Assembly: GCA_963839295.1 (NCBI GenBank)
Contig: CAWIUK010000015.1
Location: 43,347 to 107,346, forward strand
From: an uncultured Acidobacteriota bacterium
GTDB lineage: Bacteria; Acidobacteriota; Thermoanaerobaculia; UBA5066
Reading direction: 5' to 3'
Length of the DNA stretch: 64,000 nucleotides
Below are positions 1-64,000 of the stretch, piece by piece; positions within the stretch are counted from its first letter, which is position 1; each line of letters opens with the position of its first letter. A program made the position numbers and the translations under genes. The notes under the pieces are model-generated. The model did not search any database, had not been told where the DNA came from, and was given only the letters and a program-made list of their open reading frames with translations.

Positions 1-1776
1 GCGCTCGCGAACCTCCTCTGGAACGAGCCCGACCGGCCGGCGAAGGAGGAATCGCTCGCTCTCCTGGACCGGGCGATCGCGCTCAAGCCGGAGATGCCGC
101 GCCTGCTGCGCGAGGCGGCGGACCGCTGGGCGGCCTGGGGAGACCCGGCTCGGGCGCTCGAGCGGCTGGACGCGTGGCGGGCCTCCGCGACTCCCGCGGG
201 GCGTCAGGCGACCGACGCGTTCCGGGAGAAGCTGGCCGCGAGCCTCGCGCGTCCCGCCGGGCGCGCGACGGGCGCGGGACCGGCCGTGGAGGCGTCGCCC
301 GCGGCGCCCTCCTTCCGGCTCGCGCAGGTGTACCTGCGCCGCGGCGACGCGTCCGGCTCGGAGCACGCGCGCCGCGAGCTCGAGGAGGCCGTGCGCCTCG
401 ATCCCGCGTTCGTGCCGGCCTGGGAGCTCCTCGCGACCGTGCGCGGACAGGAAGGCGACGCGGCCGGCTCCGAGGCGGCCCTGAAGAAGGCGCTGGACGT
501 GGACCCGTCGCGCGCTTCCGCGTGGGAGCGGCTGGCGGCCCTCCTGGAGGCCGAGCCGGACCGCGCGGCCGACGCGAAGGCCGCGTGGCGAAAGGCCGAG
601 CAGGCGGGCTCGCTCGAGGCTCTCTGGGCGCTCGGGCGTCTCTCCGCGGCCGACGGCCGGGAGCTCGAGGCGATCCGGTGGTGGCGGCGGTACGTCGGCG
701 AGGCGCCGGACGGCCTGCACGTCGACGAGGCGCGCGCGGCGGTGGACCGGATGGACCGGCGTTTTCAGACGCTGCGCGGCGCGGGAATCGGCCTCGCGGC
801 CTTTGCCGTCCTCCTCGGAGCGGGGCTGCTTCTCAGGCGGCGGCGGGGCCTCACGCTGGCCGCGTGGCTGCGGCGCGATCCCGGAGCGACGCGCGAGGTG
901 CGGCCGGTCGTCGGCCGCCTGTCGCACGAGGTTTTCAAGCACGGGGGGTTGCTGCTCGGAGACGCCGAGGCACGCCTCGCGTCGGGCGAGGACTTCCGGC
1001 CCAGCGCCGAGATCCTCGCCGCCCGCCTCTACGGGTCGGGCGCCGGGCCCGGCCTAGTGGCCGAGGGCCGCGCGGCGCTCGAGGACCTCTCGGCCGTCGC
1101 GCGCCGCCGCGGCGCCGCGCTCAACCTCCGTCACAAGGACGCGCTCTTTTCGACCGTCGCCGCGGGGCTCGACGCGCTCGACGCCGCTCACGACGACCTC
1201 GTGTCCCTCGCGGCCGGGCGCCCGCTGCCCGAACGGCGCCGGGCGGCCCTCGCGTCGCGGCTCGGCAGGGCGGCCGGGGCGCTCAACCCGCACGCCGCCC
1301 AGGAGCTCAGCAGGCTCGTCGACGCGGCCGGCTCGACGGACGCCTCGTGGGAGGCGCTCGTCGGCCTCCTCGCGTCCGTCGCGCGCGAGAACAAGGCGGC
1401 CGCTCCCGGACTCGAGCCGCTCGGGCTCTTCGCGGAGCGCGGCGCCCCGCTGCGCGTGAAGCTCCCCGTGGCGGACTGGGAGACGATCTTCCGGAATCTC
1501 TTCGCGAACGCGCTCGGCTCGCCGCAGCTCGGGATTCTCGCCGAACGGAGGCGCGATCCCGTGACGGGGCAGGCGCAGGGCCGCTTCGTCCTCTACGACG
1601 TCGACCCGAGGCCGCTCACGGCCGAGATGATCCGGGGACGCGCCGCCGAACGCGGCCTCGGCGTCGTCGCCGACGTCGTGCGGCGGTGGGACGGAATCGT
1701 GGACGTCGTGCCGGGCGCGCCCGGCTGGGCGAAGGGCGTTGCCGTGGAGTTCGCGGTCGTCGAGGAGGCGTCGTGA
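1..1776 (+). CDS. TPR-repeat membrane sensor protein with a C-terminal GHKL/HATPase-like block (5' partial, runs off the window start)
   Basis: ORF 94..1776 continues in-frame to position 1. It has TPR-like helical repeats, one TM helix (GIGLAAFAVLLGAGLLL), an H-box-like RLSHEVFKHG, and a C-terminal ATPase-like segment (WETIFRNLFANALGS...RFVLYDVDPRP). Its stop TGA at 1774-1776 overlaps the next start. Confidence 0.55.
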   Translation, partial: ALANLLWNEPDRPAKEESLALLDRAIALKPEMPRLLREAADRWAAWGDPARALERLDAWRASATPAGRQATDAFREKLAASLARPAGRATGAGPAVEASPAAPSFRLAQVYLRRGDASGSEHARRELEEAVRLDPAFVPAWELLATVRGQEGDAAGSEAALKKALDVDPSRASAWERLAALLEAEPDRAADAKAAWRKAEQAGSLEALWALGRLSAADGRELEAIRWWRRYVGEAPDGLHVDEARAAVDRMDRRFQTLRGAGIGLAAFAVLLGAGLLLRRRRGLTLAAWLRRDPGATREVRPVVGRLSHEVFKHGGLLLGDAEARLASGEDFRPSAEILAARLYGSGAGPGLVAEGRAALEDLSAVARRRGAALNLRHKDALFSTVAAGLDALDAAHDDLVSLAAGRPLPERRRAALASRLGRAAGALNPHAAQELSRLVDAAGSTDASWEALVGLLASVARENKAAAPGLEPLGLFAERGAPLRVKLPVADWETIFRNLFANALGSPQLGILAERRRDPVTGQAQGRFVLYDVDPRPLTAEMIRGRAAERGLGVVADVVRRWDGIVDVVPGAPGWAKGVAVEFAVVEEAS

Positions 1777-2231
1777 CGGCTGCGCGGATCCTCGTCGTCG
1801 AGGACGGACGCGAGTACGTGGACGGGTTCGCGCGCCTCGCGGCGGCGAAGGGAGTCGAGGCGGCGTTCGTGCGCGCGGGCAGCCTCGCCGAGGCGCGGGA
1901 GGCGCTCCGGGAGGGAAGGCCCGACGCGGTCTTCCTCGACGTCGTCTTCGACCGGACTCCGGAGCCCGATCTCGCGGGGGACCTCGACGCGCTCGTCGCG
2001 CGCACCGGCGGCGACCGCGAGCGCGCCGTCCGGCACCTCGCGACGAACCAGGGCTTCTACGTCCTCGACGCGCTCGCGGACGAGCTCGCGGGCGTCCGCG
2101 TCGTTCTCGCGTACGACTTCACGGGGGAAGAGAAGAGGCTGGCTTCGCTCCAGGAGCGCTTTCCGATGCTCAGCGGCCTGCCGGATGGAGCCTCTCTGGG
2201 CGCCGCGCTGGACGATCTGCTTCGGAAATAG
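1773..2231 (+). CDS. response-regulator receiver (REC) domain protein
   Basis: GTG start at 1773 overlaps the upstream stop (GTGA). Translation is VTAARILVVEDGREYVDGF...AVFLDVVFD, a REC-like fold. It sits inside the artefactual long frame 174..2231. Stop TAG is at 2229-2231. Confidence 0.5.
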   Translation: MTAARILVVEDGREYVDGFARLAAAKGVEAAFVRAGSLAEAREALREGRPDAVFLDVVFDRTPEPDLAGDLDALVARTGGDRERAVRHLATNQGFYVLDALADELAGVRVVLAYDFTGEEKRLASLQERFPMLSGLPDGASLGAALDDLLRK

Positions 2232-2370
2232 AAGACGAAGAGGAAGAGTTCTTAGAAGGTAATTGCAGCCCGGGCGCCGGCGGCCCCCGCGAGTTGCGGC
2301 GCGGCCGATGCCCTCTTAACCTTCTAAGAGAATCTTCTCTTCGGTTCTTCTCTCGGTCTCTCTTCTTTCG
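2231..2370. repeat. inverted-arm repeat unit 1 (forward arm, GC-rich core, reverse arm), intergenic, filling the whole gap between two convergent stop codons
   Basis: Forward arm GAAGACGAAGAGGAAGAGTTCTTAGAAGGTAA at 2231-2262. A GC-rich palindromic core lies at 2263-2311. Reverse arm CCTCTTAACCTTCTAAGAGAATCTTCTCTTCGG... at 2312-2368. The unit starts at the last base of the TAG stop of the receiver gene and ends 1 bp before the stop of the GAPDH-like gene (2372). Confidence 0.75.
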
Positions 2371-2371
2371 C

Positions 2372-3433
2372 CTAGATTTCCGTGAAGACGAAGCGCTTGA
2401 GGACCTGGATGCGCTGGTTCGCGTGCTCGGGGTCCATGAGCCAGATCGCTCCCGCCACGGAGGAGAGCAGCGAGTTGCCGTCCTGCGGCGTGAAGCAGAA
2501 GCCCACGATCTCGCGCCCCTCGTCCGCGACGGCGAGCGTCGGCGTCGAGATGACGGTCTGGGAGAGGATGCGGCCGTAGTAGCCGTGGTCGCGCCCGAAC
2601 GAGAAGACCTCGTTCGCACTCTTGCGCTCCGTCAGCGCGACGAGAGGGTTCGCCTTCAGCCGCTCGAGGACGCGCTTCTTGTCGGTCTTTTCCTTGAGCT
2701 CGAAGTTGAACCAGACCGAGTGCATGTACTGCGTGTTGAGCTTGATCGCCGAGGAGAAGACCTTCGGCTTGAGGTGAAGCGTCTCGTAGAGGTGGTAGAC
2801 GTCGTGCGCGTGGTGCGTGCCGAACTCGTCGTCGTCGTGCTTGCCGACGGTCGGCGCGGGCGAGTAGTCCTTCGTCTGGGAGATGTCGTTCGAGCGCCGC
2901 ATGCACACGAACTGCGCGCGCTCCATCGTGAGCTTCCCGGCGTCGTCCATCCCGAGCGTCTTGATGAGGATCGCGAGGTTGTGCGTGTTGCACGAGACGA
3001 TCTGGAGGAACTTGTCCTCGCCGGGGACGAGCGTCGCGTCGTTGATCCCGCGCGCGTACATCTTCCCGAACCCGAATTCGGAGCCCTGCGCGAGGAACCC
3101 GACGGGGCCCTTGAGGCTCTTGTAGACCTGTTCCTTGTTGTCGTTGCCGGCCGGCGTGCAGTCGAGGACGACGGTCGCGCGCTCGAGGGCCTCCTGCGCC
3201 GTGTACGACACCTTGTGGCCGAGGGCCTCGAAGTCCGCGACCTTGTCCTCGTCCGCCGCGAGGTGCGCCCCGCGCGTCATGAGGTGGTTCACCTTCGCCC
3301 GTTCCGTCTTCATCGGCGTGCGCTTGTGGAACGTGACCTCGTCGATTCCGAGGTGCTGCTTGAAGTCGGTGAACAGCCCGATCAGCGGTTCGCCGATCGT
3401 GCCGGTGCCGACGATGTGGACGATGTTCTTCAT
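2372..3433 (-). CDS. type II (archaeal-type) glyceraldehyde-3-phosphate dehydrogenase-like NAD(P) oxidoreductase
   Basis: MKNIVHIVGTGTIGEPLIG Rossmann N-terminus, VVLDCTPAGNDNKEQ, and an active-site-like IVSCNTHNL (compare archaeal GAPDH VSCNTTGL). Overall architecture matches type II GAPDH. Confidence 0.55.
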   Translation of the reverse strand: MKNIVHIVGTGTIGEPLIGLFTDFKQHLGIDEVTFHKRTPMKTERAKVNHLMTRGAHLAADEDKVADFEALGHKVSYTAQEALERATVVLDCTPAGNDNKEQVYKSLKGPVGFLAQGSEFGFGKMYARGINDATLVPGEDKFLQIVSCNTHNLAILIKTLGMDDAGKLTMERAQFVCMRRSNDISQTKDYSPAPTVGKHDDDEFGTHHAHDVYHLYETLHLKPKVFSSAIKLNTQYMHSVWFNFELKEKTDKKRVLERLKANPLVALTERKSANEVFSFGRDHGYYGRILSQTVISTPTLAVADEGREIVGFCFTPQDGNSLLSSVAGAIWLMDPEHANQRIQVLKRFVFTEI

Positions 3434-3446
3434 GCAACGCTCCTCG

Positions 3447-3485
3447 CGCGGTGGTCCCGGGGGCCGCTCAGTTTATAGGAGCGGC
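3447..3485. promoter_or_regulatory. palindromic stem-loop (GGCCGCTC-AGTTTATAG-GAGCGGCC) in a divergent promoter region, a candidate operator
   Basis: 8-bp perfect inverted repeat with an AT-rich 9-nt loop. It lies in the 87-bp gap between divergently transcribed genes (starts at 3433 on the minus strand and 3521 on the plus strand). Confidence 0.3.
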
Positions 3486-3520
3486 CCGCGGGCCTCCTCG
3501 ACGAGGCCGATGAACGACGC

Positions 3521-4183
3521 GTGCTAACGTCGCCGGCCGTGACGCCCGCCGCGGACGCGACGCTCGTTTCCGTGGAGATCCAGGGGCCCGCGGGACCGCT
3601 GGAGGGCATTCTGCGGGCGCCGGCTCTTCCGGCCGGCGCCGCGGTCGTCGCGCACCCCCACCCTCGCCACGGGGGGACGATGCACACGAAGGTCGTCCAC
3701 CGCGCGGCGAAGCTCCTCTCCGAACGGTTCTCCCTCGCGGCGCTGCGGTTCAATTTCCGGGGCGTCGGGGCGTCGGGCGGCTCGTACGACGAGGGCCGCG
3801 GGGAGACCGAGGATCTCGTCGCGGCCGGCGAGTGGATCAGGCGACGCCAGCCGGGAGGGCCGTTCGTCCTCTCGGGCTTCTCGTTCGGCTCGCTCTGCGC
3901 CCTTCGGGCCGCCGCGCGCCTCGTGCCTGACGTCCTTCTCCTGATCGGCCTCCCCGTGGACCGCTGGGACGGCGCGGCCCCCGCAACTCTCGCGGCTCCC
4001 GTCGTCTGGATCCAGGGCGACCGCGACGAATTCAGCCCGCCGGAGAAGTCGCGCGCGATCGCGAAGGCGCGGGGCTGGACGTTTCTCTCCGTTGCCGGCA
4101 CGGACCACTTCTTCGCGGGGAAGCTGGACGAGTTCGAAGCCGCTGCCGGTGACGCGCTCGAGAAGGCTCTCGGGAGCGCGTGA
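3521..4183 (+). CDS. alpha/beta hydrolase fold protein
   Basis: HPHPRHGGTMH...LSGFSFGS nucleophile-elbow-like motif, 220 aa. Its stop overlaps the next start (ATGA). Confidence 0.55.
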   Translation: MLTSPAVTPAADATLVSVEIQGPAGPLEGILRAPALPAGAAVVAHPHPRHGGTMHTKVVHRAAKLLSERFSLAALRFNFRGVGASGGSYDEGRGETEDLVAAGEWIRRRQPGGPFVLSGFSFGSLCALRAAARLVPDVLLLIGLPVDRWDGAAPATLAAPVVWIQGDRDEFSPPEKSRAIAKARGWTFLSVAGTDHFFAGKLDEFEAAAGDALEKALGSA

Positions 4184-4758
4184 TGTTCGAGGAGAACGAA
4201 CGGGATTTGCTTAGAAAGGTCGCGAGGGAGGCGGCGGCCCGTGCGATGGGGCTGCGTCTCGCGCCAGCGGCCGCTCGACCCGCCGCGCAGCCGGCCGCGG
4301 CCTTCGCTCCGCCTGCATCCCCTCTTTCACTCGAAGAAATCTCCGGTCTCTTCGTCACATGGCTGAAGGACGGCCGGCCTCGCGGAAGAAGCGGGACTCT
4401 CGCCCCGGATGCGCCCCTCTTTACACTCGTAGAAACTCTCGCGGTGGACGCGCTCCTGCACGACCCGCGCGTCCCGCCCGCAACCGCGAAGGAGCTCCCG
4501 CGCTACTCGCCCCGCATCTCCGTCCTCTCCGCCTTCGAAGAAATCTCCTCTTCCTCCACCGTCGTCGTCGGCACGCACGGCGTGATCGCGGAAAAGGGGA
4601 AGCGGTGGGGAGTCGTCCTTCCCCAGGACGCGGACGGGCTGGGATGGGACGGCGACCGCCTTGTCGGGCAGGCCTGCCTCAGGGCCGGCCTGCCGGAAGA
4701 GAGCTGGAGGGCCGCCGGGTCGGTCCGACTCCGCCGCTTCACGGCCGAGACCTTCTGA
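4180..4758 (+). CDS. AMMECR1 domain protein; carries repeat arms in-frame
   Basis: AMMECR1-like blocks GLFVTW...RDPRVPP...VGTHGVIAEKGKRWGVVLPQ...LRRFTAETF. Codons 3-16 (EENERDLLRKVARE) are written by a diverged forward arm GAGGAGAACGAACGGGATTTGCTTAGAAAGGTCGCGAGGGAG. Confidence 0.7.
   Translation: MMFEENERDLLRKVAREAAARAMGLRLAPAAARPAAQPAAAFAPPASPLSLEEISGLFVTWLKDGRPRGRSGTLAPDAPLFTLVETLAVDALLHDPRVPPATAKELPRYSPRISVLSAFEEISSSSTVVVGTHGVIAEKGKRWGVVLPQDADGLGWDGDRLVGQACLRAGLPEESWRAAGSVRLRRFTAETF
4189..4352. repeat. inverted-arm repeat unit 2, inside AMMECR1 and in-frame
   Basis: Forward-type arm at 4189-4230. Reverse-type arm CCCTCTTTCACTCGAAGAAATCTCCGGTCTCTTCG at about 4319-4352. Rare codons (TTG, CTT, AGA, AAG, AGG) are used. 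Confidence 0.55.
4521..4558. repeat. solo reverse-type arm inside AMMECR1 (GCCTTCGAAGAAATCTCCTCTTCCTCC)
   Basis: Shares an exact 20-mer CCTTCGAAGAAATCTCCTCT with the reverse arm at 42551-42570. Encodes SAFEEISSSS in frame. Confidence 0.6.
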
Positions 4759-4761
4759 CGC

Positions 4762-4784
4762 GGGCGGCCCGACGGACCGTCCGG
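4762..4784. terminator. GC-rich hairpin between convergent genes, a possible bidirectional terminator
   Basis: GGCCCGACGG-A-CCGTCCGGCC, an imperfect 9-10 bp stem, between the AMMECR1 stop (4758) and the FKBP stop (4786). There is no clear T-run. Confidence 0.25.
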
Positions 4785-4785
4785 C

Positions 4786-5529
4786 CTACTTCTTCGCCTC
4801 GGGGGGCTTCGGCGCGTCCTTCTCGATCGAGAGGAGCTGGACGTCGAACACGAGCGTCGCGCCGCCCTTGATGCGCGGTGGGCGGCCCTCGTCGCCGTAG
4901 GCGAGGTCGGACGGGCACACGAGACGGGCCGATCCGCCCACCTTCATGAGCTGCACGCCCTGCGTCCAGCAGGGGATGACGCCGTTCAGGGGGAAGGTGA
5001 CGGGCTCGTTGCGGTCGATCGAGCTGTCGAAGACGGTTCCGTCGATCAGCGTGCCCCGATAGTGGACCTTGACCTTGTCGGTCGCCTTCGGCGTCGCGCC
5101 CGTGCCGGCCTTCGTCTCCTTGTAGAGGAAGCCCGAGGGCTGCTTCTTCGTGCCGGGCTGCGCGGCCTCCTTCTCGAGGAACGCGGCGCCGGCCTTCTTC
5201 TCGGCGGACGCCTGCGCCGCCATGCGGCTCTTGGCGAGGTCGTTCAGTTTCGGGCCGTACGTCTCGAGGTCGACCTTGGGCGTCTTCCCGAGGACGCCGT
5301 CCGAGAGCCCCTGCTCGACGACGGCGAGCTCGGCGGCCGAGAGCTTGAAGCCCGTCAGGTTGCGCGAAATCACGAGACCGAGCGCGTAGAGTGTCTTGTC
5401 TGCTTCGCTGGCGGGCGCGCCGGCGACGGCCCTGGCGGGCGCCTTCGGGGCCGCGGGCTTGGTGTCCTGGGCGGCGGCCGGGAGCGCCAGGGACAGGGTG
5501 AGACCGGAGGCGATGAGGAATCGCCGCAT
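4786..5529 (-). CDS. fkpA: FKBP-type peptidyl-prolyl cis-trans isomerase (FkpA-like, secreted)
   Basis: Signal peptide MRRFLIASGLTLSLALPAAAQ, an N-terminal dimerisation helix, and a C-terminal FKBP domain (KVKVHYRGTLIDGTVFDSS...GVIPCWTQGVQLMKVGGSARLVCPSDLAYG). Confidence 0.75.
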   Translation of the reverse strand: MRRFLIASGLTLSLALPAAAQDTKPAAPKAPARAVAGAPASEADKTLYALGLVISRNLTGFKLSAAELAVVEQGLSDGVLGKTPKVDLETYGPKLNDLAKSRMAAQASAEKKAGAAFLEKEAAQPGTKKQPSGFLYKETKAGTGATPKATDKVKVHYRGTLIDGTVFDSSIDRNEPVTFPLNGVIPCWTQGVQLMKVGGSARLVCPSDLAYGDEGRPPRIKGGATLVFDVQLLSIEKDAPKPPEAKK

Positions 5530-5593
5530 GTGTGTGTCCTCGCTTTCTGGTGTGGGCGGCCGGCAGGGCGGCCGATCCGGGATGGTAACCCCG

Positions 5594-6412
5594 TCAGGCC
5601 CGGCTGAGAACGAAAAGGAGGAGCCCCGCCGCCACGGCCGCGTTCAGCGATTCCACGCTCCCGCCGAGCGGGAGCGTGAGCCGCCGGTCGAGCGCGGCCT
5701 CGATCCCGGGCGAGATCCCGTGTCCCTCGGAGCCGACGACGAGGACGAGCGGGCGGACCTTCGCGGCCCGGTCGGGCGGCTCTCCGCCGTGGGCTTCGGC
5801 GCCGGCGAGGATGGCGCCGAAGGAGCGCGCCCACGCGATCGCCTCGGGCTGCGCGACGCGGGCCGCGATCGGCACGCGCAGGGCGCTCCCCGCCGACGCG
5901 CGCAGCGCACGGGGCGAGTACGGAAAGGCGCAGCCGGGCGTCGCGACGACGCCGGCGACGCCAAACGCCTCGGCGCAGCGGACGATCGCGCCGACGTTCG
6001 CGGGGTCCTGGATTCCGTCGAGGAGAAGAAAGAGAGAGGACGAAGAAGGGGATTTCTTCGAAGGTGAAGAGAGGGAAGACAGCGTTCGGTGCGGGGGCGG
6101 AGCGAGAGCCGCGATGCCGCGCGTCGACGGGAGATTGGAAAGCCTCTTCAGGACGCGGGGCGAAACCGTCGTTACGCGAGGGGGCGGCGTCGCTCCGCCG
6201 CCTCCCGGCGCTCCTTCCCCTCTTACCCTTCTAAGAAAATCCGCGTTCTCTTCGGACTTCTCATCGATGACGAACATTTCTTCCAGAGGCACGCCCGCGT
6301 CGAGGGCTTCTTCCACCATCCGTCTGCCCTCGAGGAGCATGCGGTCGCCGGCGGCGACCGCGCGGGCGGCCGCGACGATACGCGGGTTGGAGGGGGAGTC
6401 GATCCGGGACAT
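5594..6412 (-). CDS. TrmH/SpoU-family RNA 2'-O-methyltransferase carrying an in-frame repeat unit
   Basis: SpoU blocks LFLLLDGIQDPANVGAIVRCAEAFGV, LVLVVGSEGHGIS, LPLGGSVESLNAAVAAGLLLF. A roughly 65-aa low-complexity segment (SEENADFLRRVRGEG...SSPSKKSPSSSS) is encoded by repeat unit 3. Confidence 0.7.
   Translation of the reverse strand: MSRIDSPSNPRIVAAARAVAAGDRMLLEGRRMVEEALDAGVPLEEMFVIDEKSEENADFLRRVRGEGAPGGGGATPPPRVTTVSPRVLKRLSNLPSTRGIAALAPPPHRTLSSLSSPSKKSPSSSSLFLLLDGIQDPANVGAIVRCAEAFGVAGVVATPGCAFPYSPRALRASAGSALRVPIAARVAQPEAIAWARSFGAILAGAEAHGGEPPDRAAKVRPLVLVVGSEGHGISPGIEAALDRRLTLPLGGSVESLNAAVAAGLLLFVLSRA
6021..6262. repeat. inverted-arm repeat unit 3, inside the trmH-like CDS and in-frame
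   Basis: Forward arm GAGGAGAAGAAAGAGAGAGGACGAAGAAGGGGATTTCTTCGAAGGTGAAGAGAGGGAAGAC at 6021-6080. Core of about 135 bp. Reverse arm CCTCTTACCCTTCTAAGAAAATCCGCGTTCTCTTCGGACTTCTC at 6217-6262. Confidence 0.8.
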
Positions 6413-6455
6413 GCGGGCGGAAGTCTAGCCCGCGCCGTGCTGTAATCCGGCCCCG

Positions 6456-7640
6456 ATGAAACAAGGACTCCCCGAAGCCGGGGCGGCGATCGTCGCGAAA
6501 GCGTCTCCGCTCGCCGCGCTCTGGACTTTCCCGGCCGTCCTCTTCTCGGCGTTCCTCGTCGCGTGGGGCGCCGAGGCCGCGCAGTTCCTCGTCTCGCAGG
6601 GGCTGGCGCTCGCGATCCTCGCGTGGCTCCAGACGCTGCCCGAATTCGCGGTCGAGGCGGTCATCGCGTGGGAAGCGGGGAAGGACCCGGCGAAGGTCCA
6701 CCTCGCGATCGCGAACTTCACCGGCTCGATCCGGCTCCTCGTCGGCCTCGGCTGGCCGCTCGTCTACTTCGTCGCGGCGTTCTTCGCGCGCCGGACGGGG
6801 ACTCGCAAGACCTGGATCGCGATCGAGTTCGACGACGAGCACGCGCTCGAGGTCATGGGCCTCCTGCCGCCGCTCGCGTGGTTCACCGTGATCTGGTGGA
6901 AGGGGACGCTCGGCCTCTGGGACGCGCTGATCCTCTCGCTCTGCTACTTCGCGTACCTCTTCGCGCTCCTGCGCCTCCCGCCGCGCGAGGGAGACGTCGA
7001 GGAGATGGAGGACCTGCCCGCCGTCTCGAAGTGGGCGCTCCGCCAGGGCCCGGGGCGGCGCGGGTGGGCGATCACGGGGATCTTCGTCGTCGGCGGTCTC
7101 GTGCTCCTCGTGTCCGCGCACGCGTTCGTGGAGTCCATGCTCGCGCTCGCGATCGCGGCGGGCGTCGCGCCGTTCGTGTTCGTCCAGTGGGTCGCGCCGT
7201 TCCTGTCCGAGTTCCCGGAGAAGTTGTCGGCGTTCAACTGGGCGCGCCAGATCACGAAGGCGCCGATGGCGGTCATGAACCTCGTCTCGTCCACGATCAA
7301 CCAGTGGTCGATCCTGTCGGCCCTGATCCCGGTCATCTACTCGTTCTCGAGGGGGACGCCGTCGGCGATCGTCTTCGACGAGCACCAGCGCCTCGAGATC
7401 CTGCTCACGATCCTCCAGAGCTTCCTGGGCTGGCTCCTCCTCGTGAACCTCGACCTGAGGGCCTTCGAGGCGGGCATCCTGTTCGTGTTCTGGCTCGTGC
7501 AGTTCGCCATCCCGTCGACGCGCGAGGTCATGGCCGGCGTCTACGCCTCGTGGTGCGCCGTCGAGATCCTCATGATCGCGACCGGCCGGCGGAAGCCCCG
7601 CGCCGTCGCCGCCCTCTGGAGGGTCCTCAAGAGATCATGA
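6456..7640 (+). CDS. Ca2+:cation antiporter (CaCA/YrbG-like) family membrane protein
   Basis: Polytopic membrane protein with two alpha-repeat signatures (LQTLPEFAVEAV and VAPFLSEFPEKLS). Its stop overlaps the next start (ATGA). Confidence 0.55.
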   Translation: MKQGLPEAGAAIVAKASPLAALWTFPAVLFSAFLVAWGAEAAQFLVSQGLALAILAWLQTLPEFAVEAVIAWEAGKDPAKVHLAIANFTGSIRLLVGLGWPLVYFVAAFFARRTGTRKTWIAIEFDDEHALEVMGLLPPLAWFTVIWWKGTLGLWDALILSLCYFAYLFALLRLPPREGDVEEMEDLPAVSKWALRQGPGRRGWAITGIFVVGGLVLLVSAHAFVESMLALAIAAGVAPFVFVQWVAPFLSEFPEKLSAFNWARQITKAPMAVMNLVSSTINQWSILSALIPVIYSFSRGTPSAIVFDEHQRLEILLTILQSFLGWLLLVNLDLRAFEAGILFVFWLVQFAIPSTREVMAGVYASWCAVEILMIATGRRKPRAVAALWRVLKRS

Positions 7641-8839
7641 AATTCGCCGCACGCGCGTCCCGCGTCGCCGGGTCGGCGACGCTCGAAGTGATGAGGACGG
7701 CCGCCGCCCTGAAGGCGAGGGGCGTGGACGTCATCGACCTGGGCCCCGGCGAGCCGGACTTCCCGACGCCCGAGTTCGTCAAGGAGGCCGCGATCCGGGC
7801 GATCCGGGCGAACGTCACGCGTTACACCGACACCGTCGGCACCGCCGAGCTGCGCGCCGCCATCGCGGAGCGCTACGCCCGCGAGTGGAACGCGCCGTGG
7901 GGGCCGTCCGACGTGGTCGTGACGAACGGCGGCAAGCAGGCGCTCCACACCGCGATCCTCGCGCTCTTCGAGGAAGGGGACGACGTCCTCGTTCCCGTGC
8001 CCTACTGGGTGTCGTTTCCGGAGATGGTGAAGCTCTCCGGGGCGCGTCCCGTCTTCGTGCCGACGTCGCCCGCGCGGGGCTTCCGCCTGACCGCGGCGGA
8101 CGTCGAGGCCGCGGCGACGCCCGCGACGCGCGGCATCCTCGTGAACACGCCCACGAACCCGTCGGGCGCCGTCATGGACCCCGCGGAGATCGAGAAGATC
8201 GTCCGCCTCTGCGCCGCGCGCGGCTGGATGTTCCTCTTCGACGAGTGCTACGACCGCTTCGTGTTCGAGGGGAGGCACCTCTCGGCGGCCGCCCTCGCGG
8301 CGGAGTTCCCCGAAACGGTGGTCCTCGCGGGCACGTTCAGCAAGACGTACGCGATGACGGGCTGGCGCATGGGCTACGCCTGCGCCGCGAGGCCCGTCGC
8401 CGAGATGATCGGGCGGCTCGTGGGCCACGCGACGTCGAACGTCTGCTCCGTGACCCAGGCCGCGGCGCTCGAGGCCCTGAAGAGGCCCGACGAGAGCGCT
8501 CGGGCGATCGAGGCGATGCTGGACGAGTACCGGCGCCGCCGCGCGTGGCTGATCCCGGCGCTGAACGCGCTGCCGGGCTTCGCGTGCCCGGCGCCGGGCG
8601 GGACGTTCTACGCGTTCCCGGACGTCTCCGCGCACTACGGCCGGACGATCGCGGGCGTCGCCGTGAAGGACTCGGCCTCGTTCGCGAAGGCGCTCCTCGA
8701 CGGCGTGGCCGTCGCGGTGACGCCGGGCTCGGCCTTCGGCGAGGACCGCTGCGTGAGGATCTCGTTCGCCATGTCGCTCGACCGCCTGAAGGAGGCCGTG
8801 CGGCGCCTCGACGGGGCCCTCGCGGCCGGTCAGCGGTAG
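7637..8839 (+). CDS. aspC: pyridoxal-phosphate-dependent aspartate/aromatic aminotransferase (class I)
   Basis: MKFAARASRVAGSATLEV...NGGKQAL...SFSKTYAMTGWRMGY (PLP lysine region), 400 aa. This is the real gene inside the artefactual long ORF 6563..8839. Confidence 0.8.
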   Translation: MKFAARASRVAGSATLEVMRTAAALKARGVDVIDLGPGEPDFPTPEFVKEAAIRAIRANVTRYTDTVGTAELRAAIAERYAREWNAPWGPSDVVVTNGGKQALHTAILALFEEGDDVLVPVPYWVSFPEMVKLSGARPVFVPTSPARGFRLTAADVEAAATPATRGILVNTPTNPSGAVMDPAEIEKIVRLCAARGWMFLFDECYDRFVFEGRHLSAAALAAEFPETVVLAGTFSKTYAMTGWRMGYACAARPVAEMIGRLVGHATSNVCSVTQAAALEALKRPDESARAIEAMLDEYRRRRAWLIPALNALPGFACPAPGGTFYAFPDVSAHYGRTIAGVAVKDSASFAKALLDGVAVAVTPGSAFGEDRCVRISFAMSLDRLKEAVRRLDGALAAGQR

Positions 8840-9810
8840 ACGACCTCGGAGGCCTCGCCCGCGCGGGGCGGGCCCTCGACCATGACCTTGTTGCGGCCGC
8901 CCTCCTTCGCGGCGTAGAGCGTCGCGTCGGCGCGGGCGACGAGCCCCTCGAGCGTCGCGCGCTCGAACCGGGGCTCGTGGACGGCGATCCCGGCGGAGAT
9001 CGTGACGGGCCTCTCGACGCGCGGGGGCTCCAGGGCCGCGACCGCCTTCCGCAGGCGCTCGAGGGCGCGGACGGCCGCGACCGCGTCCGCCTCGACGAGG
9101 AGCAGGACGAACTCCTCGCCGCCGTAGCGCCCCGCGAGGTCGATCGCGCGGATCGTCCTCGTGATCGCATCCGCGACGGCGCCGAGCGCCGCGTCTCCCG
9201 CGGGATGCCCGTGGGCGTCGTTGAACGCCTTGAAGTGGTCGAGGTCGAGCATCGCGAGCGAGAGGCAGCGGCCCGTCCGCTCGGCGCGGACGAGCTCGGC
9301 GCGCGCCCGCTCCCGGAAGGCGGAACGGTTCAGGAGGCCCGTGAGCGGGTCCGTCGTGGCGCGGGCGAAGAGGCGGCGCTCCTCGTCCACGACGGTCGGC
9401 AGGAGGAGGACCGTGAAGAGGAGAAAGCCGGCGCCGAGCGGCGGCACGACGGTCCTCGCGAGGAGGATCGCGTGCCGCTGCGCGGTTTCCGCGAGGCCAG
9501 CCAGGAGAAGGCAGCTCGCGGCGGCGAAGACGAACGCCCGGGTCCGGCGGGACCCGTGGCGGAGGTCGAAGAGAAGGAGGCAGGCGAAGAGAGCGAGAAG
9601 CGCGGCCGCACCCGTGTCGAGGGGATGGGGCGCCCCCGGGGCGGCGAGCGGAAGGGCGAGGACGAGCGCGGCCGAGAACGCGAGGCCCGCGTAAAGGCCG
9701 AGCGTCCGGCGGCTCCGGGACGCGACGAGGAGCGTGAGCGCGACGAGGCCGAATGCGGCGGCCGTGAGCGCGCAGAGGAGCGCGGCGACCTGCGCGGCCG
9801 TGAGCGTCAT
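8830..9810 (-). CDS. membrane-anchored GGDEF diguanylate cyclase
   Basis: N-terminal TM helices followed by a GGDEF domain (LDLDHFKAFNDAHGHPAGD...RYGGEEFVLLL). It overlaps the aspC-like 3' end by 10 bp (convergent). Confidence 0.75.
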   Translation of the reverse strand: MTLTAAQVAALLCALTAAAFGLVALTLLVASRSRRTLGLYAGLAFSAALVLALPLAAPGAPHPLDTGAAALLALFACLLLFDLRHGSRRTRAFVFAAASCLLLAGLAETAQRHAILLARTVVPPLGAGFLLFTVLLLPTVVDEERRLFARATTDPLTGLLNRSAFRERARAELVRAERTGRCLSLAMLDLDHFKAFNDAHGHPAGDAALGAVADAITRTIRAIDLAGRYGGEEFVLLLVEADAVAAVRALERLRKAVAALEPPRVERPVTISAGIAVHEPRFERATLEGLVARADATLYAAKEGGRNKVMVEGPPRAGEASEVVYR

Positions 9811-9861
9811 GCCGGAGACGATTCTACGTTCGCCGTGCCATCATCGCGCCGGGAGAATCCG

Positions 9862-12265
9862 ATGAAGCGTTTCGTCCTTGCGGCCGCCGCGGCGGCCCTC
9901 GTCCTGGCCCCGTCCTCCTTCGCCGCGACCTCGTACAAGCTGCCGCCGAAAGAGGTCGTCGAGATCCTCGACGCCGCCGTTCCTCCACAGGTGCGCCTCA
10001 GTCCGACGGGGGACGCGGCCCTCCTCGTCGACGTCGAGCCGAACCCGCCGCTTTCGGTCGTGGCCGAGCCGTTCCTCAGGCTCGCGGGCGTCCGGCTCGT
10101 GCCCGCGCGCGGCGCCCTTCAGCACCTGTTCTACGCCTCCGGCCTGTCGGTCCTGTCGCTGCCGGAGGGACGGAGCGCGCGGGTCGCGGTGCCGGCCGGG
10201 TCGCGCCTCGGGATGCCCGTTTTCTCGCCGGACGGCTCGGCGTTCGCGTTCACCCGCGACGCGGACGACCGGATGGAACTCTGGCTCGGAGAGACGAAGA
10301 CCGGCCACGCGGCTCCGGTTCCCGGAGTCCGGCTGAACGACGTGGCGGCCGAAGCGCTGCGGTTCTCGGCCGACTCGCGCACGCTGTGGCTCCTCGCGAT
10401 CCCCGCCGATCGCGGGCCCGCGCCGCCCGAGCCGGCCGTCCCGCAGGGGCCGGTCGTCGAGGAGACGTCCGGGAGGAAGGCCCAGGTCGCCACGTTCGAG
10501 GACCTCCTCAAGAGCTCGCGCGACGAGGACCTGTTCGGGCACTACGCGACCTCGCAGGTCGTCAAGCTCGACGTCGCGTCGAAGCGGACGGCTCCCGTCG
10601 GCGCCCCCGGGTTTTACACGCGGCTCGACCCGTCGCCGGACGGGCGTTACCTCCTCGTCGCCCGGATGCAGCGGCCGTTCTCCTACCGCGTGCCGTTCCA
10701 GGACTTCCCGCACGCGCTCGAGAGTCTGGGACGGCTCGGGGCGGGCCCTCGGCGTCGTGGCGGACCTCCCGCTCGCGGACCAGACGCCGCGGCAGGGCGT
10801 CCCCACGGGCCCGCGCCACGTCGAGTGGCAGCCGATGGAGGAGGCCTCGCTCTTCTGGACCGAGGCCCTCGACGGCGGCGACCCGCTCCGGAAGGTCCCG
10901 TTCCGCGAATCTCTCCGGACGATCCGGGCGCCGTTCGCGGGCGAGGCCCGCGAGGTCCGCCAGCTCGTCCACCGCTTCCAGGACGTCCAGTGGACCGTGA
11001 CGCCCGGGACGGCGATCGTGACGGAGTACGACCGCGCCCGCCGCTGGCGGACGACTTCCGTGATCGACCTCGACAACGCCTCGACGCCGCCGAAGGTCCT
11101 GTTCGACCTCTCGGCGCAGGACGCGTACAAGGACCCGGGTCGCTTCGTCCTCGCGACGTCGCGCCGCGGCCGCCGCACGATCGTGCAGGAAGGCGTCGTC
11201 GCGTTCCTCTCGGGAGAGGGCGCGACGCCCGGAGGCGCGCAGCCGTTCCTCGACGCCGTCGACCTCTCGACCGGCGAGACCCGCCGCCTCTTCCAGTCGC
11301 CGGACGGCGCGCTCGAGCGCTTCGTCGGGTTCCTCGGGGAGAGCCGGATGAAGATCGTGACGCGCCGCGAGACGCCGTCCGACCCCCCGAACCTCTGGCT
11401 CGTCGACCTCGCGCAGCACCAGCGCACGAAGCTCACGGACTTCAAGGACACCGCGCCGAAGTTCGCCGGCGTCAGGAAGGAGATCCTCAAGTACACGCGC
11501 GCCGACGGCGTCGCGCTCTCGGGGACCCTCTACCTGCCCGCGGGCACCGAGGCCGGCACGCGGCTGCCCTGCCTCATCTGGGCGTACCCGCTCGAGTACT
11601 CGGACGCGGGCACGGCCGGGCAGGTCCGGGCCTCGCCGAACGCGTTCACTCGGCCCCAGGGAGCCTCGCCCCTGTTCTTTCTGACGCAGGGCTGGGCCGT
11701 CCTGATGGACGCGACGATGCCCGTCGTCGGCGACCCCGAGAAGATGAACGACACGTACGTGGACCAGATCACGGGGGCCGCGAAGGCGGCGATCGACGCG
11801 CTGGACGCCCGAGGCGTCGTCGACCGCAGGAAGGTCGTCGTGGCCGGCCACAGCTACGGGGCCTTCATGACGGTGAACCTCCTCGCGCACAGCGACCTGT
11901 TCGCCGCCGGCATCGCGCGGAGCGGGGCCTACAACCGGACGCTGACGCCGTTCGGCTTCCAGACCGAGCGCCGGACGTACTGGGAGGCGCCCGAGACGTA
12001 CCTCAAGGTGTCGCCGTTCACGTACGCGGACAGGATCAAGACGCCGCTCCTTCTCATCCACGGCGAGGCCGACAACAACTCCGGCACGTTCCCGATCCAG
12101 TCCGAGCGCCTGTACGCCGCGATCCAGGGGAACGGCGGGACCGCCCGGCTCGTCCTTCTTCCGGGCGAGGCGCACGGCTACCGCGCGCGCGAGAGCGTCC
12201 TCGACGTACTGGCCGAGATGCTGGAGTGGGGGAAGCGCTGGACGGCGGAGAGCCCGGCTCCGTAG
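9862..12265 (+). CDS. S9-family serine peptidase (prolyl oligopeptidase / dipeptidyl peptidase-like), reading frame interrupted by an apparent +1 frameshift near 10720-10760
   Basis: Signal peptide MKRFVLAAAAAALVLAPSSFA and beta-propeller segments in frame 1 up to ...FQDFPHALE. The protein continues in frame 2 (VWDGSGRALGVVADLPLADQ ... GHSYGAF ... HGEADNN catalytic triad region) to the stop at 12265. Confidence 0.7.
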
Positions 12266-12270
12266 GCGTT

Positions 12271-13848
12271 TCAGCCGGGGGGAAACATGCTCGTGAGGAG
12301 GTGCTTCTGCACCTTCCCGAGTGCGTTCCGGGGCAGCTCCGCGACGGCGATGACGTCGCGGGGCTTCTTGTAGTCCGCGAGGTTGGCGGCCGCGAAGGAG
12401 GCGACCTCCGCGCAGGCCGCCGCGGGCTCGCAGCCCGCGGCGAGGACAAGGGCGGCGGCGACGCGCTGGCCCCAAACGCGGTCCTCGACGCCGACGACGG
12501 CCGCGTCCCTCACGGACGGGTGGCGCCGGAGGACGTCCTCGATCTCCCGCGCGGCGATCTTGTAGCCGCCGCTCTTGATGATGTCGACGGACTTCCGGCC
12601 CGCGATCGTGATGTAGCCGTCCGCGCTCCTGCGCGCGACGTCGCCGGTCAGGAACCAGCCGTCGCGGAAAGACGCGGCCGTTTCGGCTTCCCGGCCCCAG
12701 TAGCCGTTCATGATCCCGTCGCTCTTCACGACGATCTCGCCCAGCTCGCCGTCCGCGACGTCGCGCCCCGCGTCGTCGACGATGCGGACGGCGCCGCCCG
12801 GCGCCGGCAGGCCGACGGTGCCGGGCCGGCGCTCGCCGTCGTACGGGTTTGAGAGCGTGAACAGCGTCTCGCTCATCCCGTAGCGCTCGAGGATCGCGTG
12901 CCCCGTCCGCGCGCGGAAGGCCTCGAAGTCCGCCGCGGGCAGGGGCGCGCTGCCGGCGGTGAAGAGGCGCGCCCGCCGCAGGGCCGCGGCGGCCTCCGGG
13001 TGCGCGTCGAGGTGCTCGAGGAGCCGCACGTACATCGTCGGGACGCCCATGAAGACCGTCGCGCCCTCCTCCGCGAAAGCCCGGACCACGCGGGCCGCGT
13101 CGAAGCGCGCCTCGAGGAGGAGCGTCAGGCCGTTCACGAGCATCCCGGCGACGCCGAGGACGAGCCCGTGCACGTGGAAGAGCGGCAGCGCGAGGACGAG
13201 ACGGTCTTCCGGCGTGAAGCGCCACAGGCCCGTCACCGACGCCGTGTTGTCCGCGAGCGCCCTGTACGACAGCGCGACGCCCTTGCTCTTGCCGGTCGTG
13301 CCCGACGTGTAGATGAGCATCGCCACGTCCCCGTCCCGGGGTGCCGTGGCTCGAGCGGGGTCCGAAGAGAGATTCTTCCTGGAAGGTGAAGAGGGGGAGC
13401 CCGCAGCGGCCGCGGACGGCGGTCCCGCCGGGAACGCCTCTCGAAGCGCGATCACGTGCTTCAGATGCTCCGGGCACCTTCCAAGAATCTCTCTTAGAAC
13501 CCCGGTGCATTCTTCATCTTCGCCGCCCACGAGCACCGCCGCCGCCCCCGAGTCCTCGAGGATGTGCCGGGCCTCGTCCGCCTTGTAACGCGTGTTGATC
13601 GGGACGTGGACGACGCCGGACTCCAGGTGGGCGACGAACGCGGCGACCACCTCGGGGCACGTCTCGGCGAAGACGGCGACGCGGTCGCCGCGGCGGATGC
13701 CGAGGGACCTCAGCCTGTCAGCGTAGTGATTCGCGAGACGCTGTATCTCCTCGAACGTGTAAGAGCGCCCGTTCCACACCACGGCCGGATGCGCCGAGCG
13801 GCTCTGCAGGCAACCGAGGAGGCGATCGTGCGCAGCGGCAGTGGTCAT
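12271..13848 (-). CDS. AMP-dependent synthetase/ligase (acyl-CoA synthetase family) carrying an in-frame repeat unit
   Basis: AMP-binding motif [14 protein letters not shown], a C-terminal ...GKVQK block, 525 aa. The most likely start is ATG at 13846-13848 (MTTAAAH); the track start at 13866 is a TTG inside a repeat arm. Confidence 0.8.
   Translation of the reverse strand: MTTAAAHDRLLGCLQSRSAHPAVVWNGRSYTFEEIQRLANHYADRLRSLGIRRGDRVAVFAETCPEVVAAFVAHLESGVVHVPINTRYKADEARHILEDSGAAAVLVGGEDEECTGVLREILGRCPEHLKHVIALREAFPAGPPSAAAAGSPSSPSRKNLSSDPARATAPRDGDVAMLIYTSGTTGKSKGVALSYRALADNTASVTGLWRFTPEDRLVLALPLFHVHGLVLGVAGMLVNGLTLLLEARFDAARVVRAFAEEGATVFMGVPTMYVRLLEHLDAHPEAAAALRRARLFTAGSAPLPAADFEAFRARTGHAILERYGMSETLFTLSNPYDGERRPGTVGLPAPGGAVRIVDDAGRDVADGELGEIVVKSDGIMNGYWGREAETAASFRDGWFLTGDVARRSADGYITIAGRKSVDIIKSGGYKIAAREIEDVLRRHPSVRDAAVVGVEDRVWGQRVAAALVLAAGCEPAAACAEVASFAAANLADYKKPRDVIAVAELPRNALGKVQKHLLTSMFPPG
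13362..13520. repeat. inverted-arm repeat unit 4, inside the acyl-CoA synthetase CDS and in-frame
   Basis: Forward arm CCGAAGAGAGATTCTTCCTGGAAGGTGAAGAGGGGGAG at 13362-13396. Reverse arm CACCTTCCAAGAATCTCTCTTAGAACCCCGGTGCATTCTTCATCTT at 13475-13520. On the coding strand the arms encode GEDEECTGVLREILGRCP and GSPSSPSRKNLSSD. Confidence 0.8.
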
Positions 13849-13849
13849 G

Positions 13850-13896
13850 CCCTCTTCACCTTCCAAGAAAATCTTCTTCCGTTCCGTTCTTCGTCT
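13850..13896. repeat. solo arm filling the whole 48-bp gap between the livF stop and the acyl-CoA synthetase start; it supplies a Shine-Dalgarno-like GGAAGGTGAAGAG 4-7 nt upstream of the ATG
   Basis: CCCTCTTCACCTTCCAAGAAAATCTTCTTCCGTTCCGTTCTTCGTCTC. On the minus strand this reads ...GATTTTCTTGGAAGGTGAAGAGGGC-ATG. Confidence 0.75.
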
Positions 13897-14616
13897 CTAG
13901 ACCGACGCGTACCCGAGGTACCGGTCGCGGACGCCGTGGTCGTTGCGGAGGTCCTCGGCGCGGCCCGAGAGCGTGATCGTGCCCGTCTCCATCACGTACG
14001 CCCGGTCCGCGAGCGCGAGCGCATGCGGGACGTTCTGCTCGACGAGGACGATCGTGACGCCGCGCCCGCGGATGGCCCTGAGCGACGCGAACACCTCCTT
14101 GACGAGGAGAGGGGAGAGGCCGAGGGCGGGCTCGTCGAGGAGGAGGAGGCGCGGCTGCGCCATCAGGCCCCGCCCGATCGCGCACATCTGCTGCTCGCCG
14201 CCCGAGAGCGTGCCCGCCTTCTGGTGGATCCGGCGCTTCAGGACCGGAAACATCGCGAAGACCTCCTCGAGCGTCGCGTCGGCCTTCGCGCGCGCGGCGC
14301 GCGGGTAAGCCCCCATCCGGAGGTTCTCGAGGACCGACATCCCCGGCCAGAGCTGGCGGCCCTCGGGAACGAGGACGAGGCCGCGGGCCGCGAGCGCGTG
14401 CGCCGGCGACCCGCCCACGACGTCGCCTTCGAAGACGACGCGCCCCGCGCGCGGCGCGAGGAGGCCGGCGACGGTCTTGAGCGTCGTGGACTTGCCGGCG
14501 CCGTTCGCGCCGACGAGCGTCACGACCTCGCCTTTCTCGACGGAGAAGGAAAGGCCGCGCACGGCCTGGACGTCGCCGTAGAACACGTCGACCGCTTCGA
14601 CGGAGAGGAGGCTCAC
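13897..14616 (-). CDS. livF: branched-chain amino-acid ABC transporter ATP-binding protein LivF (operon 1)
   Basis: Walker A GANGAGKST, signature LSGGEQQM, Walker B LLLLDEP. The GTG start overlaps the livG stop (GTGA). Confidence 0.85.
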   Translation of the reverse strand: MSLLSVEAVDVFYGDVQAVRGLSFSVEKGEVVTLVGANGAGKSTTLKTVAGLLAPRAGRVVFEGDVVGGSPAHALAARGLVLVPEGRQLWPGMSVLENLRMGAYPRAARAKADATLEEVFAMFPVLKRRIHQKAGTLSGGEQQMCAIGRGLMAQPRLLLLDEPALGLSPLLVKEVFASLRAIRGRGVTIVLVEQNVPHALALADRAYVMETGTITLSGRAEDLRNDHGVRDRYLGYASV

Positions 14617-15353
14617 GAGGCGGCCTCCTCGTCGCCGAGGTAGGCCGAGACGACGGCCGGGTCGGAGAGGACCTCGCGGGGCGCACCCTCCGCGATCTTC
14701 TCGCCGAAGTTCAGGACGAGGATGCGGTCCGTGACGCCGGCCACCGCGTGGACGTGGTGCTCGATCATGAGGACGGTCACGCCCGCGTCGCGGATGCTGC
14801 GGACGAGCCCCATCGCGGCCACGATCTCGGAGGGGTTCAGGCCGCCCATGACCTCGTCGAGGCACAGGCAGGCCGGCTCGGTCGCGAGGGCGCGCGCGAT
14901 CTCGAGGCGCTTGAGGTCGCCGATCGGGAGAGTGCCCGCGAGCGCGCGGGAGCGCGGCGCGAGGCCGGTCCGCTCGAGGACGTCCGCGACGAGCCGCCGG
15001 GCCTCCGCCCCGCGGCGGCGGCCCGCGCCGAAGTGCGCGCCGATCGAGACGTTCTCCTCGACCGTCATGTCCCGGAAGGGCCGGACGATCTGGTGCGTGC
15101 GGGCGAGGCCGCGACGGACGACGACGTTCGTCGGGAGGCCGTTCAGGCGATCGCCCCGGAACCGGATCTCGCCGGCCGTGACCGACTGCGCGCCGACGAG
15201 GCACGAGAAGAGCGTCGTCTTGCCCGCGCCGTTCGGCCCGATGACGCCGAAGATCTCCCCGGACGCGACGTCGAACGACACGCCCGTGAGCGCGGTCAGG
15301 CCGCCGAAGCGCTTCGTGACGCCGCGGACGGAGAGGAGCGGCTCAGCCGGCAC
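14613..15353 (-). CDS. livG: branched-chain amino-acid ABC transporter ATP-binding protein LivG (operon 1)
   Basis: GPNGAGKTT, signature LPIGDLKRLEIARALA, LCLDEVMGGL. Confidence 0.85.
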   Translation of the reverse strand: MPAEPLLSVRGVTKRFGGLTALTGVSFDVASGEIFGVIGPNGAGKTTLFSCLVGAQSVTAGEIRFRGDRLNGLPTNVVVRRGLARTHQIVRPFRDMTVEENVSIGAHFGAGRRRGAEARRLVADVLERTGLAPRSRALAGTLPIGDLKRLEIARALATEPACLCLDEVMGGLNPSEIVAAMGLVRSIRDAGVTVLMIEHHVHAVAGVTDRILVLNFGEKIAEGAPREVLSDPAVVSAYLGDEEAAS

Positions 15354-16299
15354 GCGCGGCCTCCGGCGGCGGGGCCGGCGTGCGGCGCACGCGCGCGCCG
15401 AAGCGGCGCGCGAGGCCGACGAGGCCCTTCGGCTCGTAGAGCATCACGAGGATCAGGAGCCCCCCGTAGAGGAAGAGGTACGAGTCGCGGAGCGCGGGAA
15501 TCGACAGCAGCTTGATCTGGAGCGTCGAGAACACGATCGCCCCGAGTACGGGCCCGGCCACGGTCCCGACGCCGCCCACGATAGGCGCGAGGACGATCGA
15601 GAGGCTGAGGCGGAAGTCGAAGACCGAGCCCGGCGCGATGTACTGGAAGTTGATCGCGTAGAGGGAGCCCGCGAGCGCCACGAGCGCGGCGGACAGCGCG
15701 TGCGCGCCGAGCTTGAACCGCGTCGAGCCCACGCCGAGCGCCTCGGCGGCGTCGATGTCCTGCTTGATCGCGGCGAGCGCGTGCCCGAACGCGCTCCTCT
15801 TCACGAGGGCCGAGATCGCGACCGTGACGACCGCGAGGGCGGCCATGGCCTCGTAGTTCAGCGTGAAGTCGAACGACCCCGGGGGCATCCTCAGGCCGCT
15901 CGAGCCGCCCGTGAACGAGACGCTCGAGGCCACGACGCGCACGGCCTCGCCCACGCCGATCGTGGCGATCGTGAAGTACGGCCCGCGCAGCCGGAACGCG
16001 GGAAGGCCGATCGCGACCGAGAAGAGGGCGGAGAGGACGGCTCCGAGCGGCAGCGTCCAGAACGGGTTGACCCCCTGCAGCGACAGGAGGACCGTCGTGT
16101 ACGCGCCGATCCCGAGGAACGCCGAGTACCCGAGCGAGACCTGTCCCGCGAAGCCGCCGAGGATGTTCCAGGCCGCGGCGAGGATGACGGCGAACGCGAG
16201 GTTCCAGACGTCGTTCAGCGTGCCGCGCTCGAGGAAGAGCGGGGCGGCGAGGGTCCACGCGGCCAGGGCGGCGCCCGCGGCGAGCGGAAGCCGCTTCAT
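15343..16299 (-). CDS. livM: branched-chain amino-acid ABC transporter permease LivM (operon 1)
   Basis: Polytopic permease (MKRLPLAAGAALAAW...). Its ATG overlaps the livH stop (ATGA). It is the C-terminal 319 aa of the artefactually extended ORF 15343..17538. Confidence 0.8.
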   Translation of the reverse strand: MKRLPLAAGAALAAWTLAAPLFLERGTLNDVWNLAFAVILAAAWNILGGFAGQVSLGYSAFLGIGAYTTVLLSLQGVNPFWTLPLGAVLSALFSVAIGLPAFRLRGPYFTIATIGVGEAVRVVASSVSFTGGSSGLRMPPGSFDFTLNYEAMAALAVVTVAISALVKRSAFGHALAAIKQDIDAAEALGVGSTRFKLGAHALSAALVALAGSLYAINFQYIAPGSVFDFRLSLSIVLAPIVGGVGTVAGPVLGAIVFSTLQIKLLSIPALRDSYLFLYGGLLILVMLYEPKGLVGLARRFGARVRRTPAPPPEAARAG

Positions 16300-17195
16300 C
16301 TGAAGGCCGCTCGCGCGCGCGCGACGAGGCCGGGAAGGCCCTGCGGAAAGACGACCAGCGCCACGAAGAGGAGCGTGAACGAGGCGGCGTCCTCGAGGGA
16401 CGTCGGGAGCGTCGTCCACGCGCCGAGGGCGTTCTCGAGGAACGCGAGGACGAGCGCGCCCGCCGCGACGCCGGTGACGCTCTCCATGCCCCCGAGGACG
16501 ATGATGCAGAACGCCTTGAGGAGGAAGCTCCGGCCGAAATCGGGCGTGAACGCGTAGAGCGACGACAGCATCCCGCCGGCGACGCCCGCGAACGCGGTCC
16601 CGAGCCCGAAGGCCGTCGCCGAGATGCGGTCCGCGTCCACGCCCGCGAGGAGGGCCGCGTCGCGGTTCTGCGTGACGGCGCGGATCGCGCGCCCGAGGTA
16701 CGTGGCCCGGAGCACGACGTTCAGGAAGACGAGCGAGAGGACGCTGCCGAGGAAGACGAAGAGCGAGGGGACGCCGACCCTGACGCCGAAGACCGGGAGG
16801 GACTTCATCGTGTACGGCGTCAGGATCGACTGCGTGTCGCCGCCCCAGACCGCGTACGCGAAGTTCTGGAGGACGAGCCAGACGCCGAAGAGGAGGAGGA
16901 GGGACTCCATCGACGGCGTGGCTCCGGAGCGGGGGAGCCGGCTCACGACGAGGCGGTACAGGACGACGCCGAACAGGAAGAAGAGCGGGCCGACGACGAG
17001 GAGCGAGAGAAACGGGTCGAGCGCGAAGCGCGAAAACAGCGCGAACGTCGCGTAGGCGCCCAGCATCATGAGGCCCGCGTGCGCGAGGTTGATGATCCGC
17101 ATGACGCCGTAGATGACTGCGAGGCCGTACGCCATGGTCGCGTACAGCGCCGCGGAGATCACGGTGTTGACGAGGACCCCGGCAACGTCCGTCAC
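16296..17195 (-). CDS. livH: branched-chain amino-acid ABC transporter permease LivH (operon 1)
   Basis: 299-aa polytopic permease with LivH-like blocks (INLAHAGLMMLGAY...). Confidence 0.85.
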   Translation of the reverse strand: MTDVAGVLVNTVISAALYATMAYGLAVIYGVMRIINLAHAGLMMLGAYATFALFSRFALDPFLSLLVVGPLFFLFGVVLYRLVVSRLPRSGATPSMESLLLLFGVWLVLQNFAYAVWGGDTQSILTPYTMKSLPVFGVRVGVPSLFVFLGSVLSLVFLNVVLRATYLGRAIRAVTQNRDAALLAGVDADRISATAFGLGTAFAGVAGGMLSSLYAFTPDFGRSFLLKAFCIIVLGGMESVTGVAAGALVLAFLENALGAWTTLPTSLEDAASFTLLFVALVVFPQGLPGLVARARAAFR

Positions 17196-17239
17196 GGAGG
17201 CGAGAGCGTAGCAGGCCGGGGCGGGAGGCGTAACCTTCC

Positions 17240-18088
17240 GTGCGGCGGAAGATGAAACGCGGACTCCTCGGCGGACTCCTCGGATTCCTCGGGCGCGACG
17301 GCGGGGCGCCGCACGGCGACCCCGTCGCGCTCGCCCGGCCCGACGCCGGGAGCGCCGTCGCCCTGCACCTCGCCGCCGAGCCGCGCAGGCAGGAGCTCTT
17401 CCGGAGGCTCAACCGCGCGCCCGGCGGCACCGCCGGCCTCGTCCGGATGCGCGAGGATCTGCTGCACCTGCTCGGAGGCCACCCGCAGCTGGAAGCCGTC
17501 GACGCCGACTTCGTCCACCTCTTCTCGTCGTGGTTCAACCCGGGCCCTCGACGACGATCCGCTCATCTTCGTGGAGGTCGCCCTCACGGAGGACGTCCCG
17601 GGCGCGATCGCGCCGCTTCTCGCACACGACCTGCGCCCGCTCCCGCTCCGCCGCGCCGCGACCGCCGTCTTCTACTCGACGTCGAACTGCCAGGCCGGCC
17701 TCAGGGGGATCACCTGACGCCCGCGGACCGGCAGGCCCTGCGCGCCCTCGACGCCGACCCCGGACGCGGCCTCGAGTCGGCGCCCCGGCCGCTCCGGAGG
17801 CTCCTCACGGCCGCCGTCGCGCACTACCTCCTCGCCGCGTGCGCCGGCCCGCGCCGGCCGGCGGATCCCGTGGCACGATTCCATTTCGGGAACGGCGCGC
17901 GGCTCGAGGCCGTCCACTGGATGGGCGACCCGTCGCCGCACGGCCTCGAGACCGCCGCGGGCTTCATGGTCAACTACCGGTACGACCTCTCGCGGATCGA
18001 GCGGAACCATCAGCTCTTCGAGAACCGCGGCGAGCGCGTGGCGTCGCACGCCGTCCGGCGCCTCCTGCGCCGGGGGGACGCGGGCTAG
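17240..18088 (+). pseudogene. malonyl-CoA decarboxylase-like gene remnant (N-terminally truncated, two internal frameshifts)
   Basis: MCD-like blocks lie in frame 2 (LVRMREDLLHLL...FVHLFSSWFN) and then in frame 3 (PLIFVEVALTEDVPGAIAPLLAHD...AVFYSTSNCQAGLRGIT followed by a stop). The sequence returns to frame 2 for ...YLLAACAGPRRPADPVARFHFGNGARLEAVHWMGD...MVNYRYDL. Only about 280 codons remain, against about 430 expected. Confidence 0.5.
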
Positions 18089-19131
18089 AGGCTCGCCGCG
18101 TCGATCACGAAGCGATAACGCACGTCGCTCTTCAGCATCCGGTCGTAGGCCTCGTTGATCTTCGCGGCCGGGATGACCTCGACGTCCGCCGTGATCTTTT
18201 TCGTCGCGCAGAAGTCGAGCATCTCCTGCGTCTCGGCGATTCCGCCGATCATCGAACCCGCCAGCTTCTTGTTGCCGAAGATGACGGACATCGCCGAGAG
18301 GCTCGCGGGGACCGGCGGCACACCGACGATCACCATCGCCCCCGACGTCCGGAGCATCCCGAGGTGCGCGTTCAGGTCGTGCGGGACCGAGATCGTGTCG
18401 ACGACGAGGTCGAACCGCCCGGCCAGCTTCTTGAACGTCCCCTTGTCGCTCGTCAGCTCGAACGCGTGCGCGCCGAGGCGCTTCGCGTCGGCCTCCTTCG
18501 AGCGGGAGGTCGAGAGCATCGTGACCTCGGCACCCATGGCGGCGGCGATCTTCACGGCCATGTGCCCGAGGCCGCCGAGGCCGACGACGCCGACACGGTC
18601 GCCGGGCTTGCAGTTCCACTGGCGGAGCGGGGAGTACGTGGTGATCCCGGCGCACAGGAGCGGCGCCGCGGCGGCGAGGTCGAGGCCCGCGGGCACCTTC
18701 AGGGCGAAGCGGTCCTTCACGACGACGCGCTGCGAGTACCCGCCGTAGGTCGGCGTCGTGCGGTCCATCTCGGTCCCGTTGTACGTGAACGCGGCGCCGT
18801 TCAGGCAGAACTGCTCGAGGTGGCGGGCGCAGGGATCGCACGCGAGGCACGAGTCCACGAAGCAGCCCACGCCCGCGAGGTCGCCGGCCTTGAACCTCGT
18901 CACGCGGTCGCCGGTCCGCGACACGCGGCCGACGATCTCGTGGCCCGGGACCATCGGGAAGAGGCCCTTGCCCCATTCGTCCCGCACCTGGTGGACGTCG
19001 GAGTGGCAGACGCCGCAGAAGAGGATGTCGATCTCGACGTCGTGCGGGCCGGGCTCGCGGCGGTCGATCGTGTGGGGGACGAGCGGCGCGCCCGGGGCGG
19101 GCGCCGCGAAGGCGTGAACGTTGGCGGACAT
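18085..19131 (-). CDS. NADP-dependent zinc alcohol dehydrogenase (cinnamyl-alcohol-dehydrogenase-like, YjgB/AdhA-like)
   Basis: Zn ligands GVCHSD...GHEIVG, structural-Zn motif CLACDPC, NAD(P) fold GVVGLGGLGH, 348 aa. Confidence 0.8.
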   Translation of the reverse strand: MSANVHAFAAPAPGAPLVPHTIDRREPGPHDVEIDILFCGVCHSDVHQVRDEWGKGLFPMVPGHEIVGRVSRTGDRVTRFKAGDLAGVGCFVDSCLACDPCARHLEQFCLNGAAFTYNGTEMDRTTPTYGGYSQRVVVKDRFALKVPAGLDLAAAAPLLCAGITTYSPLRQWNCKPGDRVGVVGLGGLGHMAVKIAAAMGAEVTMLSTSRSKEADAKRLGAHAFELTSDKGTFKKLAGRFDLVVDTISVPHDLNAHLGMLRTSGAMVIVGVPPVPASLSAMSVIFGNKKLAGSMIGGIAETQEMLDFCATKKITADVEVIPAAKINEAYDRMLKSDVRYRFVIDAASL

Positions 19132-19197
19132 GGGGAGCTCCTTCTCGAGGCGGCCCGGGGAGGGCGGCCTTCGGCCGAGTCTAAGCCCGGCGCCCCC

Positions 19198-19617
19198 TCA
19201 GGACCCTGCCTTCCTCGGAGGTTTCGACCTGCTGGAACCGTTGAGGCTGACCGCCTGGCGAATGAGAGCCTTGAAGGCGGACGCGTCGACCTTTTCCCCC
19301 TCGTGGATGTCGATCGCGCGGCGCGTGTTCCCGTCGAGACTCGAGTTGAAGAGGCGGGCCGGATCCTTCAGGGACGCGCCCTTGTGGAAGGTGAGCTTGA
19401 CGACGTTCTTGTAGGACTCGCCCGTGCAGAGGATGCCGTCGTGCGACCAGACCGGCGTGCCCATCCACTTCCACTCCTCGAGGACGCCCGGGTCCGCTTC
19501 CTTGATGAGCCTGCGCATCCTGCCGAGGGTCTTCCCGCGCCAGTCCGCGAGTCCTTCGATCTTCTTCGAGATGAGCTCGGATGCCGACTGGCGTTCGCTC
19601 GCGCCCGACGTCTTCAT
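19198..19617 (-). CDS. DUF1801 (YdhG-like) domain protein
   Basis: MKTSGASERQ...EEWKWMGTPVWSHDGILCTGESYKNVVKLTFHKGASLKDP, a YdhG-like fold. The upstream leader resembles a repeat-arm RBS (GGGAAGAGAAAC-ATG). Confidence 0.5.
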   Translation of the reverse strand: MKTSGASERQSASELISKKIEGLADWRGKTLGRMRRLIKEADPGVLEEWKWMGTPVWSHDGILCTGESYKNVVKLTFHKGASLKDPARLFNSSLDGNTRRAIDIHEGEKVDASAFKALIRQAVSLNGSSRSKPPRKAGS

Positions 19618-19657
19618 GTTTCTCTTCCCGCCTTTCCCTTCGCGGCCGACTTCGGGC

Positions 19658-20164
19658 TTACCTCTTCTTTCCCCCCACACCGGGCACGGCTGCGACTTGC
19701 TTCATCCATGCGGCGATCTGGCGCTCGTCGAGGTCGTCCGGGGATTTGAGCTCCACGCCCCGCGTAGACTTGCCCATCGCCGCCGGCGTCACTGGGGGTA
19801 CCGGCTGGAGCGCTGCGCCGTTTACGAACATGAGCTTCACGTGGTCGGCGAATCCACCGCAACAGAAGCACCAGCCATCGCCGACGCCGTAGTACGACAT
19901 GCCCCATTTCACGGAGCGCTGCAGGCCGGGAAGCGTCTTAGCCGCAAGAGCATCAACACTCTCCGCGATCCCGCGCTGCGGTTGCGGCAAGCTGGCGATG
20001 TAGGCGAAGACCGGCTTGTCGCCGACCTCAGCCTTCGCCGGGCTTGCCTTGCCGGTCACCATGGATTCCGGCAGCAGCGTGGCCGCCTTGCCTACTGCCG
20101 GCGTGCGCTTGGCCGGCTTCCGGCCTGCAGGCCTGGAAGTCTTGTCTGTCTTGCGGGCGGGCAT
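19658..20164 (-). CDS. DUF1801 (YdhG-like) domain protein, paralogue
   Basis: AYIASLPQPQRGIAESVDALAAKTLPGLQRSVKWGMSYYGVGDGWCFCCGGFADHVKLMF. Confidence 0.5.
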   Translation of the reverse strand: MPARKTDKTSRPAGRKPAKRTPAVGKAATLLPESMVTGKASPAKAEVGDKPVFAYIASLPQPQRGIAESVDALAAKTLPGLQRSVKWGMSYYGVGDGWCFCCGGFADHVKLMFVNGAALQPVPPVTPAAMGKSTRGVELKSPDDLDERQIAAWMKQVAAVPGVGGKKR

Positions 20165-20189
20165 GGTGGTCTCCTGCAGCTCGGAAGTG

Positions 20190-20280
20190 TGTCCGTCTAA
20201 CGATATCGAGTTCAGCGGCGAGAGGGAAGGAGCGCAGCGACTGACGCCGAGTCCGCGACAATGAGGTGTTAGCCGCCGCT
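20190..20280 (-). repeat. attC-like site 1 (about 85-bp family)
   Basis: GTCTAAC at 20195-20201, internal imperfect palindrome, GTTAGCC at 20268-20274. It abuts the TAG stop of the toxin gene. Confidence 0.55.
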
Positions 20281-20581
20281 AGCGAGTGAGCGCGTTCTGG
20301 ACGGCCGCTGGCCCTCGATGCTGATGCAGACAGGCCAGAACCCGAATGCGATCGGGAAGCACAACGTAGAACAGCGCGTACGGAAAGCCAGGGACGAGCG
20401 CGCGCCGAGCCTCACGGTGAGCCAAGGGACAGGCGAGCGGGTGCTCGGCGATGAGATGCACGACGAGGTCGAGTGAAGCCCTGAACCGACCCCCGAGGCC
20501 GACCTGCCGTGCCTCGTACCAGGCTTGGATTTCGTGAACCTCGCGATCGGCGAGGCCGCGAAAAACGACCGGCAGGCTCAC
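20279..20581 (-). CDS. parE: type II toxin, RelE/ParE family
   Basis: ALVPGFPYALFYVVLPDRIRVLACLHQHRGP C-terminal signature. Overlaps the upstream antitoxin by 4 bp. Confidence 0.65.
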   Translation of the reverse strand: MSLPVVFRGLADREVHEIQAWYEARQVGLGGRFRASLDLVVHLIAEHPLACPLAHREARRALVPGFPYALFYVVLPDRIRVLACLHQHRGPAAVQNALTR

Positions 20582-20799
20582 CGGCTACGTTCGAGAGACG
20601 AGCGAACCTCGGGCCACGGCCGTTCGTCTGAGGGGTTTGAGGCCGCATCGACGAGCCGCCGGTCGATTTCGGCGCGCTGCTCGTCCGTAACCGATACCGA
20701 AGCGGATTCCGCGACGACGCTGTCCCAGATGGCTTGGACGAGCTCAATTCGTTCCGGGACCGGGAGGCGAAGGGCATCGTCGAGTACTGGCGTCGACAT
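20578..20799 (-). CDS. antitoxin (putative addiction-module component, TIGR02574-like)
   Basis: 73 aa: LPVPERIELVQAIWDSV...TDEQRAEIDRRLVD...WPEV. Confidence 0.55.
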   Translation of the reverse strand: MSTPVLDDALRLPVPERIELVQAIWDSVVAESASVSVTDEQRAEIDRRLVDAASNPSDERPWPEVRSSLERSR

Positions 20800-20811
20800 G
20801 CAGTGATTATA

Positions 20812-20942
20812 CGGCGCCTAACGATCAAGACGATCGTCCCCGTCCCGGTGAAGACGGTCGAGCAGCAGACCATCTGTTCGCTCCAGAGACCGCACGCACT
20901 TGATCCCAGGGAGGAGTCCAGATACGCGTTGTTAGACCCCGC
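20812..20942 (-). repeat. attC-like site 2 (longer variant, about 125 bp)
   Basis: GCCTAAC at 20816-20822, GATCAAG/CTTGATC inner inverted repeats, GTTAGAC at 20931-20937. The TAA stop of the upstream cassette gene lies inside the core. Confidence 0.45.
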
Positions 20943-21393
20943 GGTTACTGGTTGGGCCGGGGCCGAGCGTGGCGTTCAGCTCGTGGTCGCTGAGCCAGTT
21001 CTTGGCTACGGACCTCATGCGGTCATCGTGGTACCGGAACCACTGTGCACGAAGAGCCGGAAATGCCGTGAGGACCGACTTGAAGTCCCGAAACGGGTGC
21101 CGACCGTCGAGTGCCGCGAGAAGCCGCCTGCGAGCGAGACCAGGAGGAACGTCGGCCGCGAAGCCCTCCATGATGCGACGCCCCTCCCGTGAAGAAATGG
21201 GTTCGATCGGGAGGTATCGTTCCGGCTCCTGTTCCAGCTCGGCCTGAACCGTGGAGTCGCCGGTGATCGCTGGGTTGATGACAGGAATGACCTCGCCGGT
21301 GCGCAGGTCGAGGACCCATTCGGTTTCAGCCTCGTGACTTTCGAGAGCCACGATCAAGGCATCTGGGTCGACGGTGATACGAGCCGTAACCAT
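20932..21393 (-). CDS. hypothetical cassette-encoded protein
   Basis: The likely start is MVTARITVDPDAL (ATG 21391-21393). About 150 aa. No confident family assignment. Confidence 0.4.
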   Translation of the reverse strand: MVTARITVDPDALIVALESHEAETEWVLDLRTGEVIPVINPAITGDSTVQAELEQEPERYLPIEPISSREGRRIMEGFAADVPPGLARRRLLAALDGRHPFRDFKSVLTAFPALRAQWFRYHDDRMRSVAKNWLSDHELNATLGPGPTSNRGV

Positions 21394-21397
21394 GTTT

Positions 21398-21490
21398 GCG
21401 GGGTCTAACGATATCGAGTTCAGCGGCGAAGAGGAAGGAGCCAAGCGACTGACGATGAGTCCGCTGCAACGAGGGGTTAGGCGGCGCCTA
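21398..21490 (-). repeat. attC-like site 3 (about 85-bp family)
   Basis: GTCTAAC at 21403-21409 through GTTAGGC at 21476-21482. Nearly identical to sites 1 and 4. The TAG stop of the upstream gene overlaps its end. Confidence 0.55.
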
Positions 21491-21967
21491 CTGCTTTCGG
21501 AACAGGAATGCGCCGGTGGTGGTGCCGTAGCTCCAGACGATGATTAGGTCGGTCGCTTTCAGGGCTTCGCGGACGCCACCGAGAGCGTTGTGGAGCATGT
21601 AGTTGCCCTCAAGCGTAGCGTTCGACTGCAATGCCACCTCGCCGACAACTGGGTCATCGACGGGGTAGGAAGGAGGTAACGGCTTGCCGGTGGGGCGTAT
21701 GCCCAGCACGTTGATTGAGTAGGCGTTGCCCCAAGGAAGACCGGATGATGCGAGCGACAGCGGTGCCGAGGAAATGTTTGTGACGGTGAAGTGGAGCGCG
21801 GGCTCACCCGCGACCACGATGCCGGTTGCCTCCACCCGAATTCGAGCGGGCGAGCGAGCTACTGCCGCCCGTTTTGAGTGCTGGAGCCATAGCGCGAAAG
21901 GATCCTCGGCCTGAGCCGCAGCTACGGCTGTGACCGCCAGCGAGACGATTGCGATGAACATGCGCAT
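21488..21967 (-). CDS. secreted hypothetical protein (signal peptide)
   Basis: MRMFIAIVSLAVTAVAAAQA signal peptide. 159 aa. Confidence 0.45.
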   Translation of the reverse strand: MRMFIAIVSLAVTAVAAAQAEDPFALWLQHSKRAAVARSPARIRVEATGIVVAGEPALHFTVTNISSAPLSLASSGLPWGNAYSINVLGIRPTGKPLPPSYPVDDPVVGEVALQSNATLEGNYMLHNALGGVREALKATDLIIVWSYGTTTGAFLFRKQ

Positions 21968-21977
21968 GGCGCTTCTG

Positions 21978-22068
21978 TAGCCGCCTAACGATATCGAGTT
22001 CAGCGGCGAGAAGGAAGGAGCGCAGCGACTGACGCCGAGTCCGCGGCAATGAGGTGTTAGGCGGCTGT
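21978..22068 (-). repeat. attC-like site 4 (about 85-bp family)
   Basis: GCCTAAC at 21983-21989 through GTTAGGC at 22056-22062. Confidence 0.55.
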
Positions 22069-22078
22069 CCGGGAGCAG

Positions 22079-22453
22079 CTACTCAGCGCCTTCGAGATAG
22101 CGAGGGGCCGATTCTTGAATTCCGCGAAGAAGGGACGCACCGAGGACGCGTGAAATGCGGCTCTTGCCAGGCGGCACCACGACAAGAAAGCCCTCGCTCT
22201 CGACTACCCGAGCCATGCTCTGGAACTTCTTTGCCGGGTAGGCGCTGCTTTGAAACACCGTAAGGCGGGATGAGGTGTGCGCGCGCTCTGTGATGCGTGG
22301 ATGCGGATAGGCACCCGACTCAAGAAAGTGGACTTTGCCGGGAAAGGTGCGAGTAAGGACGTCGATGGCTGCGAGCGCATAGGCTTCGGCCGTGCGTGCA
22401 GATACAGGGATGGTGATGTTCTCGTCCGAGACAGAGATGCGCGCGCCCGACAT
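22079..22453 (-). CDS. hypothetical cassette-encoded protein
   Basis: 124-aa ORF. Its ATG lies 12 nt downstream of GTTAGGC, with a GAAGG RBS. Confidence 0.4.
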   Translation of the reverse strand: MSGARISVSDENITIPVSARTAEAYALAAIDVLTRTFPGKVHFLESGAYPHPRITERAHTSSRLTVFQSSAYPAKKFQSMARVVESEGFLVVVPPGKSRISRVLGASLLRGIQESAPRYLEGAE

Positions 22454-22461
22454 GTGCCTTC

Positions 22462-22490
22462 AGCCGCCTAACTAGTATTAGACGGCATCG
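22462..22490 (-). repeat. truncated attC-like or attI-like recombination core
   Basis: GCCGCCTAAC-TAGTA-TTAGACGG. Inverse core and core are only 5 bp apart. An AT-rich region follows at 22490-22580. Confidence 0.3.
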
Positions 22491-22497
22491 GCGGTTC

Positions 22498-22947
22498 TCA
22501 TTTCCATGAGCTTTTCCGCCGAAATCGCGTCCTGTTTTGTACGGGTAGTGATTTTCGTGTACCTACATCTGTAGAGGTTTTCGAGGCGTGCGGGACGAGG
22601 AACGACATGCGCTCGGCGAGGCCGAGCGCGGTGGCCCGGTCGTGGCGCATTTGCCAGCGCATCGCGTTCGGCACCCATCGCCCTCCCGCGGCCTGCACCT
22701 TCGCTCGCAGCTCGGGTTCCCACGACTTTACGTCCACCAGCACCTGCCGGGCCTTGGAGGGCTTCCACGGACCGGCGGCGACGACGAGCTCGACGGTGGT
22801 GAAGCGCGTCGGCGGCGAGTCGCTGTACCGGTAGCGGACCGAGACGAGTCGGTCGCCCCAGTCGCGTGCGAGACGGGCCGTGCCCGGGGCGCCCGGCCGC
22901 AAGGTCGAACCGACGGCGCTGTCGAAGACCTGATCGAATCGGCCCAT
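22498..22947 (-). CDS. hypothetical protein
   Basis: MGRFDQVFDSAVGSTLRP...VLVDVKSWEPELRAKVQAAGGRWVPNAMRWQM. No integrase motifs. The 3' end is AT-rich and uncertain. Confidence 0.25.
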   Translation of the reverse strand: MGRFDQVFDSAVGSTLRPGAPGTARLARDWGDRLVSVRYRYSDSPPTRFTTVELVVAAGPWKPSKARQVLVDVKSWEPELRAKVQAAGGRWVPNAMRWQMRHDRATALGLAERMSFLVPHASKTSTDVGTRKSLPVQNRTRFRRKSSWK

Positions 22948-23021
22948 GCACCTCAGCGTATCGCGATCCCCCGTTCGTGCACCAGGCAGGCGTCCAGCCG
23001 GTTCCCGGCTTCCCGGCGGCC

Positions 23022-23372
23022 CTAGCGATCCGGCGTGAGCGTCTTCACGAACCGCGAGGTCGCGAGGGCCGCGACGAGCGTCGGCGCGACGAGGACGACG
23101 AGGGACACGGGCAGGAACACGTCGGGCGGGAAGGGCCTGGTGACGTAGAGCGCCCACGCGGCCGCCGCTCCGCAGAGGGACGCGACGATCAAGCGGCTGC
23201 CGAAGTACGCGTTCGCGTCGTACCAGACGTCCTCGCTCGCGAGCGTCGCCCGGGTGCGATAGCCGTACACGACGTTCGGGCCGACCTTCCGGAGCGCGAG
23301 CGGGAGAGCGACGAGGATCAGGCCGAGCGAGAGACCGAGGATCGTGAAGAAGCCCTTCTCGAAGACGGTCAT
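23022..23372 (-). CDS. SdpI/YhfL-family small membrane protein
   Basis: MTVFEKGFFTILGLSLGLILVALPLALRKVGPNVVYGYRTRATLASEDVWYDANAYFG. The start overlaps the upstream stop (ATGA). Confidence 0.5.
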   Translation of the reverse strand: MTVFEKGFFTILGLSLGLILVALPLALRKVGPNVVYGYRTRATLASEDVWYDANAYFGSRLIVASLCGAAAAWALYVTRPFPPDVFLPVSLVVLVAPTLVAALATSRFVKTLTPDR

Positions 23373-23908
23373 GCGCTGCTTCCGGTCTTCTTCGGCGGCC
23401 CGGGCGGCTGGGGCGGCTGGTCGGGGCGCCACCAGGGGTCGGGCGCCGCCGGCTCGGCCTGGTCGGGGCCGACGTTTTCGGCCGACACCGTCGCGAAGAT
23501 GAAGTTCTCGGACGGCACGGGCCGGCCCGCGAGCCTGCGGAGCATCGCGAGCTGGCCGGCGTGCGTCATCGCGTCCGAGAGCGGACCCTGGAGGAACTGC
23601 TCGTCGGAGATGCGGGCCTCGAGGCCGGAGTCCGCGAAGTCGTCGCGCAGCGCCGCGAGCGTCGCGTGGAAGCGCGCGACCTCCTCGCCGAACGTCGCGA
23701 GGCGGGGCGGGGCGAAGTCGCCGCCGTGGAGCATCGTCCGCGCGTAGCCGACGACGCCCGTCATGTGCCAGACGAGCTCGTGGGGCGTCCGCACGTTCGG
23801 GCCCGCCCGGAACTCGCCGAAGCCAGCCGGCGCGCCGCGGAGCGCTTTCTGCGTGCGGTAGGCGAGGGCGGCGAGGAAGTGGCCCAGGAGGCGCCGGGAC
23901 TCGCTCAT
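23369..23908 (-). CDS. DinB/YfiT-like (DinB_2) metal-dependent hydrolase-fold protein
   Basis: MSESRRLLGHFLAALAYRTQKAL...HELVWHMTG...MTHAGQLAMLRR. Confidence 0.55.
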   Translation of the reverse strand: MSESRRLLGHFLAALAYRTQKALRGAPAGFGEFRAGPNVRTPHELVWHMTGVVGYARTMLHGGDFAPPRLATFGEEVARFHATLAALRDDFADSGLEARISDEQFLQGPLSDAMTHAGQLAMLRRLAGRPVPSENFIFATVSAENVGPDQAEPAAPDPWWRPDQPPQPPGPPKKTGSSA

Positions 23909-23915
23909 CGGCCCG

Positions 23916-24260
23916 TCACGCCATGAGCCGGCGGATGTGCTTCGAAATCGCCCGCAGCTGGGCGGCGTCGGCCCCACCGAGGACCGAGCGGACGATCGGC
24001 GACATGACGCGCATCGCCCCCCCGACGCCGAGGCTGGCGGTCTGGCGCGCGACGAATCCCAGCTTCGCGTCGCGGACCGCCTTGAGGAAGTAGAAGTCCA
24101 TCCCGGACTCGGTCAGGGCGAGGACCAGCGAGCACAGGTCCTCCGTGTGGCGCACGGGGTCGGGATCGCCGTCGATCTTCGCGAGGAGCTTGAGGGTCCG
24201 CGTCCGGAGCGCGGCCGGGAGCGTGAACCGGAGGGACGTCGGCGGGGCGGGGGCGGCCAT
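23916..24260 (-). CDS. hypothetical protein
   Basis: 114-aa ORF with normal composition. No family recognised. Confidence 0.3.
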   Translation of the reverse strand: MAAPAPPTSLRFTLPAALRTRTLKLLAKIDGDPDPVRHTEDLCSLVLALTESGMDFYFLKAVRDAKLGFVARQTASLGVGGAMRVMSPIVRSVLGGADAAQLRAISKHIRRLMA

Positions 24261-24300
24261 GGAGGGAAGTCTAGACCCCGGCCGCCGCCGACGACGGGCC

Positions 24301-25512
24301 TCAGCTCCTCGGGATCGGCGCGACGGGCGGTCCCGTGCGGTCTTCCTTCGGCCACACGAGGTCGAGCTTGTCGTTCGGCTTGTTCTGGGTGACGACGAAC
24401 GGCAGGACGGCCTGCCCGGTCTTGCTGAACTTGTACACGCCGCCCGGGAGGATCGAGTCCCTGAGCTCGAGCGACGCGAGCGCGGCGCGGATCGCCTCGG
24501 GCTTGAGCGAGCCCGCCTTGTGGATCGCCGCGAAGATCGCGCGGACGGTCTCGTACGCGCAGGCGTGGTACCACTGCGGCGTCGTCCCCGTGGCGGCCTT
24601 GTACTTCTGGCTGAAGGCCTTCACCTGCGGGTAGGGGAGCAGGTCCGACCACCAGCCGCTCGCGAAGATGTAGTCGGTCGCGGCGCCGAGCCCCTTGCGG
24701 GCCGCCTCGTCCGAGCCGCGCGCGCCGTAGGTGACCATCTGGTGGCTGAGGCCCATCTGCGTGTAGAGGCGCTGCATCGAGATGTAGTCCTCGAGGTGCG
24801 CGTCGGCCATGAAGAGGTCGGCCTTCGCGTTCTGGACCCGCGAGAGGAGCGGCTTGAAGTCGGCCGCGTACATCTCGAAGCTCTCGTCGAGCGCGACCGA
24901 GAATTCCTTCGGGTGGGCTCTGACGTAGTCGTGGATGCCCTTCTGGAAATCCTTCCCGTGCTCGGTGTTCTCCCAGACGATCGCGATCTTCAGGGGCGGC
25001 TTGAGCTTTCCCTCCCGGACGAGGTCGTCGAGAAACTCCATCTGCGTCGTCGCGAGGTTCTCGACGGGGGAGAGCGTCCCGAAGACCCACTTGCTGCGCC
25101 CGTAGATGCTCGTCGCGCCCGCGCCGCCCGCCACGTACGGGATGCCGTAGCGGTCCGGGACGACGCTCTGGGCCTGGACGAGCTGCGAGCCGTAGCCGCC
25201 GACGACCGCGTGGACCTTCTGCTGGGCCATGAGCTGCTCGACGAGCTGGGCGCTCTTGCTCGCCTCGGACGTGTCGTCGAGGAGGCGGAGGTCGACCTTC
25301 ATCTTCTTCCCGCCCACGTCGAGGCCGCCCGCGTCGTTCACTTCCTTGACGGCGAACTCCGTGGCCTGCTTGTAGGCGCCGCCGATCTTCGACTCCTTGC
25401 CCGTGACGGGCAGAACGGCGCCGAGACGGATCTCGTCGTCCGACCGGACGGGGGACGCGGCGAGGAGCGCGGCGGCGAGGACGGCGAGCCGGGAGCGGCG
25501 GAATGGCGACAT
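24301..25512 (-). CDS. ABC transporter periplasmic substrate-binding protein (Leu/Ile/Val-binding, PBP1 family), orphan
   Basis: Signal peptide MSPFRRSRLAVLAAALLAASPV. Type-1 PBP blocks IRLGAVLPVTGKES...VHAVVGGYGS. Confidence 0.7.
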   Translation of the reverse strand: MSPFRRSRLAVLAAALLAASPVRSDDEIRLGAVLPVTGKESKIGGAYKQATEFAVKEVNDAGGLDVGGKKMKVDLRLLDDTSEASKSAQLVEQLMAQQKVHAVVGGYGSQLVQAQSVVPDRYGIPYVAGGAGATSIYGRSKWVFGTLSPVENLATTQMEFLDDLVREGKLKPPLKIAIVWENTEHGKDFQKGIHDYVRAHPKEFSVALDESFEMYAADFKPLLSRVQNAKADLFMADAHLEDYISMQRLYTQMGLSHQMVTYGARGSDEAARKGLGAATDYIFASGWWSDLLPYPQVKAFSQKYKAATGTTPQWYHACAYETVRAIFAAIHKAGSLKPEAIRAALASLELRDSILPGGVYKFSKTGQAVLPFVVTQNKPNDKLDLVWPKEDRTGPPVAPIPRS

Positions 25513-25590
25513 CTGCTCTTCTCCTCCTGGACGGTTTCGAGAGGATAGTCCAGCGCGACGGCGTGTCAATCCGGCGCCCGGCGGCCACGT

Positions 25591-26826
25591 TTATGCGCAG
25601 AGAAAGACGACGGCGAGGAGTCCGGCCGCGAACGACGCCACGCACGAGGCCACGACGCCCGGCCAGCCCCAGGCCTGCCACGCGTAGCCCGGGAGGACGG
25701 AGCCGAAGGTGGCGCCGAGGTAATAGAACGTGGCGTACAGGGCGCCCGCGCCGCCCTTGGCCTCGCGCGCGGTCGCGTTGACGAAGGCCGGGGCCGTCCC
25801 CTGCACGAGGAACATCCCTACGCACAGAACCACGAGGGACGCGAGGATGGACGGGACCGAACGCGCGAGCGTCCCGGCGGTGGCGACCGCGGCCACGAGG
25901 AAGCCGGCGGCCATGATCGGCCGCCGCCCGAACCGCTCCGACGCGCGGCCCGCGGCCCAGGAGGTCGCGATGCCCGCGACGTAGACGAGGTAGACGCCGG
26001 AGACCCTCGCCGTCGAGAGCCCGAAGGGCGGCGCCGTGAGGTAGTACGGCAGGTACGTGAAGACCGCGATGAACCCGAAGAAGACGGTGAATCCGATCGC
26101 GAGGCCGCCGACGAGGCGCCGGTCGCGGACGTGTCCCGCCATCTCGCGGAACGCGTGCGTCAGCCGGCGACGCCGGCCCGGCGGGGTCGCCGGGAGGTAG
26201 AGGGCCATGCCGAGCGAGCCGAGGAACGTCAGGACGCCGAACACGAGGAAGGGCGTCCGCCAGTCGAAGCGGCTCGCGATCCAGCCGCTCACGACGCGGC
26301 CCGTGAGGCCGCCGAGGACGGACGCCGCGACGTAGCTGCCCACGGCGGGCCCCAGCGCGGCGCCCGCGTACTCGTCCCCGAGGTACGCGACCGCGACGGC
26401 CGCGACGCCGGGCATGAGGAGCCCCTGCAGGGCCCGGAGGGCGACGAGCGCGGGGAACGTCGGCGCGACGGCGCAGAGGAGCGTCGGGACCGCGAGGGCC
26501 GCGCAGCTCCCGACCATCACGGGCTTGCGGCCGTACGCGTCCGCGAGGGGGCCCCAGGCGTTCGAGACGAGGGCGATCATGAGGACGACGACGGACACCG
26601 TGAGCGCCGCCGTCGGCGCGCTCACCCCGAATTCGCGCGAGAGGAGCGGCAGGATCGGCTGCGTGACGTAGAGGTCCGAGAAGACCGCGACGGTCGCGAA
26701 GAAGAGGGCGAGGAGCGCCGCCTGGGAGCCGGGCCGCGCCGCCGTCACGTCGCGGTCCCGGGGGGCGAGCCGCCGTCGCTGCGCATTCGACGAAAATCTT
26801 CTCACGTACACTTCCACCGCCCGCAA
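25591..26826 (-). CDS. MFS transporter
   Basis: 12-TM-like hydrophobic profile (LALFFATVAVFSDLYVTQPILPLL...). The true start may lie downstream of the track start. Confidence 0.7.
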   Translation of the reverse strand: MRAVEVYVRRFSSNAQRRRLAPRDRDVTAARPGSQAALLALFFATVAVFSDLYVTQPILPLLSREFGVSAPTAALTVSVVVLMIALVSNAWGPLADAYGRKPVMVGSCAALAVPTLLCAVAPTFPALVALRALQGLLMPGVAAVAVAYLGDEYAGAALGPAVGSYVAASVLGGLTGRVVSGWIASRFDWRTPFLVFGVLTFLGSLGMALYLPATPPGRRRRLTHAFREMAGHVRDRRLVGGLAIGFTVFFGFIAVFTYLPYYLTAPPFGLSTARVSGVYLVYVAGIATSWAAGRASERFGRRPIMAAGFLVAAVATAGTLARSVPSILASLVVLCVGMFLVQGTAPAFVNATAREAKGGAGALYATFYYLGATFGSVLPGYAWQAWGWPGVVASCVASFAAGLLAVVFLCA

Positions 26827-26837
26827 GGAGTCCGCAC

Positions 26838-27650
26838 ATGCTCGCGCAGAAGAAGATCGCCGTCATCGGATCGGGAACGATGGGCCGGAGCATCGCCTCG
26901 GGCCTGCTCCGCTCGGGGAAGGTCGGGCCGAAGGCGCTCCGCGCGACCGCGCGCACGAAGGCCAGCGCCGAAAAGGTCGCGGGGGAGCTCGGCATCCCGT
27001 GCACCACGGCGAACGCCGAGGCCGCTTCGGACGCCGACATCGTGATCCTGTGCGTGAAGCCGAAGGACGTGGCGAAGGCCGTCGAGTCGATCAGGGGCAA
27101 GCGCCGGAAGGCTCCGCTCGTGATCTCGATCGCGGCGGGCATCAGCACCGGCTTCATCGAGGGCCACTTCGGCGACGCGACGCCCGTCCTCCGGGCGATG
27201 CCGAACACGCCCTGCCTGATCGGCAAGGGCATGACGGTCCTCTCGAAGGGGAGCCACGCCACGGACGCCGACGTCGCGCTCGCGACGGAGATCTTCGAGC
27301 CGCTCGGGAAGGTCCTCGAGCTCGAGGAGAAGCACATGGACACGGTGACGGGCCTCTCGGCCAGCGGCCCGGCCTTCATCTACATCATCATCGAGGCGCT
27401 CGCGGACGGCGGCGTGATGCGCGGCCTGCCGCGGAGCGTCGCGACGACGCTCGTCGCCCAGATGACGATGGGCGCCGCCGAGATGGTCCTGACGACGGGC
27501 CGGCACCCGGCGGCCCTCAAGGACGACGTGACCACGCCGGCGGGCTGCACCATCGCGGGGATCCTCGCCCTGGAGGACGGGCGCATCCGTTCGGTTCTCG
27601 CGCGAGGCGTCGAGACGGCCGCGAAGGTGGCGGGGGAGCTCGGGAAGTAG
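26838..27650 (+). CDS. proC: pyrroline-5-carboxylate reductase
   Basis: KIAVIGSGTMGRSIASGLL NAD(P) fold and a ProC C-terminal domain (SPGGTTIAG-like TTPAGCTIAGILALE). Confidence 0.85.
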   Translation: MLAQKKIAVIGSGTMGRSIASGLLRSGKVGPKALRATARTKASAEKVAGELGIPCTTANAEAASDADIVILCVKPKDVAKAVESIRGKRRKAPLVISIAAGISTGFIEGHFGDATPVLRAMPNTPCLIGKGMTVLSKGSHATDADVALATEIFEPLGKVLELEEKHMDTVTGLSASGPAFIYIIIEALADGGVMRGLPRSVATTLVAQMTMGAAEMVLTTGRHPAALKDDVTTPAGCTIAGILALEDGRIRSVLARGVETAAKVAGELGK

Positions 27651-27663
27651 CGGGCCGTCCCGT

Positions 27664-28113
27664 TCAGACCAGGGTCAGGTCGTCGAGGATCGCGAGGGCG
27701 ACTTCCTCGACGGCCCCGGCGACGGCGGGCGTGACGCCGGAGCCGGGGTCGACCTGCGCGGCCTCGATGCCGTAGACGGTCAGGGACGCCGGCAGGCGGC
27801 CGAGGACGCGCGCGGTCTCGATTCCCTCGGCGACGCCGGGCGAGTGCGAAGAGACCCAGCCCGCGTCGCCCGGGACGGGCCCTTCGGTCGCCTCGAAGCG
27901 GAACACGGTGCCCGGCGGGTGGCCGGAGCAGAGCGCGTCCACGACGACGACGTGGTCCGTGGGGCGCCAGTGCTCCATCAGGGAGAGCCCGTCCTTCGTG
28001 TGCTCGACCGTCCGGACGCCGCGGCAGGCATGCAGCCGGCGGGCCGCGAGGAGGCCCGCCGCGTCGTCGCCGCGGAACTCGTTGCCGACGCCGATGACGA
28101 GGACGGTCTGCAC
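27664..28113 (-). CDS. hydrogenase maturation endopeptidase (HyaD/HybD/HoxW family)
   Basis: VLVIGVGNEFRGDDAAGL...GHPPGTV...SHSPG. 149 aa, immediately downstream of the large subunit. Confidence 0.8.
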   Translation of the reverse strand: MQTVLVIGVGNEFRGDDAAGLLAARRLHACRGVRTVEHTKDGLSLMEHWRPTDHVVVVDALCSGHPPGTVFRFEATEGPVPGDAGWVSSHSPGVAEGIETARVLGRLPASLTVYGIEAAQVDPGSGVTPAVAGAVEEVALAILDDLTLV

Positions 28114-28114
28114 G

Positions 28115-29407
28115 TCAGTCCCTCTCGATCCTCAGCTTCAGGAAATGCGTCGCGCACGAGATGCAGGGGTCGTGGTTGCGGACGACCTGCTCGCAGAGGA
28201 GCGTGAGGCGCTCCTCGGCGACGTCGAGGTGGTCCTGGACGAAGCCGCGGAGGTCGGCCTCCATCGCGCGGAGGTTCGACGCCGTCGGCGGCACGATCCG
28301 GGCCTCCTGGATGAGGCCGTCGCCGCCGATCCGGTAGCGGTGGAAGAGCAGGCCGCGCGGCGCCTCGGTGGCGGCGGCGCCCACGGCCTCGCGCGGGACG
28401 AGCTCGACGAACGAGGGCTCGGGCGGCTCGTACGACCGGAGGATCCGGAGCGCCTCGTCGACGGCCCAGAGCGTCTCGACGCAGCGGACGAGGATGCTCT
28501 TGAACGGGTTCCGGCACTCCTTCCCGAGCCCGGCTTCCCGCGCGGCGGCCTGGATGGGGGCGCCGAGGCGGTCCCAGTTGAGCGTGTAGCGCGCGAGCGG
28601 GCCGGTCTGGATGATCCCGCCGCCCTTGCGGCGGGCGTGGAGGGCGTTCGAGCGCCGGACGTGCTCCTCCTCGAAGTGCTGCTCCCAGTCGGAAGCGGCG
28701 ATGTCCAGGCCCTCGCTCGAGACGATCCTGCCCTCGTTCAGCGGGTACTCGGTCGGGTGGCGCAGGCAGACGAGCTCGTGGTGGAGGTCGAGCTCGGGGA
28801 ACGTGAACCCGGAGGCCCACTTCAGGAGCGCCTCGGCCTCGCCGCGCGCCGTCTCGAGCTTCGGGACGAGCGGCGCGAGCTCCTCGGCCGAGGGCGCGCG
28901 CCAGAAGCCGCCGACGCGCACGTTCACGGGGTGGATCTCGCGCCCGCCGACCGCCGTGACGATCTCGTTGCCGGCCTTCTTCAGGCGCAGGCTGAGCGTC
29001 ACGGCCTCCGGATGGTCCTTCGCCATGTGGAGCGCGCTCTCGTATCCGAGGAAGTCGGGCGCGTGGAGCATCGCGGCGTGGAGGACGTGGCTCTCGATCC
29101 ACTCGCCGCAGTAGAGGAGGCGCCTGAGCGCGCGCACGCGCGGGCCGGGGTCCGCCGCGCAGGCGGCCTCCATCGCGTGGACGGAGCTCATCTGGTACGC
29201 GACGGGGCAGATGCCGCAGATGCGCGCCGTGAGGTCCGGCGCCTCGCCGAGCGCGCGGCCCTTCAGGAAGGCCTCGAAGAAACGCGGCGGCTCGTAGATG
29301 TCGAGCCGGACCTCCTGGACCTTCCCGGCGCGCACCCGCACCTTCAGGCCGCCCTCGCCCTCGACGCGCGCGAGCGCGTTCACCGTGATCGTCCGGACGT
29401 TACTCAT
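28115..29407 (-). CDS. [NiFe]-hydrogenase large (alpha) subunit, group 3b-like bidirectional enzyme
   Basis: N-terminal [10 protein letters not shown] and C-terminal DPCISCATH nickel-binding motifs. 430 aa. Confidence 0.9.
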
Positions 29408-30173
29408 GGAGCTCGCTTTCCCTGCGGAACGCCTCGGCGCTCGCGTTGAACGAGCGGAACGCGCGCACGAGGCCCGCGGGCGGGACGCCGAGCCCGCTCC
29501 AGAGGGCGGCGAGGGAGGCCGTGTTCGGCGACTCCATCGGGCCGAAGCACGCGAAGCAGCCGCGGCCCCAGGACGGGCAGAGCGCGTCGCAGCCCGCCTG
29601 CGTGACGGGCCCGAGACACGGCGTCCCGTGCGCGACCATGACGCACGGCGTGCCGCGCCTCTTGCACTCGAGGCAGACGCTCGACGCAGGCGTCACGGGC
29701 TTGCGGCCCGCGAGGAACGCGCTCACGACCTCGAGGAGCTGGACCTTGCTGATCGGGCAGCCGCGCAGCTCGAAGTCGACAAAGACGTGGTCGCGGATGG
29801 GCGTGGATTTCCCGAGGACTTCCAGGAACTGCGGCGACGCGTAGACGGCTTTCGCGTACTCGCGCACGTCCGTGAAGTTCCGGAGCGCCTGGATGCCGCC
29901 CGCGGTCGCGCACGCGCCGATCGTCACGAGAAACTTCGCCTTCCGGCGGACCGCGTGGATGCGCTCGGCGTCGTGCGGCGTCGTGACGGAGCCCTCGACG
30001 AGGACGAGGTCCCACGGCCCCTTGCCGACGGCGCGCGAGGCCTCGAGGAAGTTGTCGATCGAAACGGCGCCCGCGACCGCGAGGAGCTCGTCCTCGCAGT
30101 CGAGGAGGGAGAGCTGGCAGCCGTCGCAGGAGGCGAACTTGAAGACGGCGAGCTTCGGCTTCGCGTTCTGCAT
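29400..30173 (-). CDS. [NiFe]-hydrogenase small (delta) subunit
   Basis: [15 protein letters not shown] proximal-cluster motif and multiple Cys clusters ([26 protein letters not shown]). Confidence 0.85.
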
Positions 30174-30986
30174 TCAGAGCTCCCGCCGGGACATGAGGTC
30201 CCAGACGTCGGCGCACGGGAAGACCGGCCCGTCCCGGCAGACGAACTTCGGCCCGCACTGGCAGTGGCCGCACAGCCCGACGCCGCACTTCATGTTCCGC
30301 TCGAGCGAGAGCCACACCCTCGAGGGCGGGACGCCGCGCCGCTCGAGCTCGAGGACGGTGAACCGCATCATCGTCTCGGGGCCGCAGATCATCGCGACCG
30401 TGTTGTACGGGTCGAACGGGACGCGCGGGATGAGCGTCGTGACGACGCCGACGTTGCCGCGCCACGCGCTCGTCGCCCGGTCGACCGTCACGTGGACGTC
30501 GAGGTCGAAGTCCCCGCGCCAGTCGTGGAGCTGCCCGCGGTAGAGGATGTCGTCGGGCGTGCGGGCGCCGTAGAGGAGGACGACGCGCCCGTAGCGCTCC
30601 CGGTGCGAGAGGATCTCGTAGAGGGCCGGGCGCAGCGGCGCGAGGCCGATCCCGCCCGCCACGACGACGACGTCGCAGCCCTCGGCTTCCTCGACGGGCC
30701 AGCCCGTGCCGAACGGGCCGCGGACGCCGATCGCGTCGCCGCGCCTGAGCGCGCCCATCCCCTTCGTGACGGCGCCGACGGCGCGCGTCGTGTGGACGAG
30801 CTTCCGGGGGAACGCCGGGTCGCCGCTGATCGAGATCGGCACCTCGCCGATCCCGAAGACGTAGAGCATGTTGAACTGGCCGGGATCGAACGGAAACGCT
30901 CCGCCCCCCTGCGGGAGGAGCTCCAGCGTGAACGTGTCCGCCGTCTCGCGCTGCGTCCGCTCGACGACGTACGGCACCGGGAGCAT
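30174..30986 (-). CDS. hydrogenase gamma subunit (FAD/NAD(P)-binding, PyrK-like, with C-terminal 2Fe-2S)
   Basis: FNR-like fold plus [17 protein letters not shown] cluster motif. 270 aa. Confidence 0.75.
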
Positions 30987-31045
30987 CAGGTCCGCGCCGG
31001 AATGTGCGGCCCCGACGGTTCTCGGCGGCGTCTCGAGAACGGACG

Positions 31046-31522
31046 TCACAGGTGTCTCGCCGCCGGTTCGTTCGCGTAGAGGTCGAGGAGCTGCAGGTAC
31101 GTGAGGTCGAGGCGCCGCGCGAGGATGTCGGCGAAGCTCCTGAGGAGCTCGTAGCCGAGATCGTGGTCCGCCTCGCACTTCTGCCGCAGGCACTTGCCGT
31201 CGAGGGCGATCACGCGCGTGAGCTCCGTGGCCTTCGCGCTGCAGCGCCAGCGGTACGGCGGCAGGAGCCAGGACCAGCCGAGGATCTCGCCGTCCGTCCA
31301 CGTCTGGATCGTCACGACGCCCCGCGGGGGCGCGCCGATCTCGACGGCGACCTTCCCGTGCCGGATCACGAAGAACTGGTCGGCCTCCTCGCCCTCGCGG
31401 AAGAGGAACTGGCCGGCCTCGAAGCGCTCGTTCTTCGCGCAGCCGGCGACGGTCCGGATGTGCGCGGGGCTGACGCTCCTGAGGAAGGGGTGTTCGGCGA
31501 GCAGGGGGTCGAGGCCTTCCAT
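31046..31522 (-). CDS. cyclic-nucleotide-binding (cNMP) domain protein embedded in the hydrogenase operon
   Basis: [30 protein letters not shown], a cNMP-binding fold of about 158 aa with no DNA-binding HTH. It sits between the beta and gamma subunit genes. Confidence 0.6.
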
Positions 31523-31533
31523 TCGTTCCTCCG

Positions 31534-32682
31534 TCAGGCGGCCGGCGCGGGCCGGCCGTCCTCGAGTGCGCGGGCTTCTTCCGTGAGGTCGATCCCCGCG
31601 GGGCACCACGTGATGCAGCGGCCGCAGCCGACGCAGCCGGTCTCCCCGAACTGGTCGATCCACGTCGCGAGCTTGTGCGTCATCCACTGGCGGTAGCGCG
31701 AGGAGACGCTTCTCCGGATGCTGCCCCCGTGGATGTACGAGAAATCGAGCGTGTGGCACGAGTCCCAGCGCCGCCAGCGCTCGGCGGACGCGCCCGCGAG
31801 GTCCGACGAATCCTCGACGGTCGCGCAGAAGCACGTGGGGCAGACCATCGTGCAGTTCGCGCACGACAGGCACCGGGCGGCGATCTCCTCCCAGCGCGGG
31901 CTCTCGGCGCTCGCCTCGAGGAGGTCCTTCAGCCCCGCGACGTCGAGCGTCCGGCCCATTCCGGCCCCGGCGTGCCGCGTCGCCGCGAGCGCGGCCTCGA
32001 GGTCGGAGGGGTTCGCGGGGCGCGACGGGGTCTTCGCGAGGAGGGCCGCGCCCCGTTCCGTGCCGGTCTCGACGAGGAAGTCGTGGCGTCCGCCGTCGAG
32101 GAGCTCGGTGAGGGCGAGGTCGAAGCCGGAGGCGGCGCGCGGGCCCGTCCCGAGGGACGCGCAGAAGCACGTGCTCTCCGCCTCGCCGCACTGGACGGCG
32201 ACGAGGAGCGCCTTCTCGCGCCGGGCCCGGTACGCGGGATCGGAGTACGGCCCGCCGAGGAAGACGCGGTCCTGCCGCGCGATCGCCGCGAGATCGCACG
32301 GGCGGACGCCGAGGAACGCGTCGGGCCTCGGGTCCGCGTCCTGGCCCTCCACGACGAGCGTCTTCTTCGCCCGGGTCGCGCCGAAGAGCCGGAGCGAGGC
32401 GGGGAAGAGATACTTCTTCCACGCGTGCGGCCCGACGGTGTAGCCGAAGAGCGCGCCGTCGCCTCGCGGGCGGAGCCGGTAGCGGCCGTTCGTCTGTTCC
32501 TGCCCGACTCCCGCGGGGAGCCGGGCCGCGGAGGAGATCTCGTCGTAGACAATCGCGCCGTCCTTCACGGTCGGACCGAGGAGCCGGTAGCCCGAATCGA
32601 GGATGGCGGCGAGGAGCGCCGAAATGTCAGGCGCCTCGACCACGCGGGACGAGGCGCCGGGCGCCTCCTCGGAGGCAATCAT
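31534..32682 (-). CDS. hydrogenase beta subunit (4Fe-4S ferredoxin-like, NAD(P)-side)
   Basis: [16 protein letters not shown] and [14 protein letters not shown] cluster motifs. 382 aa. Confidence 0.75.
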
Positions 32683-32697
32683 GCAGTCCCTCCCTCA

Positions 32698-32731
32698 AAT
32701 CGATAGGGCCGGGGAGGGCGAGGTGTCAAGA
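32698..32731 (-). promoter_or_regulatory. putative sigma70-type promoter of the hydrogenase operon
   Basis: Minus strand: TTGACA, 18-bp spacer, TATCGA, then GAGGGAGGG RBS, then the ATG of the beta subunit at 32682. Confidence 0.35.
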
Positions 32732-32764
32732 GATGCAGGGGCACGGAGCCGCCCGCTTCGGCGG

Positions 32765-33469
32765 TCAGACGCCGAGGTAAGCCTTCCTGACGTGCTCGTC
32801 GTTCAGGAGGTCCTTCCCCGTGCCCTCGAGCACGATGCGCCCGTTCTCGAGGACGTAGGCGCGGTCCGCCACCGCGAGCGTCTTGAACACGTTCTGCTCG
32901 ACGAGGAGGACGGTCACGCCCGCGGCGTGGACCTCCGCGATGACGCGGAAGATGTCCGAGACGAGGATCGGGGAGAGGCCGAGCGACGGCTCGTCGAGCA
33001 TCAGGAGGCGCGGCTTCGACATGAGCCCGCGGGCGATCGCGCACATCTGCTGCTCGCCGCCCGACATCGTGCCGGCCGCCTGCTTCTCGCGTTCCTTGAG
33101 CCGCGGGAAGATCCCGTACACCTTCTCGAGCATCTCGGGCCGCGACTTCCTCGCGTCCGGCGTGAGCGCCCCGAGGAGGAGGTTCTCCTTGACGGTCATC
33201 TCCGGGAAGAGCCGCCGCGCCTCGGGGACGTGGGCGATTCCGAGCCCGACGAGGTCGTGGGTCTCTCGCGTGTGGAGCGGCTGCCCTTCGTACGTCACCG
33301 CGCCCTTCCGGGGCCGGAGGATCGAGGAGACGGTGTTGAGGCTCGTGGTCTTGCCCGAGCCGTTCGCGCCGATGAGCGCGACGATCTCGCCCTTCTGGAC
33401 GTTGAACGACACGTCCCACAGCACCTGGACGTCGCCGTAGAAGACGTCGACGTTCCGGACCTCAAGCAT
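32765..33469 (-). CDS. livF: LivF-type ABC ATP-binding protein (operon 2)
   Basis: GANGSGKTT, MSGGEQQM, LLMLDEP. Confidence 0.85.
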   Translation of the reverse strand: MLEVRNVDVFYGDVQVLWDVSFNVQKGEIVALIGANGSGKTTSLNTVSSILRPRKGAVTYEGQPLHTRETHDLVGLGIAHVPEARRLFPEMTVKENLLLGALTPDARKSRPEMLEKVYGIFPRLKEREKQAAGTMSGGEQQMCAIARGLMSKPRLLMLDEPSLGLSPILVSDIFRVIAEVHAAGVTVLLVEQNVFKTLAVADRAYVLENGRIVLEGTGKDLLNDEHVRKAYLGV

Positions 33470-34181
33470 GCGCGGCTCCCAGGTACGCCTCGATCACGCG
33501 CGGGTCGTTCGCGACCTCGGCCGGGGAGCCCTCCGAGATCCTCTCCCCGTAGCAGACGCACAGGAGGCGCTGCGAGATCGACATGATGACGCGCATGTTG
33601 TGCTCGATGATGAGGATCGTGACGCCGCTCTCGTGGATCTTGCGGACGATCGTGATCGTCTTCTCGACCTCGGAGGGGTTGAGCCCCGCGAAGTTCTCGT
33701 CGAGGAGAAGGAGGTCCGGCTTCGTCGCGAGGGCGCGCGCCATCTCGAGGCGCTTGCGCATCCCGAGGGGCAGGCTGCCCGCGAGGCGGTCGCGCCAGGC
33801 TTCCATCTCCGTGAAGGCGATCGCCTCGAGGGCGATGCGGCTCGCCTCGCCGCGGTGACCGGTGCGGGAGAACGCCGAGACCATGACGTTCTCGAGGACC
33901 GTGAGGCGCGCGAGCGGCTTGACGACCTGGAACGTCCGCGCGAGGCCGCGCCGGCAGACCTGGAAGGGCTTGAGGCCGTCGATCCGCTCGCCCTTGAAGA
34001 GGATCTCGCCCTCCGTCGGTGGGATGTAGCCGTTGATGAGGTTGAAGATCGTCGTCTTCCCGGCGCCGTTTGGGCCGATCAGGCCGAGGATCTCGCCTTT
34101 TTCGATCCGGAACGTCATGCCCCCGACGGCCTGCAGGCCGCCGAAGCGCTTCGTGACGCCCCGGAGCTCGAGGAGGCTCAT
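33462..34181 (-). CDS. livG: LivG-type ABC ATP-binding protein (operon 2)
   Basis: GPNGAGKTT...LPLGMRKRLEMARALA...LLLDENFAGL. Confidence 0.85.
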   Translation of the reverse strand: MSLLELRGVTKRFGGLQAVGGMTFRIEKGEILGLIGPNGAGKTTIFNLINGYIPPTEGEILFKGERIDGLKPFQVCRRGLARTFQVVKPLARLTVLENVMVSAFSRTGHRGEASRIALEAIAFTEMEAWRDRLAGSLPLGMRKRLEMARALATKPDLLLLDENFAGLNPSEVEKTITIVRKIHESGVTILIIEHNMRVIMSISQRLLCVCYGERISEGSPAEVANDPRVIEAYLGAAHA

Positions 34182-35143
34182 GCGGCCCCCTTCGACGTCG
34201 CCGGGGAGGCGGCCCGCAGGCGGCGGCCCGCCCAGCGCTCGCGGAGGGTCCCGACGATCCCCTGCGGGAAGAAGATGATGATGACGATGATGAGGATTCC
34301 GAAGAAGAGCAGGTGCCCCGACTTCAGGAAGACGCGGAACGCCTCGGACATCAGGATGTAGAGGACGGCGCCGACGGCCGGGCCCTCCATCGTCGCCGCG
34401 CCGCCGAGCATCGTGACGAGGATCATCATGATCGAGATGTCGGGGAGCGAGAAGACGATGCCCGGGTCGATGAACCCCATGTAGTTCATGTAGAAGCTGC
34501 CCGCGACGCCGGTGAAGAAGGCGCTGATGAGGAGCGAGATGAGCTTGTACTTCGTCGTGTCGATCCCGAGCGACTCGGCGCAGTCCTGGTCCTCGCGGAT
34601 CGCGAGGAAGTAGAACCCGAGCTTGCTGCGCATGACGGCGCGGATCGTCAGGAAGCTCGCGGCGGCGAGCGCGAGAATGATCCAGTAGTACGCGGCCTTC
34701 GAGTTGAAGGCGGGGATGTAGAGGATCCCCTCCGCGCCGTTCGTGAGGTCCTTCCAGTTCACCGCGATCAGCCTGAGGACCTCGGAGAGCGCGAGGATCG
34801 AGAGCGAGAAATACGGTCCGCGGAGGCGGAAGCAGATCCAGCCGAGGACCGCCCCGACGAGCGCCGCGAGGATTCCTCCGAAGAGCAGTCCCCACCAGGC
34901 CGTCGCGGGCGAGAGGCCCGACTTGACCATGATGGCCGTCGTATAGGCGCCCACGCCGAAGAAGGCGGCGTGGCCGTACGAGACCTGGCCGGTGTACCCG
35001 CCGAGGAGGTTCCAGGCCTGCCCGAGGAGGACCCACAGGAAGACCATGACGAGCATGTGGAGGACGTACGTGTTCGAGACGAACAGCGGGACCGCCGCGA
35101 GCGCGGCGGCGCACGCCGCGGCCGGGAGAAGGCCCTTCGTCAT
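34178..35143 (-). CDS. livM: LivM-type permease (operon 2)
   Basis: Polytopic permease with AT-richer codon usage than the flanking sequence. Confidence 0.85.
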   Translation of the reverse strand: MTKGLLPAAACAAALAAVPLFVSNTYVLHMLVMVFLWVLLGQAWNLLGGYTGQVSYGHAAFFGVGAYTTAIMVKSGLSPATAWWGLLFGGILAALVGAVLGWICFRLRGPYFSLSILALSEVLRLIAVNWKDLTNGAEGILYIPAFNSKAAYYWIILALAAASFLTIRAVMRSKLGFYFLAIREDQDCAESLGIDTTKYKLISLLISAFFTGVAGSFYMNYMGFIDPGIVFSLPDISIMMILVTMLGGAATMEGPAVGAVLYILMSEAFRVFLKSGHLLFFGILIIVIIIFFPQGIVGTLRERWAGRRLRAASPATSKGAA

Positions 35144-35146
35144 CGC

Positions 35147-36070
35147 TCAGGCCCGCCCTTTTCCGAGGAGGCCCCTGGGCAGGAAGATGAGGACGAGGAC
35201 GAAGATGATGAAGCCGAACGCGTCCTTGTAGCCGAGGGAGACGTAGACAGACCCGAGCGACTCGGCGAGGCCGAGGACGAGGCCGCCCAGCACGGCGCCG
35301 GGGATGTTCCCGAGGCCGCCGAGGACCGTGATCACGAACGCCTTGCTCGTGAACGGCCCGCCGATCTGCGGGTACAGATAGTAGACGGGGTCGAGGAGCG
35401 CGCCGGCGGCGCCCACGAGCGCCGAGCCGAGGCCGAACGTGATGTACGTGATCCGCTTCGTGTTGATCCCCATGAGCGACGCCGCGCGCTTGTCCTGTGC
35501 CGTCGCGCGGATCATCCGGCCCGTGTCCGTCATCCCGAGGAACACGAAGAGGGCCGCGCCAAGGGCCACGGCGATCCCGAACGCGACCAGGAACGGGTAG
35601 CTGAAGGAGAGCGAGATCGTCTGCCCGCCCATCTTCACGTCCCAGTAGATCGTCTTCGAGGCGTACGAGACGGGCACGGACCGGTAGTTCGCCGTGAAGA
35701 GGAGGAGCGCGAGGTTCGACAGGACGAGGCCGATGCCGACCGTGAGGAGGACCTGGTTCTGCGGGAGGACCGAGTCCGCGTTCATGACCGGCGTGATGAG
35801 GAACTTCTGGATCGCGACGCCGAGCAGGAACATCGCCGGGCAGACGACGAGGAGCGAGACGTACGGGTCCACCTTCCAGAGCGTGAACATCCCGTACGTC
35901 ATGTACATCGCCACCATCATCAGCTCGCCGTGCGCGAGGTTGATGATCTTCATGACGCCCATGATCAGGGACATCCCGAGCCCGATCAGGGCGTAGAGGC
36001 CCCCGAGCAGGATCCCCGAGATGAGGACCTGCCCGAGGAGCTCGATCTGTCCGGCGACCTGCGGCGACAT
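35147..36070 (-). CDS. livH: LivH-type permease (operon 2)
   Basis: [17 protein letters not shown] block. 307 aa. Confidence 0.85.
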
Positions 36071-36091
36071 GCGCTCCGTCCGCGGGGCCGG

Positions 36092-37291
36092 TTACTTGCG
36101 GTCGCGCCAGCGCGGAACCGGGTATACGTACTTCGCCGTGGCGGCCTCGGGAGGCCACACGGTCTCGTACTTGCCCTTGATGACCTGCAGGACGAGCGTG
36201 TCCATCCTGTTCTGGTTCGTGAACTTGCCCCAGGAGACGAACTTCACGGGTCCGAAGGCCGTCGTCGTGTCCGTGGCGGCGAGGGCGGCGCGGAGGTCTT
36301 CCGGCGTCGTCGACTTCGCGCGCTTGAGGACGTCGGCGAGGACGTACGCGGCGGCGTAGGCCTCGACGCCGTGGTAGTCGGGTTCCTTGCCGAACTTCTT
36401 CCTGAAGTTGTCGAAGAACTCCTTCGCGCCGGGGTACTTCGCCTGCGGCGTCCAGAGGGTCGCGGACATGCAGAGCTCGGAGGCGTCGGCCGCGTTCTGG
36501 AGGAACTCGGGGAGCGTGTGGCCCGCTCCGCCGCCGATGAACGCCTGCGCGTTGAGGTCGAGCTCCTTGGACTGCCGCATGAGGAGCGAGGCGTCCATGA
36601 GGTACGAGACCATGTAGACGATGTCGGGGCGGAGGGACTTGACCTTCTGGAGGATCGGCTTGAAGTCGACGCCGCCGGCCTGGTAGCCCTCGGAGAGGAC
36701 GACGTTCACGCCGTGAGCGTCGCAGTAGTCCTTCATCGCCTTGCTGGTCGAGTTCCCGAAGTCGGTGTTCTCGTAAAGGATCGCGATCGACCTGGGCTTC
36801 GCGACCTTCTCGAAGAACCCGAAGACGCCCATGTTGTAGAGACTCGCGGGCGGATTCAGGCGGTAGACGTACTTCCAGCCTTCCTGGGTAATCTTGTCGG
36901 CCGCCCCGGTGACGACGAGGTACGGGACCTTGTATTTTTCCGCCACGCCGGCGACGGCGTACGAGCACTGGCTCGAGTACTCGCCCACGACGATCGGGTA
37001 CTTGTTCGTCCCGATGAACTTCTCCACGATGGCCGTGGCCGTCTCGGGCTTGCCGCCCGAGTCCTGGATGTCGAGAGCGAGCTTGACGCCCTTCACGCCG
37101 CCCTTGGCGTTGATCTCCTCGACGGCCATGTCGTAGGCCTGCTTCTCCATCTCGCCGAACTTCGCTTCGGCGCCGGTGAGGGGCAGGGGCACCCCGACGG
37201 TGAAGGTCTTGCCCTGGGCGAGGAGGGGAGAGGCCGCGAGGGCCGCGATCGCCGCCACCGCGACCAGTACGGACGTGCGCCGGATCGTCAT
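36092..37291 (-). CDS. livK: LivK/LivJ-type periplasmic branched-chain amino-acid-binding protein (operon 2)
   Basis: Signal peptide MTIRRTSVLVAVAAIAALAASPLLA. PBP1 blocks KTFTVGVPLPLTGAEAKFG...PIVVGEYSS. Confidence 0.85.
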   Translation of the reverse strand: MTIRRTSVLVAVAAIAALAASPLLAQGKTFTVGVPLPLTGAEAKFGEMEKQAYDMAVEEINAKGGVKGVKLALDIQDSGGKPETATAIVEKFIGTNKYPIVVGEYSSQCSYAVAGVAEKYKVPYLVVTGAADKITQEGWKYVYRLNPPASLYNMGVFGFFEKVAKPRSIAILYENTDFGNSTSKAMKDYCDAHGVNVVLSEGYQAGGVDFKPILQKVKSLRPDIVYMVSYLMDASLLMRQSKELDLNAQAFIGGGAGHTLPEFLQNAADASELCMSATLWTPQAKYPGAKEFFDNFRKKFGKEPDYHGVEAYAAAYVLADVLKRAKSTTPEDLRAALAATDTTTAFGPVKFVSWGKFTNQNRMDTLVLQVIKGKYETVWPPEAATAKYVYPVPRWRDRK

Positions 37292-37357
37292 GAAAGGTCC
37301 TCCTATGGTGTGTTCCCGGGTTCGGGCCGCCCTGTTATGTCGAGAATCGGTCGCATC

Positions 37358-37380
37358 TTCGATGATTCGAATGTATCAAT
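37358..37380. promoter_or_regulatory. shared motif copy 1 (CGATGATTCGAATGTATCA) inside a palindromic stem CGCATCTT...AAGATGCG, upstream of livK (operon 2)
   Basis: 18-20-mer repeated at 38157-38178. Located about 70-90 bp upstream of the livK ATG on the minus strand. An adjacent 12-mer TGTCGAGAATCG recurs at about 51456. Confidence 0.35.
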
Positions 37381-37458
37381 TCGGAAAAAGATGCGCCGGG
37401 GCGGGGGCCCCGGCGCGGAGAGAGGCGGGGGCCCGGCGAAGGGTCCCTGCCCCGGGAA

Positions 37459-38130
37459 TCAGTCTGCTTCGACCCGGACGTCCTCGTAGGCCTTCGCGAG
37501 CTCGGCCCGGAGGGCGTCGGGTTTCGCGCACTCGACGCGCATGATGAGCTCGCGCTTGCCCGCCGGGACCCTCGCGTAGGAGCCGAGGATCGAGAAGATC
37601 CTGCCCCCCGCCGTCCGGCAGAGATCGGCGACCTCGCGGATGGACCCGGGCTTGTCGGGGATCAGGAGGTCGACGCGGAGCCGGCCCTTGCCGACGCCCG
37701 TGATGTCGACGAGCGCCCGGAAGACGTCGCCCTCGGTCAGGATCCCGGCGAGGGCGCCCTTCGCGTCGAGGACCGGGAGCCCCTCGACGCGCTTGTCCAT
37801 CATGATCTGGGCGGCGCGCTCGATCGGCGTGTCGGGCGACACGGTGACCGGCTTCTTCGTCATGATGTCGCCGATCTTCAGCTTGTCGAGGACGTAGTGG
37901 AGCTCCCAGATGTCGAGCGTCGTCGCGCGCGAAGGGGAGACGTCCTTGAGGTCGCGGTCGGAGACGATGCCGACGAGCTTGCCGTCGCCGTTCACGATCG
38001 GGATCCGCCGGATCTTCTTTTCCTTCATGAGGTGGATCGCGGCCGACAGCGAATCCGTCGGCTTGAGCGTGATCACCTTCGGGGTCATCCATTTGTCGAC
38101 GCGCATCGTCCGGGCCTCCAGACCGGCCAT
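37459..38130 (-). CDS. CBS-pair plus ACT domain protein (AcuB-like)
   Basis: Two CBS motifs (MTPKVITLKPTDSLSAAIHLMKEKKIRRIPIV...GIVSDRDL and MTKKPVTVSPDTPIERAAQIMMDKRVEGLPVL) followed by a C-terminal ACT-like segment. Confidence 0.7.
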   Translation of the reverse strand: MAGLEARTMRVDKWMTPKVITLKPTDSLSAAIHLMKEKKIRRIPIVNGDGKLVGIVSDRDLKDVSPSRATTLDIWELHYVLDKLKIGDIMTKKPVTVSPDTPIERAAQIMMDKRVEGLPVLDAKGALAGILTEGDVFRALVDITGVGKGRLRVDLLIPDKPGSIREVADLCRTAGGRIFSILGSYARVPAGKRELIMRVECAKPDALRAELAKAYEDVRVEAD

Positions 38131-38156
38131 TATTACGGTCCCGGGTCGCCCGCGGG

Positions 38157-38178
38157 GCGATGATTCGGATGTATCAGG
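38157..38178. promoter_or_regulatory. shared motif copy 2 (GATGATTCGGATGTATCAGG) in the 43-bp gap upstream of the CBS gene
   Basis: Overlaps the TGA stop of the GGDEF-EAL gene. 19 of 20 bases match copy 1. Confidence 0.35.
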
Positions 38179-40624
38179 CGCCGGCCGGGCGCGGGAGGAG
38201 GCCGAGCGACTTCTCCACGTCTTCGGCGGGAGCGGGGCGCGCGAAGAGGTAGCCCTGCACGTCCTCGCACGCGAGGGCGGCGAGCAGCGCGGCCTGCTCC
38301 TCCGTCTCGACGCCCTCGGCGGTCACCGCCAGGCCGAGGTTCCGCGCGATCGAGATGACGGTCGCGACGATCGCGTGGTCCTTGTCGTGGCTCGCCATTC
38401 CGGCGACGAACGACTGGTCGATCTTGAGCCGCCGGATCGGGAAGTGCTTGAGGTAGTTCAGGGACGAGTGGCCCGTCCCGAAGTCGTCCATCGAGATCTG
38501 GATCCCGAGGTCCGCCAGCTCGGCGAGGACGCGGCCCGTGTGCGCGACGTCGTGCATCGCGATCGACTCGGTGATCTCGATGTCGAGGGACGAGGGCTGA
38601 AGGCCCGTTTCCTTGACGATCCGCCGGATGTTCGCGGTGAAGTCGCGCTGCTGGAACTGGCGAGGCGAGACGTTCACGGACACGCGCATCGGCGGCGCCC
38701 CCTGCGACTGCCAGGACCGCATCTGCTCGCAGGCCCTCCGGAGGACCCACTCGCCGACGCGGGCGATGAGCCCGACGTCCTCGGCGAGGGGGATGAACTC
38801 CCGCGGGGAGAGGATCCCTTTCTCCGGGTGGCGCCAGCGCACGAGGGCCTCGACTCCGACGATGGAGCGGTCGCGGAGCCGGAGGATTGGCTGGTAGTGG
38901 AGGAGGAACTCGCCGCGGGGCAGCGCACGTCTCAGGCCGGACTCGAGGGCGGCGCGCTCCTGCGACTGCTCCTGCATCTTCCGGGTGAAGAACTGGAAGC
39001 TGTTCCGCCCGGTCTCCTTGGCGCGGTACATCGCCGTGTCGACGTTCGTGACGAGCGTCTCGGCGTCGGCCCCGTCCCCCGGGTAGATCCCGATCCCGAT
39101 GGACGCCTCGACGAAGAGCTCGCGCTTCTGGATCAGGAACGGGTCGGCGAGGATCGCGAGGATCTTGCGGGCCATGCTCGCGGCGTCCGCTTCGCGGGTG
39201 ATCCCGTTCAGGAGGAGGAGGAACTCGTCGCCGCCGACGCGGGCGACCGTGTCGTCCTGCCGGACGCACCGGCGGAGGCGGTCGGCGACCTTCACGAGGA
39301 GCTCGTCGCCAGCCGAGTGGCCGAGCATGTCGTTCACCCTCTTGAAGTGGTCGAGGTCGAGGAACATGACGACGAGCGCCTGCTTGCGCCGCTGCGCGTG
39401 GAGGATCGCGAGCGAGAGCCGGTCGTTGAACAGCACGCGGTTCGGGAGGTCGGTCAGGGCGTCGTGATTCGCCTGGTGCCAGCTCTGCTGCTCGGCGCGC
39501 TTGCGGTCCGTGATGTCGATCAGGCTGCCGTCCATCACGGAGAGGCCTCCCGGCTCGTCCATGAGGCTCTCGTTCGCGAGGACCCAGACCGGGCTTCCGT
39601 CGAGACGCCGCAGGCAGATCTCGAAGTTCACGAGGACCCGCTGCTGCGCGAGGCGCGACAGGAAGGACTCCCGGTCGCCGGGGTCCGAGTAGAGGTCGAG
39701 CGCCGAGACCTTCAGGACGTCCTCCCGGGACGGGTAGCCCAGGATGCGCGCGAACGCCGAGTTGCAGTCGAGGATCCTGCCGTCCACCGTCGTGCGGTAC
39801 AGGCCGGCGAGGTTCCGCTCGAACAGCAGGCGGTAGCGCCGCTCGGAGGCGCGCAGCGCCGAGTCGGCCCGCTTCAGGACGCGGGCGACGAACACGGACG
39901 CGCCGACCCCGACGCCGACGAGGAGGAGCGACATGGCGCCGACCACGACGTGCAGCCGCGTGCGGAACGCCCGGGAGGCCTGGCCGAGCGTCCCGGAGAA
40001 CGCGTCCTCCAGGTCCGCGGCCTGCACGTTGAGCCGTTCGAGCCTCAGGTCGTAGCCGGCGCGCGCGTCGGGCGTCAGGCGGCCGGCCTCGACGTCCTGG
40101 TGCACGACGATCCCGAGCGCCTCGAGCTCGTCGACGACGGCGTCGCTGCGCTCCCAGATCCGGAGCGCGCGCTGGATGTGCTCCGAGTCGCGGAAACGGA
40201 CGAGGACGGAGACCATGTCGTCGGCGTCCGCGGGGGAATTGAGGCCCTCGAGGAAGCCCTGGAGCGCGGCCCGCGGGTCGGGCACGGCGCCCGACATCGC
40301 GAGGCGCGCCTTGCGGTCGCCGCGGGGCACGGTGAGACGCGCGTGGAAGTTGCGGTAATACGTCTCGTCGCCGGTCTCGAGGTACCGCGAGAGGGCGTAG
40401 ACGGCGTCCTTCTGCGCCTTCGACCAGTTCGCCTGGCCCGCGACGAAGGACCGGAAGCCCGAGAGCGCCGACATCCCCACCGCTCCGGCCGCGATGATCG
40501 AGACGATGATCGCGACGAACACGACGACGAGGAAGGCGACGAGGCGCGTCGGCTGGACCGGGCTGTCGCCCGGGACCCGCAGGCCCTGCGGCTCCCGGCC
40601 CTGTTCACGCGTGTCGCGGGGCAC
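38174..40624 (-). CDS. membrane sensor with PAS, GGDEF and EAL domains (diguanylate cyclase/phosphodiesterase)
   Basis: TM segment, PAS region, GGDEF (DHFKRVNDMLGHSAGDELL...RVGGDEFLLLL), EAL (QPILRLRD...EALVRW..., DDFGTGHSSL). Confidence 0.8.
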   Translation of the reverse strand: MPRDTREQGREPQGLRVPGDSPVQPTRLVAFLVVVFVAIIVSIIAAGAVGMSALSGFRSFVAGQANWSKAQKDAVYALSRYLETGDETYYRNFHARLTVPRGDRKARLAMSGAVPDPRAALQGFLEGLNSPADADDMVSVLVRFRDSEHIQRALRIWERSDAVVDELEALGIVVHQDVEAGRLTPDARAGYDLRLERLNVQAADLEDAFSGTLGQASRAFRTRLHVVVGAMSLLLVGVGVGASVFVARVLKRADSALRASERRYRLLFERNLAGLYRTTVDGRILDCNSAFARILGYPSREDVLKVSALDLYSDPGDRESFLSRLAQQRVLVNFEICLRRLDGSPVWVLANESLMDEPGGLSVMDGSLIDITDRKRAEQQSWHQANHDALTDLPNRVLFNDRLSLAILHAQRRKQALVVMFLDLDHFKRVNDMLGHSAGDELLVKVADRLRRCVRQDDTVARVGGDEFLLLLNGITREADAASMARKILAILADPFLIQKRELFVEASIGIGIYPGDGADAETLVTNVDTAMYRAKETGRNSFQFFTRKMQEQSQERAALESGLRRALPRGEFLLHYQPILRLRDRSIVGVEALVRWRHPEKGILSPREFIPLAEDVGLIARVGEWVLRRACEQMRSWQSQGAPPMRVSVNVSPRQFQQRDFTANIRRIVKETGLQPSSLDIEITESIAMHDVAHTGRVLAELADLGIQISMDDFGTGHSSLNYLKHFPIRRLKIDQSFVAGMASHDKDHAIVATVISIARNLGLAVTAEGVETEEQAALLAALACEDVQGYLFARPAPAEDVEKSLGLLPRPAGA

Positions 40625-40630
40625 GCGCGA

Positions 40631-41374
40631 TTATAGGGACGCGCGGGCCGGCGCCTCGCCGACGTTGAGGCCCATCGTGCCGAACATCCGGTCTTCGTAC
40701 CGGGCCGACGCGAGGCCGGCCTGCTCCATGAGGTCGCGGACGCCCCGCTGCGCGGGATAGCGCTCGAGGGACTCCGGGATGTACCGGTACGTGTCCGCGT
40801 CCCCGTGGAACAGCCACCCGACGACGGGCATCGCCGTCCGGAGAAACGCGCCGTACGCGGCGTTCGTGACGGGGTGGGCGGGCTTTCCGAAGTCGAGGAC
40901 GACGGCGCGGCCGCCCGGGGCGAGGACGCGGCGGACCTCCCTCAGGCAGGCGAGCGGGTCCGCGACGTTCCGGAGCCCGTACCCCATCGTCACGGCGTCG
41001 AACGCCTCGTTCGCGAAGGGGAGCCGGAGCGCGTCGCCCTGCGCGAACGCGGGCGTGCCGGGAGCCCCGGTCCGGCGGGAGCGGGCGACGCCGAGCATCG
41101 GGAGGGTGAAGTCGAGTCCGACGACGTGCGATCCCGCGGCCGCGGCCGCGCCGGCGAGGAACGCGAGGTCGCCCGTGCCGCAGCAGAGGTCGAGCACGCG
41201 AAAGCGGCGGGCCGTCCCGGCGAGCGCGAGGTCGACGGCGTCCCGCTTCCAGAGGCGGTGCAGGCCGATGCTCATGACGTCGTTCAGGAGGTCGTACCGC
41301 CCGGCGAGCCGCGAGAACATCGCCCGCACCTTCGGGCCCCGCTCGCCGTCGTACGAGAGATACTTGTTCGGCAC
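40631..41374 (-). CDS. ubiE: demethylmenaquinone/ubiquinone methyltransferase UbiE/MenG
   Basis: YDLLNDVMSIGLHRLWKR and the SAM motif VLDLCCGTGD. Confidence 0.85.
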   Translation of the reverse strand: MPNKYLSYDGERGPKVRAMFSRLAGRYDLLNDVMSIGLHRLWKRDAVDLALAGTARRFRVLDLCCGTGDLAFLAGAAAAAGSHVVGLDFTLPMLGVARSRRTGAPGTPAFAQGDALRLPFANEAFDAVTMGYGLRNVADPLACLREVRRVLAPGGRAVVLDFGKPAHPVTNAAYGAFLRTAMPVVGWLFHGDADTYRYIPESLERYPAQRGVRDLMEQAGLASARYEDRMFGTMGLNVGEAPARASL

Positions 41375-41388
41375 GGGAGGGATTGTAG

Positions 41389-42021
41389 GTGGAGCGCTTC
41401 CTCGTCGACGGCCCCGCGCGCGCGCCTCTCACGCTCGTCCTCGCGCACGGCGCGGGGGCGCCGATGGACTCGCCCTTCATGAACGCCGTCGCGTCCGGTG
41501 TCGCGAAGGAGGGATTCCGCGTCCTGAGGTTCGAGTTCCCGTACATGCACGCGCGGCGCGGGGGGAAGAGGAAGCCGCCGGACCGCGAGCCCGTGCTCCG
41601 GCACGCGTGGCTCGACGCGATCGGCGAGGCGGCCGGGAAGAAGGGGCCTTCGTCCGTGGCGATCGGCGGCAAGTCGATGGGCGGCCGGATCGCGAGCATG
41701 GTCGCGGACGAGGCGGGGGTCGCGGGTCTCGTCTGCCTCGGCTACCCGTTCCATCCGCCGGGCCAGCCCGACAAGCTGCGCGTCGCGCACCTCGAAGGCC
41801 TCGGCACTCCCGCCCTGATCGTTCAGGGCGAGCGAGACACCTTCGGAAACCGCGAGGAGATCGCCCGCTATCACCTTTCAAAGAAGATCCGGATCTTCTT
41901 ACTCCCCGATGGTGACCATTCGTTCAAGCCGCGCGCGTCGTCGGGCCGGACGGAGAAGCAGAACCTCGACGAGGCGATCGCGATCGTCAGCGGGTTTCTC
42001 GCGTCTCTCCGATCCTCATGA
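41389..42021 (+). CDS. alpha/beta hydrolase (KANL3/Tex30-like)
   Basis: GTG start. LTLVLAHGAGAPMDSPFM...GGKSMGGRIAS...GERDTFG...DGDHS. Confidence 0.6.
   Translation: MERFLVDGPARAPLTLVLAHGAGAPMDSPFMNAVASGVAKEGFRVLRFEFPYMHARRGGKRKPPDREPVLRHAWLDAIGEAAGKKGPSSVAIGGKSMGGRIASMVADEAGVAGLVCLGYPFHPPGQPDKLRVAHLEGLGTPALIVQGERDTFGNREEIARYHLSKKIRIFLLPDGDHSFKPRASSGRTEKQNLDEAIAIVSGFLASLRSS
41868..41906. repeat. solo palindromic arm-like segment inside the hydrolase CDS (TCACCTTTCAAAGAAGATCCGGATCTTCTTAC)
   Basis: Contains a perfect 20-bp palindrome AAGAAGATCCGGATCTTCTT. Encodes LSKKIRIFLL using a TTA codon. Weaker family member. Confidence 0.35.
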
Positions 42022-42808
42022 CCCACGCCCGCTCGTCCGGATAGCCCGCGGCGCGTGCGGCCGCGCGGAAACGGACGGGGGGCTCGAACGGCGGCTCGTC
42101 CGTGAGGACGATCGTGCCCCAGTGCATCGCGACGAGCGTCGCGGCGCGGAGGTCGCGTCCGGCCGCGACGGCCTCCTCGGGATCGAGGTGGACCGGCCGC
42201 ATGATCGACGCCGGCTCGTACGCGCCGATCGGCAGCAGCGCGGCGTCGAACGGCCCGTGCTCGCGGCCGAGGTCTGAGAAAACCGGTCCGTATCCGGTGT
42301 CACCCGCGAAGTACAGCGAGAGGGACGGCGACTGGATCTTCCACGAGCACCAGAGCGTCGCGTTGCGGTCGAACGGCGTCCGGCCGGAGAAGTGGATGGC
42401 GGGAAGACAGGTAAGCGAGATCGAAGAGGAAGAAGAAGGATTTCTTAGAAGGGTGCCCTCTCCCCAGACCAGCTCCCGGACATCCGAGTAATGCCGCGAC
42501 GCGAAGAACGAACCGAGCCCGGAAGGCACAATGGCTGCCGCCGCCCCTCTTACCTTCGAAGAAATCTCCTCTACGGATCTCGCATCGAGATGGTCGTAAT
42601 GATTGTGGGAAATCAGGACCGCGTCGATGGGCGGCAGCGCGTCGATCGACAGGCCCGCCGGGACGTAGCGCTTCGGGCCGAGGCCGGGGACCGGGCTCGC
42701 GAAGTCGGAGAGGAACGGATCGGTCAGGATCGTGAAGCCGCCGGTGCGGACAAGGAAGCAGGCGTGACCGAGCCATGTGAGGCTCTCGGGGCCGGCGGCG
42801 GCGAGCAT
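41987..42808 (-). CDS. MBL-fold metallo-hydrolase (NAPE-PLD-like, Lactamase_B_2) carrying an in-frame repeat unit
   Basis: LISHNHYDHLD...IVPSGLG...ELVWGEG...LPAIHFSGRT...LWCSW...YFAGDTGY...FGPFDAALLPIGAYEP. The convergent 3' overlap with the hydrolase gene is 35 bp. Confidence 0.7.
   Translation of the reverse strand: MLAAAGPESLTWLGHACFLVRTGGFTILTDPFLSDFASPVPGLGPKRYVPAGLSIDALPPIDAVLISHNHYDHLDARSVEEISSKVRGAAAAIVPSGLGSFFASRHYSDVRELVWGEGTLLRNPSSSSSISLTCLPAIHFSGRTPFDRNATLWCSWKIQSPSLSLYFAGDTGYGPVFSDLGREHGPFDAALLPIGAYEPASIMRPVHLDPEEAVAAGRDLRAATLVAMHWGTIVLTDEPPFEPPVRFRAAARAAGYPDERAWVMRIGETRETR
42403..42578. repeat. inverted-arm repeat unit 5, inside the MBL-fold CDS and in-frame
   Basis: Forward arm GGAAGACAGGTAAGCGAGATCGAAGAGGAAGAAGAAGGATTTCTTAGAAGGGTG at 42403-42456. 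Reverse arm CCCTCTTACCTTCGAAGAAATCTCCTCTACGG at 42545-42576. The arms encode ARSVEEISSKVRG and GTLLRNPSSSSSISL, in loops whose length equals the loops in NAPE-PLD homologues. Confidence 0.8.
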
Positions 42809-43031
42809 CGCCTTTGCCTCCTGGTGCGGGACGACGTGGCCCGCAGGCACGGCGGGCGGGCGGCCCGTCGCCCGGCGGAGGAAGAACGGCCCGAAGTCGG
42901 AGGGGCCGGCGGTCTGCCGGGGACTGCCTGGCGGGTTCCGGAAGCGCACGCGGCAGGATAGCGGCCCGCCGGCGGGTTAGCATCCGCCACATGACACGCG
43001 ATCGAGCGGCCGCGGGTCCCGCGGCGGCTCC

Positions 43032-43790
43032 ATGACCCCGGCCACGATCGCGCTCCTCTCCGGCTCGGCCCTCGCGGCCGGGGTCATGAACGCTCTCGCG
43101 GGGGGCGGGACGATCCTCACGTTCCCGGCGCTCCTTCTCGCGGGCATTCCCGCGATCCAGGCGAACGCGACGTCCACGGTCGCGCTCGTCCCGGGCGCGC
43201 TCTCGAGCCTCGCGGGCTATCGCCGCGAGGTCCTCACGCACCGCGAGTGGTTCCGGCGGCTCATCGTCCCGAGCCTCCTCGGCGGCGCGCTCGGGTCGGT
43301 GCTTCTTCTCATGACGCCCGAGGCGACGTTCGCCCGGCTCGCGCCTTACCTCGTCCTCTTCGCGACCCTCCTGTTTATGTTCCAGATCGTCTGGTCCCGC
43401 CGCCAGGCGAAGGCAACCGGCCCGCGCACGAGCTGGGGCTTCGCCGCGATCGCGCAGTTCTTCGTCGCGATCTACGGGGGCTACTTCGGGGCGGGCGTCG
43501 GAATCCTGATGCTCGTGATCCTCGGGTTCCTCGGCCTGGAGGACATCCACGCGATGAACGGCCTGAAGAACTTTTTCGGGATCTGCATCAACGGGGTCGC
43601 GTCCGCGTGGTTCATCATCCGCGGAGTCGTGAACTGGCCGCTCGCACTCCTCATGATGGCGGGCGCCATCGCGGGGGGCTGGATCGGCGCGGGGTTCGCG
43701 CGGCGCATCGGCAAGGAAAAGGCGCGCATCGCCGTCGTCGTCATCGGGCTCGGAATCACGATCGTCTTGTTTCTGCAGCAGCGTCACTGA
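43032..43790 (+). CDS. TauE/SafE (DUF81) family anion/sulfite exporter
   Basis: Two-fold repeated 4-TM blocks with glycine-rich motifs (ALAGGGTILTFPALL; YGGYFGAGVGILMLVIL). Confidence 0.75.
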   Translation: MTPATIALLSGSALAAGVMNALAGGGTILTFPALLLAGIPAIQANATSTVALVPGALSSLAGYRREVLTHREWFRRLIVPSLLGGALGSVLLLMTPEATFARLAPYLVLFATLLFMFQIVWSRRQAKATGPRTSWGFAAIAQFFVAIYGGYFGAGVGILMLVILGFLGLEDIHAMNGLKNFFGICINGVASAWFIIRGVVNWPLALLMMAGAIAGGWIGAGFARRIGKEKARIAVVVIGLGITIVLFLQQRH

Positions 43791-43807
43791 CGCGAAAGGA
43801 GTTCCAC

Positions 43808-44233
43808 ATGCCGGCACGCACCGCCAGCGCCGTCTGGACCGGAGACCTCAAGAGCGGAAAGGGCACGATGAAGCTCGGGAGCGGGGCCTGGGAAGGCGCC
43901 TACTCGTTCCAGTCGCGATTCGAGGAGGGCACGGGCACGAACCCCGAGGAGCTCGCGGGCGCCGCCCACGCGGGCTGCTTCTCGATGGCGCTCTCGGCCG
44001 AGCTGTCCAAGGCGGGCTTCGCCCCGACCCGCATCGCGACGACCGCGAAGGTCCACCTCGAGAAAGGCGACGCGGGCTTTTCGATCACCCGCATCGACCT
44101 CGCGACCGAGGCGCAGGTCCCCGGGATCGACAACGCGAAGTTCCAGGAGATCGCGGCCGCGGCCAAGAAGGGCTGCCCGATCTCGAAGCTCTTCACGGGC
44201 GCTCAGGTCAACCTCGACGCGAAGCTGATCTAG
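43808..44233 (+). CDS. osmC: OsmC-family peroxiredoxin
   Basis: AAHAGCFSMALSAELSKAG...AKKGCPISKL. The two conserved Cys are present. Confidence 0.8.
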   Translation: MPARTASAVWTGDLKSGKGTMKLGSGAWEGAYSFQSRFEEGTGTNPEELAGAAHAGCFSMALSAELSKAGFAPTRIATTAKVHLEKGDAGFSITRIDLATEAQVPGIDNAKFQEIAAAAKKGCPISKLFTGAQVNLDAKLI

Positions 44234-44242
44234 GAGGCATCC

Positions 44243-44863
44243 ATGATGAAACCGCGCCGCAGGATTCTTACTCTCAAAGGAACTCTCATCTGCGCGCTTG
44301 CCGCCGGCGCGCTCGCCGCGATGGCGGACGACAAGGCCGCTCCGGCCGCTCCCAGCCAGGACGAGATGATGAAGGCCTGGATGGCGCAGGCGACGCCCGG
44401 CCCGACGCACAAGGCCCTGGAGGCCGCGGTCGGATCGTGGGACGTGAAGACGAAGATGTGGATGTCGCCGGGCGCTCCGCCGGCGGAGTCGACGGGGACT
44501 TCCGAGAACAGGATGATCCTCGGCGGCCGGTTCCTCGAGCAGCGCTACGAGGGCACGATGATGGGGCAGCCGTTCAGCGGCATCGGGATCACCGGCTACG
44601 ACAACTACAAGAAGAGAGTCGTCGCGACGTGGATCGATTCGGCCTCGACCTCCATCATGGAGATGGAGGGCTCCGCGGACAAGGCCGGGAAGGTCATCAC
44701 GTGCACCGGCACGATGAACGACGTGATCGCAAGGAGAGCCATGAAGGTGAAATCGCGCGTCACGATCGTCGACGCGGACCACCACACGTACGAGTCGTGG
44801 CATACCGGCCCGGACGGGAAGTGGTCGCAGGACCTCGAGATCTCCTACACCCGGAAGAAGTAG
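44243..44863 (+). CDS. DUF1579-family secreted protein
   Basis: Signal peptide. HKALEAAVGSWDVKTKMWMSPGAPP...ENRMILGGRFLEQRYEG. Confidence 0.5.
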   Translation: MMKPRRRILTLKGTLICALAAGALAAMADDKAAPAAPSQDEMMKAWMAQATPGPTHKALEAAVGSWDVKTKMWMSPGAPPAESTGTSENRMILGGRFLEQRYEGTMMGQPFSGIGITGYDNYKKRVVATWIDSASTSIMEMEGSADKAGKVITCTGTMNDVIARRAMKVKSRVTIVDADHHTYESWHTGPDGKWSQDLEISYTRKK

Positions 44864-44864
44864 C

Positions 44865-46595
44865 TCACAGGTGCTTCAGCGCCTCGAGCGCGGGCTCGAG
44901 GCGCTGGCGGCGTCCGAAGAAGTCGGCCCACGGGTCGCGCCTTTTCAGGCGCGCCGCGAAGTTCCCGATCGTGAAGTCCTCGGCGCGGAGCGACGGAGTC
45001 ACCTCGCTCCACGCGAGGGGCGTCGAGACGGGCGCGTGCGGGCGGCGCCGCACCGAGTAGGGCGAGACGACCGTCTGCCCGAAGGCGTTGCGGAACGAGT
45101 CGAGGAAGACGCGCCCCTTTCGCGCCGCGATCCGCATCTCCATCGTGAGGTCCTTCGGCCATGCGGCGGCGAGCCGCGTCCCGAGCGTCTTCGCGAACCA
45201 CGTGACGGCCTCGGTGCCCGGGCCGCGCACGATCGGGACGAAGACGTGGAGGCCCTTTCCGCCGGAGGTCTTCACGTACGAGACGAGCTCGAGGGCGTCG
45301 AGGGCCTGCTTGACCTTCAGCGCCGCGGAGGCGGCGTCGGAGATCAGGCCAGAGTCGGGGTCGAGGTCGAAGCAGACCCAGTCGGGCCTGTCGAGGTCGT
45401 CGGCGCGGCTGCCCCAGACGTGGACGGCGATGCAGCCGAGGTTCGCGAGGGCGAGCTGCGTCTCGAGCGCACCGCCCACGACCGTGTTCGTGATCTTGCG
45501 TTCCTCTCCGTGGCGCACGGCGACCGTCGGCGTCCCGGGAGGCATGCTGCCGGGCTTTTCCTTCTGGTAGAAGCACTCTCCACCGAGGCCGTCCGGGCAG
45601 CGCTCGAGAGAGAGCGGCCGGTCCTCGACCCACGGACGCAGCCGCTCGAAGACGCCCGCGTAGAACGCGACGAGATCGCCCTTCGTCCATCCCTCCTCGG
45701 GCCAGAAGACCTTGTCCGGGTTGGAGACGGGCACGGGGAAGACGCGGGAAGAAGACGAAGAGGGACGGGGGGATTTCCTGGAAGGTGAAGAGGGCGGATC
45801 ATCCGCGGCTGCGCGCGGCGGCGACACAATGCGCGCCGGCGTCGCCTTCGCCCTCTTACCATTCGAAGAGATCTTCGGTTTCTCCTCGGACCCTGAATTT
45901 CGAGGCCGCGAGTGCCATACGGCCGGGGAGTCTTTCTTCTTTCGCTCGAGGAGTTTCGGGTTCGCGAGGAGCTTCTCGACCTCGGCGACCGGGTCGCCCG
46001 TGGAGGCCTTCTCGACGTCGCCGCCCTCGTCGATCGCGATCTGCGTCAGGAGGCGGTTCGACGCGACCGATCGCGGGCGCGTGCCGGCGACGTCCTCGTC
46101 CGAGGCGAAGTCGTCGCGGTGCTTGATGAGGAGCCACGCCGGCTTCGCCGAGCCGCCCCAGCCCTTCGTGCGAACGAGGACCCACGAGCCCTTCAGCTTC
46201 TCGCCGTGGAGCGTGAACTTGAGGTCGCCTTTCCCGAGTGCGGCGTCGACGTCCGGCGACTCGGGCGTCCACGTCCCGCGGTCCCAGACCATCACCGTGC
46301 CGCCGCCGTACTCCTCGGCCGGGATGATCCCCTCGAAATCCGCGTACTCGAGCGGGTGGTCCTCCACGTGGGAGGCCATCCTCCTGACCGCCGGGTCGAG
46401 GGACGGGCCCTTCGGCACCGCCCACGAGAGGAGGACGCCGTTCCATTCGAGCCGGAAGTCGTAATGGAGCGCGGTCGCCCGGTGCTTCTGGACGACGTAC
46501 AGGAGGCCGCGCCGCCGGCTCTTCGGTTTCGCCGCGCCCGGCGGCTCGGGCGTGACGGCGAACCGGCGTTTCCGGCGGTATTCGTCGAGCGGCAT
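44865..46595 (-). CDS. ligD: LigD-type 3'-phosphoesterase (PE) plus polymerase/primase domain protein, with no ligase domain
   Basis: PE domain DEYRRKRRF..TPEP...VVQKHRATALHYDFRLEWNGVLLSWAVPKGPS. Pol domain CFYQKE...VCFDLDPDSG...SGGKGLHVFVPI. The low-complexity interdomain linker carries repeat unit 6. Confidence 0.8.
   Translation of the reverse strand: MPLDEYRRKRRFAVTPEPPGAAKPKSRRRGLLYVVQKHRATALHYDFRLEWNGVLLSWAVPKGPSLDPAVRRMASHVEDHPLEYADFEGIIPAEEYGGGTVMVWDRGTWTPESPDVDAALGKGDLKFTLHGEKLKGSWVLVRTKGWGGSAKPAWLLIKHRDDFASDEDVAGTRPRSVASNRLLTQIAIDEGGDVEKASTGDPVAEVEKLLANPKLLERKKKDSPAVWHSRPRNSGSEEKPKISSNGKRAKATPARIVSPPRAAADDPPSSPSRKSPRPSSSSSRVFPVPVSNPDKVFWPEEGWTKGDLVAFYAGVFERLRPWVEDRPLSLERCPDGLGGECFYQKEKPGSMPPGTPTVAVRHGEERKITNTVVGGALETQLALANLGCIAVHVWGSRADDLDRPDWVCFDLDPDSGLISDAASAALKVKQALDALELVSYVKTSGGKGLHVFVPIVRGPGTEAVTWFAKTLGTRLAAAWPKDLTMEMRIAARKGRVFLDSFRNAFGQTVVSPYSVRRRPHAPVSTPLAWSEVTPSLRAEDFTIGNFAARLKRRDPWADFFGRRQRLEPALEALKHL
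45748..45890. repeat. inverted-arm repeat unit 6, inside the ligD interdomain linker and in-frame
   Basis: Forward arm GAAGAAGACGAAGAGGGACGGGGGGATTTCCTGGAAGGTGAAGAGGGCGG at 45748-45797. Reverse arm CCCTCTTACCATTCGAAGAGATCTTCGGTTTCTCCTCGG at 45851-45890. Confidence 0.8.
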
Positions 46596-46739
46596 CCTCC
46601 GGACGATACGGGCAAACCGGGCTTCGCCGCCAGATCCGCGAGGGCTTCTGCGTGCTAGCATCGTGCGCTCCGAGGACGTTCGCGGCTCCTGGATGAGGCT
46701 TGTCACGGGGGCCGGCGGAGGAGGTCTAGGGCCGGGCCG

Positions 46740-49295
46740 ATGGACGACAGCCAGCAGCCGCTCGACCCGGACGTGAAGGAAGCGCTGCTCGAGCTTCAGC
46801 GTTACCTGTCCGACAGCCTCGCGCCCCTGATGGTCGCCGAGTCGGTCAACCTCCTTCTCGACTATCCGGCCGACCTCACGGCGAACGAGATCCAGGCGTG
46901 GGTGGTCGCCCAGTTCCGCGGCCGCGGGCAGAACGTCCCGATCGCCGACTTCCTCTACCACGCGGTCGAGAAGCTCCACGCCATGGGCCAGTACGAGCTC
47001 GTGCCGCGCGACCCGCTCCGCCGCTACACCGACGACCTCGGGCAGAGGCTCCTCGCGTTCTGCCCGCCGGCGGACCGCGAGATCCTCCGGCAGAACCTCG
47101 CGCGCCTCGGGCAGGCGGAGAGCGTTCTGGCCGCCCCGGTCGAAATGCTGCGCCGGCAGGGCGGGACGGGCGGGGCCCAGGCCGCGATGAAGACGGTCTC
47201 GGGCGAGAACGCGATCCCGCTCTCGCCCGGAGCGGTTTCCGACCTGAAGCATCTCTCGATGCTCCTCGAGCGTCTGGGGCCGCTCGACGCGGGCGGGGCG
47301 CTGTCGTTCGGATCCCGGAGCACGCCCGAGGCTCCGCCGTTCCCGTCCGCCGCCCCGTCGGCGCCGGCGCCTCCGAGGGTCGCGCCCTTCGGGGCGCTCG
47401 TCCAGTCCCCGCGCGAGGCCCTCGTTGCCCAGATCCTGGCCGTGGCCGCGGTGGCGGCGCGCTCGGAGGGAGAGCTCGACGCGGCGCTCGAGCGGCTGCG
47501 GGCCGCGGGCGTCGACGTCCCGTCCGGCGAGGTCATCCGGACCCTCGGGCGCTCGATCCCGCCGTGGCCGCTCTCGCTCCCGCCGGAGCCGGTCGAGCAG
47601 GCGCTGTCGTCGGCGCGCGCGTCCGCGACCGCGGCGATCCGCCGCGTCGTCACGCTGCCGCACGACCAGGAAGAGGTCGGCAAGCGCTTCCACGAGATGG
47701 TGGCCGCAGCCGTCGAGCAGCTGAACCAGGGCTCCCTGACCCGCGCGTCGCGTATGTTCGACGTCGCCGAAAAGCTCGTCGTCGAGAACAAGGTCAGCCC
47801 GCTTTCGCTCGACTCGACGCGCCGGAAGGCCCAGGAGGCCGTGGACCTCGAGCGCGTGCGGAGCCTCGGCGAGGACGCGCGGAACCAGCAGCCGCTCGCG
47901 CGCATCCTCTCGTTCTTCCCGGGCCTCTCGGTGGGTGCCCTCGTCGAGGAGCTGCGGGTCGAGGAAAAGCGCGAGCGCCGCCGGCTCCTCCTCTCTCTCC
48001 TCGAAATCTACGGCGCCGAGGCGCGCGTAGCCTCCCTCGGCATCCTCGGGAAGCTCGCGGCCGACGGAACGCCCGAGCAGGACTGGCACTTCAAGCGGAA
48101 CCTCCTCTACCTGCTGCGCAAGACGGCACGCGCGCCCGACGCGCCGCCGGACGCCGAGCTGGACGCGCTCGTCCCGTTCGCGGACCCCTCGCTCCCGCCG
48201 CCGCTCGTCAAGGAGGCGGTCGCGGGCCTCGCCGCGATCCGGCACGAGCGGTCGGAGGCGGCCCTCGCGAGCCTCGTGCAGGGGCTCGAGACGATGCTCG
48301 CGAAGCGGGGCGACGCTCCCTTCGACGAGGCGGAGCTGCAGCCCCTCCTCGACCGCGCGGTCGCGGCGCTCGCGCGCTTCGGAAGCCCGACGGCGCGGCG
48401 CGTGGTCGTCGAACACGGCCTCAAGCGGAAGGCCGGCCTCGGCGACGCCGGCGCGCGCCTCGCCGAGCTCGCGAGCCAGGACCTCTCGGACGACCCGGAC
48501 CTCGTCGCCCTTCTCCTCAAGACGGGGCGCGCCGAAATTCCCTTCAAGGTCTTCGGTCTCACGCTCAAGAAACGCGAGGACCGGCTCGCGCCGATCGTCG
48601 AAGCGCTCTCCGGCACGCCGACGCCGGCCGTCCGGAAGTTCCTCGAGGAGATCGTCGAGCGCCACGGCGACACGCCTGCCGCGAAGTCCGCCGCGCGCGC
48701 TCTCGGCGCGTTCGACGCGCCGAAGGACGCGGACCAGGTCCCGGCGAGCCTCATGGGCGACCTCGCGATCTTCGAGCTGCCGGCGCTGCTCCAGAGCCTG
48801 GCGTCGACGGAGGTGACGGGCAGCCTGGCGCTGCGCGACACCACGGGCGGCGTCGTCGGGAAGTTCGTGCTCGAGAACGGCCGGATCCGGTCCGCGGAGA
48901 CGGGATCGCTTCGCGGCGACGACGCCTGCTATCAGCTGTTCGAGAGGCCGACGGGAGGGACGTTCTCGTTCGTGCGCCAGGCCACGCTGCCGCCCGCGCG
49001 CGAGGGCGAGGAGCCGCGCGAGGTCGTCTCGATCCTGCTCGAGGGGATGCGCCGCTACGACGACTTCCAGCGTTTCTCGGCGCTCGTCCCGGACGACCTC
49101 GTTCTCGTTCCGACGGACCGCAAGCCGTCCACCGAGCCCGAGGAGAAGGACGGCGCGCTCCAGAAAGCGGTCTGGACGAAGGCCTCGGCCGGGGCCACCG
49201 CAAGATCAATCGAGTCGGCCGTGGCCGCCGACGCGTACCGGGTGCGCAAGCTGCTCGTGAGATGGGTCGAAGAGGGGAGCCTGAAGGCCGCCTGA
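46740..49295 (+). CDS. large hypothetical protein (851 aa) with a C-terminal DUF4388 domain
   Basis: A long Ala/Leu-rich helical N-terminal region. The C-terminus DLAIFELPALLQSLASTEVTGSLALRDTTGGVVGKFVLENGRIRSA matches DUF4388 (PatA-N-like). Confidence 0.55.
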   Translation: MDDSQQPLDPDVKEALLELQRYLSDSLAPLMVAESVNLLLDYPADLTANEIQAWVVAQFRGRGQNVPIADFLYHAVEKLHAMGQYELVPRDPLRRYTDDLGQRLLAFCPPADREILRQNLARLGQAESVLAAPVEMLRRQGGTGGAQAAMKTVSGENAIPLSPGAVSDLKHLSMLLERLGPLDAGGALSFGSRSTPEAPPFPSAAPSAPAPPRVAPFGALVQSPREALVAQILAVAAVAARSEGELDAALERLRAAGVDVPSGEVIRTLGRSIPPWPLSLPPEPVEQALSSARASATAAIRRVVTLPHDQEEVGKRFHEMVAAAVEQLNQGSLTRASRMFDVAEKLVVENKVSPLSLDSTRRKAQEAVDLERVRSLGEDARNQQPLARILSFFPGLSVGALVEELRVEEKRERRRLLLSLLEIYGAEARVASLGILGKLAADGTPEQDWHFKRNLLYLLRKTARAPDAPPDAELDALVPFADPSLPPPLVKEAVAGLAAIRHERSEAALASLVQGLETMLAKRGDAPFDEAELQPLLDRAVAALARFGSPTARRVVVEHGLKRKAGLGDAGARLAELASQDLSDDPDLVALLLKTGRAEIPFKVFGLTLKKREDRLAPIVEALSGTPTPAVRKFLEEIVERHGDTPAAKSAARALGAFDAPKDADQVPASLMGDLAIFELPALLQSLASTEVTGSLALRDTTGGVVGKFVLENGRIRSAETGSLRGDDACYQLFERPTGGTFSFVRQATLPPAREGEEPREVVSILLEGMRRYDDFQRFSALVPDDLVLVPTDRKPSTEPEEKDGALQKAVWTKASAGATARSIESAVAADAYRVRKLLVRWVEEGSLKAA

Positions 49296-49322
49296 GGCGT
49301 CTTCGCGGCTCCCCCCGGGAAT

Positions 49323-51332
<2,010 letters not shown>

Positions 51333-51699
51333 GGCGTGTGCTCCTTCGGCTTATGACCGCTGTGCGGTGACGTCGCCGCCTTCTCGCGGCAGGGACATTT
51401 GGCGCATGCGACTCGAAAAATACGCAGCCGGCGGATTCCGCGTCAACGGAAATCGCTGTCGAGAATCGATCTCTTCCATGGCCGCGCGGCCCCGGCGTTA
51501 ACGCTAAATCGGGTTTCTGCTTGACATCCGTGCGGCTTCTGAAAGACTTCCGTCAGATTTCCGACGATTTGGGGGAAGCAGCGTCCGCGAAAGCTCGACG
51601 AGCAGGCGATGTGATTCCGAAAGCGCACTCGGGGCCGCCGCGCGGCGTGCGCCAGGGTAATTTCAACCGGCCACAGGCCGTATGACAGGGAGGAATTGG
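51333..51699. promoter_or_regulatory. 370-bp divergent intergenic region upstream of acs and the MHS transporter
   Basis: TTGACA at about 51522. A 12-mer TGTCGAGAATCG is shared with 37338-37350. There is a GGGAGG RBS before ATG 51700. Long for this gene-dense window. Confidence 0.3.
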
Positions 51700-53316
51700 A
51701 TGAGCACAGCGGCACCCGCGGAATCCGGGAAAAGGGTTATCTCCTCAGCCGAGGAACGGCGCGTCATCGTCGCGTCGTCGGTCGGCACCGTCTTCGAGTG
51801 GTACGACTTCTACCTCTACGCGACCCTCGCCCCGTTCTTCGCGACCCTCTTCTTCCCGAAGGGGAACGCGACGGCGGCCCTCCTCTCCGCCTTCGTCACC
51901 TACGCGGCGGGCTTCCTCGTCCGTCCGTTCGGCGCCCTGATCTTCGGCCGCGTCGGCGACCTCGTCGGACGGAAGTACACGTTCCTCGTGACGATCGCCG
52001 TCATGGGCGGCGCGACCGCAGCCGTCGGCTTCCTTCCGACGTTCGCCCAGGTCGGATGGTTCGCGCCCGCGATTCTCGTCCTCCTGCGCCTCCTGCAGGG
52101 CCTCGCCCTCGGCGGCGAATACGGCGGCGCCGCGACGTACGTCGCCGAGCACGCCCCGGACCACCGCCGCGGCTACGCGACGAGCTGGATCCAGACGACG
52201 GCCACCGTCGGCTTCTTCATGGCCCTCATCGTCATCTACGTCAGCCGCGCGTCGATCTCCGCGGCCGACTTCGCGTCGTGGGGATGGCGCATCCCGTTCA
52301 TCCTCTCTCTCGTTCTTCTCGCGATCTCCATCTACATCCGTCTCAAGCTGCAGGAGTCGCCGATCTTCCAGCGCCTGAAGGCGCAGGGGAAGCGCTCGAA
52401 GTCGCCCATCAAGGACAGCTTCTTCAAGTACCCGAACAACAAGTACGCGTTCCTCGCGCTGTTCGGCGCGACGGCGGGCCAAGGCGTCGTCTGGTACACG
52501 GGCCAGTTCTACGCCCTCTTCTTCCTGACGATCACGCTCAAGATGGACTGGCAGACGGCGTATACGCTCATCGCGCTGTCCCTGCTTCTCGGGACGGGGT
52601 TCTTCATCGTGTTCGGCGCCCTCTCGGACAAGATCGGACGCCTGAAGATCATCCTTTTCGGCTGCGCGATCGCGGCCGTCACGTATATCCCGCTCTTCAA
52701 GGGCCTCACCCACTACGCGAACCCGTCCCTCGAGAAGTACCAGGACGCGACGCCCGTTTCGATCGCGGGGACGAACTGCGAGATGCACATCTTCGTGACG
52801 CCGTTCACGAAGTTCTCGGCGTGCGACAAGGCCCAGGACTTCATGTCGAAGCAGGGGCTGTCCTTCACGACTCTCCCGCCGCAGGGAGACGACGTCGTGA
52901 TCAAGGTCGGCAGCGTCGAGATCAAGGGCTACGACGAGGCGAAGCTCAAGGAGGCCATGAAGACGACGGGCTACCCGAGCCCGGCGTTCAAGAAGGACGA
53001 GATGAACTTCGGGATGGTTCTCCTCATCCTCTTCATCATGGTCATCTACGTCACGATGGTTTACGGGCCGATCGCGGCGTTCCTCGTCGAGCTGTTCCCG
53101 GCGAACATCCGGTACACGTCGATGTCGCTGCCCTACCACATCGGCAACGGGTGGTTCGGCGGCATGCTCCCGCTGATCGCGACGGCCTGGGTCGCCGCGT
53201 CCGGCAACATCTACCAGGGCCTCTGGTACCCGATCATCGTCTCCGTCATCACGGTCGTCGTCGGCGGCCTGTTCCTGCGCGAGACGAAGGACGTCAAGAT
53301 CCACGAAGAGGTCTGA
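51700..53316 (+). CDS. MFS transporter, metabolite:H+ symporter (MHS, ProP/KgtP-like) with a long inserted hydrophilic loop
   Basis: VGTVFEWYDFYLY...GRVGDLVGRK MHS signature. An extra roughly 90-aa soluble segment lies between TM8 and TM9. Confidence 0.8.
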   Translation: MSTAAPAESGKRVISSAEERRVIVASSVGTVFEWYDFYLYATLAPFFATLFFPKGNATAALLSAFVTYAAGFLVRPFGALIFGRVGDLVGRKYTFLVTIAVMGGATAAVGFLPTFAQVGWFAPAILVLLRLLQGLALGGEYGGAATYVAEHAPDHRRGYATSWIQTTATVGFFMALIVIYVSRASISAADFASWGWRIPFILSLVLLAISIYIRLKLQESPIFQRLKAQGKRSKSPIKDSFFKYPNNKYAFLALFGATAGQGVVWYTGQFYALFFLTITLKMDWQTAYTLIALSLLLGTGFFIVFGALSDKIGRLKIILFGCAIAAVTYIPLFKGLTHYANPSLEKYQDATPVSIAGTNCEMHIFVTPFTKFSACDKAQDFMSKQGLSFTTLPPQGDDVVIKVGSVEIKGYDEAKLKEAMKTTGYPSPAFKKDEMNFGMVLLILFIMVIYVTMVYGPIAAFLVELFPANIRYTSMSLPYHIGNGWFGGMLPLIATAWVAASGNIYQGLWYPIIVSVITVVVGGLFLRETKDVKIHEEV

Positions 53317-53350
53317 AGAAGACGAAGAGAAGAGTTCCTTAGAAGGTGGT
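53316..53350. repeat. solo forward arm starting on the last base of the transporter stop codon
   Basis: (TG)AAGAAGACGAAGAGAAGAGTTCCTTAGAAGGTGGT, followed directly by a terminator hairpin. Confidence 0.7.
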
Positions 53351-53392
53351 ACGGGCCGGGCGGGTCTTTCCGCCCGGCCTTTTCTTTTGCGC
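53351..53392 (+). terminator. rho-independent terminator
   Basis: GGGCCGGGCGGG-TCTTTC-CGCCCGGCC followed by TTTTCTTTTG. Confidence 0.7.
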
Positions 53393-53435
53393 AGGGGATC
53401 GAGGCGGCGAACGCTGCCGGTAGACTCGACGCCCG

Positions 53436-54638
53436 ATGCCTCGCCGCGAACCGATCCGTCCGCTCGCCTTCCTGCAGGAGTTCCTTAGGACCGAGGCGGC
53501 GTCCGGGGTTCTCCTTCTCGTCGCGGCCGTCGCGGCGATCGCCCTCGCAAACTCCCCCTTGAAGGACGCGTACGTGCACGCGACACACGTCGCCATCCGC
53601 CTCGGAGTGGCGCCGTTCCGCGTCGAGACGACGCTTTCCCACGCGATCAACGACGGACTGATGGCGGTCTTCTTCCTCGTGGTCGGCCTCGAGATCAAGC
53701 GGGAGTTCCTGACGGGGGAGCTCTCGGGCAAGGGCGCCGCGATCCTGCCCGTGGCCGCGGCGTGCGGGGGAGCGGTCGTGCCCGCCATGATCTACGCCGC
53801 CTTCAACGCCGGGACGCCCGCCGCGCACGGATGGGGGATCCCGATGGCGACGGACATCGCGTTCGCCGTCGGCGTCCTCGCGCTGCTCGGGCGGCACGTC
53901 GCGCCCGTGTTCAAGGTCTTCCTGACGGCCGTGGCCGTCGTCGACGACCTCATCGCGGTCCTCGTGATCGCGTTCTTCTACACGTCGGGACTCGACGTCC
54001 GCGCCCTCGCGGTCGTGGCCGGCGCGTTCCTGGTTCTCCTCGCCCTGAACCGCGCGGGCGTCGAGGCGCTGACGCCCTACCTCCTCGTCGGGGCCGTGCT
54101 GTGGGCGGCCATGGCGACGTCCGGCGTCCACGCGACGATCGCGGGAGTGCTGCTCGGCATGACGATCCCCGCGACCGGGGCGGAGGCGTCCCCTCTCCGT
54201 CGCCTCGAGCACGCGCTCCACCCGTGGGTCGCGTACGGGATCATGCCGGTCTTCGCGCTCGCGAACGCCGGCGTGACGGTGCCCGCGGGGCAGGCGGGCG
54301 CCATGCTCGCGTCCCCGATCGCGCTCGGAATCGTCCTCGGGCTCTTCTTCGGGAAGCAGGTCGGGATCTTCGGGACGACGTTCCTCCTGGCGCGGTTCAA
54401 GGTGGGCGCGCTGCCCGTGGATGCGCGGGCGCGGCGGTCGCTGTGGGGAGTCGCCCTTCTCGGCGGAATCGGGTTCACGATGTCCCTCTTCGTGAGCGGT
54501 CTCGCGTTTCGCGTCGAGGCGATGACCGACGTCTCGAAGGCCGCGATCCTCGCGGGCTCGTTGATATCGGGTCTCGCCGGAGCGGCCGTCCTCGCGAGCG
54601 TTCCCGAGCCGGTGGCGGGAGACGGGAACGCCGGTTAG
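53436..54638 (+). CDS. nhaA: Na+/H+ antiporter NhaA
   Basis: GIPMATDIAF...VVDDLIAVLVIAF and about 12 TM helices. 400 aa. Confidence 0.85.
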   Translation: MPRREPIRPLAFLQEFLRTEAASGVLLLVAAVAAIALANSPLKDAYVHATHVAIRLGVAPFRVETTLSHAINDGLMAVFFLVVGLEIKREFLTGELSGKGAAILPVAAACGGAVVPAMIYAAFNAGTPAAHGWGIPMATDIAFAVGVLALLGRHVAPVFKVFLTAVAVVDDLIAVLVIAFFYTSGLDVRALAVVAGAFLVLLALNRAGVEALTPYLLVGAVLWAAMATSGVHATIAGVLLGMTIPATGAEASPLRRLEHALHPWVAYGIMPVFALANAGVTVPAGQAGAMLASPIALGIVLGLFFGKQVGIFGTTFLLARFKVGALPVDARARRSLWGVALLGGIGFTMSLFVSGLAFRVEAMTDVSKAAILAGSLISGLAGAAVLASVPEPVAGDGNAG

Positions 54639-54653
54639 ACTCCTTCACCGGCG

Positions 54654-55058
54654 ATGGCCATCTTCGGGAAAAGCTCGCAAGGCCCGGCACCGGCGGGCCA
54701 CGGCGAGCCGGCGCGCGGGCCGTCCGTCATCGGGCCCCACATCCGCGTCCAGGGCGAGCTTCTCGGCGACGAGGATGTCCTGGTCGAAGGCCGCGTGGAG
54801 GGCCGTGTGCTTCTCGCCCGCGAATTTCGCATTGCGCCCGGCGGCGTCGTCCTCGCGGACGTGCACGCCGGCACCGTCGTCATCGCCGGGCAGGTCACGG
54901 GTAACGTGAGCGCGACCGAACGCGTCGAAATCCTGCCCTCCGGGTCCCTCGAAGGAAACATCCGTGCCCCGAAAGTCGCCGTCGGCGAAGGGGCGCGATT
55001 CAAGGGGAGCGTCGACATGAGCGCCGGGTCCGCACCCGGCGACGGCGAGCCCCGCTGA
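54654..55058 (+). CDS. bactofilin (DUF583) cytoskeletal protein
   Basis: Beta-helical repeat pattern ([42 protein letters not shown]). Confidence 0.65.
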
Positions 55059-55077
55059 CCGAAAGGAAACTCCGCAC

Positions 55078-56604
55078 ATGGCTCCGTCCATTCCCGTCCA
55101 CGGCAACTGGATTGCCGGCAAGCACGTTCCCGCCCGATCGGGCCGCACCTTCGAAAACCGCAACCCCGCCGACGTGACCGACCTCATCGGCCGTTTCGCC
55201 GAATCGGACGAGCGCGACGTCCGAGACGCCGTGGATGCCGCGTCGGCGGCGTACGAGAGCTGGCGCCTCGTCCCTGGCCCCCAGCGCGGCGAGATCCTCT
55301 ACCGGCTCGGCGAAATCCTGCGCGACCGCAAGGAACAGTACGCGCGCGACATGACGCGCGAGATGGGCAAGGTCCTGAAGGAGGCCCGCGGCGACGTGCA
55401 GGAGGCCATCGACATGGCCTTCCTCATGGGCGGCGAGGGCCGCCGCCTGCACGGCCAGACGACGCCCTCCGAGCTCCCAAACAAGTTCGCGATGTCCGTG
55501 CGCGCGCCGATCGGCGTCTGCGCCTTCATCACGCCCTGGAACTTCCCGATGGCGATCCCGGCGTGGAAGTCCACGGCCGCGCTCGTGTGCGGGAACACGG
55601 TCGTCATCAAGCCCGCGACGGACACGCCGCTCTCGGTCGTGAACTTCGCGAAGGCGCTCGAGGACGCGGGCCTCCCGCCCGGCGTCTTCAACGTCGTCAC
55701 GGGCTCCGGCTCGAAGGTGGGGAACCCGCTCCTCAAGGACCCGCGCGTGAAGGTCGTCTCGTTCACCGGATCGACGTCGGTCGGACGGGCGATCAACGAG
55801 GCCTGCGCGCCGTCGTTCAAGCACGTGCACCTCGAGATGGGCGGGAAGAACCCGATCATCGTGATGGACGACGCGAACCTCGAGCTCGCGGTCGACGGCG
55901 CGATCTGGGGCGCGTTCGGGACGAGCGGCCAGCGCTGCACGGCTTCGTCGCGCCTCCTCGTCCACCGCAAGGTCGTCAAGAAGTTCACCGCGATGCTCGC
56001 CGAGCGCGCGGCGGCGCTCAAGGTCGGCAGCGGGCTCGACGAGAAGAACGAGATGGGGCCGGCGATCAACGAGAGCCAGCTCGACACCGTCCTCGACTAC
56101 ATCTCGATCGGCAAGGACGAGGGCGCGAAAATCGTCGCGGGCGGCAGGCGCCTCACGGGCAAGGGCCACGACAGGGGCTGGTTCGTCGCGCCCACCGTCT
56201 TCGGGGACGGCGACCGGCGGATGCGAATCGCGCGCGAGGAGATCTTCGGCGCGGTCACGGTCGTCGTGCCGATCTCGTCCCTCGAGGAGGCGATCGACAT
56301 CTCCAACGAATCGGAGTACGGGCTTTCCTCGGCCATCTTCACGCAGGACATCAACAAGGCGTTCACGGCGATGCGCGACCTCGAGGCCGGCATCTTCTAC
56401 GTGAACCTCCCGACGATCGGCGCCGAGACGCACCTGCCGTTCGGCGGAACGAAGCAGACCGGCAACGGGCATCGCGAGGCGGGGCTCGCCGCGCTGGACG
56501 TCTTCAGCGAGTGGAAGTCGATCTACGTCGATTACTCCGGGACGATCCAGAAGGCCCAGATCGACGTGCCCGCCGGCGAGGCCGCCGCGAAGAAGAAGAG
56601 ATAG
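55078..56604 (+). CDS. NAD(P)-dependent aldehyde dehydrogenase
   Basis: LEMGGKNP (catalytic Glu), [15 protein letters not shown] (catalytic Cys), EEIFGAV. 508 aa. Confidence 0.85.
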
Positions 56605-56606
56605 CC

Positions 56607-56676
56607 GCAGAGAAGAACCGGGGATTTCTTGGAAGGTGAAGAGACCGGCGCGGTTCCTCGTGAGGCCCGCGCCGGC
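56607..56676. repeat. solo forward arm plus GC hairpin filling the gap between the aldehyde-dehydrogenase stop and the convergent aminotransferase stop
   Basis: AGAGAAGAACCGGGGATTTCTTGGAAGGTGAAGAG at about 56609-56643, then ACCGGCGCGG-TTCCTCGTGAGGC-CCGCGCCGGC. Confidence 0.7.
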
Positions 56677-57908
56677 TAGGCGAGGCCGCGCGCCTTTCGG
56701 TAAGCCGGAAGCGCCGCGGCCAGGATGTCGATCGCCGCCCTCAGATCCTCTTCCTTGAGGACGTAGGCGATCCGCACCTCGTCCTTGCCGAGGCCCGGCG
56801 TCACGTAGAAGCCGCTCGCCGGCGCCACCATGACGGTCTTGCCGTCCTTCTGGAAGTCCGTGAGCAGCCACGCGGCGAAGTCGTCGCTGTCCGTGATCGG
56901 GAGGCGCGCGACGAGGTAGAACGCGCCCTCGGGCTTCCTCAGGAAGACCCCCGGGATGCCCGACAGGCCCGCGAAGAGCGTGTCCCGCCGCTTCTGGTAC
57001 TCCGTCACCACGCCGCGGTAGTAGTCGGGGCCGAGGGCCGCGGCCGCGGGCGCGATGAACTGCGCGAGGCCGGGAGGGGAGAGACGCCCCTGCGCCATCC
57101 GGTTCGTCGCGGCCGCGAGCTCCTCGTTGCGGGTGACGAGGGCGCCGAGGCGGATCCCGCAGGCCGAGAACCTCTTCGACAGCGAGTCGACGACCACGAC
57201 CTCGTGCTCGAAGCCGGCGAGGGAGAGCGCGCTCTCGGACACGCGGCCGTCGTAGAGGAACTCGCGGTAGACCTCGTCGCACACGAAGAAGAGTCCGTGG
57301 TCGCGGCAGAACTCCGCGACGAGGCGGATCTCGTCCTTCGTGTAGACCGTCCCGGTCGGGTTGTTCGGGTTGCAGAGGAGGACGACGCGGGTCTTCGGGG
57401 TCAGGGCCTTCTCCCACTCGACCCGGCCGGGCAGGTGGAAGCCGTCGCCTCCGTGCGTCACGATGGGCTTGAGCGTGAGCCCCGCCATCGCCGCGAAGGA
57501 GCGGTAGTTCGTGTAGAGAGGCTCGACGGTCAGGATCTCGCCGCCCGGGTCCGAGCAGGCCATGAACGCGAAGAGCAGCGCCTCGCTGCCTCCGGTCGTC
57601 GCGAGGATCTGCCCAGGCTCCAGCGCGACGCCCATCCGCGCGTAGTACGTCCGGAGGAACTCGAGGTACTCCGGCGTGCCGTTCGACGGCGAGTACGCGT
57701 AGACCTTGTCCTTGAGCTCGAGGAGCCGGCGCCGCATCGGTTCGGGCGTCTCGAGGTCGGGCTGTCCGATGTTCAGGTGCAGGACGTTCACGCCGCGGGC
57801 TCTCGCGTCGTTCGCCAGCGGCATCAGCTTGCGGATGGGGGAGGCGGGCATTGCGAGGCCGCGTTCGGAGACTTGGGCGGCCGTCCGGATCGTGCTCATG
57901 CGCGTCAC
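56676..57908 (-). CDS. class I/II pyridoxal-phosphate-dependent aminotransferase
   Basis: NPNNPTG and the SLSKRFSACGIRLGA PLP-lysine region. 410 aa. Confidence 0.8.
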   Translation of the reverse strand: MTRMSTIRTAAQVSERGLAMPASPIRKLMPLANDARARGVNVLHLNIGQPDLETPEPMRRRLLELKDKVYAYSPSNGTPEYLEFLRTYYARMGVALEPGQILATTGGSEALLFAFMACSDPGGEILTVEPLYTNYRSFAAMAGLTLKPIVTHGGDGFHLPGRVEWEKALTPKTRVVLLCNPNNPTGTVYTKDEIRLVAEFCRDHGLFFVCDEVYREFLYDGRVSESALSLAGFEHEVVVVDSLSKRFSACGIRLGALVTRNEELAAATNRMAQGRLSPPGLAQFIAPAAAALGPDYYRGVVTEYQKRRDTLFAGLSGIPGVFLRKPEGAFYLVARLPITDSDDFAAWLLTDFQKDGKTVMVAPASGFYVTPGLGKDEVRIAYVLKEEDLRAAIDILAAALPAYRKARGLA

Positions 57909-58912
57909 ATTAGCAAACGCGCGGGGTCGCCGAGTCCGGCGGCCGCGAGCAGGCCGGCCATGTCAGACGGGACCGGCGCCGTGAACGTCATCGGCTCGCC
58001 CGAGAGAGGGTGCCGGATCCCGAGCCGCCACGCGTGCAGGGCCTGACGCGGGAACGACTTGCACGCCTCCTGCAGCGCCTCGTCCTTCAGGCCCTTCCAG
58101 CGCGGCGAGCCGTAGACCGGGTCGCCGACGATGGGCAGGTTCAGGGCCTTGAGGTGCACGCGGATCTGGTGCGTGCGGCCCGTGACAAGCTTGCATTTCA
58201 AAAGGCTTAGGCCCGCAAGATCGCCGGAAGACTCGGAAAGAATTTCATAGAAGGTGGTCGAGGGCCGCCCCTCGGTCTTCGAGACGGCCATGCGCTTGCG
58301 GTCCTTGGGGTCGCGCAGGATGCCGATTTCTATCTTTCCCTTGCGGACAGGCGGGTGCCCGTAGACGACCGCCAGATATTCCTTCTCTAAGAATCTCTCT
58401 TTCATCGCCCGCCCAAGCACCGACATCGCACGCTCGGTCTTCGCGATGATGAGCACCCCGGACGTGTCCTTGTCGAGCCGGTGGACGAGGCCAGGGCGGT
58501 CCGCGGGGCCGGCCCAGTCCTTCGAGCGGTGGAGGAGCGCGTTCACGAGCGTCCCGTCCCAATGGCCGACGGCGGGGTGGACGACGAGCCCCGGCGGCTT
58601 GTCGAGGACGAGAATTTCGGAGTCTTCGAAGATGATCGAGAGGGGGATGTCCTGGGCGGCGAGGGAAGCTCGAGGCGGGGGAGGAGGCGGGAGGACGATT
58701 TCGATGACGTCTCCTTTCTTCACCTTCTCAGAGACTTTCTTCGGTCTCCTTCCCCCGATCGAAACCCATCCCCCTTCGATCCACTCCTGGATCTTCGTGC
58801 GGGAGGCCTCCGGCAGGTCCGTCAGGTGCCGCAGGAGGACATGGTCGAGACGCTCGCCGACGTCGCCCCGGTCGGCGCGGATCGCGCGGGCCGGCCGCGG
58901 CGCGTCGCTCAC
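57905..58912 (-). CDS. rluD: 23S rRNA pseudouridine synthase RluD (RluA family, with S4 domain)
   Basis: GTG start at 58910-58912. S4 domain (KVKKGDVIEIV), HRLDKDTSGVL, GRTHQIRVH. It is the C-terminal 335 aa of the artefactually extended ORF 57905..59488. Confidence 0.8.
   Translation of the reverse strand: MSDAPRPARAIRADRGDVGERLDHVLLRHLTDLPEASRTKIQEWIEGGWVSIGGRRPKKVSEKVKKGDVIEIVLPPPPPPRASLAAQDIPLSIIFEDSEILVLDKPPGLVVHPAVGHWDGTLVNALLHRSKDWAGPADRPGLVHRLDKDTSGVLIIAKTERAMSVLGRAMKERFLEKEYLAVVYGHPPVRKGKIEIGILRDPKDRKRMAVSKTEGRPSTTFYEILSESSGDLAGLSLLKCKLVTGRTHQIRVHLKALNLPIVGDPVYGSPRWKGLKDEALQEACKSFPRQALHAWRLGIRHPLSGEPMTFTAPVPSDMAGLLAAAGLGDPARLLM
58226..58405. repeat. arm-like pair inside rluD (weaker, and superimposed on conserved residues)
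   Basis: GGAAGACTCGGAAAGAATTTCATAGAAGGTGGTCGAG at 58226-58262 and ATTCCTTCTCTAAGAATCTCTCTTTCAT at 58378-58405. They encode the conserved TTFYEILSESS and KERFLEKEYL using TAT, GAA, ATT, CTT, TTA and AGA codons. Confidence 0.45.
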
Positions 58913-59691
58913 GCCGGTTTCGGGGCGGGCGGGATCCGGCGGCGCAGCGCGTAGATCGCGAGACCCGCGAGGACGCCGCAGAGCGCGATGAACTGCGACG
59001 TCGACATGATCCCGAGGACCTCTCCGCGCGGGTCGCCCCGGAAGAACTCGATCGTCCCGCGCAGGAGCGCGTACCCGAAGACGTACCGGGCGAACGTCTC
59101 GCCCGAGAACGCCCGCCTCTCGAAGCGGACGAGGAGGACGCAGAGGAGGAGCGTTCCGAGGATCTCGTAGACCTGCGTGGGATGGAGAGGCACGCCGAGA
59201 GGCACGCCGACGTTCTCGTGGGCGACGGGGCTCGTGAACGTGACGGCCCACGGCAGGGAGCACTCCCGGCCCCAGCAGCAGCCGGCCAGGAAGCAGCCCA
59301 CGCGGCCGAACGCCTGCCCGAGGGCGACGGACGGCGCCGCGGCGTCCGCGAACGTCCAGAACGGGATCCCGCGGCGCCTGAGGAGGATCGCGGTCGCGAG
59401 AACGGCGCCGATGAGGCCACCGTAGAAGACGCCGCCGGCCCGCGCGAGGGAGGCGAAGTCCCGCCACGAGCGGACGTACGTGGGCCACTCGACGATCACG
59501 AGGAGGAGCTTCGAGCCGAGGAGCCCCGAGAGGAGCAGCCAGACGCCGACGTCCGACGCGGCCTCCGCCTCGATGCCGAACGCGGGCGCGCGGCGCCGCA
59601 GGAGCCAGAGGCCGGCAAGGAACGCCAACGCCATCATGAAGCCGTAGCTCGGGAGCGCGAACGAGCCGATCCGGAAGAGCTCTGGGTGCAT
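58909..59691 (-). CDS. lgt: prolipoprotein diacylglyceryl transferase
   Basis: Lgt signature GRVGCFLAGCCWG and the conserved HPTQVYE. Confidence 0.85.
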   Translation of the reverse strand: MHPELFRIGSFALPSYGFMMALAFLAGLWLLRRRAPAFGIEAEAASDVGVWLLLSGLLGSKLLLVIVEWPTYVRSWRDFASLARAGGVFYGGLIGAVLATAILLRRRGIPFWTFADAAAPSVALGQAFGRVGCFLAGCCWGRECSLPWAVTFTSPVAHENVGVPLGVPLHPTQVYEILGTLLLCVLLVRFERRAFSGETFARYVFGYALLRGTIEFFRGDPRGEVLGIMSTSQFIALCGVLAGLAIYALRRRIPPAPKPA

Positions 59692-59695
59692 CGGG

Positions 59696-60196
59696 TCAGC
59701 TCCTCGCCGGCTTTCGGGCCGGCTCGGGCTCCGGTCGGCGCCAGATGTCCCACGCGAGGAGGACGACGCCCACGGAGATCGCGCTGTCGGCGACGTTGAA
59801 GGACGGCCACTCCCAGCGGTCGACGTAGAAGCGCAGGAAGTCCGTGACCGCCGAGAAGCGCACGCGGTCGATGAGGTTCCCGACCGCGCCGCCCATGATG
59901 AGGCCGAGCGCGGTCTGAAGGAGCCGGTGGTCCGGCGCCGTCTTCAGCGACCAGACGAGGACGGCCGCGAACACGGCGACGGCGAGGAGCGTGACGAGGA
60001 GCGGCCGGGCCGAGCCCGCCGCCGCGAAGGCTCCGAAAGCGGCGCCGGTGTTCCGGAGGTGCGTGAGGTCGAAGAAGCCCCGGATCACGGGAATCGTCCG
60101 GTAGAGCGGGATCTTCGCGATGACGACCGCCTTCGTGGCCTGGTCGAGAACGACGACGCCCAGCGCGAGGGCGAGATAGGGGAGGCGCCGCGTCAC
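59696..60196 (-). CDS. lspA: lipoprotein signal peptidase II
   Basis: NTGAAFG and FNVADSAISVGVVLL blocks. 166 aa. Confidence 0.85.
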   Translation of the reverse strand: MTRRLPYLALALGVVVLDQATKAVVIAKIPLYRTIPVIRGFFDLTHLRNTGAAFGAFAAAGSARPLLVTLLAVAVFAAVLVWSLKTAPDHRLLQTALGLIMGGAVGNLIDRVRFSAVTDFLRFYVDRWEWPSFNVADSAISVGVVLLAWDIWRRPEPEPARKPARS

Positions 60197-60205
60197 CGTG
60201 GGATT

Positions 60206-63172
60206 CTAACCGCCGACGACCGCACGGCAGCGGGCGCAGAGCCCGTCTTCGCCCGGCTCGACGTCCTTGCGCACCTGCCAGCACCGAGGGCACTTGGCGC
60301 CCACGGCGGGGCGGGCGAGGACGCCTTCGACGCCCGAATCCCGCACGACGGACGCCACTGCCAGGACCTCGGCGAGTTTTTCTTCTGAAAGGGAAAGAAG
60401 GGCGAGCGCTTCGTCGAGCCCGGCGCCGCGCCCGACGACGGCCTCGGCCTGCGCCGCGGACCCGACCTTGTTCTCGCGACGCAGCGGCTCGAGGGATTGC
60501 AGGAACTCCGCCCGGAGCGCGAGGACTCGTCCCCACGCCTCTCTTTCATTCGCGGAAATCTCCCGAGTCTTGAGGTCGCTCCAGCTCTTCAGGAAGAGCG
60601 CGGCCGGATCCGCCGCGTTCCCCGGCAGCGACTCGAAGATCTCCTCTGCCGTGAACGGGCAGATCGGAGAGAGGGCGACCGCGATCGTCTCCACGAGCTT
60701 CCAGGCGGCCGTCTGGGCCGAGCGGCGGACGGGGTCGCCCGGCGCGAGGACGTAGAAGGCGTCCTTGCGGACGTCGCACCAGAACGCGGAGAGGTCGGTC
60801 GTGACGAGGTCGAGGAGGCGGCGCGCCACCGCGTGGAACTCGTAGCGTCCGTAGGCGTCGCGCGCCTCGGCCGCGAAACGCGCCGCGGCGTCGAGGACCC
60901 AGCGCTCGAGCGGCTCGAGCTTCGCGTCCGGCACCGCGTCCTTCGCGGGCTCGAAGTCGAAGAGGTTCGAGAGGAGGAAGCGGGCCGTGTTCCGGATCTT
61001 GCGGTACGCCTCGGCCGTCCGCTGGAGGATCTCCTTCGAGAGCGGGTCGTCGTTCGTGTAGTCGAGCGACGCAACCCAGAGGCGGATGACGTCGGCACCC
61101 TCCGTCTTCAGGAGGTCCTGCGGCTCGATCGTGTTCCCGAGCGACTTCGACATCTTCCGGCCGTCGCCCGCGACGACGAACCCGTGAGTCAGCACGACGT
61201 CGTACGGGGCGCGGTCCGTGAGCGCGACCGAGGTCAGGAGCGACGACTGGAACCAGCCGCGGTGCTGGTCGTGGCCCTCGAGGTACATCACGGGCACCGG
61301 CGGCTGCGCCGTGTACGGGTCCGCGAGGCCGTAGTCGCCCGAGCGCAGGACCGCCGCATGCGACACGCCGGAGTCGAACCAGACGTCGAGGATGTCCTTC
61401 AGCTTCTCGAAGTTCGTCCCGCCGCAGAGGGAACACGAGGCCGAAGAGGAAGACGAAGAGGGAGAAGAAGATCTTCCTAGAAAGTAAGAGGGAGGGAAAG
61501 CGTCGTCGTACCAGGCGTTCGCTCCGTGCTCGCGGAACGCCTCTCTTACCCTTTCAAAGAAATCCTCTCTTTCTTTCTTTTCGTTCTCTCCGACGTTGCC
61601 CTCGACTCTTGGGAAATGGCTGACGATCCCCCTCTCTTTGCAGTCCACGCAGCGAAGAAACGTGATCGGCGAGCCCCAGCGGCGCTGCCGGGAGATGGTC
61701 CATTCGAGGCGGTTGTCCACCATCGCGCCGATGCGGTTCTCGCTGTACGACGGGATCCACTCCACGCGGCCGCGGATCTCGGCCATCGCGCGGTCGCGGA
61801 GGGCCCCGAGGTCGATGAACCACTGGTGCGTCGCCCGGAAGATGACCGGGTTCTTGCAGCGCCAGCAGTGGGGGTAGGAGTGGGGCGAAGATTTCTGCGA
61901 GAGGAGGACGGAGGTTCCGGCGCGTCCGTCCCGCAGGGCCTCGAGGACCGCGAGGTTCGCGTCCTCGGCTTCGCTTCGCGGCGAAACGACCCTTTTTCCT
62001 CGAAGGAATTCCGGGGCATTCACGTCGTAGGAGCCGCCCTCGTCCACCGGGCAGAGCGCCGGATCGTCGACCTTGAACCCCGCGCGCCGGACGACCTCGT
62101 AGTCGTCGCGGCCATGCCCGGGCGCGGTGTGGACGAGGCCGGTGCCGTCCGTCGTCGAGACGTGGTCGCCGAGGAGGAAGCCGAAATTGTCGTAGGGATC
62201 GGACGCGAAGGGGCGGGCGTAGCGCAAGGCCGGCAAGGCCCCGGCGATCGCCTCGCCGCTTTTCTTGGAATGGGGAAGAGGGTGTGCGTCGCGCCAGCCG
62301 AGCGCGGCCGTCACCTGCGGGACGAGCGATTCGGCGACGAGGTAGGCGGCGCCCGGCTCTGATTCCCTTCTCAGAAGAACGTATTCGATCTTCGGGCCCA
62401 GCGCGATGGCACGGTTCGCAGGCAGGGTCCACGGGGTTGTCGTCCAGATGACGGCGTAGAGTTGCCGCACGTCGCTCGACTGAGTGAGAGCGCCCCACAC
62501 ACCCTTCAAAGAATCTTCTCTTAGGGGCATCGCCACGTAGATCGACCAGTCCGTCTTGTCCTCGTACTCGATCTCCGCTTCGGCGAGCGCCGTGCGGTCG
62601 TGGACGCACCAGAGGACGGCCTTGAAGCCGAAGGAGACGAGGCCCTTCTCGACGAACCGCCCGAACGCCCGCGCGATCTCGGACTGGTACGAGAAATCCA
62701 TCGTCCGGTACGGCGCCTTCCAGGCGCCGAGGACGCCGAGGCGCATGAAGTCGGTGCGCTGGACGTCGATCCACTTCTCGGCCGAGGCACGGCAGGCGTC
62801 GCGGATCGCGACGTCCGACATCCCGCGCTTCTTCGGGCCGAGCTCCTTGTCGACCTTGAGCTCGATCGGAAGGCCGTGGCAGTCCCAGCCGGGCACGTAC
62901 GGCGCGTCGAAGCCGGCGAGCGTCCTGGAACGGACGACGAGATCCTTCAGGATCTTGTTCATCGCCGTCCCCATGTGGATACGCCCGTTCGCGTACGGCG
63001 GACCGTCGTGGAGGAGGAATCCGGGGGCGCCCTGCCGTGCGGCGCGGATGCGGCCGTAGAGATCGCCCTCCTGCCAACGCGCGAGGCGCGCGGGCTCCCG
63101 TCTCGGGAGGTCCGCCTTCATGGGGAACCCCGTCTTCGGGAGGAGGAGCGTGGATTTCCAGTCGCGGCCCAT
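60206..63172 (-). CDS. ileS: isoleucine--tRNA ligase (type 1, C-terminal Zn finger) carrying in-frame repeat arms
   Basis: [12 protein letters not shown] (HIGH region), KMSKS, C-terminal CPRCW...CARC. 988 aa. Confidence 0.9.
61443..61600. repeat. inverted-arm repeat unit 7, inside ileS and in-frame
   Basis: Forward arm GAAGAGGAAGACGAAGAGGGAGAAGAAGATCTTCCTAGAAAGTAAGAGGGAGGGAAAG at 61443-61500. Reverse arm CTCTCTTACCCTTTCAAAGAAATCCTCTCTTTCTTTCTTTTCGTTCTCTCC at 61543-61600. The arms encode [17 protein letters not shown] and [15 protein letters not shown]. Confidence 0.8.
62258..62525. repeat. inverted-arm repeat unit 8 inside ileS (about 240-bp spacing), with a further arm-like segment at about 62361-62385
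   Basis: CTTTTCTTGGAATGGGGAAGAGGGTG at 62258-62283 and CACCCTTCAAAGAATCTTCTCTTAGGGG at 62499-62526. Confidence 0.5.
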
Positions 63173-63251
63173 GTGAGCCGCGGAGGTTACATGATTCAGA
63201 TGGATCAGTCGGCCCTCGGGCGGCCCGTTCGTCCTTTACACTCCGCCGCGC

Positions 63252-64000
63252 ATGACGCCTCTCCGGACTGGCATCGTCGGGTGCGGGTATCTCGGGCGCC
63301 ACCACGCGCGCATCCTGTCGACGCTCGGGGGCTCGAGCCCCGCCGGGTTCGTCGAGACCGACGACGCCGCGGCGGCCGCCATCGAGGCCGCGCACGGGGC
63401 CGCCGGAATGGTGCGCCACCGGTCGATCCGCGACCTCCTCGACGCGGGCGCGACGGCCGTCGTCGTCGCGTCGCCGACCGTCACGCACGCCGAGGTCGCC
63501 GAAGAGCTCCTGCTCGGCGGCGCCGACGTCATGGTCGAGAAGCCGATCACGGCCACGCTCGCGGAGGCCGACCGCCTCGTGTCGGTCGCCCGGGAGAAGG
63601 GCCGCGTCCTGCAGGTCGGGCACATCGAGCGCTTCAACCCGGCCGTCGCCGCGGTGCGGCCGCTCGTGACCGACGTGAAGTTCATCGAGGCGCATCGGCT
63701 CGGCGTGTTCGTCACGCGCGCCCTCGACGTCGACGTCGTCCTCGACCTCCTGGTCCACGACCTCGACATCGCGCTCGACCTCGTGGGACGGCCCGTCACC
63801 GAGATCCGCGCCGTCGGCGTGCCGATCCTTTCGAACAAGATCGACATCGCTTCCGTGCGCCTGTCGTTCGAGGGCGGTTGCGTCGCGAACCTGACGGCCT
63901 CGCGCGTCTCCCAGGAAAAGACGCGGAAGTTCCGGTTCTTCCAGCCGGACTGGTACTTCTCGATCGACACCCAGAACCGCGACGTCACGGCGTTCCGCCT
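63252..64000 (+). CDS. Gfo/Idh/MocA-family NAD(P)-dependent oxidoreductase (3' partial, runs off the window end)
   Basis: MTPLRTGIVGCGYLGRHHARIL Rossmann N-terminus ... EKPITATLAEADRLV. No stop before position 64000. Confidence 0.65.
   Translation, partial: MTPLRTGIVGCGYLGRHHARILSTLGGSSPAGFVETDDAAAAAIEAAHGAAGMVRHRSIRDLLDAGATAVVVASPTVTHAEVAEELLLGGADVMVEKPITATLAEADRLVSVAREKGRVLQVGHIERFNPAVAAVRPLVTDVKFIEAHRLGVFVTRALDVDVVLDLLVHDLDIALDLVGRPVTEIRAVGVPILSNKIDIASVRLSFEGGCVANLTASRVSQEKTRKFRFFQPDWYFSIDTQNRDVTAFR

Follow-up and report, generated by a model that had tools for sequence, protein, structure and literature searches.

How does an array of integron-type gene cassettes come to lie in a chromosome with no integron integrase beside it? 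The question is raised by a 64-kb stretch (the window) from the chromosome of an uncultured soil Thermoanaerobaculia (Acidobacteriota), for which an earlier note had claimed integron-type cassettes in an array with no intI close by. Our tests support that reading: this is a genuine integron gene-cassette array, a kind of element already known. We propose, with a probability of roughly 0.9, that window positions 19187-23021 are an integron module without integrase, that is, a CALIN (cluster of attC sites lacking integron-integrase) that arose from a complete platform by loss or separation of intI. Flanked by genes for an alcohol dehydrogenase and an SdpI-family protein, the module reads on the minus strand orfX, attI, four cassettes and two DUF1801 genes that have no attC (Table 1). 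Its GC content is lower than that of its flanks, as had been claimed (57-66% over 19200-22800 vs 70-76%). The syntenic relative L025 is without the segment 19187-23021, which is therefore extra in the window; at this empty site 49 nt, containing GAGTCTAGCGGG, run from the alcohol-dehydrogenase start to the SdpI-family stop. The GTCTAGC within these 49 nt is core-like and may be compared with the GTCTAAG at the distal junction of the window, where a degenerate TTAGAC had been reported at about 19170; this motif exists and marks the distal edge of the segment missing in L025, but its actual position is 19179-19185.

Table 1. Features of the integron module in window coordinates; a slash within a core marks the crossover point.
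Feature	Position	Strand	Details
Distal module junction	19179-19186	.	GTCTAAG on the plus strand; proximal junction at 23021/23022
DUF1801 genes	19658-20164 and 19198-19617	-	PF08818, E 5e-22 and 2e-14
Cassette 4 (toxin-antitoxin-type pair)	20201-20821	-	attC 20195-20274 (93.4 bits), in direct repeat 20188-20275
Partner ORF of cassette 4	20279-20581	-	100 aa; 4-nt overlap with antitoxin gene
Antitoxin-family gene of cassette 4	20578-20799	-	PF09720 Unstab_antitox, E 7e-13; TATAAT at 20806-20811, 6 nt ahead of ATG
Cassette 3	20822-21408	-	UPF0158-family ORF 20932-21393 (PF03682, E 7e-18); attC 20816-20937 destroyed, R'' GTCTAAC 20931-20937, R' GTTAGGC 20816-20822
IS110/IS1111-type IS remnant	20826-20924	-	99 nt: one IS end, 42 nt (20883-20924), joined to 57 nt from inside the transposase gene (20826-20882); displaces L boxes and loop of cassette 3 attC
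Cassette 2	21409-21988	-	ORF 21488-21967 (159 aa); attC 21403-21482 (87.8 bits), in direct repeat 21396-21483
Cassette 1	21989-22471	-	ORF 22079-22453 (124 aa); attC 21983-22062 (109.7 bits), in direct repeat 21976-22063
attI core (simple site)	22466-22486	-	GCC GTCTAAT ACTA G/TTAGGC; GTCTAATACTA followed by GTTAGGC
attI-proximal short repeats	22495-22518, 22535-22558, 22560-22583	-	CGAAAA-N2-CTAC-type units, each with a small imperfect palindrome
orfX	22498-22947	-	149-aa gene

The repeats in the window are attC sites. The three near-identical copies described earlier, with an inverse core and a core, were located as direct repeats of about 88 nt that are 80-93% identical and carry the cores as claimed (GTCTAAC or GCCTAAC and then GTTAGCC or GTTAGGC on the plus strand). 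They lie 3' of small minus-strand genes, again as claimed, the ORF being 0-17 nt 5' of each repeat. An exact 25-mer occurs three times in the window where none is expected (100 shuffles). The three 80-nt attC copies form one homogeneous family and score 88-110 bits with a family-specific covariance model, the next best match in 64 kb reaching 15 bits, which is chance level. On the cassette strand they begin with GGCTAAC, GCCTAAC and GCCTAAC and end with GTTAGAC, GTTAGAC and GTTAGGC, with R'' (RYYYAAC) and R' (GTTRRRY) complementary to one another; the family consensus is GCCTAAC ... GTTAGGC, with the AAC and GTT core positions paired in 135-143 of 143 sequences. The VCR-like homogeneity noticed in the window extends to 352 further copies in 79 loci of Thermoanaerobaculia/Acidobacteriota MAGs, which share one orientation within each locus, have a median spacing of 560 bp (cassette arrays are expected to show about 0.5-1 kb) and reach 99% identity between MAGs. 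Across 259 inter-repeat intervals of the family, the longest ORF lies on the expected cassette strand in 225, with a mean coverage of 86%.

For the hairpin, our model comprises an R box (7 + 3 bp), a 3/4-nt spacer, a 3-bp helix, TT:AA, CAGCGG:CCGCTG and a 34-nt loop. Its R box and L stem are 87.5% paired vs 30-44% with slid partners, and two L-stem pairs show compensatory changes, one from UA to CG (11 sequences) and the other from GC to CG (4 sequences), the variation being limited because the family is homogeneous; a competing inner stem has zero compensatory changes. Extrahelical bases, which the earlier note had suggested looking for, were read from the alignment. The bulges are asymmetric in a way consistent with ORF orientation, but on the bottom strand the '' arm carries one extrahelical C and the opposite arm two bulged nt, instead of the textbook T and G on the '' arm that direct strand choice. 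Single-sequence folds were no better than shuffles (z -1.7 to +1.2). In two of the three window attCs the L stem has an A-to-C mismatch. No attC family is present in Rfam. The weak hairpin potential of single copies, together with one terminator-like match inside an attC, is what might be expected of a generic repeat of intergenic regions, such as a REP-like element or a terminator, that only looks like attC. This account is already contradicted and its probability is close to negligible: in 64 kb the repeat has only three copies, every one in the array, where three intact sites and a damaged one cluster on one strand within 1.9 kb; in other genomes it forms arrays next to IntI with as many as 15 copies in 8 kb; and homology of the cassette unit stops at the cores. 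The dispersal that the earlier note had named as speaking against an integron was thus not seen in the window.

With IntI1 and four native Thermoanaerobaculia IntI as tblastn queries, no integron integrase or Xer-like match was found in the 64-kb window, in agreement with the claim that no tyrosine recombinase lies nearby. Nor was an intI remnant found there, the native queries at E up to 1 yielding one spurious 28-aa match, and the array is therefore a CALIN. CALINs are defined by a minimum of two attC sites together with the absence of intI within 4 kb (Cury et al. 2016, PMC4889954), and the window array contains two or more attC sites in the same orientation with no intI within 4 kb. It is likewise small (4 sites), with cassettes unrelated to resistance genes. 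However, whereas most CALINs are without any trace of a platform, this array retains an intact predicted attI and the platform-linked orfX, and is thus recognisable as a complete platform minus intI.

The adjacent intI that the window lacks is present in relatives, where several attC arrays adjoin bona fide integron integrases (TIGR02249). These proteins are full length, include the IntI-specific insertion and are 54-58% identical to IntI1; with TIGR02249 'integron integrase' (cutoff 265) the L051 protein reaches 464 bits. In intact relatives intI is upstream of the cassettes and co-oriented with them, a likeness to inverted-type integrons, from which they differ by a conserved orfX between intI and attI. 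Pseudogenes of intI are common among relatives (internal deletion in L011, frameshift in L053), and the intI-less layout is common to five related loci. Could a divergent gene or pseudogene near the array have been missed within the window? Profile searches are more sensitive than tblastn, and intI pseudogenes are found near 5% of CALINs (Cury et al., PMC4889954). We nevertheless consider this extremely improbable given the result with native same-clade queries, the five loci with the same layout, and the expected place of intI upstream of orfX, which is a gap of only 75 nt between the orfX start and the stop of the conserved SdpI gene.

At the head of the array, the earlier note had read a truncated site at 22462-22490 as a decayed attI/Pc region. 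An attI is indeed predicted here, but its core is conserved and intact, and no Pc was found, there being no sigma-70-like consensus match in 19000-23200, a scan that Acidobacteriota promoters may not fit. The core has a single match in the entire window, and the attC model finds in it the R''/R' pair only (12.7 bits). With at most 1-3 changes the core 21-mer follows orfX in 10 loci and also in L081, L082, L083 and L086, and it is present in 13 related loci and conserved in 14 places overall. Similarity between loci ends directly after its GTTAGGC, and the first cassette begins at its TT (22471). Of the short repeats beside it, the window and L081 both have a 13-nt direct repeat pair with 26-nt spacing, and L030 has three copies of 23 nt; each related locus has 2-3 lineage-specific repeats at this place, and L108 about 5. 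Synonymous divergence from L081 is lower over the attI repeats than in the orfX core (pS 0.17 vs 0.42), and the repeats are candidate protein-binding sites. Judged by sequence, core and upstream repeats match those of intI-bearing loci, which identifies this site as the predicted attI of the array.

The gene upstream, orfX, had not been recognised as a conserved platform gene, yet in related genomes it is placed directly between intI and attI, and the order intI, orfX, attI, cassettes is seen in six loci. The C-terminal half of the family has a weak DUF5710 match, and the attI repeats overlap the part of the gene that encodes its tail (aa 120-149). We found no description in the literature of a conserved gene between intI and attI. 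orfX is an unannotated gene family widely linked with integron platforms and is the main new lead from this locus. The same arrangement bears on a different origin of the module, in which IntI put the cassettes at a non-canonical chromosomal site (attG) where a platform never existed. Secondary-site insertion is a known origin of CALINs (PMC4889954; Loot et al. 2024, as cited in PMC13323075), and the core-like GTCTAAG and GTCTAGC described above would suit it, as would the finding that relatives have the module at two alternative positions near each other. It would, however, leave no attI core, repeats or orfX, whereas the array is headed by all three in the layout of intI-bearing platforms, and we regard attG insertion as very unlikely.

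The cassettes themselves are varied. The ORF of cassette 1 has no Pfam or NCBIfam match; that of cassette 2 has a signal-peptide-like segment at its N-terminus, and its product has a 69%-identical homologue in another array, L015. Cassette 4 pairs an antitoxin-family gene with an ORF that has no family match, and the toxin role of this partner is therefore suggested by position only. The same cassette recurs in L026, L012 and L002 with 84-88% identity over the entire unit and with differing neighbours. Its homology begins and stops at the GTTAG cores, i.e., at the G/TTAG crossover points, making it a discrete mobile unit bounded at the G/TT of consecutive cores. The two DUF1801 genes had been proposed as distal cassettes, and both their PF08818 identity and their array-distal place hold, but no attC relic was detected at them with the family covariance model. 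They are distal to the last attC with a GC content of about 65%, and a homologue of one of them (DUF1801a, 85% nt) is likewise distal to the array in L004. Given that they are inside the inserted segment without an attC, they may be fossil cassettes; alternatively, they may be array-distal cargo.

The site of cassette 3, whose ORF has its stop codon within R'', had been described as a longer repeat variant at 20812-20942. R'' and R' are present, but the interior is insertion-sequence debris, and the site is an attC wrecked by a decayed attC-targeting IS rather than a long attC. In L066, L068, L012, L014 and L047 the two halves of the remnant are about 1.05 kb apart within an element of about 1.49 kb, which encodes an IS110-family transposase (NF033542, 287 bits; PF01548 and PF02371) and has the subterminal inverted repeats GGACTCCTCC and GGAGGAGTCC. 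Twelve other IS copies have the identical attC position and orientation. In these features the full copies resemble the IS1111-attC group (ISPa21, ISKpn4, ISPst6; Tetu & Holmes 2008, Post & Hall 2009, as cited in PMC11187229): the transposase belongs to the DEDD/IS110 family, the inverted repeats are subterminal, a long stretch downstream of tnp is non-coding, and insertion at one attC end is specific for site and orientation. The relatives' IS, with its transposase, inverted repeats and fixed attC position, is a new IS1111-attC-type member targeting the Thermoanaerobaculia attC family; the window differs in having only the two-piece remnant. Because this attC is destroyed, cassettes 3 and 4 are now probably mobile only jointly.

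Is such an array still served by an integrase? It may be a frozen relic, dead because no functional IntI acts on it, with cassettes that are decaying chromosomal genes. The missing intI, the attC wrecked by IS debris, the L-stem mismatches in two attCs, the DUF1801 genes without any attC and the frequent intI pseudogenes in relatives all fit this reading, and we take it to be a serious possibility, though not the probable one. Against it, cassette sets differ among close relatives of the same intI-less layout; on a contig with a 97%-identical orfX, for example, SdpI and orfX are followed by at least 9 small ORFs of mostly different sizes. In addition, purifying selection acts on orfX where intI is missing, the attI core is conserved, and one related MAG (MFD05942.bin.1.16) combines an intI-bearing integron (L001) with a second array (L008) that occupies the orthologous locus and lacks intI, both of one attC family. 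The coexistence of L001 and L008, the differing ORFs and the selection on orfX support a supply of IntI in trans, which could come from elsewhere in the genome or from the community. IntI so supplied would excise cassettes by recombining attC x attC on the bottom strand in its folded form (in the window, the plus strand) and insert them at the G/TT of attI. The cassettes would owe their transcription to read-through from orfX and from co-oriented genes upstream, and the toxin-antitoxin cassette to its own TATAAT; this last cassette may help to stabilise the array. More tentatively, and with considerable doubt, we suggest that orfX is an unrecognised platform component: a small protein with a C-terminal DUF5710-like part, encoded between intI and attI across a large clade of integrons from soil and freshwater, with intI in inverted as well as canonical orientation. 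It may bind the lineage-specific attI repeats and thereby help or control how cassettes are inserted or expressed. If true, intI-less orfX-attI-array modules such as this one would not be dead relics but 'satellite' docking platforms that are maintained and served by an integrase in trans.

Finally, the array can be set beside sedentary chromosomal integrons such as the Vibrio cholerae VCR arrays and the Xanthomonas integrons with decayed intI (PMC12444791). It shares with them a uniform attC family, mostly unknown-function cassettes, a toxin-antitoxin cassette and a chromosomal location. It differs in host phylum (Acidobacteriota), in an attC bulge pattern that departs from the T/G extrahelical bases of VCRs, and in size: sedentary chromosomal integrons are recognised by more than 19 attC sites or by presence in all genomes of a species (PMC4889954), and 4 sites are below the former mark, the arrays of relatives reaching at least 15 sites per 8 kb. 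Decay of intI, known from the Xanthomonas integrons (PMC12444791), is recurrent among the relatives of the window array.

The window array contains three direct repeats of about 88 nt that are 80-93% identical to one another and share a 25-mer found three times in the window and in none of 100 shuffles. On the plus strand each repeat starts with G[TC]CTAAC and finishes with GTTAG[GC]C. All plausible genes from 19198 to 22947 are on the minus strand, with 0-17 nt between a stop codon and the start of each repeat, and the GC content of the array is 57-66% versus 70-76% in its flanks. The repeats, cores, minus-strand genes and low GC described in an earlier note are thus all confirmed by our identity, 25-mer, ORF and GC computations, and its observation was therefore correct. 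Scanning a 20-mer of the repeat against 185,579 species genomes, we identified 80 loci, nearly all from Thermoanaerobaculia/Acidobacteriota MAGs, in which an nhmmer profile built from the three window copies found 352 more copies. These are co-oriented within every locus (up to 15 per 8 kb; median spacing 560 bp), and the longest ORF is on the same strand as the window ORFs in 225 of 259 inter-repeat intervals (mean interval coverage 86%). If the repeats were widespread outside gene 3' ends, they would be generic intergenic repeats rather than attC sites, the repeats that end integron cassettes. Using a covariance model of the family, we find only three copies in the 64-kb window (88-110 bits; next best match 15 bits), all confined to the array, which removes this alternative. 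An Rfam search of 17000-26000 (E up to 1) gave only a chance snoRNA match; Rfam has no attC family, and a taxon-specific attC model from Acidobacteria sites is already in use (PMC8352920). Exact 20-mer matches also occur on contigs binned as Betaproteobacteria, Actinomycetota, Myxococcales, Ignavibacteriota, Anaeromyxobacteraceae and Burkholderiaceae (comparison loci L009, L016, L021, L044, L052, L065, L077 and L079); these either are mis-binned contigs or reflect cassette transfer across phyla. In L065, an IntI fragment with the canonical orientation adjoins the site.

Folding of the bottom strand had been proposed earlier as a check. Single-sequence DNA folds of both strands are unconvincing (z from -1.7 to +1.2), whereas the alignment of 143 distinct copies agrees with an attC-like model. 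In this model, the R box GCCTAAC/GTTAGGC with three flanking pairs is followed by an unpaired 3/4-nt spacer, then by a short helix and TT:AA and, after one bulged base, by a 6-bp stem (CAGCGG:CCGCTG) with a variable loop of 34 nt. The model is 87.5% paired, compared to 30-44% after sliding of the 3' partners, and two L-stem pairs have compensatory changes (UA to CG in 11 sequences, GC to CG in 4). An inner stem TCAG..CTGA, the minimum-energy favourite, is unsupported by the alignment and has 0 compensatory changes, and was rejected for the R/L model. With the ORF strand as top, the single-base bulge is on the R''-L'' arm (inverse core to inner box), in agreement with cassette orientation. The sites depart from the canonical T/G pattern of extrahelical bases, with C as the bulged base of the bottom strand and a bulge of 2 nt on the other arm.

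Several of the related loci encode full-length proteins that are 54-58% identical to the integron integrase IntI1 and include the IntI-specific insertion. Independent confirmation comes from TIGR02249 ("integron integrase"; cutoff 265 bits), on which the L051 protein reaches 464 bits. In contrast, tblastn with IntI1 and four native IntI queries found no integrase in the 64-kb window, and the expected place of intI, between the upstream side of orfX (the gene heading the array) and the stop codon of an SdpI-family gene, has only 75 nt. The window array is an integron cassette array and, as Cury et al. define it (PMC4889954), a CALIN (an attC cluster without intI). The earlier claim of an array with no nearby intI is therefore supported, as this attC family adjoins IntI in relatives and the window is without it. 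An integrase-less cassette array as such is an expected type of element. In three other loci (L011, L053 and L087) intI is damaged and still upstream of orfX or an array, and intI decay seems to be recurrent in the clade.

In six loci (L001, L011, L036, L051, L066 and L069), intI, orfX and the first cassette follow one another in the same orientation, which is the "inverted integrase" arrangement of Treponema-type integrons (PMC4889954, PMC13323075). Downstream of orfX in all six and in the window is a near-invariant GCCGTCTAATACTAGTTAGGC, right after which the similarity between loci ends. Short repeats specific to the lineage, two or three per locus, precede this core. The cassette insertion site attI1 is organized as direct repeats plus a simple site, and the repeats and core at the array head resemble this organization. 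Given this likeness and the conserved core, what the earlier note had taken for a truncated, possibly decayed site (22462-22490) is, as far as sequence can tell, an intact attI. A promoter scan of 19000-23200 found no match to the sigma-70 consensus, which Acidobacteriota promoters may not fit. The retained attI and orfX show how the window CALIN arose: its origin can be read directly, with attI and the platform gene kept and only intI missing.

The orfX gene has no Pfam or NCBIfam match, and its homologs in a large protein database (62 of 62) are unannotated. In its AF2 model, confidence is high over residues 1-119, and the tail that overlaps the attI repeats is disordered; no PDB structure resembles it. 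Members of the family are about 115-150 aa, and 18 of 47 have a weak match to DUF5710 in the C-terminal half (best E 2.8e-5); the top BFVD matches are also DUF5710 proteins (E ~0.1). A metagenome scan revealed at least 584 relatives, for 80 of which we retrieved the loci (L088-L167). An IntI match is present in 37 of these 80, a co-oriented IntI ends just upstream of orfX in 22 of the 63 with sufficient upstream DNA, and in several a divergent IntI, the canonical orientation, is just upstream. For instance, the canonical locus L108 has orfX, about five copies of a 17-nt repeat and TTTA|GTTAGGC, after which come a cassette ORF and an attC-like site of 58 nt. We rejected the idea that orfX is merely the first cassette, given its constant position in many loci, the fact that attC is never found 3' of it, and inter-locus similarity that runs through orfX to the attI core. 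A non-exhaustive literature search found no published description of an orfX-like gene. We speculate that orfX is an attI-binding accessory factor or regulator; the family is located between intI and attI in many integrons, with intI in both orientations, and is a testable candidate for an accessory factor.

The flanks of the window are 80-90% identical to Thermoanaerobaculia MAG contigs. In one relative (L025) the gap between the dehydrogenase and SdpI genes is 49 nt, hence 19187-23021 of the window is extra. In L025, L004, L083 and L086, an intI-less orfX-attI-array module is instead located between the periplasmic-binding-protein gene (window 24301-25569) and gene Y of the three-gene block beside the array. 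On a metagenomic contig with a 97%-identical orfX, SdpI is followed by orfX as in the window and then by at least nine small ORFs, mostly of different sizes. These layouts indicate that the intI-less module is conserved in the lineage at two alternative neighbouring positions with varying cassettes. In addition, one related MAG has both an intI-bearing integron (L001) and, at the orthologous locus, an intI-less array (L008) of the same attC family, and orfX has dN/dS of 0.09-0.47 in intI-less contexts. Based on this coexistence, the varying cassettes and the orfX dN/dS, we favour, but do not consider proven, cassette exchange via an integrase supplied in trans. The persistence of an intI-less layout across related genomes with differing cassettes bears on both the origin and the continued activity of CALINs. 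GTCTAG is present at both "empty" sites, and TAG (3 nt) borders the window insert on each side; these core-like motifs and the TAG repeat at the junctions of a relocated module are suggestive and may be due to chance. In L081/L082, whose orfX is 91% identical to that of the window, a short array with two attC matches is followed by a block (9102-11914) of DUF3631, HTH_17 and a 276-aa gene on the opposite strand, which resembles a small integrative element next to the array.

Coordinates of features in the window and, where a locus is named, in related loci
Feature	Position	Strand	Remark
attC repeats	20188-20275; 21396-21483; 21976-22063
attC with IS interior	20816-20937
IS remnant	20826-20924		two pieces of IS110/IS1111-type element
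TATAAT	20806-20811	minus	6 nt upstream of antitoxin ATG (20799); just inside TA cassette after R' core
attI core	22466-22486		first cassette begins 22471; conserved across loci
attI-proximal repeats	22495-22518; 22535-22558; 22560-22583
orfX	22498-22947	minus	149 aa; homologs directly downstream of intI in relatives
Three-gene block	SdpI 23022-23432; X 23369-23977; Y 23916-24260
Junction sites	19179-19186; 23018-23024; 24268-24277; L025:3630-3720; L004:3380-3500; L083:5940-6020
Damaged intI	L011:3049-3840		internal deletion; array orientation
Damaged intI	L053:3358-4102		frameshift; array orientation
Damaged intI	L087:2768-3734		split gene call
IS copies	L066:4686-6170 and 1708-3190		also L068, L012, L014, L047, L036, L046, L075

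What had been described as a longer attC variant (20812-20942) is instead an attC whose interior consists of IS fragments. It retains R'' with 6 adjoining nt, and R' (the core) preceded by ATC; of the sequence between them, 42 nt come from one end of the IS and 57 nt from within the transposase gene. Full copies of about 1.49 kb are present in L066, L068, L012, L014 and L047 and encode an IS110-family transposase (NF033542, 287 bits; PF01548 and PF02371), with subterminal inverted repeats GGACTCCTCC/GGAGGAGTCC. A long-loop attC and a group IIC-attC intron were rejected given this match of the interior. Downstream of the IS tnp is a non-coding stretch of about 340 nt, the region in which IS1111 elements encode their seekRNA. 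Twelve IS copies, from nine loci, occupy one attC position (after CTAAC plus 6 nt) in one orientation, often two per array, and this insertion behaviour matches that of the IS1111-attC group (PMC11187229). With its interior replaced, the attC of the UPF0158 cassette (cassette 3) is destroyed, and cassettes 3 and 4 have probably become one fused mobile unit. These findings document an attC-targeting IS110/IS1111-type element in Acidobacteriota and show attC erosion and probable cassette fusion by such elements.

The two DUF1801 genes, suggested earlier to be the distal cassettes, are indeed part of the inserted segment, with a GC content like that of cassettes, but the family-specific covariance model detects no relic attC beside them or elsewhere in the window. 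A DUF1801a homolog in L004 is likewise distal to the array, and it is possible that these genes are fossil cassettes. Pfam and NCBIfam searches (E up to 1) returned nothing for cassette ORFs 1 and 2, the putative toxin, or genes X and Y. Three other arrays also contain the toxin-antitoxin (TA) unit of cassette 4 (20201-20821), with 84-88% identity and different neighbours, and the homology extends from GTTAG of the preceding site to GTTAG of its own site, which we read as the mark of a cassette relocated through recombination at G|TT. The perfect -10-like TATAAT of this cassette is kept in the L026 and L012 copies and is TATAAC in L002; its position suggests a cassette-borne promoter and, possibly, a leaderless mRNA.

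Follow-up and report, generated by a model that had tools for sequence, protein, structure and literature searches.

The gene rluD, encoding 23S rRNA pseudouridine synthase D, lies at 57905..58912 on the minus strand of the window, the 64-kb stretch of DNA analysed here, and its start codon (GTG) shares bases with the stop codon (TGA) of lgt, the next gene upstream. The assignment is based on Pfam matches to PseudoU_synth_2 (6.8e-32) and S4 and on a match to E. coli RluD structures (E=5e-62). The window is ~70% GC, with a third-position GC content (GC3) of ~0.93 in its genes. In rluD, GC3 is 0.93-1.0 outside a few patches and drops to 0.53-0.67 at three places only. The gene carries four "arms", copies of a repeat with the consensus CCCTCTTCACCTTCNAAGAAAATCTTCTCTTCGG, degenerate copies of which were found across the whole window. 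The four arms form two head-to-head pairs within the gene.

Pair 2 consists of arms A and B. Arm A (58226..58264, minus strand) is pyrimidine-type in the sense direction, CCCTCGACCACCTTCTATGAAATTCTTTCCGAGTCTTCC, and encodes PSTTFYEILSESS; the reverse complement of 58232-58258 is ACCACCTTCTATGAAATTCTTTCCGAG (TTFYEILSE). Its rare TAT, GAA and ATT/ATC codons are kept in five related genomes and are missing from the outgroups. Arm B (58376..58405, minus strand) is purine-type in sense, and the reverse complement of 58379-58405, AAAGAGAGATTCTTAGAGAAGGAATAT, encodes KERFLEKEY. Its AGA and TAT codons are kept in 6/6 clade genomes, whereas the outgroups have CGC, CGG or CGT and TAC. The spacer between the two (58265..58375, minus strand) is conserved RluD coding sequence (LAVVYGHPP...KTEGRPS) of high GC3 and is not DNA imported by an element. 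In pair 1, arm C (58604..58646, minus strand) is pyrimidine-type in sense over PLSIIFEDSEIL, with GAA..GAA ATT in the clade where the outgroups have GAG..CAC CTC. Its partner, arm D (58711..58756, minus strand), is purine-type in sense over GGRRPKKVSEKVKKG in the S4 domain, with 7 mismatches to the 24-mer and no indel relative to the outgroups, which have NGAVTAKPSARVAQG in GC-rich codons. In the window-wide HMM scan the rluD arms are individually weak, arm A being matched at 58238-58257 with E=0.14 and arm D with E=1.3, and the KERFLEKEY arm being unreported.

An earlier note on this DNA had drawn attention to two of these patches as being spelled with rare TTA, AGA, TAT, GAA, ATT and CTT codons. 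The dips in GC3 and the codon shares in the genome agree with this (TTA 0.1% of Leu, AGA 3.6% of Arg, TAT 6.7%, AAA 7.2%, GAA 17.7%, ATT 3.7% and CTT 4.4%). Its statement that the patches align with E. coli RluD without gaps also holds for both (KERFLEKEYLAVV to QRREITREYEAVA, and TTFYEIL to VTHYRIM), but the E. coli strings that it quoted are not the real ones. A 4-residue insertion relative to E. coli RluD is found directly 3' of EILSES.

The summed motif score of rluD exceeded that of 499-500 of 500 recodings in which synonymous codons were sampled according to the codon usage of the genome and, equally, of 499-500 of 500 permutations of its own synonymous codons; the single best motif match exceeded 496-500 of 500 in these recodings and permutations. 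A/T-ending codons make up 38.8% of codons in arms against 5.1% in Lys/Glu/Phe-rich stretches outside arms (349 nine-codon windows with at least four Lys, Glu or Phe), and Arg is encoded by AGR in 59% of cases in arms against 8% elsewhere, the arm intervals behind both figures having been set in part by clusters of A/T-ending codons. Within genes, such clusters are nearly all arms. The permutation tests and this difference (39% versus 5%) support the proposal that pressure at the nucleotide level overrides codon usage here, and Lys/Glu/Phe-rich positions elsewhere do not share the AT-rich spelling.

A codon alignment of rluD from five clade genomes and three outgroups showed the same residues and the same length, with AGA/TTA/GAA/TAT in the arms of the clade and CGC/CTC/GAG/TAC in the outgroups. 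The rare codons of the arms are retained by five related Thermoanaerobaculia genomes, whose genes otherwise have a GC3 of ~0.8-0.9. In 26 further high-GC orthologues from outside the motif clade the aligned residues are mostly in common codons, Arg being CGN and never AGA, and Tyr being TAC in 21. Orthologues that lack the motif have common codons for these residues. Neither this comparison nor that with Lys/Glu/Phe-rich positions, the two refuting conditions named in the earlier note, refuted the claim. The substitutions that make the rluD motif are rare synonymous codons together with tolerated amino-acid changes, and the length difference from orthologues is 0 to +4 residues for the rluD arms and 0 or 1 codon for five ileS arms. 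These comparisons show that the rluD motif arose by point substitution in codons that were already there, its length changing little if at all.

Codons that are A/T-ending in the window are also A/T-ending in the orthologues in 54-63% of cases at arm positions and 25-29% elsewhere, and overall sequence identity between species is lower in arms than outside them (0.54-0.63 against 0.63-0.78 at third positions), again with arm intervals partly defined from A/T-ending codon clusters. Arm positions are less conserved than the remainder of the gene. The constraint is on motif-likeness and A/T content and not on the exact sequence. Low identity with retained motif-likeness is also compatible with a drive process.

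The in-place pattern is seen in ileS, the MBL hydrolase and AMMECR1 as well and, in relatives, in Ser/Thr kinases. The ileS gene (60206..63172, minus strand) was compared with outgroup L005 and with solved IleRS and has at least four arm groups, at 60368-60405/60530-60570, 61440-61492/61539-61590, 61964-62026 and 62250-62283/62355-62392/62490-62530. Five of its arms show no indel relative to L005; Arg-Arg, for example, is AGA AGG in place of CGG CGG. The pair at 61.5 kb (61440-61492/61539-61590) has in-place cores and inserted outer tracts of variable length. These tracts, which add +17 and +11 residues relative to solved IleRS, are the only insertions in this pair, and they expand and contract like slippage-prone repeats. 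The segment DFFERVRE is gapless against solved IleRS, as had been claimed, with the 17 extra residues just upstream of it. A locus-specific ileS arm variant, TCTTACTTTCTA, is common to orthologues.

The earlier claim that arms arise in place thus stands for rluD and for most arms in ileS, the MBL hydrolase and AMMECR1, with the qualification that the outer low-complexity tracts, the only parts of arms that add residues, contribute 3-17. In the NAPE-PLD-like MBL hydrolase gene (pair at 42413..42586, minus strand) one arm is gapless relative to human NAPE-PLD (4qn9) and the other has +3 residues; the earlier note had given identical loop lengths. The AMMECR1 gene (4188..4568, plus strand) has a purine arm at 4188-4228 and pyrimidine arms at 4321-4362, 4414-4440 and 4523-4568. 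The three pyrimidine arms align on conserved PH0010 residues; codons 3-16, for which the same had been proposed, are outside the alignable region.

The best canonical pyrimidine arm in the window is at 13849..13898 (plus strand; 0 mismatches, HMM E=9.6e-9), and its complement lies directly upstream of the ATG of an acyl-CoA synthetase gene (12271-13848, minus strand), which itself contains an arm pair (13353-13397 and 13472-13512, spanning 13353..13512). A pair with a 48-nt GC-rich spacer (2222-2262 and 2311-2370, spanning 2222..2370) lies just 3' of the stop codon (2372-2374) of a minus-strand gene (2372-3472) and folds as a long stem (z = -2.4). Further pairs are found within a SpoU/TrmH methyltransferase gene (6032-6075 and 6217-6260, spanning 6032..6260, minus strand) and in LigD, in the linker of the phosphoesterase and polymerase domains (45750..45892, minus strand). 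Single arms also occur. A purine arm overlaps the stop codon of an MFS transporter gene (53307..53356, plus strand), with an intrinsic terminator (53353-53380) after it. Another arm (56597..56646, plus strand) crosses the stop codon (TAG, 56602-56604) of a plus-strand aldehyde dehydrogenase gene, extends into the gap before a convergent aminotransferase gene and adjoins a GC-rich hairpin; loci L002 and L004 have orthologous copies of it. The arms are clumped, with none between 14 and 41.8 kb, where the genes look native by composition.

The motif is degenerate and ~30 nt long (up to ~30-45 nt), with conserved positions spread across ~28-32 nt and variable bases interspersed. In 645 kb of clade DNA 208 arms were found, against 4 in the reversed-sequence control, and a search of outgroup loci L005-L015 gave no matches. 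Called ORFs contain 83 of 183 arms (~45%) and arms are enriched outside ORFs, a classification that is approximate since the ORF calls are GC3-based and crude. Among the copies in ORFs 37 are purine-sense and 46 pyrimidine-sense, and coding arms occur in all three frames and on both strands, contrary to the expectation that only one or two stop-free frames would be available. Coding arms have variants that remove stops: GGTGA becomes GGGTA, GGTAA or TGC, and the central TAA is replaced by GAA, TAT, GTA or CAA. Arm placement is independent of reading frame and coding strand. Two matches to the motif in viruses, which might have been carriers, were attributed to chance (~40% GC). Literature searches gave no account of the repeat in Thermoanaerobaculia or Acidobacteria.

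Among the 66 pairs of neighbouring arms no more than 400 nt apart, 54 are head-to-head, 3 tail-to-tail and 9 in the same direction. The centres of paired arms are ~70-190 nt apart, with a median of 107 nt and only 3/48 below 69 nt; the spacing shows no 3-nt phasing. A repeat search and direct reading showed that the spacers are unrelated from locus to locus, and within genes they are ordinary conserved host coding DNA. The DNA between arms is simply whatever was already present. As arm pairs have no shared interior, a uniform mobile element was rejected. Each arm resembles the family consensus and not its partner: complementarity scores average 26.7 within pairs and 25.6 between loci, and in only 1/16 pairs do the partners agree at the central variable base. 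The apparent anti-correlation between partners is partly an ascertainment artefact, the loci having been selected by an exact 19-mer, with the exception of the unselected central base. Locus-specific pairing and local template switching were rejected on the same scores.

The inverted orientation of the arms is what a hairpin requires, and an RNA-level element, in which the purine arm and the pyrimidine arm downstream of it base-pair in the transcript around a loop of 50-170 nt, was considered as an unlikely alternative. Such an element might act in mRNA processing or stability, in transcription termination or Rho control, or in masking the SD-like GGAAGGUGA of the purine arm with the anti-SD-like CACCUUCC of the pyrimidine arm. 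In rluD, in ileS and in the copy at 2.2 kb the arms are paired in both the minimum-energy and the centroid fold, and the arms pair in nearly all of the 51 pairs folded (stems with a median of 15-17 bp; median z ~-2). With z < -2 in 28/51 pairs, arms are able to pair as single strands, so a hairpin role keeps some plausibility; however, rluD pair 2 (z +0.5) and the ileS 61.5 kb pair (z -0.2) are not unusually stable. RNAalifold and explicit pair counts gave no covariation between arms in the six orthologues available, a set of limited power (covariation term +0.62; observed pairing reached by 332/500 shuffles), and RNA structure backed by covariation was rejected. Nor are partners more complementary than arms of different loci, and the central base is usually mismatched between them. 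Sense and antisense arm-arm duplexes do not differ in stability (14 vs 12, p=0.48), although G-U pairing should favour the sense strand, and selection on the sense-strand transcript was rejected for want of this asymmetry. Spacers of only 6-18 nt in a few pairs, intergenic copies that flank GC-rich hairpins and the copy abutting a canonical terminator would all suit an RNA element. So would the plausible ribosome-binding site in one arm: the purine arm contains GGAAGGTGA, and one copy precedes an ATG by 7 nt. Only 1/155 arms, that at 13849..13898, has a suitably placed start codon and ORF, however, which excludes a ribosome-binding-site or 5'-leader cassette as a general role, and no Rfam family matched in the window.

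A drive without cellular function, in which uptake of the USS/DUS kind or repair or gene conversion is biased toward the consensus and protein-coding constraints merely filter where arms persist, is rather unlikely. Like USS (PMC2817400), the arms arise in place at less conserved residues, and ~45% of them lie in ORFs with enrichment outside, a USS/DUS-like distribution. The drift of exact sequence with persisting motif-likeness and the slippage-like behaviour of the outer tracts would also fit. Uptake bias, however, does not explain obligate head-to-head pairing or a lower spacing limit of ~70 nt, and arms of ~30 nt needing the rarest codons differ from a USS core of 9-12 nt in preferred codons (PMC2817400). 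Orthologues share locus-specific variants such as that in ileS, which points to vertical inheritance and not to ongoing homogenisation, and large native-looking stretches are without arms. Far less probable is site-specific inversion, with one recombinase flipping the inter-arm segments of many invertons in and between genes. Arms with one inverted-repeat consensus on either side of 50-170 nt of gene sequence resemble intragenic invertons in geometry (10.1101/2023.03.11.532203), and 7/9 coding pairs stay stop-free after a simulated flip; this is near the ~57% that random segments of equal length would give, and reading frames compatible with inversion could not be told apart from random. The intact orientation alone was seen at every rluD and ileS pair in six consensus assemblies, some spacers are too short to flip, and a flipped segment in rluD or the essential ileS would ruin the protein. 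It is similarly very improbable that the arms are inserted mobile elements (MITEs, or elements like the Rickettsia palindromic elements) or chance clusters of A/T-rich codons. In its favour, the outer tracts lengthen the proteins (+17 and +11 residues in ileS, +3 in the MBL hydrolase, +4 in rluD), the LigD copy sits in a domain linker, where an insertion is conceivable, and the rluD arms have weak HMM scores. Yet the four rluD arms and five ileS arms equal the outgroup length, the inter-arm DNA is conserved host coding sequence that differs at each locus, codon permutation rejects chance, and Lys/Glu/Phe-rich controls have only 5% A/T-ending codons. For rluD, insertion or chance is effectively refuted.

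The reading that we favour, tentatively and at somewhat less than even probability, is that the rluD patches are degenerate copies, evolved in situ, of a clade-specific repeat of ~30-45 nt whose arms are recognition sites on duplex DNA. The arms are most plausibly putative protein-binding sites, and our best guess is a clade-specific signal resembling REP/BIME elements and recognised as duplex DNA. Each arm would be a sequence-specific site read by a lineage-specific factor, and this putative factor would engage two facing arms with centres ~70-190 bp apart. The motif may then act at the level of the chromosome, as a signal of the order of REP/BIME or HIP1, placed wherever the encoded peptide tolerates it and subsequently kept by selection. 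Mixed purine and pyrimidine sense, the lack of covariation and of sense bias, and partners that are not specifically complementary were counted for duplex DNA over RNA. Looping with both sites on one face of the helix would predict helical phasing of centre-to-centre distances; phasing is absent (p=0.33), which counts against the proposal. The clumping of the arms, the weak individual matches in rluD and the missing candidate binding protein are further points against it.

It is also conceivable, if quite improbable, that the repeat spreads by overwriting, a templated short-patch process copying arm sequence into coding DNA that resembles it, for example by ectopic conversion or through arm-derived single strands that anneal at the replication fork. 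If so, paired arms would be 'written' into conserved genes, and this would be a mode of repeat proliferation undescribed for bacterial interspersed elements.

Several known systems share features with the arms. USS and DUS have a near-invariant core of 9-12 nt, and one copy is enough for function, whichever way it faces. In coding DNA, USS build up in place where residues are weakly conserved, with coding copies in frames that favour preferred codons (PMC2817400). The arms resemble USS/DUS in being genome-wide, in their in-place occurrence in coding DNA in several frames with about half in ORFs, and in altering the peptide at weakly conserved positions (PMC2817400). The analogy with USS/DUS, made in the earlier note, is apt for the in-place origin; it fails for the degenerate length of ~30 nt, the obligate head-to-head pairing (54 vs 3) and the use of the rarest codons. 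The REP, BIME and REPIN elements of proteobacteria are short interspersed units in inverted, hairpin-capable pairs; they are passed on vertically, persist at orthologous sites and bind host proteins such as gyrase and IHF, and elements of this type are extragenic with short, characteristic linkers. The arms likewise form inverted, hairpin-capable pairs, but ~45% are in ORFs, the spacer is arbitrary native DNA of 50-170 nt or more, and they originate by substitution. REP systems have a cognate RAYT (TnpA-REP) transposase in the genome; a Pfam scan of 35 window proteins found no transposase. Rickettsia palindromic elements are reported (Ogata et al. 2000) to be insertions, each 30-50 residues long in the protein, with internal sequence in common. 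As with these and MITEs, the repeat is translated within conserved functional proteins in several frames; unlike them, the rluD arms add no length and their interior is host sequence.

HIP1, a perfect palindrome of 8 nt, agrees with its host in base composition. In cyanobacteria HIP1 (GCGATCGC) is hyper-abundant, conserved within and between ORFs and apparently selected, with no known peptide or RNA role and a proposed function in chromosome structure (PMC5861425). The arms, by contrast, are long and asymmetric, occur in pairs and have a composition foreign to a genome of 70% GC. Nematomorpha mitochondrial genes carry inverted repeats over conserved coding sequence on both arms, so that, as here, protein function and a DNA-level repeat coexist (PMC6649704). 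Those palindromes are long, perfect and locus-specific, whereas the arms here are imperfect and match a genome-wide consensus.

A long (~30 nt), compositionally foreign DNA motif can thus be imposed on conserved residues of rluD and ileS and held across species against a third-position GC of ~93%. That it is held in essential genes against such a GC3 implies a strong force acting on the nucleic acid and not on the protein. The known cases are either short codon-compatible motifs (USS/DUS, HIP1) or true insertions (REP, MITE, RPE), and an obligately paired, frame-indifferent, in-place intragenic signal falls between these two classes. The arms offer a tractable way into the organisation of chromosome or transcripts in the Thermoanaerobaculia, a soil lineage that is abundant and uncultured. 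They also yield patches of rare codons and Ser/Glu/Lys-rich peptide segments, by which gene calling, the detection of horizontal transfer and analyses of codon adaptation could be misled in genomes of this kind.

The repeat was reconstructed from overrepresented k-mers and approximate searches, which gave a pyrimidine strand of CCCTCTTCACCTTCNAAGAAAATCTTCTCTTCGG that runs on into a (TCTTCN)n tract. A profile HMM trained on nine clear copies found nine matches with E < 2e-5 in the window, together with weaker ones, and after iteration the most strongly conserved positions were CTCTT..CCT.TC.AAGAAA.TC. The copies, here called arms (about 30 nt each), stand in a fixed order: a purine-strand arm (...GATTTCTTNGAAGGTGAAGAGGG), a spacer and a pyrimidine-strand arm. 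As no sequence is common to the spacers of different loci, a uniform element extending beyond the two arms was rejected.

By comparison with related rluD loci, the window belongs to the uncultured Acidobacteriota, class Thermoanaerobaculia. RluD identity to the window is 77-88% in five loci (L001-L004 and L006), 65% in L005 and 56-57% in L007 and L008, and when L001-L015 were scanned with the motif HMM only the first five gave matches; these and the window are referred to as the clade, and L005, L007 and L008 as outgroups. At a cut-off of 8 bits, 645 kb of clade DNA contained 208 arms, and the reversed-sequence controls contained 4. Neighbouring arms no more than 400 nt apart were head-to-head in 54 of 66 pairs, tail-to-tail in 3 and in the same direction in 9, with a median centre-to-centre distance of 107 nt (interquartile range 81-148; below 69 nt in 3 of 48). 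An exact 19-mer was found in at least 120 metagenomic contigs, about 85 of those listed being high-GC contigs from soil, peat or wetland. Approximate ORF calls cover 73% of the DNA and contain about 45% of the arms, with 36% of arms outside them. Coding arms occur in all three frames and on either coding strand, and minor variants remove the stop codon that the consensus would create. No account of this repeat came up in the literature searched.

The interval 58226-58405 falls within rluD (57905-58912, minus strand), identified by Pfam PseudoU_synth_2 (E = 6.8e-32), an S4 domain and matches to E. coli RluD structures (E = 5e-62). Its start codon, GTG, and the TGA that ends the upstream lgt overlap in a shared GTGA (58909-58912), suggesting translational coupling of the two genes. 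The reverse complements of 58379-58405 and 58232-58258 encode KERFLEKEY and TTFYEILSE, respectively. The window is about 70% GC, and across 40 curated ORFs the third codon base is G or C in 92.6% of cases; TTA accounts for 0.1% of Leu codons, CTT for 4.4% of Leu, AGA for 3.6% of Arg, TAT for 6.7% of Tyr, AAA for 7.2% of Lys and ATT for 3.7% of Ile. A sliding profile of rluD gave a GC3 of mostly 0.87-1.0, dropping to 0.53-0.67 at three sites (58790-58690, 58420-58380 and 58270-58210).

The earlier note had proposed that rare-codon arms were written in place over conserved rluD residues, which align without gaps to E. coli RluD. The E. coli strings that it quoted were inaccurate, but the alignment itself is correct: KERFLEKEYLAVV aligns gap-free to QRREITREYEAVA, and TTFYEIL to VTHYRIM, with a 4-residue insertion directly after EILSES. 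In all six clade genomes the KERFLEKEY arm reads AAR GAR AGA TYC YTN GAR AAG GAR TAT, whereas outgroups that share these conserved Arg, Lys, Glu and Tyr residues encode them by CGC/CGG, AAG, GAG and TAC. Position 4 of this arm is Phe, Ser or Leu, through TTC, TCC or CTC, so the nucleotide pattern is better kept than the amino acid. The TTFYEILSE arm reads TAT GAA ATY CTY TCC GAA TCT in the clade and TAC GAG CGA TGG GGC GAG in L005. A second pair lies upstream in the gene, at 58604-58646 and 58711-58756 (minus strand), over PLSIIFEDSEIL and GGRRPKKVSEKVKKG; it shows no indel relative to the outgroups, which have NGAVTAKPSARVAQG in GC-rich codons.

Single rluD arms are weak HMM matches (E = 0.14 and 1.3, with the KERFLEKEY arm unreported), and the case therefore depends on the evidence combined. 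With two HMMs, neither trained on rluD, the summed motif score of the real gene was 14.9 and 20.5 bits, which beat 499-500 of 500 usage-weighted synonymous recodings and likewise 499-500 of 500 permutations of the gene's own synonymous codons; the single best match beat 496-500 of 500. Neither refuting condition named in the earlier note held. In a wider set of 26 orthologues (GC3 0.77 or higher), AGA never encodes the conserved Arg, and the Tyr is TAC in 21. Nor is A/T-rich codon choice general at Lys/Glu/Phe-rich positions: 5.1% of the codons in Lys/Glu/Phe-rich nine-codon stretches outside arms end in A/T, compared with 38.8% inside arms, and 46 of 111 Lys/Glu/Phe codons end in A/T in arms, against 136 of 1822 elsewhere. 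Together these results bear out the proposal, and we regard an in-place origin at the nucleotide level as highly probable.

Nearly all in-gene clusters of A/T-ending codons in the window are arms; they lie in AMMECR1, a SpoU/TrmH gene, an acyl-CoA synthetase, the MBL hydrolase, LigD, rluD and ileS. Five ileS arms are equal in length to outgroup L005, as in VLLRRESEP, where Arg-Arg is AGA AGG (VLARRASEP and CGG CGG in L005). In the ileS pair at 61.5 kb the inner cores lie on conserved residues, one 10-letter peptide aligning to DETIEHVSNLF, and the spacer encodes the conserved FREHGANAW, while the outer low-complexity tracts, whose length varies among species, add residues. The MBL hydrolase arms differ from human NAPE-PLD by 0 and +3 residues, and in AMMECR1 three arms coincide with conserved positions in PH0010. 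In metagenomic relatives an arm overlies LKVKSGVMVGLGE of lipoyl synthase, and a pair overlies VAIKVLP-EDFLEGEE...FSFEEI in Ser/Thr kinase paralogues. Several Ser/Thr kinase genes (loci L097, L103, L138 and L164) share one arm pair, its centres separated by 91 nt, over the conserved VAIKVLP...RFEREA...LNHPNIA; either the paralogues inherited their arms, or a pre-adapted peptide acquired arms more than once.

In the ileS pyrimidine arm the outer (TCTTCN)n tract (61427-61507) encodes a poly-Ser run; its length varies by as much as about 40 nt among species, and so it behaves like a slippage-prone microsatellite in an essential gene. Indels of 1-2 nt, relative to the window and the other relatives, interrupt the ileS frame of L002 and L004 (at about 5.6-8.7 kb in either locus), and the L004 translation stays out of frame for a long stretch of roughly 100 residues. 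The two MAGs belong to one MFD sample series, and these indels may be assembly or sequencing errors rather than marks of pseudogenes.

The share of A/T third positions in rluD, ileS and the genes near them is 40% in arms and 5.9% elsewhere. A/T third positions of the window are still A/T in orthologues at 54-63% of sites in arms and 25-29% elsewhere, and G/C sites are A/T in orthologues at 17-25% and 4-12%, respectively. Total identity is lower in arms than in the remaining gene at every codon position, so arms sit in less constrained parts of the proteins, and they retain motif-likeness and A/T content, not exact sequence. Locus-specific variants are common to orthologues, which favours vertical inheritance over continuous homogenisation.

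The layout is compatible with arm pairs acting as hairpins. Their orientation is that which a hairpin needs, predicted folds pair the arms with a median stem of 15-17 bp (z < -2 in 28 of 51 pairs), some spacers are only 6-18 nt, and intergenic copies stand beside GC-rich hairpins, one directly against a canonical terminator. Several results speak against selection on pairing, or on mRNA specifically. Complementarity between partner arms is no higher than between arms of different loci (26.7 vs 25.6), the variable central base is matched in just 1 of 16 pairs, and no covariation was seen among six orthologues. The arm-arm duplex was the more stable in the sense strand in 14 cases and in the antisense strand in 12 (p = 0.48), and purine-sense and pyrimidine-sense arms are about equal in number (37 and 46). 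On balance we lean, tentatively and at somewhat under even probability, towards recognition of duplex DNA: each arm would be read strand-symmetrically by a clade-specific factor, which would engage two facing arms. A paired DNA-level recognition signal is the leading hypothesis for the putative function. Arm spacing showed no helical phasing, and after simulated inversion 7 of 9 genes remain open, near random expectation. A general ribosome-binding-site role was excluded, as 1 of 155 arms is suitably placed.

None of the known systems compared fits fully. DNA uptake sequences (USS/DUS), to which the earlier note had likened the arms, resemble them in arising in place and in siting at weakly conserved residues, but not in length, pairing or codon preference (PMC2817400), and the uptake mechanism is not supported as put forward. 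REP/BIME/REPIN elements share the paired, hairpin-capable layout but are extragenic, and Rickettsia palindromic elements and MITEs are, unlike the arms, insertions with common interiors. HIP1 is a short palindrome kept in ORFs apparently by selection and may have a role in chromosome structure (PMC5861425). The coding palindromes of Nematomorpha show conserved arms in coding sequence to be feasible, but each of these is perfect and confined to its own locus (PMC6649704). The arm repeat is of clear interest for bacterial genome evolution.

A canonical intrinsic terminator (53353-53380; a 12-bp GC-rich stem, then TTTTCTTTT) directly follows a single purine arm (53307-53356), which stands where a bidirectional terminator would have its upstream A-rich tract. 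The arms cluster strongly in certain genes, and about 27 kb of the window (14000-41800) has none. The genes there encode branched-chain amino-acid ABC transporters, hydrogenase subunits, MFS transporters, a PAS-GGDEF-EAL protein and UbiE, and GC3 is typical or higher (0.92-0.98) except at about 19.6-24.3 kb, where GC is 0.62-0.65 and small ORFs include a RelE/ParE-like toxin-antitoxin pair. We take this stretch to be a probable cassette array; neither its listed ORFs nor the window proteins scanned with Pfam included an integrase. It holds three 88-nt direct repeats (20188-20275, 21396-21483 and 21976-22063; 80-93% identical, spaced 1208 and 580 nt) that start with ..GCCTAAC or GTCTAAC, finish with GTTAGSC and look like integron attC sites. 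When the copy at 21976-22066 was folded, its ends paired in a terminal stem.
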